Positions 1-64,000 of a DNA stretch of 64,000 bases are shown here, one piece after another. Each line of letters starts with the position of its first letter. Position 1 is the stretch's first letter. The stretch comes from Catajapyx aquilonaris (taxonomy: Eukaryota), in contig JYFJ02000286.1 of NCBI GenBank assembly GCA_000934665.2, positions 1 to 64,000 on the forward strand, read 5' to 3'. The position numbers were made by a program, and so were the translations under genes. The notes below the pieces were generated by a model. That model was given only the letters and a program-made list of their open reading frames with translations, was not told the DNA's origin and searched no databases.

Positions 1-3000
1 GTATATAGTTTTCACTATACGAAAGGGTTCAAAGTTCTCCAATAAAAGCACTGTATTTTGGGAAGGTACACTCTTAAAAATATTCGAGTACAAACTTCAT
101 ACCAAATATCATTTTCACGAGTGGATTGGACGCATTTCAACAATATTACTCAAAATGGCAATGACCAGTTTGAACCAAAGCTACTCCAAATATTTCACAA
201 CCAACAGTCATGCAATATCCTGGATAAATTGCATGTAACTTATTAGTCCACACAATAATTCCCTACGCACCTCGCTGTTCCAAGTGCGAACCTAATTTAA
301 ATAACAAAGAATAACGTGCAATTCGGCTGAGCTTCCATTACAATAAATTACTCTCACAAACGACTGTGCCATAAAACCCGGAAGGGTCAGTAGAAGATGG
401 CTGCTCTTATAATAACGATCGACCCCTGTATATATCGCACATTTGCAACTCACTCCAAAGCAACCAGCTTGTGAAGCAGTTTCGCCACTCCAATACAGCA
501 GTGACAGATTAATTGGAATCCAAGGCTGGTTGCCAGCAGAAAAGATGGAGTCGCAAGAGGAGGATTGCATAGCGATAAGGATGGAGGAGGGCTAACTAAC
601 TTCGGCTTCTCCTTGAACTTTCTGAGAGCCAGCTGGCTACTAATGTAATGATTATTATTGCGCAAGACGCTCGGGGGATCATTAAATCTAAGCCCCTTCG
701 GGGGGGTTATTACGCCTTTAAAGGCTGCGGGAGAATATTTAGAGCTCGGTGCAAAATGGCGGAATGGGGATTTGGGGTCGCAGATGGTTCCTTTCCTTTT
801 CACTTGGGAGGGGATCTTTTCCTTCAATTAAGGAGAAGGTTGGGGCTACGGCCGCGATGCACGCTTGTCGACTAATGTTCTTCCCGGTGAGCGAACAATT
901 ACTGTTGGCAGCACTCATTACCAACTGCCTGCACTCTACCGGGGTCCATCTTTTTCGCTTCGGATGCTGGAGACTAACTACGACGAAATCGTATCCGAAC
1001 AGCAAAGCATCACTCCACATTGACCATCCAGTCACTGGTTGGCTGATCCCAAAGCTGTGGGATCCATCTTCCACAAATTCATTTCACTCTAAAACAACAA
1101 TTACCTTGGGCAACCAATAATGGTCACCTAAATATGCAATCACACGCTGGTGAATTCTCTTCTTATTTCCCCTCTTCGTAATGGCTGCATTTTACGGCAC
1201 AGATTAACCTATTACTGCAACTAATAAATGTTTAACTGTGTTGCAATGTGCACAATCGAAGTTGGTGGCTGCAAAAATATAATGCACCACTGTAAAAGTG
1301 CCCTAACATCTCTGGAAGGTCAACCCTTACATTATACGCACGGTTTGCAATAAAAGTTGCGAGTAAGTATATTGTTTTACAAGTTACATACAACAGGATA
1401 AGCCAGTATGCTTGAGCAAATACATGAAAAAACTACTCAGTCATGGTGGTTCATTTATTCATACACGGTATAATAAGGCAGATGCTATTTTAAAACTAGC
1501 CATTCGCGGGAAATGATTCAATGGTAGTTCACATAAATGATGGGTCACTGTACTTAAAACATGCACCGTGAAACTTTCTCCCAGTGTTCGCATGTCCATT
1601 ACATGTATTTAAAGTCCACCAACGGCATCGTGAAATTATTAAGCGAGGAAACACGGTTAGTACGTAGTGTCAGACGCATACTGTGTAACTTGGAAGAGGC
1701 ATTGTTTATAGAAAAGCGCAACTATACATAACTGCATAGAAAATGGGAAGTGCCAAAAAGTTCCTCTAAACGGCTCAAGTAATTTACGAACGCCCTACAA
1801 CATTCAGCCATTTTTAATCCAACCGTATTGAAATCTCCGTCGACCTGCAAACCGTACATCTTCGAAATTGGTAAACTCCCGGAAGTTCCAAACATGCCGC
1901 CTCCCTTACGCTTTTATAAGTGAAACTTAACTACAGGCTTAGATTTAGCACACTTAATCTCTCGAGCCAAGACTCAAAATGCTCGCGACGATGATTTAAA
2001 AGCACCTAAAATGCATATCTAGTCCCATAACAAGGGGGCCTAAGAGTCATAACGAGGGACTTAGGGCTCAACTACAGCGTGTGATTTGAATTCATAAGAC
2101 ATGTGACACACAAGGGCATCGGGGATCCAAAAAATGTCCTCCCAAAAAAAGAGAAAATCCGTATCCCTCTCTGAGAGTCCCTTGCGAGCGAGATGGGACG
2201 CCTTTTATCGCTCTCCTTGTTGGCAGAAACGATCGCGGAAGCCATTATGCCGAGTAATCGTCTAACACAACTAGCACTGCAAATAAAGTTAATTAGCACG
2301 AAGCGGCGCCAAACGGCGCTCACGTGCGGGCCAACGTTCTGCACCTTTTCTCAGCCATTTCCCAGTGGAAGGTCACACACTGGACAAGGTGCACGACCTC
2401 ACACATGGGAACCACAGCCTTCTGTCATGGGCAATATCTAACCAGATAGCACAGCTTTGACTTATACCTACTTCATCAAACAACAGATTAGCAAATACTG
2501 GGGGTTTTACCATTGGAGACATAAATTGTCTTGCACTCAGCACAAATGAGTTCGAGGCAGTAGCTGCCCCACGGTACCATTTGGGAGCCCATTAGCCCTC
2601 GAAAGGACGACAATTCTGGCCGTAAATGCTAAACCTACTAATAGGCTATAAAGGTAGCCTATCTCAAGACATAAGATCGCACCGCTTTCTCGTATATGCA
2701 TAATTCTATTTGCAGAGGTCGTCCACAAGCCCTGAATATCCAGTAAGTGTCCTCTGGCCCGCAAGGTCAGATAGCTCCAAATAAGTGGGGACACCGGTGG
2801 TACAGCCCCACACAGGTATACAGCATGCCGTGCACTTCCTTTCAAGCACGGACCTGTTTATCACCGTGCCTTGTCCGGACGTGAACGTGTTCGGACGCTA
2901 TACGTCACGACCGCCCCGTCCGAACACGACATCCCTGCTGCATATACACTGCGTTTGTGCCACGCAAACCACGCGCTTAGATGTCCCAGATCGGCGTCTC

Positions 3001-6000
3001 TGGGCGGTGGCCAATTATTCGGCCCCTTTGACACCGCCCCGATCCTTTTAATTAGAGGAAAAACCCAGTGCCGAGGATGGGGTTGAGGCAACCTCGACTT
3101 GGTGTGTACTGCATACTTTTAGCAAAGCCGCAGGAGCCTTCTTCGCCGGCGGCCAATTGCAAATGCCGGTCTTGCCCGTATTGATTAGGCTTTCAACTGG
3201 CACTTCATATCCGACGACGTTGCGCAGTTGCCCCCCAACCAAGGGTCTAATTAGCCCCACAATGTACCACCAAAAGAGTTACTACCCCCCTCTTAGCAGT
3301 TCCCTCATACAATCTTATGTGCTGTAGATTTAAGATTATATGCCTGAGGTCAATGACTGGACATTAAGGCGGTTCAACAAACTGATACTGTATATACCAC
3401 CCTTTTTCAAAGGAGAATTTCTCATTAGTCTACTTTCTGGGGGGTTATTATTATATGGCTACATGTCACTGCTGGAAAAAGATCTAAGATTGGCAAGTTG
3501 TTTCTCACGTGAACAGTAATGTGCGTTAGGATTCACAGACGCATCTGACATCAGCGCGGGAAATAAAATCCCCTGGCGTTGACCTAAATTAATTTAAAGT
3601 GGTTAATTATGCACTGCACATTTTGTCGTGTTTATGCACAATGCAATCAATGGGAAAAAAACAGATGCGGGAGAATGTGATGGGGTGCCAGACACAACGA
3701 CAAATCGAATCACTTTACAGCTATAGGCAGTATGAAAGACCATATTGCAGTTTCAAAAACCGCGAATTCCAAAAATTAATTGCCCGCATTTTCTGGCCAT
3801 TCTACCAAGTTTATGACCAGCATACGAAAAAAAAAAAAGCATCAAGTGTTTTCAAATCGATCCTCGTGTTTCAAAGCCCCGAGTATTTACAAGGACCGCC
3901 AATGCATATACCACGAGTGAAATTCAAAACAGTATTGATGTATCCTCTGGCTCGGTTGTCGCATATTTAAATTCTACGTGTTCTCTTTGACCGAACGTCT
4001 GTTAGCATTGGCCGTCATTGCACTCTCGAAACCCTCTAATTTTGCTTGACTGGTGATCGCTGCGTCATCTGTGGCGGCAGTAACTTTTTTTTTGACAAAA
4101 AAAAAGCACACAGTTTGCATGCCATTTGGCATGGACCAGTTTTAAAACAGCGTGTATATTTCATCCGCAACGGTTGTTTGAAGTTGCTCTCATCATTTTT
4201 GGACACCTTGCATAATATGATGTATGGGCCTGGAGTGTTCATGCAACATGGTATATTGGATGCTCGCTCATGTTTTGCAGCCTCAGGAGACGCCACCTAT
4301 AAGTCTCCAGAAGTTTTGCCGAGCTTCGGGATAGAGTCACAGGCTGTCCCAGGATGGTACCTTAATTGAAAATGTCTCAAGAGACAGCTTTCAAAATTCA
4401 GCCACTTTATTGCCTTCCTTTCCAGATGCACTGCCGCCAATGCTGCCAAGCCACGAACAAAATAATTTTTATTACATTTTGCAATTAATTCACACTTATC
4501 CAGTACCACTCGGAAGTACTGCAGATTTGTCAAGGAAGAGCACAAATCAAATGGTTGTTTCTGGGGGGGAATTTCCTCTCCATAATCCGGGGCTCGCAGC
4601 CTCCGGTTCTAATCCTTCCTTTCGGAGTCCGGGGCGACCTCACGATAAATTCATGGCGAGTTCTGGTGCCAGGCTGCGTTTGTTTGTCCCCGAAAAGCAC
4701 GGGTTTCCGGAGAACTTGGCTGACTGACGTGGAAGATGGCCGCTTCCAGATTTTGATTGCTCCTCGACTTCCCGAGGTGTTTGTGGAGCCATTTAAAAAC
4801 ATGAGGGGGATTGGGGGAGGCCCCCGGAAATTCCGGTAAAGGTCCCGACGCCACAATTTCCCATCCGCGATTAAGAAAGCACACAATTCCTTCAGAATGG
4901 AACCTGAATTTTCTCTCCTTTTGTCCTTTCAGACCATTCATTCGGCTTAAATTGAAACTTCCTACATTACGTGGCCTTTATTACATTTTTTTTTTCTCGC
5001 GCTCTCTCGCTCTCTGTTGGGTAAATTTTTTATGCGGTTGTCGGCCCGATGTTTCTTTGCCCCGCGCTTAAACGGATTTTTCGCTGGGCCTGTTTACCTC
5101 TAACTAGAATTCACTTTGAGCCTGAAAAAGTACAGTTATTAACTTTACAGATTAAAACTGCAGGTTCTGAAAAAATGAACGCGGGTGTTGATGCCAAAGT
5201 GTAAACAGTCGTTAAATGTACAGTCCTACAAAGTAAAAAATGTCCAACTCGCCCTGATCTTCAGGGAACGACAGTTTATTAAATGTCTAAGCACAAACGT
5301 GTACACAGTGGCCTACTGTACGCTTTTAGGTCCCACTGCAAAAGCAGCCGACAATTACTGCGATAACAAGTGCGGTTAAGTGTAAAAAATAAACATGTTA
5401 CGCATAAGTTAGACTGTGTTACTGAATCCCACATCAGAAATTATACATTATGCACTTCTGGCAGAGGTTGGGCCAAGGTCTTATGTAAAGTAGAAAAAGA
5501 AAAACCGCGTCGAGGAAAAAGTCTACACTGTAATTTAGCACGGTAATAATGTAGGCGCAGACCTACATTGCTTATGGGTTTCGTACTGAAAGGTACAGTG
5601 CAACATAAGCTTGTCAAAAAGGTGCGCCAGTCGCCTGGAATTTAGGTTCCTTTCGAAATCATACGAAGCAATTGCTCTAGTTGATTGCAAAGATTTACAC
5701 TCAAAACACCCTGTATCGCTGCATACATGATAGATTCAGAACAAGTCTGGCGGTATCGTAAATTCTGACAGTTTTGAGCCCTCAGTATAGCATTCCATTG
5801 CTATATTACTATAGCTGACCCCTAATTGGTGCGGATCAATCAATTCGCCAATCAATCATGCAAAGACGTTGCGTGAATTTTATCTACGCTATATTTAAAA
5901 AAAGGAACAGCCCAATATACACTACATGCCCATGCCTTGAACATGTACCGCATTATGCAATAATGCACTTCCCTTAAGGAAATGTGTGCTTAAGTTACCA

Positions 6001-9000
6001 ACAACCAATGATTACACCTCTCACGTGTCTCGTAAGATACATGACCAGAATATGGCTCCCAGATGTAGCTATATTCTCCTTACTCGCCCTAGTTGGATCA
6101 GGGCTTGTATAACGGATCTAGGGACGTCATATATTCATCATGTTCTCTGAGTGCAGTGGGGTCACTCACATCCAAAACCCAGTAAGCTCATAACTTTCCA
6201 GCTAGCACTCGGAAAATAATGCACATGCGGCCAGAATGAAAGATTGCACCAAGTCTAAAAACCACCGCCACAACTGATCGATGTTTCTGCGTGTTCACAT
6301 TGGTGTTACATCCATATTACACACCGGTCAAGTCCGTAACATGTCGCCTTTTTGCAGGTTTTACATGCTGTCACATCAATTTACCTGTAATGGAAGAATT
6401 GCCGACACGAAATGCTTCTCAAGGTTCGTTTTTTTTTGGTAGTTATTACTACTTCTTTGTTTCTTTTCAGCACAGGCGCTCCTTTTTTATAGGTCGTATT
6501 AATAGCGAGCTGAAAGCGCTTCAAGGGGCAATTGTTCCACGCCAGTAATCTTGGTTTTCAAAAGTCATTCTCACAAGTAAAAGCCTTTTTGACTACAAGA
6601 TTTCAGATATAGACCTACCTCTCACATAATACAACCGTTATCTCCTTCAAATTCGTATATGCTCCAACGCCTAGGTATATCAGCAGAAACGCTTATTGCT
6701 AAGAGGCATTTGAGATGTTTCAGCTTGTGCATCAAGGAGGTGCTCCATTACTCGAGCAGTAAGCCTGTACAGTTAACGGGCAGTTGAAACTCCTCAGAGA
6801 ATAATCTCCGCTGGAGAAAATCGTCCAATCATCACTCCTGCAATCTCTCCCTCAGCTCTCATTATCCTCACTTCTTTTCCTTCATCCCTGGAACGTGCTT
6901 CCAACTCCAAAGGACCAACTACCCCTTCCAAAAAAAAACACACAAAAAAATCAAATTTTCCATTCAACCACTCTATACATACTTCGCTAAAAAAAAGTGG
7001 CTCGTTTTGTTAACAGTGCGCATGAGATGTAAACATGTGCTAATGCCACAACGGAGTTGGCACGCAAATTTAATTCATACACAACAATGGGCGGTAACTT
7101 CCAGTTAACACCACACTTTCCGCTCAAATGGCCCATTTTTGGCCGGCGCAAAAATGATGCCCCGCAATGAAACTAAGTTGATCACGACGCAGCCACCCGT
7201 AATGACGATTTCCGGAACCCCGGAAAACGAGGTCCAGCAAACAAAACACGCGCTATCATCCCCGAAACCCGGCCACACGCTGTAAAGAATAGTTCATTAT
7301 ATTTTTTTCCCCCCGTCGGAGGGGGGGATGGACTATAGGTCCACAGGGTGTTGCTACAAGACCCGATCGAATCCCGATCCAACTAAATCGAGAGGCATTT
7401 CATTAGCAGGGGGGGACGCTAACGAGCGCTCAATGCCTCACACATATGACTTACACGTCCAGCGTATGTGTGTATGTGTGTGACATGTTCTACCCCCCAC
7501 CCCCCTCTAATCAAAAGCACGTCCCGCCATAAAAATAGAATGGGGGGGGGGGGGGCCTCCCCGAAAAAATGTTTGCTCATATTTCGGCCCACAATGGCTC
7601 CGGTCCCAGGCCTCTCAACCTTCCCACGTTTTATGCCATTTATTATTAATTCGACCCCCCACCCCCCATCCCATCCTAGCCGCCCCCTCGCCTAACATGA
7701 GGAGGTGGGGAGGCAAGATTATAGCTGATTGATCACACGTCCAATTAATTTTGATGCATGTGGCCCCCCAGATTCAGGGGTGCATTACTGGGCCTGCGCA
7801 TTTGTTACTAGACGATTATAGGATGGGGGCAGGGCTATTTTTACCCAATAAATCCCCTTCGCACGGACTTATTGCATAACGCAGTAAATTAGTAATTCCA
7901 TTCTGCTTTGCTGATGTCTGATATGGGAGACCAGAGCTATGCATTACGTAACTTTTTAGTGATAATAGACACGTCAGGTTGTGTTATTGCGGTGTTACAT
8001 CCTGAAAACGAGGTCTTACCGCGTATTTCCGTATTTATATATCGGGCTGGTATGTATGCTGCGTTCCTACTAAAGTGTTCCAAGAATGTACCAACGGGCT
8101 TGGAAGTTGTCTATAGTATTACAACTTGGTGTTTAGTTGCTGAGTGGTGTAGTTCGGGATCTAACTAGACGGATTTGGTTCGAACTTGGACCAATGCATT
8201 TGTTTATGTTTTGAGTGATTTTTCACTCAAGATTCTCTATGAAAGTTTAAAAAAAAGTCCAATGCTATATTTTTGAAGGTTTTTCTGGGTGGTAATTATG
8301 GAATAATGTATAGGGATATCGTCAAGGATATCGTGGCTTTTCCACAATTTTACGGTAATGTGCACACTGTAAGCTCGGCTATCCACATGTTTGATTAGTT
8401 ACGTACTTCCGTACCTTCAACCAGGATGTTTATATGCCGGCAGCAAGGTAGGATAATAAGTGAATAATGCATATCTCAGTAAGTGTTCAGAAGAGTCCGT
8501 ATCCTCATTTTACAAAAAAAAAATCCAGAAAAAAAAACAATATAGATCCGGTAGTGGCCAATAAGCAAGACTAATGATAAGAAAGACACAGATAGCATCC
8601 TACAATTGATTCCTATTCGCAATCCCTTTATTGAAGGGTACTTTATAATCACTGTAACTGTATACATTTGAGAAACTTGTGGGCTAAAAATGGCAGCATC
8701 CAGAAGTGCACTACTGCATTCTAGAGAACACTGATTTAAGGGATAACAACGTTCCTTGTCATGTTCTCCTGCTAAAAAATTCTAAAAATAAAGCCAGGAT
8801 TATCCCGAGGAACAAATCCAATCACCCCCAGCTGAGGTCGCTTTTCCTCGCCATATTGATTGATAAAGGCGTAATATGATCACCCGGAAATATAGGTCAT
8901 GGCATTTCCCGAAAACCCGGCACCGTAGAGTTTATCCACCCCACCAAAGTAGATGCGGGTAAGGAATCTGGTGAATTATGCAGATGACTGGAAGAAAGTT

Positions 9001-12000
9001 GTGTCTGCGACGGGGAATTTGGTATAATCCGGACCCAAAAGAACGATACTTCTAAAAAGTTGTCCTTGCAGTTATCCAATTACGGCGGCGCCTCATTAAT
9101 CCGGAGGCGATATGAAACATCCGTGCCAGCATATATTCCACGGTCCATGAGCTTATTTCTTTTCTTCTTTCTCCATATACCTTCCTCCCAAATACCTTCC
9201 CCGTTCCAATTCGCCCCATCTATTTATTTCCACCATTAGCCCCTTCCAGACCTTAATAACCCCACATATTTCACCTCTGAAGTTTTATTTCACGCGGAAA
9301 AATTAACTCTAGGAGTAAGAATGAAAGGTGCCAGACAATGTTTTATTGCTCGTTTCAGCCACTTCGTTTACATGTTAATTCGCGAATTAATCGTGAGTCG
9401 TGACATGCCAACTTTTCAGTCAATCGCTTCTTACTACATTTTGGTAGGCTATATGCGGAATAGAAGAAAAAAGATTTTATCCATATCAGCCATTGCCAAT
9501 TTAAAATGGGCTTCACATTTTTACATTAGTGCATGTGATGGCTAAATATGGCCATATTCCAAATTCACAAAAAGTACACAGCACTAGGTGTGCCAAAAAA
9601 TGTGTGGTTGAGATGTACACGACAGACACCGCGGAAGAAACATTCCCGAAGTTATTCTTGTGCTCCAAACATGCCTCTCTGTCAATCAAGACATTCTTAG
9701 CAGATTCCATGGGATAGTCCCCAGTAGAAATTAAATGAAGTAAATGCGGAAAATTGACCATGACTAACGGGTTTGTTGTTATAACATTCACGCTGGATTT
9801 AAGGTTGAGTAAGTCAACAAATACTTTCCTAGCATGACAAGACACACTGTGCCTTCTCGTGGCATGTCATTTCATTCCTTAGTTGTAACGTCACACTACT
9901 TTATATCAGAAGACAGATTATCTGTTATGCCAAAATGACCAGCTCCATTTTGGCGAAATAAAGAACTGGAACAATTTAGGCGTATGCTCTCAAAAATGCT
10001 GTAGTGATTTCACACATAGTAATGGCCATCCTTAACATAAACGTACTTCCAATTTCATGAATTAAACCATAATTATACATAAACCAATAATATTATGTAT
10101 CGGCTGTATCATCAATCACCCCCCCACCCTCGCCCAACAAATTAATGTTGTAAATCCCAGCCTATGACTACAGCATTAATATGATTATCAGTCAGTCAAG
10201 CGGTCATTGGCATTTTCCATGCAGCGTCCTCCTGGGGAAATATTCATAATTATTTTCACACGCCTGCATTAGCGCTTCGACGCAGAATCTAAGGCTTGGT
10301 ATTTATGAACCGTAATGAACTCCTAATTAGTTCCTTGTACAAAGTTTTGAAATCCAGCTTGTGCACTAACTTTGACAATCGTAAGCTGTGGATTCATAAG
10401 CAAAAACACGAAATTGCTAACATAACTAACATCCCATATTCGATATAAAGTTCAGAGTAGAATGTTGCGTAAGATATGTCAGAAATAATTTTACAACAAT
10501 TTTTTATGACAGTTTCTACCTTTTCAACCTACACATGGTATAGTAGACTATGCATGGAGTCAGTCCACATTTTGGACTCCCTTTCTGTTATTTTCTCTCA
10601 AAATCTGGCATTGTCAAAACTTGCGGGCCCAGGAAAATGTAGCGACATGACATTCTCACGGTCCTAATTTAGCAAAATAAATGCTCATAACCCAGGTTGC
10701 ACATGCAAGCTCCCCAAAATTTCTTTCATCCAACCCAACAGACCTTGCGATTCGCAAACCCCAACTCGTTAGCGCCACTTCCTGACCAGGTTTGGAGGCC
10801 ACAATGAAACAAGTTGAGGGGCCCGCCAGGCCCTCACAAGGGAACCATTTCCAAAGCAAGGAAGAGGTTGAGGTGAGCAACGTCCGGTGTTGAACACGAA
10901 AGTGGTTTAACGGGCTCTCCCGAAATGCATCTCGGGAGCGCTTAACTGACGCGGTCTTAATTTCCTTATTAACCGCAGCTCCTTTGTACCCGGCCTGGAA
11001 ATGACTTCTAATGGACGTAAGTGACACTCAACGCGACCCCTTCAAAATGTTGTCTCTCTTATTATACGCACGTGCAGATGACGACCCTACTTTTTGCCCT
11101 GTTAAGAATTACGACTCTATGGTATGCCGGTCTGACACCATTGGCACTCTTTCAGTTACTTCCTCAACTATGTGTCGCCATTTTTCCATATTATCGTACT
11201 AAAAGTCGTGATACCGTGTCCGGCAAAAAAGGACCAATTTGTCAGCTGAAGTTATAGGCTGTAAATCTATCCTTGACAAATTCATTCTCTTCTGAGAAGT
11301 TCGGATGATGCCCCCACTGCAGCAGTGGCAAAAAATGGCAGCAATTTCGCTAAGACACTTGGTGTAACTCGGGTCAACTTGTCTAGATGGGGCTGAAGTA
11401 TAACGGGACAACCAACAAAATATCGTGCATAAGGGCGTCTATTTAATTGGTACCCTCAAGAATGCTGGAAGGCTGGGAGGTTATTATTTTTTAAATCAAT
11501 AATTTGTACTTCATTATGAATCAGCACAAAATGTCATATAACACCATACTGGTAATCCATAAGTTAGACCAAACTTCGTAATGCCGTACACAATCTGGTG
11601 AATTTACGTCGCCGAGCTTGGCACTGCAAACACTAATTAACTTTGAGCCTCACAATGTGAAAGTATGAATTACTTTTATTTATCGATTGGCTTATGGCCA
11701 ATAACTGCAAACTTTCCCCCCCACCCCCTCAGACTTTCCCAACACTATTCGATTTTCCGCTAGTCCAATATTTTCTGCAATATACCGAGCAATACCGGGA
11801 TGACATTCAATATTCCTTTTATAAACTCTGCAAGTATTTTGTTCCCTCCCAAAGTTACAAATCGAGCCCGAAACGTAATAAATGAAGATTCGAGGGAGAA
11901 TACAGGAAACATGCAGTTGGCGGGCGAATAAATCCGGGATTAAAATCCAAATCCGGGCGTAAGTCCTCTTATCATGCAGTACTCATCACGTCGATTAGTA

Positions 12001-15000
12001 CACCGGAATCATTTCCCAAAAAGCCCACCGTAAGCCGCTTGAGGATACAAGTGGACATATCCTGCCTACATGAAGCTTATCTGAGTTGCCTCGTAATAGA
12101 GACCAAAATCTGATTTTACCTCCCGATACGGTCCTAGCCGAAATGTACAATCGGCAAGTGCCACTCCATAAAATGTCAACCACCCTCAGAAATTTATTGT
12201 CATCACTTGTCATCACGTCGACGTTATCGCTGATTCATGGCTAATGTTCAGCAATCGAATCCTTCGCTTTCCCCCCCTCCCCTCCCCTTCATTCGAATTT
12301 GGATCGAATTACCGCATTGTATACAAAAAATTGATCAATTCAACCAAGGCCGATAGCATGACCAGTTGAAAACATGCAAAGATTAATTGAGGCAGGCGTT
12401 ATTTCTGGATGGAATTAGTGTGACTCCTTGGTCCAGGCCAAGGCTGAAGAAGAACGCTTTCATCACTCGGAATTGCTTAATGAAGAAAGCAGAAGTTCCT
12501 TCGCCAAACATCCTCCTCATCAATTTTGCACACTCTGGTCCCTTCTTCTGGAAAACTAGTTAGTGAAAAGTCTCCAGACTGGAATTAATCAGGCGTGTAT
12601 TCATGCTGTGTGAATAAGAGTAACTGCTAATGCAAATGATTTGCCCATCATTAAAGCTTCCCGAAATACTACAATGAGAAATAATATTATCAGTCCTGAT
12701 GTGACGTCATAATTCCAATTGACTATAATAAAAATTGTATAAATAACTGAATCATGACGAGCTGGTTCACATGCGAAAAGAAATACATCACGAAGGTCAT
12801 ATTTCAGAGGCAGTTAGGTACAACTGCATTTTTTTTGTTTTATCATGTATTTTCCAAAAGTTAACTTCAATATACAAAGTTCACTTTTACATGGTGATTT
12901 TCAGTATGTTAATAGTTTTAAGTACAGGCCTCCGTATATTAGTCATGTCAAGTCATCAACATAAATGTCATCTGCTGCATGTTTGAAAAATCCCGCAGAA
13001 CTCTTCCCCGCTAATATTTCGTTCTCACATAATATTGCGTTCAGGATACAGATATTTAGTTCCGTAAATATTTGCGCAGCGGTATTTTTAGCGGCACTTT
13101 TTGTGGATTCCTATCCACCGTCTTCTCAGAAAGTTTTATGATGATGATTCATGTCTCAATTTCTAAAGGGCTCTTTGTGCCAATACTGTTCATATACTGT
13201 ATGATAGTGTTCATTTCCTGCTTAACGTATAGGAATTCAAGATGAACCTTACCGCTAGCGATATTCTTTAATCATATCTTTCACTAATCACGTACTTTCC
13301 AATTAAGAAAGAGGTGTGTCAATGCAGATCATCTGAACAAAAAGCCTAAAACATGTGCATATGTATACCAATTTATGATCGGAATTTCGTTTTATACAAC
13401 AAGAACATCCAACCACCTCTCTGTAATTCACCTATAACAGGGAGCATCGCAAAATACCAAACCATCCACGAATGTAAATCAAGCTAAACCCGAATCCTGC
13501 TTAACCCTGTAAGCAGTGTTTACTTAATATCCGGCTCACGTTGATCAAGCCCCCCCATCTTAGTCTCGTCACCTCAAGTTCTACTCCGTGACACACCTAC
13601 ATCCAAGCAGAGAAGGGGGGGCCACCTTCCAAGGTAAGACGTCGGCCAGTTTATGCTGGATTAGCGACAAAGTTGTTCTTGCCAACCACCCTCCCGCAGC
13701 AGAACCTGTGGAACATATCCCGGACCATAAATGAGGCCTAGTTGAGGTTAGTATCTGCAAGCAGCTCCTTTGCCGGAGTAACTCATCCGGCAGAGACACA
13801 GCCCACTAATTACACTCCCAGGAGAGGCAGAAATGGGAGGCTGCCGTAAAGAAGGAGCCTGCCAGATGGGATCCCATAATTGTCGCCATGATCCTATGTA
13901 TCCGTAGAAGCCTGCGAGTCCAAGGATTCGAGGGCCTCTTTAGATTTGGCTCGTAAAACAAGCGCATTAGGCGCTCCTTGCTCATTAAGCCCTCCCTGGA
14001 TCCCCCTGAGGGACGACTCGTCTCGGTGATGAATTCGCAGTCACGTCCTCTTTACCTTCCTTCTTACCTTTGTTCCAATCTGCACTGGAGATAAGTCTGC
14101 AACTTTTGTGGTCGGGCCTGGGACAGGCCTAGGTCTTGATCAGATGCTAGCAAGCGAGCGGAGTAAACGGGAATGGAATGAGAGTGACGTCGAAAAGGAA
14201 GCAGCTCGTCCAAGTAATTACCCCGACCTCTTGTCTACCCCCGCCAGATAGGATTAATTTGCAGCCCCTTTCCCCCCAGACCGTGTTGGAAACGCTCCAT
14301 TCAATTTGGTGCAACAACCAAATTTACAGGGAGGTAGAGTCCCACTGAGCAAATACCCAGGGCCTGCTTCCTATTCATGTCAATCAAGTGGACAACTCAA
14401 GACCACTAGGACGGTGGAGGAGGGGGGCTGTAAGTGGCAAATCACACGAATTGGATGGGGCAAGAGTAATGAGCGCGACAAGGGCGACTGTCCACAGATT
14501 TCCTGATTATAATAAAAGATTCCTCTGGTTCTCATTCGCCCGTCCCTAGCAAAGTATGCCCAGAGGCCAGCACTTTATCATTCTAATTTTACGCTGCATG
14601 CATATGCAAATAGTCCTAGGTGCAGTAAATCCGCTAAATCCTGTTAACACTTCAAACGGTGTCTCGAGTTTACTCTTAATACTGGGCGTGAAGGCAAAAT
14701 TACTGTAATTACCGCACTTCATATTTAAATGTAGTGTTGCCGATTGCCTGAAGCCTGCTTTAGCACATCACAGCTGGGCCGATTCACACGCAATATAATT
14801 TTTTGAAGGGGATTGGCAATTTCGCAGGAGTATAAAACAACCACTAAACAAAAGCAACAACTCTATAATTTCCGTACCAGGGTTCGATCCCCACAGCCCC
14901 TGCATTTATCGCCTGGATTGTGTTAGTTGGTACGGTCCGGGGGCAATGTACTGTACAGTGCCAACGAGCATTTAAGTTATGCGGATAGAAATGAATCAGC

Positions 15001-18000
15001 TGATGTCGGTTGGTATATGTAACAACACTCGGCATTAAAGGGACAGCCACTGCAGTTCCAAGTGGGCTAAGTACGCATTTAAACTGCAGGTCACGGAGAA
15101 GGTTCTCATCACTGGAAAGACTTTTCGTTCAGCCTGCTGGTGCTTATCTCCAGAAGAAACATGCTGTCCTGCGGGCCATGTTCACAAGTAGGTTATAGCA
15201 ATGCAACATTTAGGGGCTCTCCATTTCACTTTCAGTACTTTACCACGTTCAATCTGCATTAAGCAAAATCACCTCCATCGCCTAACTTTCTCTAGCTGAA
15301 GTAATTGAAAATCATTCACACTGGGCCTACCGCACTTGATCCGCATGAAAATCGCTCAACAAGGCCAAGGCTTCAAGATCAGGCCAAGTCTATGACGTGC
15401 GCGAAATTGTGGCGATAGAAAGACCGTGAATAGCAGTCCATTGGGAGTGAAATCGAGTAAATCCAACAGTACGTTTGAGGCAGAATTCCAGGCTTCCAAC
15501 TAACCGCCAAAAAAGGCAGTGGTGGAGCAGTACAAAGCGTCAGCTTGGATTCCCGAATAACCGATAAATTCCGGCGTGCTCTCCTGGATCTGCTTTGAAG
15601 CTGATCCTAACCGGGGATTCCCCCTTTTCGGGAGAGAGAGAGAGAGAGGGGTGGCCCCCATGCTTCACTGTAACCAGCCCCTGGTACGCAAAAAATAGCA
15701 TATTCATAATCGCACAAATTTGCATGGACAGCTGCGCACTAAATGAACGCACGAATGTACTTCCACCATCATGCTACTTTTATTGCCACGAAGCGATGTT
15801 CCATGCCAACTTCCATATTTTACCTTGTTATTGGAACTGCTGAACACCATGCAGATACGCTCAATAACCCCCAGCCTAAAACGGCAGGCTACGCCTACAC
15901 GTGAATTACAAGCCTAACGTGTGTAGAAAACTCAAATAACACGTGCCACATGCCAGTCGCTAATGAGACTCTCGTATAAGTTGTGTTGCCACTGATATTG
16001 CGGTGCATTCTGGCTGCCTCTGGGTGACAAAATATGAGACAAAAAAAAATCCGCACGATTTTGTTTTGAGCTGTAGCAGATGCTTTTAGCTTGACGTGCA
16101 TCACGATAACACATGACGTTCGTATCTGCGGACCAGAAGTGATAATAATACAACCGGGATTACTGTCCTAATTTTTACTTCGGAGGTGGATATCGTGAGA
16201 ACTACCTTCTCTTGGTACTGGCAAAGACTGAGGGAAAGGGTAGGCAAATTATAAAAGTCAAATCACGACAGGAAATGAGTTCATTCTCTAAATTATATGC
16301 GGAACAATGCCAATAACAGTAATTTAACAACTGCTCATCACAAAATCCGTCATGCCCTAGCTATGCCAGTTCAACTTCTGGTTTGAACCTACAGCGACAG
16401 TCTCGTTAAACGTGTGCGATGTTTGTACACAACCATGGCGTAGCCACAATTTTTCCGGTATTTATACACACCTCTACTGGCTCCTATTCCTACAGGATGT
16501 ACCGGCAATAAAAACTTAAGACGCTGAGGCTGCACCGGCAATTGCCCTTTTGTCGAAACGGATGCAAGTGAGAGGCATCCTGCCGTAGGGTATTAAAGAA
16601 TAATGATACCCGATTTAGTTGCGTGAACAGATACCGAAAGGCTTTCTTCTTGCAGCTAGTTCAGTTGTGCGGTGCTATTCCTGGCCGCTGACATCCTTTC
16701 ACCCGCCCAAGGCTCGCTAACTGTGCCACTTATACCGGTACACGTCTCATACTCACTTTCCCTGTCGCTTCTAAGTCACCCTTATTTTGCACACACCATA
16801 AAATCACGAACCGACGACAACCTCCCCCAAAAAATGAATGAATGCATTAGCCTCTTAAGGATTTCTACGTGTAATGGTGGGAAAGCCCGGAAGCCTCCCT
16901 GACCGCAGAAGAGCAGGAACGCAGTGGAAATTGGCTTATCTGGAAGCTTCCACAGGCTAAGTTGCCAACCCAAATATTTTCGCAGCTTCCCCCCTAAAAT
17001 CCGCCATATTGCTCTATCTTTCACCTCTTCCCCGCTAGACTGCTCCACATTGCTGACCACATTGGGATGGGTGGAGTCGCCCAAGGCTGCCAGGGCATAA
17101 AGAATCTCTAGTTCAGACAATGCATAGCGGATAATAATAAATGAGGAGTTGTATCTCTTATCCCTTTCCGCCTTCACTCTTCCCCTTGCTCACTCTCTTG
17201 GGCAGAGAGGCCTTTTGGGTCGCTTCCAGCTTCCTCACCGCAAAGACAAAAAGATATAGCACAGTGCCATCCAGCTCGCCAGCTGGCAACTCTTCCTATA
17301 GCCGCGACCCAAGGTCGTCTTCGAGACGGCCTTCCATGATAATTCGCACTATTCTGCTCGCAAAATATTTTTTTGTGTGTAAAAAAAGACGTAATATTCA
17401 ACATGTGTCTCACTAATTCGGTACTCCCGTCGTGTGATAAACAGCAACGCACATACGCAGAGGATATTACTGCCTAACTTCTGGCCGTGCAGCAGGGAGG
17501 CAAAGGTAAATTTCCGCGGCTACAAATCTTCACTTTGCTTCAACCATCTAGACATTTATTATCAAAAAGTTCGGCTCCCAACCCTCGCTCCCAGGAACTC
17601 AAAACTCGGCACTTGTCTTCTGCAGAGCCATTGCCACTTATCCTGCTTCGAAGCCGTTCTTCTCTTTTATCCTCTTCCCCCCCCCCTGATGGCTATTCGT
17701 TACCATCATAGCAAATTTGAGACCGATTGGACTTGGCTACACGATATATCCCCAAGTGAGAGAAAGCAACACCTGCAAAAACTTGGATCGATGATGATGA
17801 GAATATTTGCAATTGGCACCTGAGAGATGTCCTGCCTTCCTCTCATTAGCGCCCCTGTTGAAGTCTGGCTTAAATTAACTGTCGGGGAGGAACTCAAATA
17901 CTGCAGTACATGCCGCACTTGTTTGTAAACGCTGACTTGCGAAGTCACAAGTCGCTCGTTTGGCTGCTGTACAACGCTAATTCCAACTTCCTTAATAAAG

Positions 18001-21000
18001 AGTTCATTTTTTTTCTGCATGAGACTGCCATTCACCCCGGTCAGAGACCAAGAAGACACGACATTTTCGGAATTACAGTGAGTTCGGCGCACTTCTCCTT
18101 GCAGACTTCCCATATATGTTCGTGTCGTATTTTCCCAGAAGCGCTAAGAAACACCGCCTTTTCATCTGATGTCAACAAGTTAATAGGGTAGGGCCTGCGT
18201 GTTTTCAAGACGGGACAAGGGTGGACTCGACGGCGCGAGTCGAAACATTTGGGACGGAAATAGACACCATTGGTATTTATGCCAAGTTGACGGCAAATTA
18301 TTAGGAACCAGACGTACTGTATAACACTTCCCGGTTCGAAGTGGCCAGCCCGGAGGACGGCCCGAACAAAAGACAAACATAAGTTATTATCCAACTTTAT
18401 GGCGCGAGGAGGAAAGCAGATGGGGTCATGAAACCATGCAGAAAATAACACACGCTCGCAAAAACACCAAGTGTCGGTGGAATGACAAATGCGCGGTACG
18501 CTAGATTAGAAAATAATCTTCAGCCGAGATAAAATACTTGCACGAAATATTAGGCTGCAAAACAAACGATAAGATGCGACTAAATCTGGTAAACAAGAAT
18601 TTAGGCTGCATTCATTCAGATATCATTAAGTACGTGTAATATATCGGTTCGGATTTATAGCGTACGTTTTTATGTACTCCTTGACAATGCTTACCTTTAC
18701 GACTATGAAAAAAAAAATCTGGCAGCCGCTAAGTCTGGAGTATCGTCGCAATGCTGCCAAAAATTCCGCTACACAACACGAAATACACCACCACTGTGAA
18801 ACCCATCCTCCAGTATGAAAATAACCTTTTTTCTTTCCCCTCTACCCTGTTTCCCCCTACCCCCATTTCCAAAACCAACTCTACGCCTTGTTCCTCGTAT
18901 CGGAAAAATAATATTTATCAAATAAAGCGACCTGATGATTTAAACGTGGCGCGCAAGTACCGCCCCCGTCGCCCAACTAAATAGGTTGGAAATGAATGAT
19001 GCCCCAGGAGAACTTTGGGTCTCTGGGCTTGGAAATACAGGGGGACCCCCAGTCGCATTGTTGCCCCTGGGCCTGGGCACACAAACGGCGGACAAAACGG
19101 GCGCGCGCGCATAGTTGCCGTCTGGCTGCAGGGCATTATATCCGGGAGCCACATACCTTCCCCCATCCGACAACAATACTGTGGAACCGAGGGGGGGAAG
19201 TTGATCCACAATCGGAGGCAAATCGGCCGAGACTACAAGTGCCGGCAGTTCTTGGGCCCATTCAAGCCGATGCAGCGTTGGATTATGGCGTAGCTCTAGT
19301 GTGCGAACCAAACAATAGCCGCCGAGGTGGGCCCCCGGTTTCAGATTCATCCCACCTTGTAATTAATTCCTTGCGCAAACTCTGGGTCTGAGGGCACAAT
19401 AACAGCACAAGCGCTGACTCCTGCTCTTGCAAATCTGCACAAAGTCGCCCATTTTCTCCATTTGCCCGCGCCTACTCTTTGCCCGGCTGCTCCAATCCCC
19501 TTGAATTATGTATGCAAATGTCATTGTTTTGCAGCTTTTATTTCGCGATACTGGAATAGTTAGGGTGCAATGCCATTGAAAATGCAAGCTTTACGATTAC
19601 TTCTCTGCATGCTGGCCAGAACCTGGCTCTATTATACATGCCTGAACATTCTTAAAGAAACTCAGAGGTGCGTCACACAATTATGGCCTTGCTCGCATCG
19701 TAGCGTACCTTGCACAAAATGTTACTTTTCCAAGTGTGAAATGCTCGAATCACATTTATAATAGGTAATGCTATGGTGAACTCTTCCTCGCCCGGACTTC
19801 AAAGAGCTGTGTGTGAGTAGGGCATGGAGAGATTGTGTCTCGCAAGGGTGGTTTGTTTCAGCCAACTTGTGAGCGATACCAGCAGTGCCTTCTGGGTGTG
19901 TCGTGTGAATGGGGTGCATTATGAGGAACAATGCACTCCACTCACTTGAAACAGGCTTCGTTGTTTAGAGGAGACTCACACCTCCATCTTCACACCTAAT
20001 GGATCATTCGGGTTGCGTCCGCGGATTACGTCGTAACCTATTTGTGTCTAATTTGAGGCAATTCTTCGTCATTTTAGGGGCAGACGGATAAAAGGCCAAA
20101 TAAATGGGCAGGGAAGTCAAAATTCCGTAAAGTTATGAAGATTACCAGCTCTTTCACTTCGCCACCATGGTGAGTTCATCATGTCAGGAGCAATTAGCGG
20201 GATTTCCAGGAAGGAAAAGCTTCATCAGACTCTCCTTCACCCGGCTTGGATTACAGATGTTCCTGACTCCTTTTTGGAATTTCAAGTTCCTACACCAAAC
20301 GCCAGTTTTAGGCTTTACCTTCGTATTACGGTGTGTTTCATATTTTAAGCTTACATCCGCACCCGTTGAAATGTCGCGGGTTCTCCTGTTCTGAAGGCTC
20401 CTGTCCAGTTCTGAATCAAACAGCTAGGACAAATCCTATTACGTGCGCTGGTATGCAGCGCATATTAATAACAATTTGCTATGAAAAATTTAATGTATAG
20501 TACAGAGGGGGGGGGGGATGATGATACGGTGGAAGTATCCGAGCAGATGGAGAATGAAATACTTGCGACTCCCCTTCATTTCACCGACTAATCCTAATTT
20601 TTATAGTCACTCTAACTGCAATTAATCGCTACTCTTTGTTAGTGTAAGCAATGGGATTACTATACAACCTGCCTTCCCTTATTGCCATAAACGGAATTGC
20701 TCAGTCAATTATTAATATGCATTTCCATTAACTTGAGTGATCCCAAAAGACTTTTCTGGTTATATGGGGCAGCAGCAAGTTCGACAGGCCTGTTTATGCC
20801 AATGTCGAGTAAAAGCCAATTTAATAACAAAAACTCAAATCAAGTGTGAGTAATAATGCAGTTGAACAACTTCTGGAAGTGAGACGACAGCCTGCATTGC
20901 GTACAGGTATAAGGTTAGTGAGAGTGACCTTCCTAAAGAGCAAAGTACACAGTCCAGACAAACAGTCCCGAGACACTAAAGTATAAAGACGTCGGGTAGG

Positions 21001-24000
21001 AGGTAAGGGTTGAAACAAGGTGACCAAGTTGTTACACAGGTCGCATATACAGATTTGAAAGCTTTGCAAGTACAGTGCAAACCTGTGACCTGCGTTATAT
21101 TCAGTAGCCCTACACGTGAGGCACTTTACGCGGAATGTTCTTGCTAAATGTGACCAATGAATTCCCACACATGTCAAAAAAGCTCAGTCACTCTCAAAAT
21201 GTTACTGCAAGCACATCGCACATCCTGGTCACCTGGAGACTTCCCTTTAAGAGTACATCCACGGACAACAGATGACTGACACCCAGTGACAAGATCCACT
21301 TGATTTTTTAAATATACATGTACTGTGCATTAGGCATATAGGCTACTGTATAAGTACACAATGGAGCAGCGTATACGGTACGTACGTGAAGAAATTCCAT
21401 AATCAGCAACAAAATCGTCAGTAAATGGGACTCGAATGGATTTTCCTCCTAGGTCTATAAACTTGTTGTTGGGGGTAAATATCCCAGTAGCTTATTCCTC
21501 TCCCATATTTCATAGGGATTTGGCAGTGCACCTCTCTGCGCCCATTCCAAATCCTACATCACCTTTAATATCAACGTGCCTCACGTCGCGACGTCTCAGC
21601 TATTAAGCTCATCGCAACAAAACTACCATTGGAGCATGACCCCCAGCACCTTAACATTTGATAACGTCAAAACACGTCCTTCCAATCCTTCCTATAACAC
21701 CAATAGGTGCTCAGCCAACCAAATCCCCGTCAGGCATCCGAAAGTCTCTTCCGCTCACGCCGGCACAATTCCCTCATTTCGCAAGTGAATCCCTTCTGAA
21801 TATAAAAGTGTTGCCGAACGTTGCTAGAAACCGGATTCACAACGCGGCAACCTCGTCGACTCTTAGCGCTCGGCAACCCCGTTGGCGGTATAGGCTTTTC
21901 GAATGCACAAGTGCAGAAACACAACGAGTGAACAAGTGAAGTTGGCGTGTGGTTCGATAGGCTCCTCCCTGAAGCCAGTCTTAGGGGGCTATAGTCGGTG
22001 AGGGGGGTTTTGGAAGGCAAGGGGTGGCAGCAGAGGGATTTCGCACATGTCCAGCGTTCCCAAGCATCCTGACAGGAGCCCTTCACAAACTCCCTAAGAT
22101 TGAAATTCTGGCTCCCCAGGATGAGAAGGACCAGAGAGGAAGTGGGGGAATTTTCTGGCCCACACCACGTACTCTCTTCTCCTATTTGCACCTCTTTTAT
22201 TTTGTTCGTCGAGGCGGCGGCGGTTGCTTCCCCAATTAGAATCCGCACTTTGTGCCAAACAAGAATCGCGGGGACGAGGGACGACCCGAGCCACCAAAAC
22301 AGATCTATCTGAGAAGACCTGGCCTCAAATATCAGCCAAAACGATCGCCACGTGTGCACCGAGGTCTCTCGAAGGCTCCAGGGGTGGTCTGTCTGTCCAA
22401 GAGCACCTGGGTACTTCCATTGCTAAATATATTGGGTACTTTAAATGAAAATTGCAGTGGTCACTCCCTACAGTGGATTAAATTGCAATTAACTGCCATT
22501 TAAATGTTATTTTACACTAATTTTAAGCGTGACGTCACGTTGCATCAGGCTGACACAATCCCTGCTGTACCACCAGCTTGACGTACGTACTTTATGGCCG
22601 ATCCCGCATGGACAATTCAATAAAATAGTAGTTATCACAAACAGATTGACAAAGGTGTTTACAAGCCTTTTGAAATGGTAAAATTCATTCGCACGTCATT
22701 ATTGAACGGCATTGTGGTCTCACACGATGTCAATCAGGTTCACCATGCTGTCAATTAGGAACTATCCCTCAGTGACAATCGAAAGTGAAGTATTAATTCC
22801 CATAGGTCCCATTTTGACAGAGGGACTTACTGTAACTGGTGTAGCTGAAATCATAATTTGTCGAGAACATGACCATAGTAATTTGCTCCAGAAAATAGAG
22901 CGCATCACGTAATACTGTATGACGTGTATCGGTGGGCATACTATGTACTGTATGTATGACACTAAAGCGGAAGCTCCGCATCCTTGAAAAATAATCTTTC
23001 CAAAAATTCCATTAGGCTAAAATTTTCTCATTTCTCACTTGGGTAATTACATGGCGCCCTAAAAGAAATATGGCAATTAAATTTCAGTTGAAAGACGCCA
23101 GTAATGTAAGGTAATTGAATTACTCCCTCTCTCTGTAGGTAATAGGGTCAAAGGCACCTGCTATGCAACAGTTGCTCTAGTTGCAGGAATTGGAAGGATA
23201 CCGGTACTTCATATCACCTCTACCTGATTCCCTACAAACTTCTACGGTGCTCATAAAATATGACTTAAGTTTGCGTTCATTCCTGACGTCGGTTTTAGGC
23301 CTTATTCGGATATCCCGCCTAACCATTTTCACAATGCAGTATTGCCTCAGCAATTGTTAAATTAAACAATATGAGAAGGCGACAAAACCACCTTGTCACG
23401 GTTAATCATACAGCACATTTTCTTGTTGACATTTGAGAATCAATAATTTCAGTGTACCTTTCTGTCAGCCTAGTAGGAAATCAAGCGTGTGGGGGCAAAG
23501 ACTCAAGCCTCGGGGCAACAGGGTGCCTCGGAGGCTGACCATATCTGACGGGCGAATCTTGGGTGCGCCTGGGAGATGGATGTACGGTTTGCGCATGAAA
23601 GTGACGCTTTGACAGCGATATCTGCTCTCCCACGTCATCAGTTACAACTGCTTTTCGCAAGAGGCTATTAATTTATTGAGTCTACACATCAAAATTCAAT
23701 ATGTACATAGTACATACACTTAAGTAGTGTCACCTAATTTTTTATCATACAATCTTATAAGGACAGTCCAATTCAGTGTCGTGTACATTAATGTGATTAC
23801 AGGATAATACTCTTACTATAGAATATTATCGAATTCAATTCCCGGCTCTTAGCAAACATGTCAGGAAAGAAGCACTTTTCAATTATGTAACTGCCGGATC
23901 CTCCTACAACAAAAACCATGTGATTATACTATATACACACATCCCTCTGTGACACATTAAGTTGATTCAACGAGCCTCTAATTTTGTCGGCATTATGCAA

Positions 24001-27000
24001 CCCTTATTCACTGATGAGGCTAGAGTACACGTCTCCTCATTGCCTTAAATGTTGGAGTGACGTTTTAGAAACCTGCAAAACATTCACTAAAAGGAGAGAC
24101 TGAAGTGCAAGACAAACTCTGTCACTTAGCCTACACCATCAGTCACCTTCATCCTTTTCGATCTCTTCCCAGCTGTCCACTACTTGTGCAAAGAGAGCTT
24201 AACCCCTCAAGTTCCCCCTTCGGGAAAGTGTAGATCTGCTTTTGGTATACTGTAAGGCTGGAAGTGCCATGCATATTGATGCCCACTGTTCAGGCAGGTA
24301 ATCCGATGATTTCCCAATAATGTGATTATTCTGCTTTACGCATTAATTGATCAACACACTGTAATGTAGGCTACTTAATAATTGAATGAATTATACGAAG
24401 CAAGCAACCATTAAATTTTGAATGGTAAGCATGACTCTTGCACCATGCAGAACTACTGTATGATCGCTATTTATTACTTTCATTCCTCGTGATCCATACG
24501 TGTTCAGTGACCTAATTCACAGCATGACAAGAAGTCACTTTCAAGCCGTTGCACCTGACAAAATGCAGCATCCATTTATTTTAAAATCTGTCAGGACTTG
24601 GTTGAATTTTACCACAGGTGTGGAAGCGTCCAACTCTGAAAGTGTTCCTTCCGGGGAAAGCGGATATCACCTTATCTCCGACGATCGTTGACTCTTTCAC
24701 GTAGCTGATTCACAATTGACTTTATTTTCAAACTGTGCATGCATTCACACTACGGCTTATAGCACAGGCCTTTATTTAACGAACTTCCGCAGATACGATA
24801 ACAAATCAATGACGTGTCCAGAACTGTTTCTTGTTCCGTGACGAAGCCATTAATTTTCTTCCGCACCTCCCCCTTAGGGTCAGTGGAACCACAGGTTGAC
24901 AACCGCCGATCTAGACATCAGGCTGCGTTAAATCTAAAAAATTATAGACCCCCGTCTACTCAACGACACGTTTGCATGGAATTAATTACTGGGTACACTC
25001 CTGGGGGCAGGGCCGACCTGGTGCACCGCCACTTCCCTGCTTCTCCGAGACGGATCGAGTGAGAGACATCCATTATAGATGTTCCATATCCCGACTGCAA
25101 TAAGCTGACACTAAATGCTCGGCTTGCGCTGTTACAGTGGCCGTAAACAGGCGAATTCCAATTCACAAAACAGATTTCCATTTAAATTCGGGTTGGGACC
25201 AGGCCATTACCAGGATCATAATCACCCAGGCTGACAAGAAACGAAAGCAGTCGGATTGAGCCGGCCCGCCATCAAAACGCATGCCAAAATAACACGGAGA
25301 TACACACACATTACGAGCCTCGTGTCTTCCCAAAGCCAAAAATCTGGCCTTGTGCCCTTCAGCTCCGTCATTTGACGAGGACACCCAGCAGCCCCCTTCG
25401 AGCACCAGAAACTGCTCCGGATAACAAAGGGCCTCGACGATCTTTCTTTATCTCCTTGCATCCTCCACTTCGAAGCTGTGAAACTTTGATGGTGGCTGCT
25501 CCCAGGCCAAATTCCCCAGCAGGGAGACCACAAATTCTGTCCCGAGGCACTCCGAGGAAAGGAAAAGGAAAAGGAGAGAACGCGTTCCAATCTCTCGGAA
25601 TATTGGTTAAAACTGTAATGTTAGGTAGGCAACGACTCATTATTCATGAAGCGTGTCCTTACTAAAAACGAGGTGACGCCATGCGCAGCCCTTTACCTGC
25701 TAATTATCGTATAGGCGGAAGGTTGACGAGTCGAGCGTGACCTTTGATTGCTGGTAGGCGCGCCTGAATTCCTTTAGAATCGTTACCCATAACGCCCATT
25801 TTTTCCCATGTTGATGCGTACAATATGTGAGAGTAAACGACGCAAATAGATGTGTGGGCAACACTGCGCACTTTATACTGTTGCATACTTCACTGGTACT
25901 ACGTAACATCTTCCTATACACCCATCTCCATATAGCAGACAGTGGCTTATTCCGGTTAGTCGAGAACATGCAGAAACTATCATTTCAATCATTGTTGTTA
26001 GCGTGCATGTTCGTCTCATTCAAATGTAATTATTTTGTGCAGTCTTTGGAAAGCTGGTTACAGCATGGGCGTAACAGCCAGCTACACACGCATTTCTCGT
26101 GATATATGGCAGGGTTATGACAAAAAATGTGTAGTCTAATAATATGGTACGTCTACACAACTTGAGCAAAAGTAGTGGAGAATATTCAACTACGCTTGTC
26201 TTCCAAGTGGGATTGTCAGTGCAGCATTATTGCGACGCATTTAATCAAATATGAGTGTTTTCTGAGAAACTGAACTCATTAAAATATTTCATACGTCTTT
26301 GAAGCTCTAACTTTCATTAAAATATTTAATTACGGCATCGAATAGTTCCCCAAAATACCTAACTTTCAGCATTTTAGAGTAAACCCCTATACGTCGAGGC
26401 TTGCAATGGGCCATAAAATTCTGGAGTAGAGGCCCCCCTATAACGCTCCTGTGCAAAATAGGCAACTTACCACTTTTGTCCCACGAGACATATCTACTCA
26501 GGAAGCAGCTGCGCCTGTTTTCAGAAGACCATGTTGTACAGGCTCATAGGACAGATCACGCAGATCAGTAGAATGCGCTGTGCAGCTGCTCAAAACAGAT
26601 CCAGTTATTTATGTCTAACTGATAAATTTATGAAGACGTCCAGAAACGCAGCAGAAGGGAAGGAGCTGATAACCACAGCAACTACAGTACATACTCTGCA
26701 TGTCTGTTAGAAATAGAACTTGCACAGAGCAGTGTATCTGCTGGAACCACGTCTGCATACCAGAATTTACGCGGTTGTGTTGGAAAGTGTCGCATATCAG
26801 AAAACTGCAGAGAGAATGATTTTTATGGTGTATAATGCACAATATGAAGAAATGAGGAACGATGATGATAATTACATTATTAACGGCAAAGTCAGACCCA
26901 GCATTGCATTATTGCTAGCCGTTACAACAGTGCAAAATCAGTGCCTCCACAAATCCGGTCATTTTTGCCACTGTCATTCATAACATAGCCCCATAACCCT

Positions 27001-30000
27001 GTCAAAACGACCAACAATTACGATCGCTTCATCAGGTCCGCACCGTTACAACAGAGCCGATGTCGGCTATTCCAGTCCATATATCTCCCCCGCATGATCC
27101 CACATTTCGCATAATTTTGAACCATCCCGCCTAAAATTTTTCCCCCAAACCGAACCCCGCTCACGCCCCCGTTTTATACCTCCTCAGATATCCCGGAGTG
27201 TCCCGCGCAATCTGAATGTCTGGGAGTACATCCCCCCTCGAAAGTTCACAATACTCCGCTTCCTCATCCGGGGTACCTCCGCCCCAGTACCCTAACTTAT
27301 ACCTGACGATTCCCGCAATTATTTATTATCCCGAATAGATTCCGCACGAACAGTGGCTGCGCCCATTTGACCAGGTTTTAATTTCCGCCGCAGCTTTCGA
27401 GGCTGGAAGAGAGATAGATCTAGTAGCTCCATGGCGTGTAGGATTCAATAGAGTATGAGTCGGGCCTCGCAAATGGATAGCATGAGTGGGAAGCTCTAAT
27501 TGCCTGTATGAATCAGTGACTGGGGGTCCGGCGTGAAACTCTTCTACCCGGATATATATGTACGCGCAGCCTCCGCTGCTCGGGATTCATCCGGTGATCT
27601 ACGACCGCCCCCAGGACACAAATCCCATCCTCGCCTAGCTAGCCTAGCTAGCTCGCTTCTATTAAAACGAGAAGGGGGGAGGACCTGCCCCATCTCACAT
27701 ATGCACCCAGACTTTAAATGAAATGTATATGAATGTGCTCAAACTTGAATTTGCACTCAAGGCTGGCCTCTGGAGGACCCCAATGGCGGCGGCAACAATA
27801 TATGGGAAGGGGTGATGTGGGGGTCAACTGACCGAACGGTATTGGATTCGACCAGCACGCTTCGGATGAGACGCATCGGTGGCCAGGAACATGAAAAACC
27901 TATCCGAGGTGGGCAACCGCATTGCTGCGACTATATGCTGTAGACGGATACTTTAATAATTGCGCTGGCTAACAATTGGACAAATACATGGGGGGGTGAT
28001 GCAAAAATTAGCACCACGATGCGATTTGTACAAGTAGTTGTAGTGTTCAAGTCCACTTTGATATTCCGTTTCTCGTTGTATCGCATGTTTTTGATACGGA
28101 TATGCTGGATCGCCTAAATGCTAATACAGACAACATAAAAAATATTGGTGGGGTCTGGTACAGTACAGTAATCACGTGGACACCACTGTGTCTGGCCCAT
28201 GCCAGGCACGTGCCTGTAACTGACCATCAGTAATAATTACACGTTTGGCGCCTAAAAATAAGAATGATCGAGTGAACTGACAGATCTCGTGACATCCGTC
28301 ACCACCTGTATTTTTGTCATTAACAACTACGTGACAGAGACCGTGCAAATATTTTAGGTAGCCCAACCCTAATATTTGAATGGTGCATACAGTAGCGAAG
28401 GCTGCACGCAAACAGAAACTGCGAAATCACGACAACATAGATTGCAGTCATTGCCAACCACAAATATAAAGGCTTCAAAGTATCTTAAAATCAACATATG
28501 TTTAGGCATTCATGAAATCACTTCAGTACCACTGTACCAGTGAAAGCAAACTGGATGCGACAATCCTCATTTGTTGAAACGAACTGTACAGCACCTCCAC
28601 TCCAATTATATTTCCGCACGAGCTAGTTTCATGGAAGTTACAGTAATGGCCAGGCAATAACGTAATAACAGAAAAAATGCTCCTTACGTGGTACAAGGCC
28701 GCCGAATACTCTGCAAAATCTACGTACGAACCATTTTAGAAGTAAAGACAAAGCAAGGTGGGCATTCACAGAGCGTGCTTGGGAGGCCCGGATACAGTAT
28801 ATCTGAAACCTAAATGGACCATTTAAAACCCTCCCTGACTCTTATCACTACATTTAACGGATAATTACTCCCGCGAATAGGTATCACGAGCACTGCAGTC
28901 TTAAAGAGTTTCATCCTCACTTTCGGCTACTATAACTAAAACTAATCCACTACCAAGTGACAATTATTATAATTATGCAATAAAAGGCACCCAACTGTTA
29001 TAACAGCGCTGTAAATTTTACACGCATAAAAATATTTGTTATAGATGTATGAATTTTGGGTCAGGAAAATTCAAATTGTTTTATGCATAAAATTAGTTAA
29101 AATGGTGAACAATTTTAATGGCATGAGATGTCACACATATTTCATGCATTTTAAATATTGAGGTTTTCGCCCACATCCTTACCCTGCAAAATCCAAACCC
29201 TACCTTGCGCAATGCCTACGCGCATTTCCTCTCTAGATCCTACTTGATATAAATCACAAAAATGAGTTGGAGTCAAGGCGCCAATGCAGATCCGAAGAAA
29301 AGACGCGCAATTATAAGACTGCGGCGCGAGTGGTAATTAATTACCACAGACTTAACTTCCAGGAGAGTACAGAGGGGGGGGGAGGGGGGGGTGCTCCTCT
29401 CTACCTTCCCCGAGTGAGTGAGTGGGTGGCCGGGCAAAAGAGGATTATAGGAAATCTCCCGGAGCAGACACCCCGATCCGTCCCCTCAAATTGAATAATA
29501 AATCAGGTGCAGACGTGCATTTTCGCCGCGCACATTTACGCCCGGCGCCCATCTTGCTGCAGTCCTCAAGATGGCTCCTCCGAGAGCCAGGATTTAAAGG
29601 TGCTGGTGCTGGGTTTGGGGAGGGTTGAGATGGATCGGGCCTGATACGACCCGGATCCGCGCACCTTAAGCCTTTCCGCCTCCGAATTACTCATCCGAAA
29701 GGCGAATCCTGTCGAACAAACAACGACAACGCATGGCTTCGACAAAGCCTTTCCAGGACGGTAATATCCATCCTCGTCTGTCGAAGATAGGTAACCCATC
29801 CATCCCGGGTCATGTGCGGAACGACCTTCAAGGTATACCTGCTGATGGGAGATGGTATTACGTAAGGTATGACAAAAACAACCTTCAACGTCCGCCTACG
29901 AATCAACGTCGCAATATATGCACAACCTTCAATGAGGTGTGATGCTTTAAAAAAGGTCATTACACGCATAAAATGCCGAATATGTCCAATGGAAATGCGG

Positions 30001-31611
30001 AGTTTTGAGGACATAGTTTCACTTGCTTTACACAGTTCGTTTACCGTTCATGTCACGTCCCAGTCTTGGGTTTTACCAGCGTGGGAAAGGGGCAATTTGT
30101 ACATTCGCAGTGCATGCATCATTTTCATTTTTTAAGAGAAAGAAAATTTAAAAGGCCAAGCTACAATAATGTTATAGGGAACATCCTTCCGAGACATGAA
30201 AAAAAGCTTATATTCACGCCATGAAGGCGATCCTTTCAGAAGTAATTGAATAACGCCAAAACCATTCGAATACTTCGCGTGCGGTGCCTAATATTTATAG
30301 ATTTACTTTGCTAATGCTCCCAAATAGTCTGAACCTCTCGGGCAGCTAATGGTTCCACATCATTTCAAAACTTACTGTAAATGTCTCCACTTCACATGCA
30401 ATGGGGTAATTTTTCAAATTATTCCGTATATTATATTTCAGTTCTAAAATAAATTAAAGTATTCCATTAATAACCTCAAACTTAAGATTTAATAAAACTG
30501 TTATGTGGACTTACAAATTCATATACGTACAATATTGTAGACTTACCATTTGTATGTATTTATTAAATATAATATTGGATGACGCCTAGAAAGTGAGGCC
30601 ACCCCCTCGCCTTGCACGTATAGTGCGTAACAAGAAGTTGAAATGAGAGTGCTTCATTATTTTGAGACTGGAATACGGTGTCGGGAACTCTGGACGAGAC
30701 CCGAAGTTCACCCCAAATGAACACATCAGATAATGTTACACCAAGGAGGTCTTGGTAGTCGTAGTTTTTAGAAAAGCATCAGGAGTGTAGCCCTCCTGTG
30801 GTGGAAGTGTTACACAGTTACAGGGACCTTAGAAGAGGAGTGTAAAGTCATGGATGTGCAAGACTGGCCCTAGGCGACAGAGCCCACGGATGGCGTGGAT
30901 GGGTAGATAAAATGCGACAGCGTACATTCAAATGTCCATATTAAAAAACCACAAAAAACCATGGGCATAATCAAACCTGCGCTGTGATTCGAAACGCGCG
31001 GCTGGCTCCCTGCTGTGCAACGCCACCTGCCGATCTCGTGTCTGAATGTTGCTTTAAAAAAAACTGAAACTAAAATTAAAATTGAATGATCAATGATTGT
31101 GTAATGCGGTATACACAGAGTATAGTACGGAAGGAAAATATGGGCAACCCCGTCATTGTTAATAAATGTTAATTTGCGTAAATTATGATAGCCTTCAAGT
31201 TATAATGGGCCCGATGGGAACTCATTTACCATTGCAAGGAAAATATAAGACAGAGATGTGCAAGCTTCAATCTTTTATTGAGGCCCTTGGTAAGAAATAT
31301 TTAAACCCCTGTATCGCAGTTGATTGTCAGTATACTTTTCAATTCCGGCTTTCGCATTTTTTCATTCGCACTATTGTGCACCTTTTCCATCAGAAATCTT
31401 TGTTCCCATCGCCAAATAGGCGATCTACAGCTTTCCTGCAGTCTATTATTATTTTGTTACCATTCTTTTGTCTGGACACGAGCATCCGAGAAAATTCTAC
31501 CTATAACTTACGCATGTGGGCTAAATCAGGTAACATGTAACACATGGTAGAATGGTGGTCCAGTAACTTTGTTAGCCATACTGCTGACAACTTCAGATGT
31601 TGATGATGATA

Positions 31612-31633
31612 TTGTTGTTGTTGTTGTTGTTGT
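31612..31633 (+). repeat. (TTG)n microsatellite
   Basis: About 7 TTG units; explains the poly-Leu in spurious ORF 31597-31827. Confidence 0.85.
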
Positions 31634-34600
31634 TAGTGCGGTACTTTTTTCTATTTGTAATATTCAATTACCGAAATCGCTACAGGCCCGATGATAAGGG
31701 AGCAAAACCCGTTGCCCAAGAGGAAACCATTCGAAATCAGGACAGGTGGCAAGCCCTACCGGCGATCCGAGTGGTATTAATCCATGAATTACCTTTTTTA
31801 TATATAAAAATTCGTAGAATCTGCTGATATTGTGACGGAGGATACACACACTTTTCATTCCGCATAATCTGATATACTGCAGTTCCTGTTTTCTGTGTGT
31901 CAAGATTAGATTCTGCTAACAGTGTTACTATAGATATAGGCCTACCCATTTGTAAATTGGACAGGTTGGTCTTTCCGATAGAATTCTATTGTGTGATGAA
32001 TAGCCTACCAATTCAGTTACAGGTATGTTGGGAATGTTTTACGCTAAGTTCTTTCGAAAGCCGCGTTACATGCCATAAAACCATTACAACCCCATCACAT
32101 AGGCTGCTGTATGTGCAATGGCCCAGAAGCGTATGGTGGTTTCTACACTAGCTATCGCAATTTGGTCATGAATCATAATACTGAACTACCCAGCAATAAA
32201 TTATGCCACTTAAGTGATGAATCCGAATGACTCAAGACAGGCATGCACAATCCATTGTACAGTACACACCCCTCGCGTACAGCAATTTTTATGGCTGTTA
32301 CACCAAATAGGCTACTTCCACATTCATTTGCAGGCCAATTACACAGGGCTATCTGCCTAAAAGGAAGCATCGTAATTTGAGTTCTATGTCATAAAGGCTC
32401 CGCGATCTTCATGCACATTATTATGCACAATGAGTATGGTCCGCTTTTGGAGGCAACGAGATTAGTTATAGTACCGTGCTAAATTAAACTGCAGTGCTGT
32501 CAATTCCGCCGGCATTCATTACTTGGTGAAGTGGATGCTGGAAGGCCACTGTTGTTGTCATTTGTCAGCAACTTGGATGGTACGACCACACCGACGCACC
32601 ATCATATGCAGCTCATTCATTTACACCAAACTTATGAGAGATGCGACGATCACACTATAATTATCATCGATACTCATCACCGTGGTCGCCAGCTGGCCTA
32701 TTGATTATCACATTTACTTCATAATATTGCCTCCGGAGTGAGGTAATGCGAACCATCTTGTGTGAACTGTACATGGAAAGTAAATTCATGCTCCTGGCAT
32801 TCGCTTGCAAATGTTTATAATGCAAACTAATATTGTACACCGATCCATCTTGTATATACCCAACCAAAACGCAATTTCACCTCAAAAAATTCCCCCACAT
32901 TGTCCAACCTGACGCCCACACTCCATAACTGACACAACCCCCCAACACCCCCCTATAATTGATGTACACAACAACAGACCCTTGACTTCCATCCCCCCAT
33001 CACCCAGCAATTACCCCTTTAAAATGGCCTTATATCCCCCCGGAGTTTTCACTCCAGTTAATTCCGCCCCAAAAAATGAGGGGGGCCTAATGATCGCAAT
33101 CAGTCCAACGCGTGTCAGTTAATCAACAGCGTGGGAAAAATGCATACCCCCCGCGCATGCCCCAACTGTTGGAATGGATTTTGAAAATCGCGATGGTTTT
33201 GATCGGTGACAGGTGGGAATGAGCACAGCAGATGAAATGCATCTGCGTGTCTCGTCTCCTTTTCATCCGCTCGCGTGAGTAGGTTTCCCCTGCATAAATG
33301 GCTCGTGGATCATCCGCCTTGTTGTGGTCTACCCCCACAAAAAAATCATGAAAAAAAAAGTAGGAATGAAACGAGAAAACTGTGGGCAAGTGACGACTTC
33401 CTCAACGTCGCACGGGCTGTCGACCAAGAGTAGATTACGTCGACTCTGCATATCATGTATGTCATATGAAGTGATGGCATCAAAATAACACTTCACTGAA
33501 ACTGTTTAAATTTTTCACATTATGTAAATATTAACACCGTATTACATTTTCAGATCACGTCCAGCATGGCCTGTGATAGGATACAGTGCGACAACAAAGC
33601 CAATTGCAACACTTCCGTCGTAACTGACACCCTGTTTTCAAACATCCGCACTTCTTCCTCCGCAGTAACACCACCGCAACCGGAATCACAAATGGCAAGA
33701 GATGGCTTCAGCTTCAATTACAAGAGCGAACGTCTGCCGAGCGAAAAATTACACCAATTCCGCCATAAGTGCCCAGCCTAATGGAAGCCTCCATTCTCGC
33801 TGTCTCTCTTTGGCAACAAACAAAAAAAATCCTCCCAAAAAAAAACCCCCCATGGAGTATCTGGTTCGAAACTATCCACGCAGTGTCAGAATCGGAATTT
33901 CAACGTTGAGCTTAACTCGTCAAGACTCACTCTCGCAAATGAATCCTCGCTTCCCCCTCTAAAAAAAGAGGGTAATAAAACGCATAATTGTTGATTAAGA
34001 CATCACCTGCAAGCCTTTTAGCGTGTTGATGTGCTCATTAAGCCCAGGAGATAGAACTCAGTCGGGCGGGAAATTTGTCCCAAAACCGCGGATTAACTTC
34101 GCCAACCACAAGGCTACAATTAGGCTGTAATTAGTGTTAATTCCAGTGATGCCACGCGTTAAGGTAGCCCTCACCTGTGGACATCGAGGGACCCATTTCG
34201 CTCGTTTTAAAAGCACATCAGGCAAATTGTGCGTACGAAAGTACTGCTACCCAAATTTGTCGCTATTAACTAATCAATTTTGCATGCACTAATACAAACT
34301 GTAATATTTCTCACGCGCAATAAAATAATATATATCCTCATCATTAATGCGTAATTTTTAATTGCATGAACGCAATTTGAGCAGTATGTTTTAGACTATT
34401 TACAGGGTATGTCATCCGATATTTCTTCCCGATAAATCATCGGTTCAACTACGCATAAAACTATTATTTCCATGACCACAGCCGGAATCAGCAGACAACT
34501 CTCCACGGGAATGCCCGAAATCCTGGAAAATATATTCGAGCAGTCCAATGCGCGTTATTATAGCACTACTTTCTGGGGTCCAGCCAATAGTCCCTCGAGG

Positions 34601-36770
34601 GTTTTCCTTACGACAGGGGCCTTCCTTTACCCTCCCAACTTCGTATACAGTGTGGGTGGGTCGCAAAAAAAAATTGCATTATTCCTCCTCCGGATTGTCT
34701 CCGGGGAACATCTCAAATCCGACCCACTCATCTTGAGGTAAGCCCAGCACGCCAGACCTGGCCATTTGTTACTACTCTCTTCATTACACCGTACGGTACA
34801 CTGTATCGTGGGGTCATACAGTACCGGCTCACAACTGCGGCCATCTGTTGGGGCAGCGTGGATGGATAGGGAGTCCGGTTCGATCGTAGAGCGCCATCTG
34901 TTCAGTGTGGTAACAAATGAGACGCCTCAGACGTCTACTGATGGCACCCCCCAGACGCCCAAATGCATATTTTACGAAAACCTCACACCCCTACTGACTC
35001 CCCATAAGTTAATCTCCTCTTGGGTTGATGTATGGGAGGCTCGTTACCTTACAGCCGGGGGAGGTGGGGGAGTGAAAAAATATGGGCGATTCTAAGATAA
35101 AGAGCGTGCCTTAATGGAGTGCATCCATCAACAATCATATTTGTAGACTAATTCAGCATGACTTGATTAAGAGAGATGTAAGTGGCCTAGTCGAGAGGAG
35201 ACGAGGTTCATTCAAAAACTGATTGATGAACGTCGGTGTGTGTGATTATTTCAACTTATGTTGTGTGATATGAATGTTTATTGGCAGCATGATTATTTGT
35301 GACATTTACATTGATTTAAATTTTCAATCTTGACATAATTCTTCTCTTGGAACCTGGATGGTGTGGCAGTAAAAGCCCAAGATCACATTCCCACTCCGGT
35401 TGGAACTTTCTCCTCTGTCCACTTCTCACTATGACTTCACTGGTCAAATTGGCAAACACTGGTCTTTAATAACCTTTGTGCCTGTTCTCTCAAGTTGGGG
35501 CATGAGAGGTAACCTACCAAAAATAAGACCGGCATGTGATATATCAAGTGCATGTTCTGGACCCAGCAAATTCATTTCACATGGTTTTATTCTAGCGTCT
35601 ACAAACACCTTCAACCTCAAAAGGTTTTGAGAAGAAAATAATCATGTGCATCAGGGACACATGAATGTGTATTTTCCTCCTAGGTTTGATGGAGACTGAG
35701 AGAAGCATTCTAGACATAAATGCCTCACTGTCCACACTGCAGTTCACCATTTTAGTTTCATGTTTCATGCACAGGATAGAAAATTATTCACCACTTCTTA
35801 ACATCACTTACAAAGTTAAATAAGTGTTTTGTAGTCTACTATAAACACTAACACAGCACTCCACCTGCACAATAAATGACAAACAAAATATGCAATTATG
35901 AGATTTCAGATGGGAATGGGGTAGGGGTGGCTGTCATCTAGTGGTAATTACCGATAGTTTTGTAGTTATCAGTGCTACTCCACCTCTAGTCCATGCTTCA
36001 TGCTCCCCTATCTAGGAAGTAACCATGCCTCACAGCTCCACCTCTCTCCAGCCACATAAGGTAAAGGACAATCTTCATAAACATTTCGGGACCAGACTCG
36101 CAGGGTCACCTGGTACTGGCAGTGGCCACCCTCATCAACATTTACATCAAATAATATGTTAAAACAACATGGTCAGCACAGGCAGTGCTATCTGCCAGGT
36201 GGCAAGATGAAAAGGTTGCTGGGACAGTTGAAATTGAACCCATGGCAATGTGTCTGGATTGAATGAGTCAGAATAAGTGGTTGGGAGATATTTTTGGACC
36301 AAGCCCAGTACTGGCTGATAGACACTACAGAAGTTCACAGAAGTTAAAAATCTGGTCGGAAATGTGCAACAGGACTTCTGTTAGACCAGTGCTTCCCAAT
36401 CTTTTTCATCTGCAACCCCAGAAAAGCGTCTCGTAAAATTCTCAACCCACAAAGATGTGCACACTGATGGCACAAGAATGACATTGCACATTCCTTAATA
36501 AAATTAAATTTTCCATTTGGTCCTCTACGTATTGGGGATAAAGATAAGCCACGCCGATCCAGCCATCCAAAACACACCTTGTGGGAAAGGCATTTTTCTC
36601 AGAAATGGTTGGGCCCACTCTGAGGGGCCATTTCTATTCTGAAAGGAGGATGGGTCACATGTCTGTATGGCCTGGAGAGAGAGGAAGTGGCTCTTACGTT
36701 ATTATCTCCTGATATTGAATCAAGGGCAGTAGTTGACTGTATACTGGTGGTTTTTGTAGCCATTCACCGA

Positions 36771-37330
36771 GCACATGCTTTGTAAAGAAAAAGCCCATTG
36801 CAGGGCATCTCACCAGGCTGTGTAGATAAGCCGATTCTGGGAAGGGGACATGCTCCCACACTTCCTCTGTCTGGCTCTCTGATGACTTAATGAGAAGCAA
36901 GTTGGATGCCATGGGACGAAGCAGGCGCCTGGTAATCAGGCTGCCCAAAACGCGGCTCAGCTGGATGTAAGGCGTCCTGGACACGCTAGTCTTCACACAC
37001 CAGACCACCTGCCAAGATGCATCAAAGCCCAACAATATTACAATCCACTGGATGACCACCCAATCCCAATGTCCCCCTCACCTTAAGGCAAGATGCTCCT
37101 CGTGCTCTTCTCTTCCGCCGTCGGTACCTGGCTACACCGTGCGTGGGCAGACCGAGAGAAGAGGACCAAGCAGAGGCCCAGAGACGCGTAAACTCAACTT
37201 CAGGGCGGGCAAAGACCAACGAGCATGCACACAAACAACACGAGGAGAAGCAGCTGCCGGAACCACGCACGACTTCTCTCCGGGGAGGCAGTGGCGCCAA
37301 CAGAAGTTACGGTCACGAAGGGCGGATTAA
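36771..37330 (+). mobile_element. Possible heavily decayed LTR-retrotransposon gag/protease relic
   Basis: One frame with two internal stops gives TCFVKKKPIAGHLTRLCR (degenerate CCHC knuckle-like) followed by GVLDT (aspartyl-protease LDT-like). Both motifs are incomplete. Confidence 0.25.
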
Positions 37331-37910
37331 TCAAACACGGGTCGTTCTCAGGGTTCAGTGCCTGCGTAATTGGCTGCTACACACATATTTGATGCAATTA
37401 AAGTGAATGCATGGCAGACCGGTTATAAGGTGAGGCCGCGACTAAATGCTTGTCAGCCTCCTGGTTGCGTCCAAAAGGACTCACAACTTACAAGACATCA
37501 CTGTGCTTGGGCTTCTGGACCAATATTTTTGCAATCAGGAATCAACCAAACTCCTCCACGACTACCACGAGGGAGTAACAACTCGGGGAAGCTGGTGTAC
37601 ATGTGGCCATAAATCCAGTGTACACTACAATAGTCACTTGTTACAAAGAGGGTCGTCAGACAGACCTTTGCATTCTCCCATCTTCCAACTTCCAGGTAGC
37701 TGCAGTTCCTTCAACTCCTCCCCACTCAAACAAACAATGAAGATTGGTCAAAAACAAAATATCTGTCCTATGAGTCCTTCCAGACGGTAATGGCACACAG
37801 GTGTACATTTCCCTTTCATAAGAAAACTTTATTGACCAGATCATACAGAATAAGCACCAAAAGATAGTGGAAGGTTACTACTTATTTCTAACTCAAAACT
37901 TGCAGGAATC

Positions 37911-40900
37911 CTACTTGCTGAGAAGATCATTGCCATTGAAAGCCTTCTTCAGTTCAACCTCCACACCATTTGTGATTGTAATGTTGTTCAGGGAGAGGTG
38001 TGGAAAACTGAAATTTTAGAAATTTTCATTAGAGGCATTCAATAAGTTTTACCCCTTTAATTGGAACCCTCAAATATTTTCTGTCACGTGAGTAGGTCCC
38101 TAGTATACTGTGAGTGCTGCCCAAAATATAACAATCACCCCGTCTATTTATTCATGGACTAGTGTAGCCATGATGTAACACCAGTGTTAGAAATGCATTC
38201 ATTTTTTTAGTCGAGGAGTACCAGGGGCCATGGCCTAGCTTCACTGGGATTGTTGATTCTGATGCAAGCTCTGGTATCAAGAGTGTCCTCTCTATACATA
38301 AACACTAGTAGTTGTACTGCTGTTTATGAATGTCATGGAAACCTAATGCCTGCCAACCTTTCATGAGTTGTCCTTCAGACGGGAACACCATAGGCAAAGT
38401 CAACAACAACTGAAACATGAAATAAGAGTGGCAAATCATGCAAGCATGATTCGATCGACTTTTTCTCATTGGGCGGGAATGAGGCTGACAACAATCTATT
38501 TCCCATTGCCAAGGAACCCAAGGAGACCCACCTGTAGACTTGGCCTTGGCAGATATAGTGAACCCAGAAAACCAGAAGTGGCTGGTCACCAGCAGTTGGC
38601 CATGAAACCTATTTTGGTCATGCTGAATCCGAAAACCGTTTGTCGATATCTCAGGTAGGTTAGGCCCTTATATCTGTCCAGAGACAGACAGATGGATGGA
38701 TGGATGGATGGACAGATAGAGCCATTCTATAAAACTCTTTTTCAATGAGAAAAAGTCTAAATGTCTTGGCAAACATTTTGCTTTGTTATCTTTGGACTGG
38801 AAGCTGGCCATGACTTTCCCTTTACATTCTCTCTACCTCCACAGCAAAAATTCCACTGGCAGTGAGCACATATCCAGACAAATGTGACAGAAACCTCCAT
38901 AGCTTATCTACTTCCTAAAGTCTGACCATTCTCAGAAGGGGCTGTGATGTAGCCTACCATATGATGCTGTTTCATAAAGCACCAATCAGAGGCAGGATCA
39001 GATGGGATACTTGAAGCTCATTGGATGGGAGAGGGAGAGGAGATGTGGCTAGGTGTCCCTTTCTGAAAACTGTTAGACTATACATATGAAGCATGTGTTA
39101 GGCATGTTTACGGTACATGACAGTCCTCTCAAATGCAATGCACAATGTGTCAGAGGCAAGTAAGTTTTGTTAGCTCTCTCAGACAAACCTGTTTATGGTA
39201 TGAGGGAGATTAGGTCACTCTTAACATTATTAAAATTATGGCTTGGTGAATGGTGAAAGCTACAGTTTAGATGAATGATGGTAGTCATTAGAAATAACTA
39301 CACAATGCATGTCAATCTTAATATACATATGTTCGCCCACCTTTTGAGATCTTCCAACTTTCCCTGCACATAGCCGCATTCTTCAGACACCTGCAGCTTG
39401 TTCTCCCCTTCCAGCCTCAGAGCCACTGCACAGTCCACAAAAGTGACACCACTGGCCTCCAAGGTGGCACCTTCTTTCAAATGCACACCAATCCAACAAC
39501 CATTCAGCCAGCAGCTTTGTAGCCTGCCATTTCCTCCTGCTCGAAAGGACACTCCATTCTGCCAGCCAAAAACCTGCAGTTGGTCCAACTTGAGGGTTCC
39601 CCCTGGTAGTACCAAAATCCCTTGGCCCTGGTTATGTCCTGAACCAACCAGATGGCAGTTGACAATGCTAACAGTTGCTTCATTTTGGACTACAATGGCG
39701 CTCTGCGAACGTGTCTCCAAGGTCAAATTTTGAATGAGCAACTGACCCGAGAATACGTTGATGAGCACATCAGCTGCACCATTGCACTGGAAAACAACAT
39801 TTTAAACTAAGTAACTCGAATTATGTGGCAATAATAGTCATAATAATAATGACAGACCTTGCATTGCATTTTTGACCATGTACCAGAATAAAGTTAAGTT
39901 CAGAAGTAGAGAGAGACTCAGGGCAATTGTCATAGGAAATGTGTCATCATTTGTAACAAGTGCTACTGTGACGGCTATAACGTAACACTACTACAAGCAT
40001 AATGGAAATATATCTGCCACTCTACATTTTCAAATAAACATTTCAGAATGTCCAGTGAATGAACAGTGAAAGAATAAGATAAAATTAGGGCCACATTATG
40101 GTAACAGAAAGCATCCCCTTCTGGTAGCCTACTAATTGCATCATGGTAATACAATTCACACAGGTTTCAAATCATTGCCATATATTGTGTTCTTCTGTTG
40201 TAGGGCCTACTTCGATTTACACTAAACGAGTAACACTGGACATTCTGGTCTGCACTATTTTCATATGAACATGGCATAGTGATAACTGATAAGTAATCAC
40301 ATGGCACACTGGGCCACAGGTACTTCACATACTGTACTGGACATCTCATTTGGACAAATAATTGCTTAACACCTACAATGATAGACTTTTGCCCAAGCAG
40401 TTATTTTTCAACAAAATGACGAGGACTTTTCGATTCAGATTCTTTCCCTTTACATGTGGTGTTGCACTTTTATCACACTTTTCAGACACCTTGTACATGT
40501 GCAGGAGAAAGAGGGAGGGAGAGAAAGAGAGTGGGAGAGGGAGAGAGGGAGAGAGGGAGAGAGAGAGAGAGAGGGAGAGGGAAAGAGGGAGAGCTCGCCC
40601 TGAGAAGCAATGTGAGGCTTACTGTTCATGTACAAGCTACGTGCATTTATGATGGTGTTTCAAAATTCACCAGAATGATTCTTATTGTAAAAATTCCGGA
40701 AAATTATGCACATTTTCACATAGCATTCATGAAATGGCAAAGAATCTGAATGACATGTGCTTGTAATGGATTTTAAAAACTGCAATGTGATGCCCAAGAT
40801 AAGGCAGTACAGAATACCCAGAAACAGGTTCCCCATACATACACAGTGGGAGGAAAAAAGGAATGAAATGTAACAGACCCTGACAATTGTCTCTCTACAA

Positions 40901-43900
40901 TCTGAGGTGACACCAATGATGTTGCCACCTTTTTCCTCCAGTAGTCCAATGGAGCCGATGTAATGAACTCCAGGTGGTACATATATTGTGCCACCAACAC
41001 TTATTTCCTCGAGAGCTGCTTCCAAGCTAGGGAAAGTCCTGCCAAAATTACAAAGCAAAATGAGGGAATTTGCACTTCAGATATTCAAGTCATCTCCAAG
41101 CTGAGTACAGGAAGTCCCTAGTTTACGAACAACCCAACATAAGGCAATCCATTCTTACGGACGGGCTCCCAAGGCGCCCCATAAGGATAATTTTCCCTTC
41201 TTTCCCTTCCTCACTTCTGCATATGTTGACTGACACCAAATTCAACATATACAGTATAGCCTGCCGCAGGGGTATNCCCCCCCCCCCAGGTAAAAATATA
41301 TAGATTTTATACGGTACCACAGGGTTCATATTCGAAACAGAAACATGTGCAGCAAGGGAGATTTGAATGGGTGTGTATTTGATGAAATTGGTAGCCCTTT
41401 TTCCAAAAAATCATGAATTAGTAATTTCTAATGCTATTTCAAACTGTCCTGCATATTGTCGCGGTCCAGACAAAATTGCGCCGCGGTCCGCCAGTTCAAT
41501 AGCCCTGGCCTACTGTATAATAAATAAATAATTAATTTGGAAACAGCTTTGTTCCATGCAAGTGAACAAACCCATACAAATATGATGTAAGTGGTTCGTT
41601 GGCACTGCATCTTTATGCTAGCCTCTATTATTATTGCCATATATACAAATAAATTGTTCATCAGGGATCTGAGTTATGTGCAAATCCGACTTACAGGTGT
41701 TCCCAGAAACATAACCCCTTTCATAGACAGGGACTTCCTGCATATTACAAAAAATGTAGTGACAATCAGAATGAGCTGTAAGTTCTCCACACCAAGAATG
41801 TACAGGAAGTTTCGCCATTACCATAGTAAAACCCTAATTACCTATGAAATGTTAAAACAAACACAGACTGCCTTATTTCTCCTTGTTCATCACTTTCCCT
41901 CTCCATCTTATCCATCCAATAAGCGAGATTCTTGTTATGTGGGTAAAGCAGAAAATTAATTTCAAATTTCGAGCCCAACTTGCCAATGGACTAACCATTC
42001 CTTTATGTGTGTCATCATATCATAATTATCATTTCTAATTGTGTGTGACCAAAGAACATAACTTACGCAATGCTAGGGTTGCTGTCACTTAGGCCATCAC
42101 CGCTGCCTGGTACAGCTGTAATTGTCTTCTTGCACATGGTCATAAACTGCATCAAGTCCTCCATCTTACCCTGCTTCCATACGAGGGCGGTCTGGAGCAC
42201 CATCTTTTCTTCTCCCCTTGCTACTGCCCACCCTCCCCATGGCAGCTGGCTTTCAAGAAGTAGCTTTCTTATGTCTGGATTTTCCATGAACCTCAGCCTG
42301 TTCTTCAGATCCTTCTGCTGCATGTCCAGCTCCAACAGTCTTATGGAGTATGCTGTATCACACTCTGCTGCTGTCTCATAAACTTCATTCTCAAACCCCA
42401 TCCCTTGCACAGCCTGTGAGGAGTAGGGAAAACATAACAACAAATTGCCATGCATTAGGTAATTACTCCAAAAGAAAAAATTGCCTTGACAAAATATTCC
42501 CTCCTTGAAAATGTGTACTGTTGTCAATGCAGCATATAACTACAACTGACCATTTTCTACTATGATCAAGGCAGATTTGCCTCTCATCAACCTGCAGCCT
42601 CTGAAAAAGGCCTGCTGCTTCAAGTTAGTATCAAATGAAATATTTGCTACACTTCACTTAGATACTCACCCTGACCCATATGTAAAAAATTGCACGTCAC
42701 TAACAGTAATGGTTTATGTAATCAACAGTAACATGATATGAAAAAGTACATTCCAAGCAATTAAGACAATTCATATTTCATACCGATATCTTGTCAATCT
42801 CAGTTTGATTTATCCTGGCCTGCCGCATCTGCTTCACTATTTTGTGTGCAACGAATTGCTCAATGGAGCCATTGTCCAGGTCATGCAGGCTGCAATGATC
42901 AACCAAAATTACTATTATACATACCAACTGGATCATGTAACTACTCACAATTGGATCCTCGACTCCAAGTAAGTTCCTGTCCAATCCTCACACCTGTCAT
43001 ACTCATCCCATGGGTACCATATGTAGGAGTAAAAGAACCTGTGAATCAATCACTAATTACTGCTCTGTTACACTCTTTGCACACCAATAATGCCAGTATA
43101 ATATTACTAATTCCAAGTCCACCTCATAAGGGTTTATTTCATTTATGCTACCAGATCCACAAGAAAATGTCAGACATCTCACATGTCCACTCACAGTCAG
43201 ATTCTCACGATCTCTGTACTGTACAAGATTGGACACTGAACAACATTGCATCTCTTACCATATTACGCTGAAAAGAGTGGCATGCCAGTAAAAATGCAGT
43301 GAACAGCTTCGAGAAAACATGAATCTAGTGGCTACACAGGGTGAGGAGAAACTCGTGCCGAATCGCCAGGAAGACTGATAGTAGCTACTCGAAAAACTAA
43401 TATAGGGATGTGCAATTAGTTTTGGGTGTAGTTAATGCAAACGGCGTCTTTAAAGTGTAGAGGGCCAGGTGGTAAAATATGAAGTAAAAAGACAAAGTGC
43501 TCAGGTGTCACACCTGGATTCTTACTCTGACAGGATTTGATCACCTATTGCACATGGACGATGCGTTAGGGGACCAGGGCCGGATTATTCGTAGCCCTCG
43601 AGCTGACTTTTGCTTCTTTGAAACTGGACGAGAACGCGGAGTGGATGTGATGTCACAAAACTTTAAAGGCGCCGTACACATTACCTAAGCTACGGTGGGT
43701 TTCAGTTGTGTCTGGCAACCCTACTTTCCGAATGCCAGAAATCCCATGCAGTCTTGAGTCTTTTCCTGGGTGGATTATGGGCAGCAAAATGAACGCAGGA
43801 CCCCTCGACCTCCCTGCAACTCTCTGCTGCAAGTCTGCAACTTTGTGGGCGGGCACTCATTTTGCTGCCCTATACCAGCATATAATGCAGTATTACAAAG

Positions 43901-44883
43901 AGCAGCTCTACCTGAATAGATCAAGGGCACGTGCAATGGTTTCTGCACAAGGACCACCCTTGGGCTGCATTTCAGTAGGATAAAGGTCCAGCAAATCTGC
44001 TATCCGGATCTTCTGGTGCCTCTCCAAAGCCTGCTTCACTTCAGGTGAGTCCATGTCAGGCAACATGTCAGTAGTAGTAGGGAGTGCAGAGCAGTCCATG
44101 TTCTTCTGCAGATCATTAGTCCCCTGGCATTTCTCATTATCCTTGCTGCAGCTTGGTGTCTCATTCATGGGGATGACACTTGCACGAAGGTTTTCATAAT
44201 CCAGTTTCGTCACTTCCACCAGCAGTGGCTGGGAAAAGAATCATATTCAGTATAAATTTACTGAACAGCTTAATTCCCTTAACTTTCTACTGGTAAAAAA
44301 TACAAAGTCACATTATTTGATGTTATCTCCATGTTAGCAGTGTTCAACACTTGTATACTCCCTACCGAACTGAAACCCTAGTCATATTTCCCCTGAATTC
44401 TTAGGAAACATTCCGCTATGTTGGTTGGCAATTATTCTCCTCCAGTCAATGTGGGTGTGACTGCACTGATTCTCAACATTCGTTACTCACTTCTTTCAGG
44501 AATATGTTTGCACAGCGGTCTCTTCCTGGCGCCAGCACACCCTTCCTCTTCCAAATGGCAAACCATCCGCCTGGTTCAACCAACAGTTGCAGGTAATCAG
44601 CCCACTGCAGCCTGACCTTATCCCCAGGAATGGGATGTGAAGAGTTGCCAAACACCACAGTAGCCAGTTCTTCTAAGCGCTCCTGCAGGTCCACAAATCC
44701 CATCTGGAAGGGTCGTGGTGGGGCCATGGCACGGTGGGGAGGTCGGAGGCCAGCTGGTTTGTCCGACCCTTCCGGGCAGTCGTCACACGAGTCCATTAAA
44801 TCAAGGTCACTGGGCTGTGTCGGGCTACACGCTGAGGCCATCGGGGGTGGCCGGGGCACGGTGCCCACCTCGTCTTCAAGCAT
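37911..44883 (-). CDS. SHCBP1: SHC SH2-domain-binding protein 1 / Nessun dorma-like (centralspindlin partner, C-terminal pectin-lyase-like beta-helix), ~651 aa, 8 coding exons
   Basis: Hand-spliced exons (minus): 44883-44491, 44228-43912, 43038-42949, 42889-42784, 42413-42067, 41038-40879, 39786-39341, 38007-37911. All introns are GT-AG with consistent phases. Family-type motifs: VEPGGWFAIWK, ALDLFRFFYSYIWYPWDE, LENP-like MENPDIR, TIYVPPGVHYI and PbH1-like repeats (GILVLPGGTLKL…GVHLKEGATLEA). TAG at 37911-37913; AATAAA at 37828-37833 (minus). The last exon is the least certain. Confidence 0.85.
40506..40593 (+). repeat. Imperfect (GA)n / GGGAGA purine microsatellite
   Basis: Near-continuous G/A tract in an SHCBP1 intron. 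Confidence 0.9.
41355..41507. mobile_element. Partial second copy of the same hAT MITE family (SHCBP1 intron)
   Basis: Shares ~120 nt (ATTTGAATGGGTGTGTATTTGATGAAATTGGT…AATGCTATTTCAAACTGTC) with 47757-47845 and ends in the right TIR CAGTTCAATAGCCCTG. The left end was not found; an N lies nearby at 41276. Confidence 0.8.
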
Positions 44884-45328
44884 CACGGGTGCAAGCTAAA
44901 GAAGAGGTCGACTCCTATTGTAAATCAGCACTGCCAGTCGCAGCGCCTCTGCTTACCTACACCAGGTGATGTTCCCACTGTGAGACTGATAGAAGCGAGC
45001 AGCGCAGAAGAGTGTTGAGGAAATCCTGAAATGGAATGAAGTATAAAGTGTTCGTTGTTGACAGTTGGCGGGAACAGCACCGATGGTTGCCGGATGACCC
45101 TACGGAAGTGACGTTATTAGTTACTAGTGTGATCAGTTTAGGCCTCCTTCAATCATTTAATTATTTCATAAATCAAAAATAAATGGAGAAAAACGAAATG
45201 AAAAGGTTGCTTTTTAATTCTGCGTAGGACCCAATATGGCAGGCAACATGGCGGCGCACTGGTTATAAACATTTCCATCGTCTGATTTCTCAAACGAGGA
45301 TTAATATCAAGTTAATATTCAATATCAG
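44884..45328. promoter_or_regulatory. Bidirectional promoter region shared by SHCBP1 and CHCHD7
   Basis: The divergent ATGs are 445 nt apart in a locally CpG-containing region. Motifs: E2F-like TTGGCGGGAA (45065-45074), ETS-CRE composite CGGAAGTGACGT (45103-45114), YY1-like CAACATGGCGGC (45244-45255). Confidence 0.7.
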
Positions 45329-46676
45329 ATGCCCCCAATGAGTCGTGCGGACAAGCTGAGGAGTGACTACAACAACCCGTGTCTCAAGGTCTGTTTATGA
45401 GCATCAATCCGCAGTTTTACGCTTGTGTTACTGCAGGGAAAACCTCGCTGAAGATGCTTCTATATCTTTGAATCATTACTTTGATCGCCTTTTTAAAAAG
45501 CGCTGTCCTTTGCCAGGAGCAAGAACTGTCCTATAAATGCATGGAAAAAAATGGCTACGATCGGGATAAGTGCTTGGATTACTTCAGGAACTACCGCAAC
45601 TGCAAGGAATTTTGGGTACTGCATATGGAAAGGACATTGTGATGTAATAATGCGATGGTTGGAGCTGAAGTTATGATGCGAATTTTTTCACTCGAATTCG
45701 TGAGCCTTGTCAGGGAGGAAGGAGGAACTATGGATATTGTGTTTGTAGATTTTCTTACAAGTTATAGAGATGCTTTGTATTACATCTCAAACTAAAGAGG
45801 ATGCTCAAAATTGGGAAACCTGCTTCCTGATGAGATTTGAAAGCTTGTGCATAACCTTGTACCAGTGATGAGGCAGCTCTTGCACCCATCAGTGTTCATA
45901 ATGGTTGTCAACATTGACTCGAGTCTTTCATATTATCAGATCACCCTGCTGACTGCCTTCAGAAAAGGTGCTGTGATGACATTCCATTTGCTTATGTGAA
46001 TTAAATGTGACATGCTTGCGTACTGCATCGCCGATCCCAACTACAAGAGTACAGTAATGCTCACTAGGCTACTCCAAGCCTATTAGTTACATTATTTTTA
46101 ATCAGTTACCATTGGGATGGAGTATGCATAATAATGTAATGCTTCTTGGATTCCTCTGAATTTCACACATCTTTTCATGTCAAATGTAGACATCACTGAG
46201 CAGGGCTTTGAAATGACATGTAGTTCACCTGTGTAAAGAATGAAGCGGCTCAAGTATTGAATGAAGAATTATCCATGACTTCTGTTCCGTTCCTTACATA
46301 AGCAATCTGAAAGGTAGTAGCTCTGAGGTGCAAATGAAAGTAAGTGTTCTGCATATCATTGTAATATCCACTTTCATCTGGTCCGATATATTTCTCATTG
46401 TCTAGAATCAGAGTAGGTCTACAGATGCCCTCTCAATCATTGTGTACTTTAAAGTACAACTTCATCATCACTATTGCATTACAATTCCTGTACCGTACAG
46501 TACTACATTTAAATGGATTACAGTGAATGTAAGTGTACCACTTTTTTGTTCATCAGAACCAAGTGAAAGCTGAACGCAGGCTCAATGGAATCAAGCCCTA
46601 CTTACCACCACCTGAAGAACGACCCACTGCCAAAGCGCACTATGCTAAGAAGTTTGGGGCATCTAAAGGTTCTTGA
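45329..46676 (+). CDS. CHCHD7: CHCHD7 / COX23-like twin CX9C mitochondrial intermembrane-space protein, 92 aa, 3 exons (absent from the ORF track)
   Basis: Exons 45329-45388, 45517-45615 and 46557-46676, all phase 0 GT-AG. Product: MPPMSRADKLRSDYNNPCLK|EQELSYKCMEKNGYDRDKCLDYFRNYRNCKEFW|NQVKAERRLNGIKPYLPPPEERPTAKAHYAKKFGASKGS*. It has two CX9C motifs and the NPC…YDR…CK.FW…RR.NG.KP pattern of CHCHD7. AATAAA at 46686-46691. Confidence 0.92.
45691..45760 (+). mobile_element. Possible LINE (CR1/L2-like) reverse-transcriptase relic in CHCHD7 intron 2
   Basis: Translates LEFVSLVREEGGTMDIVFVDF, which resembles the LLEF…LDEG..VDVIYLDF motif preceding SKAFD in non-LTR RTs. Short and diverged. Confidence 0.3.
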
Positions 46677-47342
46677 ATGGTGTTAAATAAATAGCCATAT
46701 AGTCAATGTCACTTCTGTCTTATATTATTAATTATTACTTCAAGAGGTTTTTTACAGCTTGCAAGTCTTTCTCTTTCCTTCTCCCGCCCACAATTACCAC
46801 TCCTCCACAAAAGAAAATTATAAAAACATGGTGAACGTGTGCCTTTCACCCTGACAGTGCCACAGACCTGGCAAAAATTGACAAATATATACGAGACATA
46901 AAACTTCATTAATAGAAAACTTATGGAATGAAATTATGAACAGTAACAAAGGTATGTATGTACACGTGCAACTACATACAAGACGGGAGAGAGAGAACAA
47001 AAATAATTACGAAGCAAAATTACAAGGCATTATATTAATTACAGGTAAAGCTTGGAGAGACTCCAATAATAAACTAATCATTTTTAAAAGGTACAGCCTG
47101 AGTCCAAAAAAAATTGACTCCACCTTTTTTCATGGCATATGGACAACACATGGTAATCAAGAGAATATTCACCCCATAATAATCGAAAAATCATCTCATA
47201 ATGAATTGAAATTAAATTAAACCCCAGCAAGAAATTTCAACCCCCAACATTTATCCTTTCCCTCCCAAATTTCAGCATTTAAAAAGCAAATTCTTGCTTT
47301 ATATTTTCTCTCTCTTGATTAACATGAGTTGTCCGCTACGAG

Positions 47343-50300
47343 TCAATCGCTCTGCTGTTTGATCCGGAAGCAGTCGATCCGGAAGTGTCTGCACATCTGG
47401 CGCACCTGCAAGGGTGAAATAGTGTAATAATGGAAGAGGTGTAAGCTATTTACAATTCACATCACTTCTGCAATATGTAGAGTATTATGGACATAATGTT
47501 ATCCTGATCAACACCGGTACTCTTGAAAACCAGCAGCAGTAAATGATGTTCATTTGTAAGAGAGTAGGCCAGGGCTATTCAACTAGTTTATGTCAAGGTC
47601 CCCCCCCAGCCCTTTATGACGTCCTGTACAGGTGCATAGGCAGAAAACATTTCGGAGGGGGGTGCATTTCGTAAGCACAAGGTGAACAAGCCGTAAAGCC
47701 CGGTGCAGGTGATTTTTTTTTTGTTCAAGGTCACACATGCTTAGGTGAATGTGGGAAATTTGAATGGGTGTGTATTTGATGAAATTGGTTGCACTTTTCC
47801 CAAAAAATCAAGAATTAGTAATTGCTAATGCTATTTCAAACTGTCATATATATCGTCGCGGTATGAACCTGGACCGCAGTTCACCAGTTGAATAGCTCTG
47901 GAGTAGGCACTAGTGCCATAACACCAGTGAATAAAATGACTCAATTTCGTTTTTGCAGGCACTTCTGTGAGTCAAGCTGGCACTCCTCTATACTTTAATA
48001 CAAACTTAACATAATTCCAAGCAAGCTAAAATAACTCACCACACAAATCCCATAATGCACATGTGCTTGCGTGGCAAGCACAGTGAGAGCATAAAGAAGT
48101 CCTCTCTCCCATTTCTCGCCTATGGGCAAGCTCAAGGAAAGTGCCACTACCACTCCTAAGGGCAGAAGTAGCCAATTAAGCCCCTCACATCGTGTGGAGC
48201 TCATCTGGGCCACAATCAAGCGGCAGCATATGTGAGAGAAGAGGGTTCCGACTAGTAGGTAGAAGCAGCGAGGCTCTCTGTCTATAATGTTTGAAGGGGA
48301 CAGGAGAACCCAGGAGAGGGTGAGCAGAAAGAGAACTGTTGCAGAAACCAAGGGAAGGGTAGCCTCCCACAGGGGGCGCATCTTCCCCGTGCCATCCCGG
48401 TAAGACCTGTTTAAGGTGGGTCAAAAGAGATTATCATTAGTATCACTGGGGGGGGAAAAAAAAATGCATAGTTTTGCATTGAAACTGGGCTGCATTAAGC
48501 TAATCTCTAGTGCCTGGAATCTGCCTCTTCCTCATCAACTTGGCAATACAAAGTGACTAATGGAAACAATTTGCAACTCTCTATTTCTGAGCTGGAGAGA
48601 AATCAGACATTTATAAAGTAGTGCAAACTTAGATTTAAGTAGCCAAACTTGAAAATGGCAAGTGTTCTGTGAATGTGAAATGACTTGTGAAATTGACACC
48701 ATAAGTCCCAAGTCCATACAAGGTTTGATTTTATAAACTCAACTTTCAGGTTGCAAGACTGGACATCAAGACCCATTCCATATGAAACCAAACAAGTAAA
48801 GAAGAATATGACCTTGATTACTGATGTAAAAATGTGAACAATTAATTTCAACAATTCAAGCATAAAAACAACATTTACATTTGCATCCTACACTTGTTGG
48901 CATTTTGACAGCACATGTAGGGCAGCTGGAAAAGATTGCATAACTATGTGCAAAATACCTGTGAATACATCTTAACGAGTTAATAATAGTGACGTCAGAA
49001 AGCAAGGTTCACTTCTGCCATTATACATGTACAACTATAGAACTTGATTATGTGTAAATCATTACAACTAATAGAGACAGCTTTGTTTTCAATGGGTTCT
49101 TACTTCCACACATTGTAGACGGAGATGGGTAGACTGGTAGCTAGTGACCCTGCATAAAGCATGATTTCCATGAGCATCCCAGCATTCACACCCCCAGGAA
49201 GAGTTATTTTCCAGGCCTGGTAGCCAAATATCAAGGTCAAGACGTAGAGAACAAAAGTTGTCTAGGAGGAAAGGCCAAAATTAGTTATGGTCCAAAAGCA
49301 TTTGAATCATTTCACAATTACGCTTCTTCATCCAAATTCATATTAAAATATCAGCCTGCTAAAAGAATAGTAATCAATAGTCACACTCACCACCATGGCA
49401 AAGTCATACCCCCATGGAAGGAAGAGAACTCCAGTGTTGTATTTCTCCCAGTGCGACAGTACAAAGTTGAGATGCACATTCCACAGACAGAAGAACAAAT
49501 GCAATGGAGGGATGGAGAAGTCTGTTTCTCGACCAAACACCGAGTACAGTCCTGTGGGTATGAGCACAGTGGTCCAGCTGTCCAGCCCATGGTCAAACAG
49601 CTCTCCAATGGGACCAGAGGTCCCTGTCCTCCGAGCCTGCTTTCCATCTATGCCATCTGTGTGAACAAAGATGTTGGGTGAGAAGTGTAGAGTGCGAGGT
49701 CATTCTTCAATTACATCATCTGCATGTAACCATGTAATTCAAGGGTTATGTAAATTACAGGAATATGATCAAATTCATAAAATAAGTCTGAGCAATAAAA
49801 CAATTTCAGATTCATATTTTGAATCCACTATAGCTAGGTCAAGTTTTCACTGCAGAGATTATTCAAAGTTGAGTGCATCAAAACAAGTCAAGATTGTGTC
49901 CTAAAAATCCCAAGGACATATTTAATTTGTTCTGAAGAGCCCTGCATGACTAAATTTGTAATGTGTCAGCATGATCACCATTTCTTTAACTAGCTGCAGG
50001 CAAATGATACTTTTAAAAATTGCGACCTCTGTGAGATCTAAACCATGATAGGGCTCTGGGCTTCAGTAAGACACCTTTTTATCACGTCCTTATAATTTAT
50101 ATCAACACCCTGGTATCATTACTGATTAAGGAACACTTTCTAATTTTAGCAGTAATTTAAACTACACTCGGAGTTTGCAATTAGTTTTCCCAATGTGCAA
50201 AAGTGAAGTAACCGTTAGGCCTGGGTGAAAATTTGAAGATGCACCACATGGATTAGCATCCTTACCAAGGTTCTCCACCACAACTTGCCTTATACCTCCT

Positions 50301-53300
50301 AGTTACAAATCCTAGTGATATACAGTAATGCAGGTAGAAGACAACAATATAGAAATGCAATCAGAACTTTATGCATGCACCCTACAGTCTGGTTCTCCAC
50401 TTTTTGGAGGGTGATGAGCAACATCACATTATCAACCACATGGCAGCTCATAGTCTGAAGCTGCAACCCAACCAACCAACCAACCAACCAAAACAATGCC
50501 CATATACCCTGGTAACTGGATATACTGGATAACTGGAGTAAGGCCCATACACACAGGCGGTCGACGGTTTTGGTCTTTGGTCGCATTGACGACGCGGACC
50601 AATCAAGACCCATGTAAACAAGCTCAACACTTGTGTTGCGCTTGTTGATAGGTCCCCGGCGTCAACGCAACCCAAGACCAAAACCGTCGACCGCCTGTGT
50701 GTATGAGCCTTAACACACTGTTGGAACTCAACATAGTCCTGAATGTTGCTGAAGAATTTTCTCATGTTCAGAATTAGGGCCTTGAAAGGTCAAAGTTGTC
50801 AAATGAAGTAGGGTAATCATAACAACTGCATTAATGAATGAGAATTTTAATTATACTGACCTAGTGTATGTGCAAGGAAAAGTGTGAGAGCAGCTGTGAA
50901 CCACACCCAGTTGGGTATGCGCGCACTCTCAGGAGCAGATGTGGTGGACGCATAAAAGTGATAGTCATAGTAGCAGAACAGAAAGAAGTTGGACACGGTG
51001 AACACAAAGCCGGAGAATGTCAGGAGGTTGGGGGCCACCCAGAGGGGACACAGCTGCAAGTCAAGAAGAACATGATTAGTAATTATTAAAGAATGAATTT
51101 CTAGGTTCTAAAAACAGTCAAAATAAGCTCTTAAATAGGCAGTAAAAATCTAGCAGATCCTATTTTATTTTCGTTCCTATACAACCTACTCTTGGCCATA
51201 GATTTAGTAGCACATAGGCCCGTATCTTCGACGTCTCGCGCAAACCTGCGGGAGGAGCCATAATCTTCTAGAGAAACTTTCCAATGGCGTTAATCCCTGA
51301 CGGGGAAAGAACCCCAGGAGTAGTTAATTTTGTTACTTAAAAATGTGATGATTTTTACTCTCGCTGGCAGAACCCTGTTAACTCCCTTCTGCGAGCGCCT
51401 CCCGCAGGTTTGCACGAGACGTCGAAGATTTGGGCCTAGGAAACTAGCAGTTGTTCCATATTTTCATTGGATACGAGGTGACACTTGTCTGCCACCACAC
51501 CTTTATACAGTGGAGCATCGATTATCTGAACAGAGTCTGCCCAGGGGGTGTTCGGATAACCGATCATTTACGAAAATAATTGTACCGGTGTCATAGGAGC
51601 AATATGAAACCAAGAAAGTGATATTAACCACAAAAGTGTATATTTTCTGTCACAGGCACATCTTAAAAATACTGTACTATCGGACGCAAAAAGAATGTCC
51701 GGAGAGAGTCTTCGTTCAGCCTGGTGGAGGCAAACCATTGCACAGATGTGTACACACACACTTGTGTGTACGTCCGTGCTCATCTGCTGAGCTTTTTCCC
51801 TCCTCCCTTAGCTACCCAGGTGCAATGGTTTGCCTCCACCAGGCTGAACGAAGACTCTCCCCGGACATTCTTTTTGCGTGCCTATGTACATATACCTTAC
51901 ATTCCTTACATGAAGTAGTCCTACAGTTTAGGGGAGGAAAAGGCCACATAGCGTGTTTTTTTTTTCTTCTTCTTTTTGCTGACCCAAAAACTTTTGGTTA
52001 ACCGATGGTTCGTTTGATCGGTGTTCGGATAATCGATGCTCCACTGTACATTGAAAATGACCTGCATAAAATTAGAAATCCGTTCTCTAGTAATTATTAT
52101 CTAATAATAATGGATCCCCTATGACAGGCCTTTTCAGGGGATCTCTTTTTCAACACCCAACTTTATTCATTGCCTGCACTGCTGATTAATTATGGAAGAA
52201 ATTGAAGAATCTAAATAGAATCCATTCGAGCATAAAGGAACCCTTTGAAACTTTTCCCAGGTGATAAAATCGTCCATCAGACCCAGGGATCAATCTCAGG
52301 ATCTCAGGTGGGTCCATCACTAATGAAAACCCTGGGTATGGGCCGAGCACAATTAATATCAGTGTCCATAACTTAACTTACAGCATCGTTGTCAGGTAGG
52401 TGTTGATGCTTTTCCATATTCTCTGGATTGGATTGTCACCTGGGTAATATTGAGCCAGTCATTTCTAAAAGACAAGCCTTATAACCTTCTACAAGTCAGG
52501 GCAAATTAATTATGAACCTGACAGCACAATTTGTCAACGTGAATGTTCCTTAAAGATTTAATCTTATAGGATGGAAACTTTATAATGCAAAAGATAATGC
52601 AGTACCAACTGATTGTGCCACATGCAGGTTTCACCGTATAAGCATCTGTAACATTTGATAACCCTAGAGCATTTCTCACTGTAGGAGAAATAGGTTGAGA
52701 GTTCTCCAACAAAAGGGCATTATGAGCCTGAGAGATGAAAGAGTAGGAATTGCGTTACATCTATGCAAAGTTATGTCCAGTTTTGATTGCAGGATTCTAA
52801 AACTGTAAAGTTTAAGCTCTGCAATTTGCCTGAATTTAAATCCTGATATGTACAAGCATTCATTGCATTTTCATTGCAGTTCTGGAGAGCGCATTAAAAA
52901 TACTATAACAATGTTATCACTGAGATAAGTTATATGATTGTTTCATTTAGAGTTTTAGACCAATACATGCTACAGCTATTTTATCTTGCAATATAGTTTA
53001 GTGGTAACTGTAACAATAATAATTGCAAACACAAATATTTATAATACACATTTACATGAATATTACTATTATTCCATATCATATGAATATTTCCATATAA
53101 CCACCAGTGTATATTATTTTCATCTGTACACAATGAACCATCTCATGTCACCATCCCTAGGGCATGCCTGTTACGTAGGTACAACATACAACCTCCCTAC
53201 TCCCAATGTTATCAACAATTATGATCATCCTTTGCACATGTGCAAAGCAACACATTTGAGGTGACTACTTATGATTCACGTGCTACAATGGCAAGGAAAT

Positions 53301-54508
53301 CCCAATTTAACAACAACCAAGGGCAAACAGATAGCTGACAAAGCTGACAAGACAATATTGTGCGGGACTTTGCACCAGGATGCCAATTACCTTTTCTAAC
53401 TCTTATCTATTATCCTAAGAGAGGTCAATAGTTCTCTTAAGATGCTGAGGTTCAAAGTCTAAATGCAATCAAATGAACATGTGTAAGTAAGGAAAATAAA
53501 TAGAGCAGTCCTTTGCATGCATGCAAATATTACGATGAGGCCAGCAGGATAAAATACAAATTTCCATATATGTTAATGGGGATATGTTTGCATACAAAAC
53601 ATTTGATGTAAAATTTGGATTACGCAGGTGCAGTTTATAAACTTCACTTCCTAGTTGATAAATATTTATTGCCTTACTTATTCACCCTTTTAATGACTCA
53701 CATTTTTAAATTCAATTTGAAGCCTTTTTTTCTCCAAATGTTACTTCAAGAAATTCAAATTTTTTAAAGAGGCAGGTTACTTCTGCTGATTCTATTTATC
53801 AAAAAGTGACAATGAGGTTGTGAGAGTCAGATGGAAGGTTCTAGGTTCCATTCATGGGGTCAACTGTCCTGCTGTGTTTTGCTTGTTGTCACAGTAAGGT
53901 AGAGTAATTTTTAAACCCCAACAATTGCTGAGATGGGCATCCTGGTTCTCTCCTCTCCACAAAAGGCAAGGTTAAATTGAATTTTAAATGTTTGCGATGA
54001 CAATCCATGTATATTATGTGCACAATAATATGCAAAAACAAACATGCAATTAATATCATCAGCTACTCCCCATTGCAATACTTTGCCACAAAAAACCAAC
54101 TGGTAACCTTCCATTGCTTCACTTGCCTCAGCTTGGATCACCATGAGAACCTGTGTGGCATGTCTGAGTCACCTAGTGCCTCAGAAATGTCTGTGGTGGT
54201 TCTGACTAGAGACCAAAGCTAGGTCAATCCCTCCGCACAGGATGTAGGTGTGGCCTGCGGTGTATATTTACCTTGACAACTGCGTTCCAGAAAGGGTGCA
54301 TGACATACTGGCTGAGTGGGCTGGTGTCCACTGCACTGTACTGCAACAGGAATAGACGAGACGTGATTATGCAGCCCATTACATGACCCGAGTGCATGGG
54401 CTACAGGACCCACCCCCTTCCCCCATTAGTCTTATTGCGCGGCATAATATTCACCTTGTAGTGCTCGAATCCGGAGAGGTGCTCCTGGGAGAGGTACTTG
54501 TAGTTCAT
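47343..54508 (-). CDS. SELENOI: Ethanolaminephosphotransferase 1 (SELENOI/EPT1; CDP-alcohol phosphatidyltransferase), 389 aa to the TGA or 397 aa if the TGA is recoded (end 47319), 7 exons
   Basis: Exons (minus): 54508-54455, 54340-54272, 51053-50861, 49656-49391, 49261-49104, 48406-48040, 47405-47343. All GT-AG with consistent phases. N-terminus [46 protein letters not shown]; catalytic CDP-AP motif [44 protein letters not shown] (EPT1-type); [14 protein letters not shown]. Confidence 0.95.
47570..47900. mobile_element. hAT-type MITE in the last intron of SELENOI
   Basis: TIRs CAGGGCTATTCAACT…AGTTGAATAGCTCTG. Perfect 8-bp target-site duplication GAGTAGGC at 47562-47569 and 47901-47908. Confidence 0.9.
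50542..50709. mobile_element. PIF/Harbinger (Tourist-like) MITE, near-palindromic
   Basis: ~36-bp TIR GGCCCATACACACAGGCGGTCGACGGTTTTGGTCTT / AAGACCAAAACCGTCGACCGCCTGTGTGTATGAGCC with imperfect pairing further in. Flanked by TAA and TTA. Confidence 0.85.
51215..51438. mobile_element. MITE, probably PIF/Harbinger-like
   Basis: ~40-bp imperfect TIR TAGGCCCGTATCTTCGACGTCTCGCGCAAACCTGCGGGAGG / CCTCCCGCAGGTTTGCACGAGACGTCGAAGATTTGGGCCTA. Confidence 0.85.
51508..52046. mobile_element. Tc1/mariner (pogo/Tigger-like) MITE
   Basis: TA-CAGTGGAGCATCGATTATCTGAAC … GTTCGGATAATCGATGCTCCACTG-TA: a 24-bp TIR with TA flanks. Confidence 0.88.
51684..51879. mobile_element. Foldback MITE or long inverted repeat nested inside the pogo-like MITE
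   Basis: ~60-bp nearly perfect inverted repeat ACGCAAAAAGAATGTCCGGAGAGAGTCTTCGTTCAGCCTGGTGGAGGCAAACCATTGCAC / GTGCAATGGTTTGCCTCCACCAGGCTGAACGAAGACTCTCCCCGGACATTCTTTTTGCGT. Confidence 0.8.
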
Positions 54509-55390
54509 CTTGGCTTCGTCTGCTGGGTGCTGCCCTGACCGCCTGCCGCAAGCCCTCGCCCTCTCCTCTCCCCTCTCCTACCCTCCTTTTCCTTCTCCTC
54601 AGCGAGACCGTCGATGATTTAACACTTTCCGGAAGCACACGCACCGAGAGTGCTGCACGGAACTGCCGAGCGGGGGAGTGTGTATCGTGTGTGGGGGATG
54701 GGGGGCTGATGGGAGGCGGGCAGGCTGGCAGGGTGGAGGAGGAGGAAGAGGAAGGAGGAACGAACGGGCAATGGAGGAGGGAAGAAAAAAACAACAGGAA
54801 AAGCGTAAAATAAGGAACGGACAGAACGGGAAGGGATGCGTCCGAATTCATGGGGCAGCGTACGAATGCCTACGACGTGTTGGCGGGAAGGTTCCAGTGC
54901 ACAGATATTAAATGTAGTAAAACTAGGCAGTGCAGCATGGGGAGCGTCAATGTCGTGTATCAAGATTTGGCGCCACTCTCAGTAAGTATTTTATTTTCAT
55001 GCAGACATTGCCACAGAAAAGCTCTAATATTCACCAATGGACTAGAGCCAATGTCATGAACATGGTAATGAACATCCAGGTGCGTTTGTCAGGACAAAAT
55101 ATATTCAGTCACCATGAAGTGAATGTTCAGCATTGGAATTTTATTTGTCACAGGTCCCACTTACCCATCAGGGAATGTTACATAAGTTTTATCCAGATGG
55201 GTTTATCTTCTGCCATGTCATGCTGATTTGGTGGCATGTGCTATTTAACAGACCATTTGGCCCAAGTGTTCAATCATAACCTGCTTGAGCAAGTCACTTC
55301 TGGAAGCATTTTCATTGACACCTGATTGCCTCTGGTAATAATTACAAGAGAATATTGAATGTATCCCCTACATGCCTTAATTAGAAGAGC

Positions 55391-55600
55391 AGGGCATATA
55401 GTGTAGTGGTCAGTGGGGCAGCCTTCCACCTCTGGGGACCTAGATTTCTTTCACAAGTCGGATAGATTTCATCATGAGGAAAGTGTCTTGATGAGTTATT
55501 TCCAAGTGTTTATGGGTTTCCTTGAAGGTGCCATTTCCTCCAACGATCAAGATCAAGCGATATTAGTCCCCTGTAAGCCTATCAAGGGAGATTCAATTAT
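55391..55600 (+). mobile_element. Degenerate tRNA/V-domain SINE
   Basis: A-box-like TAGTGTAGTGG, a decayed B box, and V-like GGGTTTCCTTGAAGGTGCCATTTCCTCC. Boundaries are approximate. Confidence 0.5.
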
Positions 55601-56000
55601 TTCTTGGGACATGTCTCACTGACATAGTCTCCACCATCCATTAGCGCATAACTCTGACACAGTCTCTACCATCCTGCTGCTAAATTGCTTCAGTTCTGTT
55701 TTGTTATGCTACGCGTTGACCTACCTGAGGAACTCTTTGTTTCACACCACCAGTTTCAAGTCAGAAATGATGCATGTGGACCATCTTTACACCCCCTATT
55801 TTTTCACACATTCAGTACAATAGGCACAATGTTCACTCTGTCATAAATTATAAGCATATCTAATAACAGTGAAATTAACAGGGCAGCATATGCAAATAAT
55901 GTTTAGGATGTTTTATTTGGTGTGATGTGTGGGAAGAAAAGGTTTAATGTTACATTACCAAAATGTTAAATAAAACTTTGACAGATGTGCATGTTGCTTT

Positions 56001-58998
56001 TCAATCTTCTGGTTTCTCAGGTGGAGGTCCACAGGGCTGCAGCATCTTCTCCATGAGATTGAACCTGACTCTGGCTTTGGCTTCATTCTCTGTCACTGCG
56101 AAGAAATTAAGCATGTCAAAGTGACCCATGTAAGCTGAATGGGAGTCACGGTGCTGGTTCACAAGCCATTCAAATTTAGTCGTGTCTGCGTGGCCTAGAG
56201 GGGGAGAGATATATATAATCAGTAATATTAACACAAATATTCCTGAGTTGCTTTTTTTTGCTTAAATTTTTGAATATTTTTCTTTTATGAGCAAATGAAA
56301 CCCTAACACAATCAATATCTAACTTAGGTACAAGTGTCGAGGTATTACAATTATATTTTACTAAATTCTCATTTCTAAAGTATGACTTGGTAATCGTTGA
56401 GGTGATGCTTGGCAAATTTGGATTAATGGTTGCATGTACAATATTAAATATCATACAAATTACAAACTAGAAGCATTTACAGTAAAACCTCGATATAATT
56501 TTCCTGTATAATAGTATACAAAACACTATGGCACTAATTTTACAAGTGATTCATAAATCCACACCATGAAAGGGACAATGCAACATGCAACAAATCCTTT
56601 TTAAGCCTTATATGCATGTTATATTTACAACAAAACCAATTGATTTAGAAACAACATGATATAGTCATGTTACAAGGGTCATTCCCACGTGCCACAAAAT
56701 CTCGATCTTGAACCACGTTTCTGAGGGGCAAAATCAGAATTGTTTGGTGACTGTTTCCACGAGCCACGTACTTTTTGTGATTTTCGGTGGATTGGCCTGG
56801 AACCACGCCCTCCCGCCTGGCGAAATAATTACTCTCACTTCGGCTCCCGGCCCAAGGCATGGGTGATTCTACGATAGGCCTGGCTGTAATAGCATGGAGG
56901 CATGCTATCTACGTTATTACACAGGTCCTGGCTGCCCGCAGAGTGAGGGGGAAGACGGGGCCAAGCAGAGAGCCACCATGTTGCTCAGCTAAGAGCCGGT
57001 CCGGAGGGGGGAGTGATGTCAGGATCGCGACTAGGAACCTGGCAGTCAATTTCTGCAAGTTGGCTGCCACAGTCACCTTCGTAAACGCGTTCGGGTGGAG
57101 GAAGGGCATGTGGGAACACCTCAGTCGCGTTTTTCGGGGGTAAGGATCATGATCCCTGTGGCACGTGGGAATGACCCTAATGTGTTGGGTTGTGAAGCTT
57201 ATGTGAGTCTCTCCTTACAAGATGATTACACTTGTACATGCATACCTTGCTAAGAAGGCGGGTTTGGTTCTAGACCCTTCCTGTAAAGCAAATCCTATTG
57301 TTTTTTTGTTTTTTTTTGCACTTGCTAATGCATCCGAGAGCCTTAAAACATGTTTACACTATCACATATTATGTGCACAATAGTTAGCTCTTTAAAAAAT
57401 AAAAACAATAGGCCTTTAAAACTGCATAAAGGTTTAAAAAATGAAACAATCCTCAGCTGATATGCATTGCAAGAGTGACAAAAGTACCAAAAATACTAAA
57501 AATTAATATTATTATTAAAACACCGTACAAGCAAAATGGCGAAAAGTGAGGTATGGCTGCACCATGTGGCCTGTACTTTGACAAGGTTTACAAACAACAG
57601 TGGCATCGTTGAGAGGCTGTGGCAGTCATATCTCACTTATCTCCAGACAGCAATGTTGTTCTTAAAACCTTTCATTTCATTTTTTGAAATAACTGGCTTG
57701 GTTATTCTGAACCACAGAATTACCCTGGTTCAGATTTGGGACAACAACATTAAAAAACCCAGATGCCATGCTCAGGGTTCAAACCTAGGACCCCCCAGAC
57801 ATATCAATCAATAGACATACTAGTGTTGTCCGATTGACACTGCACCGGCTACACTCGGTGTAGGGAGGTGACGTCACAGTGCAGCGAGTGTGACCCAGCA
57901 CTGGGGCCTCGAATCGGACACCTCCAGTGCAACCCAAGATGGCCGACAGCAGGATTTCCACAGGATCGTGCACAGGATCGTGGGCACCTTGGCGGTTTGA
58001 CCTTTTTTAGCTCTTTATAACGACGAGCAATTAATACTTGCACGCTAGGGGACACGGTGGTCTAGTGGCCAGTCCAGGGGCTACTGGCCAGCCAAGCGTA
58101 AGGTCCCAGGTTCAAATCACCCTCCATCCGCCGCCATCTTGCCAGCCCGTCTTCGCGCCTTACACCGCCTGCCCCACCTTCTCCACTGGTGCAGCGAGTG
58201 CAGCCCCCCGCTTGCACTGGTGCAGTTACACTGGCGAATCGGACACGCTGCTCCCGGTGAATCGGACGCTTTTTCCTGCACGAGTGTACACTGGCTACAC
58301 CAGTGCAATCAATCGGACAACACTACTATAGTCTGCCCAGCCCAGCCCCCAGCAACTTCTTATCTAGCCCTACAGGGAATGGCATGAGCTTAGTGGTGCT
58401 CCCCCCACGGTAGAATGTTCTATTTGGCACTGGCGTCGCTCCACAGACCACAACTGGTCACATTCGGGCGGACGGTTTTCTGAACCGTTCGGAACCAACC
58501 CAAACCAGCAATTCAAATCTATTCTCCAAGGCCATGCTTCAAACCGATCCAAACCTTCAAATAAGGTGACCAGACTGGCAGACACAGACGTCCAGAATTT
58601 TTTCAAGGGCCATTCGGTATCCGATCGAACCAGATCCAACGAACCATAGAACGACGCCAGCACCAAATAGAACATTCTACCGTGGGGGGAGAGCAACTAA
58701 GCTCACGCATAGGGGGAGGGAGATGCGAGATCTTATGTATACGGCCTTGGCCCAGCCTAACTTGCCTTTGAGATTATCATTTTGTTGACCAACTCCTGGT
58801 CAACAGAAACTCTAGTCAATGCATCACTCTCGTTGTGAACCTGACGATACCTCGGTTTGCTTTGTTAGCTGTGCACAATGCTGAGAGAATGAATGGTGGA
58901 GGAGTGTATGACACCAGATGACACGCATTTATACCTGTTCCAATGTACTTGGACTGCAAGTGCTCCAGCTGGCTATGGATGTTGTACCGGTCGCCCAT
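56001..58998 (-). CDS. SF3B5: Splicing factor 3B subunit 5 (SF3b10), 85 aa, 2 exons
   Basis: Exon 58998-58935 (MGDRYNIHSQLEHLQSKYIGTG) joins exon 56194-56001 (HADTTKFEWLVNQHRDSHSAYMGHFDMLNFFAVTENEAKARVRFNLMEKMLQPCGPPPEKPED*) across a phase-1 GT-AG intron. The sequence is highly recognisable as SF3B5. AATAAA at 55912-55917 (minus). Confidence 0.97.
56676..57177. mobile_element. PIF/Harbinger-like MITE in the SF3B5 intron
   Basis: 21-bp perfect TIR GGGTCATTCCCACGTGCCACA / TGTGGCACGTGGGAATGACCC, flanked by CAA and TAA. The interior is CpG-rich relative to the host intron. Confidence 0.85.
57821..58325. mobile_element. Non-autonomous DNA transposon (hAT-like ends) in the SF3B5 intron
   Basis: 17-bp perfect TIR TAGTGTTGTCCGATTGA / TCAATCGGACAACACTA with repeated internal GAATCGGAC motifs. 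No clean 8-bp TSD seen. Confidence 0.75.
58385..58705. mobile_element. MITE with long TIRs in the SF3B5 intron
   Basis: ~54-bp imperfect TIR TGAGCTTAGTGGTGCTCCCCCCACGGTAGAATGTTCTATTTGGCACTGGCGTCG / CGACGCCAGCACCAAATAGAACATTCTACCGTGGGGGGAGAGCAACTAAGCTCA. Confidence 0.85.
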
Positions 58999-60493
58999 CT
59001 CTGCCTCCCCTCACGTTTTCCCCGATCAAGTTGTCGTCCGTCCGGCCGCTTCCCTTCTCGATAAATTATTTCCAGAACGTCAGACACCGGCGACGGAGAA
59101 GCAACGCGAATGCTCAATGGAGAATGATGGAGAACATGAGGTGAGTTCATACAATACTAGGACCGACACAGGTGACGCCACCTACATTATTATTATATGA
59201 GAAAAATAATTGATTACTATTCTTCTTAGCCATAGTGCAATTTTAAATATTTATAATAAATTTTAACTCATAATTGCATTGAAAATCAAATATACAGCAC
59301 TGTACAGCTCCGAAATGGAATGAAACAAATTGCATTGCACAATGTATAAACTCACCCCCTGCAAGATGCCAGACGTTGAGCAAGAAAACCACAAACTTTC
59401 TACTGCATTTAATTTCACTCTCGCTTGAAAATCCCATTAAGAACAAAATTATCATTGGGACTTAAGAGCAGATGAATGAAATAATTGCCTGTTAATGACA
59501 AGTATGAATCCCATGTCCTGGCACCCCCGCGCGATAAATCCAAGATGTCCTCCGATTGAGTCTATTTTCAGCTGGCAGCAGCAGCAGACTCCGTAGTAGG
59601 TAATTTGAGACTGCCAAAGTGTCGAGTGGCCCCCGCATCATCCTCCAGGCAGCCCAAGGCAGAGGGAGGACATGCCCAACTGGAGCGGATCAAGGGTGAG
59701 AGCATACAATTCATTCGGGTGGGAATGACATCCACTGAATGGGTGGCATTAATCAGAAAAGTCACGAGAGCCTGGAACGGAAGAGTGTCATCGAATGTTG
59801 TTGTCGTCGTTTGGGAGTGAGGACGTGTGGGTGGATGGGAGGGAGGGAGGGAATGCTGTTTTGGGTCCTTGGGCCCTCGATGAGGAGGTGGAGTCAACGA
59901 CATGGGCGCGGGGCCAAGGCAAAGAGGAGGAAAGGAGGAAGGAAAGAAAGAAGACTGTCCGGAATAAGATCGGTGCCCGGAGCGAACCAAAACACGCAAC
60001 TGGGGCGGGGGAGGGAGGCCTGGCAGGTAGGTAGGGCAGAGAGGCAGGTTGAGGAGAGGGAATGAGGAAGCAGCACAGGCAATAACACAAAAAGGATGCT
60101 GCGAGGACCGCCCAACGCAGGTTACTGCTGGCCAGATATGTTCATGGTGAGTTATTCTACGTGTAATAAGGTATGGGAAGCAGTGCAGGATGAAGTGTGG
60201 AATCCCCTGAGAAGGAACAGAATTGATAAAACGAGAAAACGATTGTGTGTGTGTGCCTTTGCTCTCTGTGGAGCCATGCTTTACAGTAATGTTTTCTAAG
60301 AGAGCGTATATTATGAATGTGGTGTGTGTGACTAGCATGTAGGGAAATGATTGATTTCCTACAAAAGGGAGTAACATTGTCTGAAGTCAGTAATTTTCAG
60401 AGTGTAGGAAAAATTATTCATATGGCTCCACATGCCAAGCACCAAATTGTGAACTGGATCCACTGATAAATGCTACATTGCATGGCTATTATT

Positions 60494-60735
60494 ATTAATA
60501 ATAATAATGGATACCCCTTGGTAGGCCTTCTGGGACCTCTTTAATCATTGCCTGTGCTGTAATGGATTTTTGCATGTGGGAGGAAATGGGAGAGCCCCAA
60601 GAAAACCCACGTGAACATGGAGAGAACCCATCGAAACTCTATCCACATAAGCAACCTTTGTCCGTTCTGGGGATCGAACTCGGGATCTTTGATGTGAAAG
60701 CCTGTGGCGCTAACCACTAGACCACCGTGCCATCC
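60494..60735 (-). mobile_element. Full-length tRNA-derived SINE with V-domain-like core
   Basis: Minus strand: A box TGGTCTAGTGG, B box GAGTTCGATCC, core GTTCTCTCCATGTTCACGTGGGTTTTCTTGGGGCTCTCCCATTTCCTCCCACA (V-SINE-like) and an (ATT)n tail. 18-bp TSD CATTGCATGGCTATTATT at 60476-60493 and 60736-60753. Confidence 0.88.
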
Positions 60736-61169
60736 CATTGCATGGCTATTATTTTCCATTTAAACTTGTGAGGGTAACAAATCAAGTCAGTTTCAAGGAA
60801 AGGGTACCAGTGTTATCAGAGGTTTTTAAAAGTGCTTCTTGGTTTAATTTACAATGTGTTCAAGTCCTTGAACACAACACAAAGTTTCGAACTTTAGAAC
60901 ATGTATAATTTATAAATAAGTGTTGTTATTGGTATAGTTTTGTATTTGATAAATTAAGGTAAAGCTCTTGGATCAAATAATGCCGAGATGTAGACCAATA
61001 TTAACAAAGTTTTGCCACAGGAACTCTGCCAGCCCCAATTCTAATGTTTTGTGACATATTCCTTTCCCATGCCATTTATGAACAGTTAAGAAGGGCCGTA
61101 GGTGTGTAAGCAAGAGGTGCATTTTTATAAATTATGCTAACTGTACACTTATTCTCTTTTTTTTGCCAG

Positions 61170-64000
61170 TCCTCTGTGGACATGGGTGGGGAGAAGATAT
61201 CTGACCTCTGGCTGAGGATTGACCGTCACCACCTGGCATATTTGCAAATGGAAGAGAGCCCACAGAAATTAGAGGAGCGCCAGCTGCTGGAAGAGTACAT
61301 CCGCGAGTACCTTTGCTCTGTTCCACACGAACACAAGTTTTGCACTAGGGAAGCGACGCAGGTTCTTCGCCGAAGCATAACAGAGAAGCCAAACTTCAAC
61401 TTTTATCGGGCCCAGACTGCATTTGACTCGATTGGCGCCTATGCCATGAACCTCATATCTCAGCCATGGCGGAGGGAGTTTAGGGAGATCCGAATGTACT
61501 GTGGGTTTTACCAGCATCAGGTGGAGGCCCACCTGGTAGATGCTCGCCTTCTCTTTGGACCTATGGGTTACAGGGTCCAAGGACAGAAGATGATATTAGA
61601 GGGGCCTGTGGATCCAGAGAAGGTGGCCATGGTGTCCAGAGACTGCCTCATTGCCAATGTTGAGTGCCAGGTGAGCAAGCAGATACAATTTAGGAAAAGC
61701 AACTGACATGCAGGTCACTTGCTTAATGAGATGAAGCATATGTGTTTTCATGGGTCAAGCAGTAAGGATAAGATGCCTCCACACTCAATTTAAGGGTTTA
61801 CTTTATGCAGTAGTCAGACAAAATGATTTAGTCAAATAGCCTGAGTCTGGTTTATATTATGACTCTAACCTGTATTGGGAAAGTGGTTCATGTGAGATTG
61901 CCTTCCATGGGCTTGGATAAAGTAGGCTACTTAGGAAAGCTTTGTGTCACCTTTCTATCGTGGCTTAATTTGACAAATTATGCGTCAAAGACTATTACCA
62001 TATCACTTGATGAAGTCTAGGAAGGTTAAAAAGCATTGCAGAAGAATTTCTAGTGTGTGTGACCAGTTAGATTGGTTTTCTCATTCTTCATTTCTCATAA
62101 ACCTGTTATTGGAAAGATAGAGAAAAACTATTTAGTGTCTTGCCTTTTCAACAGATCATGTGTATGATATGGGAGGAGCTGTCACCCCAGTACCCCTGCA
62201 CTGTGCAAGATGTGCTGGAATTTCGTCAGAACCATGTAGGTGATGCTACTGAAGCTGTCCGCACTATGTCTTACTATTTCCGCCAGAGACAATACCACCA
62301 GATGGTGATGCAGAGCCAGCATCATTTGTACTCTTCCATGGCAACCCCAACAGCTCCCCCACCAGTTGCCAATACCCTTCCAAACCACTATCAGTTTGAT
62401 CCCACCTACAACAATCCAAACCTTCCATATTACTGCACCATGCGCCACCCATCACAACTCTACCCAGCTCCACAAGTGTCTCCATTTTATCCTGGTGTGT
62501 CACCCTTCTACCACCACCATCAGATGTCTCCAGCAGCCCCTCAGTCCTCAACACTAATTGGTGCAGGGCCAAGGCAGCATGTTCCAACAGAGAGGCTCAT
62601 TGACGTGGATGGACCAGAGCAGCCATTGGTTGCACCCAGTAGTGTCACCAGGCAGACTAAAGTAGTTCATGCACCAAAGAAGGATGAATTTGCACCTGAG
62701 CCAAGTTTGCAGGTAAGGGGAAGATCAGTTTTAATTTTCTGATATGTGACATAATTGAAACTTTTTGGAATGTTGGAGGTAGGAGAAATGAGTTAATATG
62801 CAGCAAAATTGAGATGTTTTGGTTTTGACTAGGTTCAGGCAAAGGACCGCACCAAAGTTCGTAATGGGGATTGGTCTGATAGCTGGAGCTACGTATACAG
62901 TGGACTGGAAAGTCGTGGATATAGTAAGGATCTGGGAGATAGGGGTGACTTGCTGGCCAACCAGGGGCGAACTGTGACTAGAAGCCACACCAAGAGCCAA
63001 GTTCAGACAAGTAATGGCATTTCTAATAACAACACACCACTTCCCAGGAGTGTACTTGAGCTGCAGGATACTCTTAAGTATGTGCTGGAAACTATTTAAG
63101 TGCGTGAGACCTGTACGTAACACACTAATGAGTTTAATTGTTGTTGGATAGGAGGGAAGCACTTGAGATTCCAAAGACATCGCATATAACTGCACCTGGA
63201 AAAGCTGTCCCTGTGGTTGTTAAGCCAACTTCAACCTCTACTAAAGCTACATCTGCACCAAAAGAAAAAGTAGATGATAAGCACATTGAGTTTATGAAAG
63301 TTCTTAACAGCTTTGAATCAGGGATCAAGTTTATTGAAGATGAGTCTCCTGATGAGAAACCATCTGCAACTGCAATTGGAATTGCATCTGCAACGAAAAC
63401 CACAGCAGCTGTCATTGAAAATCGCAGTTCTACTTCCATTGGATCACTGAAGGTATGGTTGTTAACTTTATTGCAGCAATTTTGTTGGTGCATTGTAATA
63501 AATTTGTTACGGTGGCATATTTAAAAACTGATAGTTGTAGGAATTTGTGAATTGTTGATATGGGCAAAGAAAGAGTCAATTATCAATGAGTCTTAAAAGT
63601 ACAGTAGCACAGTAACGTGAAGTGTCATCTTTTCTCTCTCTACATTATCAGGTGACAGCAGCAGATTCCAGTTTGGTAACACCTTCTCAAACAGACAGAA
63701 TCCGTGAGGCCCGTGTGGTGACCATGCCTCGCGATCCTCCTCGTGTTTCATCATCATCTAAAGATGCACCACAATCTAGTCAGCACAAAACAATGAAATT
63801 ACCACCAGGTAACATCGCCAGGTGGAAGTGCCCCAAATGCACTTACCAGAACACTGAAGTTTGCCCGACATGTGTTGTGTGTGACACACATCGACCCAAG
63901 GAAACTTCTCCAACTTCACCTAAATCACCAGTTACAGCAGCTACCCCTGAGACACCCAAGCCTGTCCCAAGTGCCAAAGAATCAAGTGATGCCACAGATG
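61170..64000 (+). CDS. tamo: Tamozhennic / SPATA2-like protein (N-terminal PUB-like domain, C-terminal RanBP2-type zinc finger); 3' end lies beyond the window
   Basis: Exons 61170-61670 (first internal ATG 61182), 62155-62712, 62833-63077, 63152-63452 and 63652->64000, with consistent phases. PUB-like segment AFDSIGAYAMNLISQPWRREFREIRMYCGFY…MGY…LEGPVDPEKVAMVSRDCLIANVECQ. Tamozhennic-type motif SWSYVYSGLESRGYSKDLGDRGDLL. RanBP2 zinc finger WKCPKCTYQNTEVCPTCVVC at 63823-63882. The upstream first exon is uncertain. Confidence 0.85.

Follow-up and report, generated by a model that had tools for sequence, protein, structure and literature searches.

Conserved UGA-C and short coding tail suggest ancient SECIS-independent stop-codon readthrough in pancrustacean EPT1

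Translated UGA codons and the EPT1 family

EPT1 makes precursors of phosphatidylethanolamine and of plasmalogens, and in vertebrates, where it is called SELENOI, it is among the least understood selenoproteins. Programmed readthrough of stop codons in insects was reportedly described by Dunn et al. in 2013. The programmed cases of Drosophila and Anopheles resemble the EPT1 end analysed here by a UGA followed by C, by coding conservation between the two stops and by the lack of a SECIS, and the older ones are enriched for TGA with a following C (Jungreis et al. 2016, PMC5100048, in the part of the article available). The EPT1 tail differs from them by its very short length (6-7 codons), and from the fly-mosquito cases by being apparently kept far deeper, over crustacean-, springtail- and hymenopteran-like lineages.

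In the SPS1-UGA of Hymenoptera and some Paraneoptera, as in EPT1, a conserved in-frame UGA lacks a SECIS and aligns with a Sec codon (vertebrate or ancestral selenoprotein); insects devoid of the Sec machinery translate the UGA of SPS1 through non-Sec readthrough (Mariotti et al. 2015, PMC4561486, available part). That UGA is internal, descends from a Sec codon and is overlapped by a conserved stem-loop (HRE) (PMC4561486), whereas the UGA of EPT1 is a normal terminator with no predicted structure and, if the arthropod and vertebrate sites are linked, evolution would have gone from stop to Sec. Vertebrate SELENOI/EPT1 is an orthologous enzyme with the PF01066 domain, in which a short extension follows the UGA as in arthropods; it differs by a SECIS and by Sec insertion in the C-terminal extension (Mariotti et al. 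2012, PMC3316567; PMC13134290), a SECIS not having been found in the arthropod loci. Surveys, in the portions available, include no homologue outside vertebrates that covers the Sec position of SELENOI and no Cys forms of its extension, and place the origin of SELENOI at the vertebrate root.

Leaky contexts are known to include UGA-C and UGA-CUA (bioRxiv 10.1101/2021.04.18.440353; PMC13278127; parts of both). The mammalian UGA-CUA(G) contexts share with EPT1 the UGA and the CUA that follows, and UGA-CUA-GUA and UGA-CUA-UAC permit an extra elongation step, but these experiments concern mammalian systems and the arthropod EPT1 context runs on with UUA-GCC-GAC (bioRxiv 10.1101/2021.04.18.440353, same part). 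Our literature search found no report of stop-codon readthrough in EPT1, and the available portion of PMC13278127 does not mention the gene.

The EPT1 gene of Catajapyx aquilonaris

The window, i.e. the whole stretch of 64,000 nucleotides analysed here (contig JYFJ02000286.1, positions 1 to 64,000), carries on its minus strand an EPT1 orthologue of 7 exons, delimited by tblastn and by a spliced RNA contig of 2058 nt (Table 1). This single contig, from run X5 (kind unrecorded), was the source of the exon joins and of the contig end, and it spans all introns, 6/6 of which are GT..AG. The gene belongs to the EPT1 family by its PF01066 domain and by its best matches, which are named ethanolaminephosphotransferase 1. 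A sequence search of the PDB returned CHPT1/CEPT1 chains only, with no SELENOI entry among the matches.

Table 1. Features of the EPT1 locus in the window
Feature	Position	Strand	Evidence and remarks
EPT1 5'UTR	reaches 54726	minus	RNA contig
Exon 1, coding part	54455..54508	minus	ATG at 54508, MNYKYL...; tblastn, spliced contig
Exon 2	54272..54340	minus	tblastn, spliced contig joints, GT..AG
Exon 3	50861..51053	minus	tblastn, spliced contig, GT..AG
Exon 4	49391..49656	minus	CDP-alcohol phosphatidyltransferase motif, PF01066; tblastn, spliced contig, GT..AG
Exon 5	49104..49261	minus	tblastn, spliced contig, GT..AG
Exon 6	48040..48406	minus	tblastn, spliced contig, GT..AG
Last exon, coding part	47346..47405	minus	ends at acidic residue shared with 113/120 related database proteins
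First stop, TGA then C	47343..47345	minus	TGA-C in 9/9 sequences; proposed leaky (readthrough) stop
Seven-codon extension LVADNSC	47322..47342	minus	CTC GTA GCG GAC AAC TCA TGT; relatives LLAD[N/S/D][A/T] + Cys or stop
Second stop, TAA	47319..47321	minus	conservation ceases here
Remaining 3'UTR	46713..47318	minus	to spliced contig end; SECIS searches negative

An earlier note on this DNA had reported an in-frame TGA in the last exon (47405..47319), with C as the next base, and both are found in the sequence: the gene ends with ..IKQQSD-TGA-C.., followed by the seven codons LVADNSC and the TAA. The length of 397 aa that it gave for a recoded product is also correct, the gene model yielding 389 aa when translation ends at the UGA. 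Since about 1 in 3 random sequences stop that soon, a 7-codon open stretch in the window alone is unremarkable, and the tail gains significance solely through comparison with relatives.

The mature mRNA retains the TGA and the tail without editing or splicing: the X5 contig covers 47405 to 46713 without a break, and no alternative letter is reported at the TGA. They are arranged alike in four loci of the comparison set below (L001, L003, L005 and L021), which are intron-less, transcript-like contigs. These contigs indicate that the arrangement is not a product of splicing, of editing or of a different last exon.

Conservation of the UGA and of its tail

The window was compared with 8 metagenome loci, giving 9 pancrustacean-type sequences of about 5 lineages, the metagenome loci being named after their best protein matches only: springtail EPT1 for L001, L071, L072 and L074, Daphnia EPT1 for L003 and L005, barnacle EPT1 for L021 and ant EPT1 for L062 (82% identity). 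All 9 sequences read GA[T/A] TGA CT[A/G/C] [T/C/G]T[A/T] GC[C/G] GAC nnn nCn TG[T/C/A], and in each the two stops are set 6 or 7 codons apart, with no conservation past the second. TGA-C with the tail is thus present in 9/9 pancrustacean-type sequences, versus TGA-C in 3/41 other non-redundant EPT1/CEPT-like loci, whose stops are TGA (19), TAA (14) and TAG (8); this count of 41 leaves out the 8 motif loci, matches above E 1e-5, minus-strand matches, loci with identical tails, and ORFs stopping inside the alignment or running off the contig. The pattern of the conserved block also matched three times in genome_contigs and once in viral_contigs, and these matches were discarded as chance because EPT1 coding sequence is absent upstream in all 4.

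Among the best 120 database relatives, 113 have D or E as final residue and 108 of these have the same tail length, indicating that the position of the stop is fixed across insects and crustaceans. None of these 120 reads on past the UGA position and no Cys homologue is among them; database proteins with a sense codon at this position were not found either. When the last 42 residues of L003 were searched with the TGA read as U or C, the 3 matches all ended at the stop, which is a weak test with 16 candidates scored.

The earlier note had proposed to look in relatives for conservation of the TGA and for coding-type conservation after it, and both were found among the 9 sequences, the latter in frame and with no frameshifts. 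Over the first 18 nt past the UGA the mean pairwise nucleotide identity is 0.78 for all 9 sequences and 0.73 for the 5 lineages, compared with 0.26 and 0.25, respectively, in the 60 nt that follow these 18. The identity at codon positions 1, 2 and 3 of the tail is 0.67, 0.93 and 0.58 (5 lineages). Synonymous and non-synonymous codon differences amount to 51/47 in the CDS frame, versus 22/86 and 12/101 in the other frames, one of which carries a stop in 8/9 sequences. The Leu is kept through a change from TTA to CTT and Ala is written with all four GCN codons. Among the 5 lineages, 13 differences are synonymous versus 19 non-synonymous, and with 6-7 codons, 9 sequences and about 5 lineages the coding signature of the tail rests on few substitutions. 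The peptide is not strictly fixed, since its Cys codon is replaced by TGA in 5/9 sequences. This alternation of TGA and TG[C/T] at codon 7 was considered as a Sec/Cys pair and rejected, because the sequence past its TGA is unconserved, with the next stop after 2, 2, 6 and >15 codons.

That the UGA is an ordinary stop, with a short open stretch and a likeness to vertebrate SELENOI both due to chance, is scarcely credible: a TGA with a 7-codon open stretch would be unremarkable in one sequence, and TGA is the commonest stop of the other EPT1-like loci, but TGA-C and the tail recur in every one of the 9 sequences at an identity of 0.73-0.78 versus a background of 0.25. An untranslated regulatory element could also account for this identity, if about 24 nt were conserved as RNA (for instance as a termination context or as the binding site of a protein or miRNA) and the enzyme always ended in ..SD. 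The conserved stretch is short and many of its third positions are near-invariant (CTA 7/9, TTA 7/9, GCC 8/9, GAC 9/9), third positions of the tail reaching an identity of 0.58-0.65 versus 0.36-0.37 in the upstream CDS. This higher conservation also fits an element acting as RNA, and it would likewise follow from a leak rate governed by the bases downstream of the stop. Moreover, the springtail-like UTRs L001, L071 and L072 have another block in common, indicating that conserved UTR motifs exist in EPT1; this block was tried as a SECIS and rejected, being without the AUGA..AA..GA core. Nevertheless we hold the regulatory element to be unlikely, because the variation is three-periodic and keeps the amino acids (CTA/CTG/CTC, TTA to CTT, GCA/GCT/GCC/GCG, AGT/AGC, TGT/TGC), the synonymous share peaks in the CDS frame, an in-frame stop closes the block at 6-7 codons with identity dropping directly afterwards, and all 9 sequences keep UGA-C, the leakiest type of stop. 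RNAalifold on the 9 sequences around the UGA also gave 0 conserved pairs, which speaks against an RNA structure and leads us to regard an SRE/HRE-like hairpin as absent from this site.

Alternatively, the UGA could encode Sec, by way of a SECIS that was missed, in arthropods competent for Sec (crustaceans and springtails, perhaps also the window species). This codon is conserved about where vertebrate SELENOI has its Sec, a Cys or a TGA stands 7 codons downstream, and non-insect arthropods have been published as rich in selenoproteins (PMC4244043, in its available part). However, no Rfam match to a SECIS was obtained in the ~630-nt 3'UTR of the window, as delimited by the RNA contig end, nor in the 8 loci together, nor in the barnacle-like and Daphnia-like UTRs taken singly, and our own pattern scans of the 9 UTRs gave 0 candidates at first and 1, unconserved, in a second version; these searches all ran with no positive control, which leaves some room for a true selenoprotein. 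The lack of Cys homologues among the best relatives, the surveys cited above as far as available, and the unconserved sequence downstream of the second TGA, which denies a Sec/Cys pair, argue against it as well. Furthermore, the UGA and the tail are intact in the ant-like L062, and Hymenoptera are reported to be without selenoproteins and most of the Sec machinery while still reading through the conserved SECIS-less UGA of SPS1 (PMC4561486, PMC2500217, parts available). An arthropod Sec-SELENOI, one of the options raised in the earlier note, thus finds no support, with a SECIS in 0/9 3'UTRs, and we consider it very unlikely.

Readthrough in arthropods and the vertebrate Sec codon

SECIS-independent readthrough, another option of the earlier note, is the one favoured by the conserved UGA-C, the frame-specific and synonymous-rich tail, the negative SECIS searches and the ant-like locus. 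On the basis of these sequence comparisons, the pancrustacean EPT1 UGA is likely to be an ancient site of such readthrough, producing a minor, C-terminally extended isoform. Since a strongly conserved short coding tail follows it, this UGA is probably read through now and then. Most ribosomes would terminate there and release the 389-aa enzyme, while in a minority an ordinary near-cognate tRNA (Trp, Cys or Arg) would decode the UGA, X-L-[L/V]-A-D-x-x-(C) would be appended, and translation would halt 6-7 codons on, giving an isoform of 396-397 aa. The conserved context UGA-CUA-UUA, which in the window reads UGA-CUC-GUA, would promote the leak, and neither a SECIS nor the selenocysteine machinery would be required. 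We infer from the sequences both the passage of ribosomes beyond the UGA and the nature of the inserted residue. As a guess, the extension could change the C-terminal tail of the membrane enzyme in its sorting, its turnover or its contact with a partner.

Database EPT1 proteins end with ..RKPNSD in mammal, ..RKPTPD in bird and ..KKMNSE in hagfish, these forms being cut where Sec should lie. The ends of vertebrate, spider and tick database proteins fall at or near the acidic residue that closes the pancrustacean ones, the vertebrate tails being one residue longer in alignment A3. The register identical to that of human SELENOI, as claimed in the earlier note, is supported in part only: it agrees with the vertebrate database ends to within one residue, but is not exact in A3. 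With the human residues after Sec as we assume them to be, the vertebrate tail shares at most its first Leu with LLADxxC.

We regard as possible, but rather doubtful, that the arthropod readthrough UGA and the Sec-UGA of vertebrate SELENOI are the same ancestral codon, in line with the third option of the earlier note. In this case, a leaky UGA-C and a short translated tail would already have closed the EPT1 of early bilaterians, and the gain of a SECIS in vertebrates would have turned the leak into selenocysteine insertion. The nearly common acidic end of vertebrate, chelicerate and pancrustacean proteins may hint at such a history; against it, an echinoderm and many other invertebrate-like loci have longer, different ends with mixed stop codons. 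If the common origin were true, readthrough of a stop codon would have given rise to a selenoprotein, opposite to the history of SPS1-UGA, and the published lack of non-vertebrate homologues over the Sec position would be due solely to gene models that end at the UGA.

Readthrough of the arthropod stop, if it takes place, would give crustaceans and insects a second, unannotated isoform of a core lipid enzyme, and would rank with the oldest readthrough events put forward so far. It would also be the second case, after SPS1-UGA, of a translated UGA in insects without Sec, and would offer a concrete route from stop to Sec, in which a leaky UGA and a useful tail came first and the SECIS later.

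EPT1 gene model and its end

With three arthropod EPT1 proteins as tblastn queries, EPT1 was found in seven exons, and a spliced 2058-nt contig of the sequencing run X5 follows exactly the same exons, bridging six introns that are all GT..AG. A PF01066 match lies in exon 4. The coding end is followed on the minus strand by TGA, CTC GTA GCG GAC AAC TCA TGT and TAA, as the earlier note had read it, and the 397 aa given there for a recoded product hold in the seven-exon model, where the normal product has 389 aa. The X5 contig carries the TGA without reported difference from the DNA and retains the tail after splicing. A single 7-codon open stretch past a stop is not unusual alone, therefore its significance depends on comparison.

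Coordinates of EPT1 and of other features of the window
Feature	Position	Strand	Remarks
EPT1, seven exons	54508-47343	minus	
EPT1 last-exon end with tail	47405-47319	minus	
First stop, TGA	47345-47343	minus	
Second stop, TAA	47321-47319	minus	
End of the EPT1 contig of X5	46713		
Small CHCH/COX6B-like gene	45472-45642 and from 46556	plus	Pfam E 1e-5, just below cut-off; X5 contig joins 45614 to 46556 over a GT..AG intron; opposite strand to EPT1, 3' ends facing (tail to tail)
Gene with SPATA2 PUB-like domain (E 2e-13) and RanBP2-type zinc ribbon (E 5e-6)	61131-63999	plus	Resembles Drosophila tamo / vertebrate SPATA2
Parts of EPT1 introns 6 and 2-3	47670-48036 and 50239-52073		Word depths 1800-7400 in the DNA run X1, about 30 elsewhere; repeats of high copy number, likely transposable elements
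Weak SNORD75-like C/D-box snoRNA match	43153-43213	minus	23 bits, E 0.01, below gathering score 50; downstream of EPT1, in the region of another gene
20 bases missing in one X1 contig	54838		Upstream of EPT1 5'UTR; possible indel polymorphism or assembly difference

Relatives sharing the C-terminus

A profile of eight EPT1 proteins (alignment A1) was used to fetch 80 metagenome loci, whose C-terminal ends were each inspected, and eight of them present the window-type C-terminus. According to the best named protein match, they are ant-like (L062, 82% to Temnothorax), springtail-like (L001, L071, L072 and L074, Orchesella group), Daphnia-like (L003 and L005, 78-79%) and barnacle-like (L021, 80% to Amphibalanus). 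The window EPT1 is about equidistant from termite, locust and springtail proteins (51-54%), so its own lineage has no representative. All nine sequences read GA[T/A] TGA CT[A/G/C] [T/C/G]T[A/T] GC[C/G] GAC nnn nCn TG[T/C/A], in protein form ..[D/E]-stop-L-[L/V]-A-D-[N/S/D]-[A/T/S]. The codon after this shared block is Cys, with TAA or TAG at once behind it, in the window, L003, L005 and L062, and TGA in L001, L021, L071, L072 and L074; the second stop lies 6 or 7 codons past the first in 9/9 sequences, and no alignable sequence was found among them past tail codon 7 (Cys or TGA).

As a background, 41 other non-redundant EPT1/CEPT-like loci of the same fetch (excluding the eight motif loci, matches above E 1e-5, minus-strand matches, identical tails, and ORFs ending inside the alignment or running off the contig) stop at TGA in 19 cases, TAA in 14 and TAG in 8, with TGA-C in only 3. 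The last residue is D or E in 113 of the 120 best database relatives, 108 of these 113 having equal tail length, which indicates a stop position fixed across insects and crustaceans; none of the 120 continues past the stop. The whitefly-like EPT1 transcript L029 (63% to Bemisia) ends in ..FKIPYNKH-TAG without the LLAD tail, in line with the Bemisia database protein (..FKIPYK), which suggests a lineage-specific loss of UGA and tail.

In the first 18 nt past the UGA, pairwise nucleotide identity averages 0.78 for all nine sequences and 0.73 for five lineages with one sequence each, against 0.26 and 0.25, respectively, in the following 60 nt; by codon position 1, 2 and 3 it is 0.67, 0.93 and 0.58 (five lineages). 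Over all pairs, 51 synonymous and 47 non-synonymous codon differences were counted in the CDS frame, versus 22/86 and 12/101 in the other two frames, one of which has a stop in 8/9 sequences; the five lineages alone give 13 synonymous and 19 non-synonymous. The tail Leu survives even where two bases have changed (TTA to CTT), and all four GCN codons are used for the tail Ala. The conservation of UGA and downstream codons, which the earlier note proposed to check, is therefore observed: wherever DNA was seen, UGA-C always serves as the stop, and the tail appears coding-like, albeit in a small set of sequences and over very few codons.

Readthrough, RNA element or selenocysteine

The comparison confirms the observation and gives it far more strength than a single sequence could. 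We propose that its best explanation is probably an ancient SECIS-independent readthrough of the UGA-C stop, which would yield, in minor amount, an EPT1 isoform ending in X-L-L/V-A-D-x-x-(C); among the options raised earlier, this one is favoured by UGA-C in 9/9 sequences, the coding-like tail and its retention in the ant-like locus. UGA-C and UGA-CUA are described as leaky contexts (bioRxiv 10.1101/2021.04.18.440353; PMC13278127), and TGA with a following C is reported as enriched in older insect readthrough cases (PMC5100048). No paper in the literature searched connects EPT1 with readthrough, although gene lists in supplements to the readthrough papers might include a fly orthologue; on selenoproteins in this connection, only selenoproteome surveys were found. 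The main rival, an unlikely one, is that an RNA element explains the conservation without translation. Third positions of the tail are more conserved than those of the upstream CDS, which fits an RNA-level constraint too and is what one would expect if the leak rate depends on the bases behind the stop. RNAalifold predicts no conserved base pairing around the UGA, hence no hairpin of the SRE/HRE type there.

A true Sec protein, the arthropod Sec-SELENOI also considered in the earlier note, is more improbable still. Rfam searches, run without positive control, gave no SECIS family match in the window at permissive E-values (42000-48000, or the 3'UTR alone, which spans only some 630 nt if the end of the X5 contig marks its limit), nor in the eight loci together or the barnacle-like and Daphnia-like UTRs alone. 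Our own scans of 9 UTRs, likewise without positive control, returned 0 candidates with a strict pattern and, with a relaxed fold-based search, one GUGA candidate in L072, not common to its relatives. The springtail-like 3'UTRs of L001, L071 and L072 have in common a block some 20-27 nt long, CATGCG.TGTCGCCTC (about 288-314 past the second stop in L001), which was rejected as a SECIS, not being SECIS-like. Hymenoptera are reported to have lost selenoproteins and most Sec machinery, and to retain in SPS1 a SECIS-less UGA that is apparently translated (Mariotti et al. 2015, PMC4561486; Chapple and Guigo 2008, PMC2500217). A Sec-dependent tail would therefore be expected to decay there, whereas the ant-like L062 retains TGA CTA CTT GCC GAC GAT GCA TGC TAA.

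Relation to vertebrate SELENOI

Vertebrate and chelicerate proteins from a representative search and cluster look-up end in ..HFQIYPFSLRKPNSD (mammalian EPT1, Castor), ..FSLRKPTPD (bird 'Selenoprotein I'), ..FSLKKMNSE (hagfish EPT1), ..FSLKKSVKD (spider) and ..FSLKRPPVE (tick), the vertebrate database entries having evidently been truncated where Sec is encoded. In their alignment with the arthropod ends (A3), all five are acidic, one position past the pancrustacean end, so the register matches that of vertebrates only to within a one-residue indel. The vertebrate tail has at most its first Leu in common with the arthropod tail, which counts against a shared origin. So do P0007, an echinoderm protein, and numerous further invertebrate-like loci, whose ends are longer and unrelated and whose stops are mixed.

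The Sec of SelI is described as part of a C-terminal extension that homologues lack and of which no Cys forms exist (Mariotti et al. 2012, PMC3316567), and a 2026 survey states that outside vertebrates the Sec position is covered by no homologue. Gene models ending at the UGA would conceal the arthropod tail from such surveys. If produced by readthrough, this tail might change how the C-terminal tail of the enzyme is sorted, how stable it is or which partners it binds.
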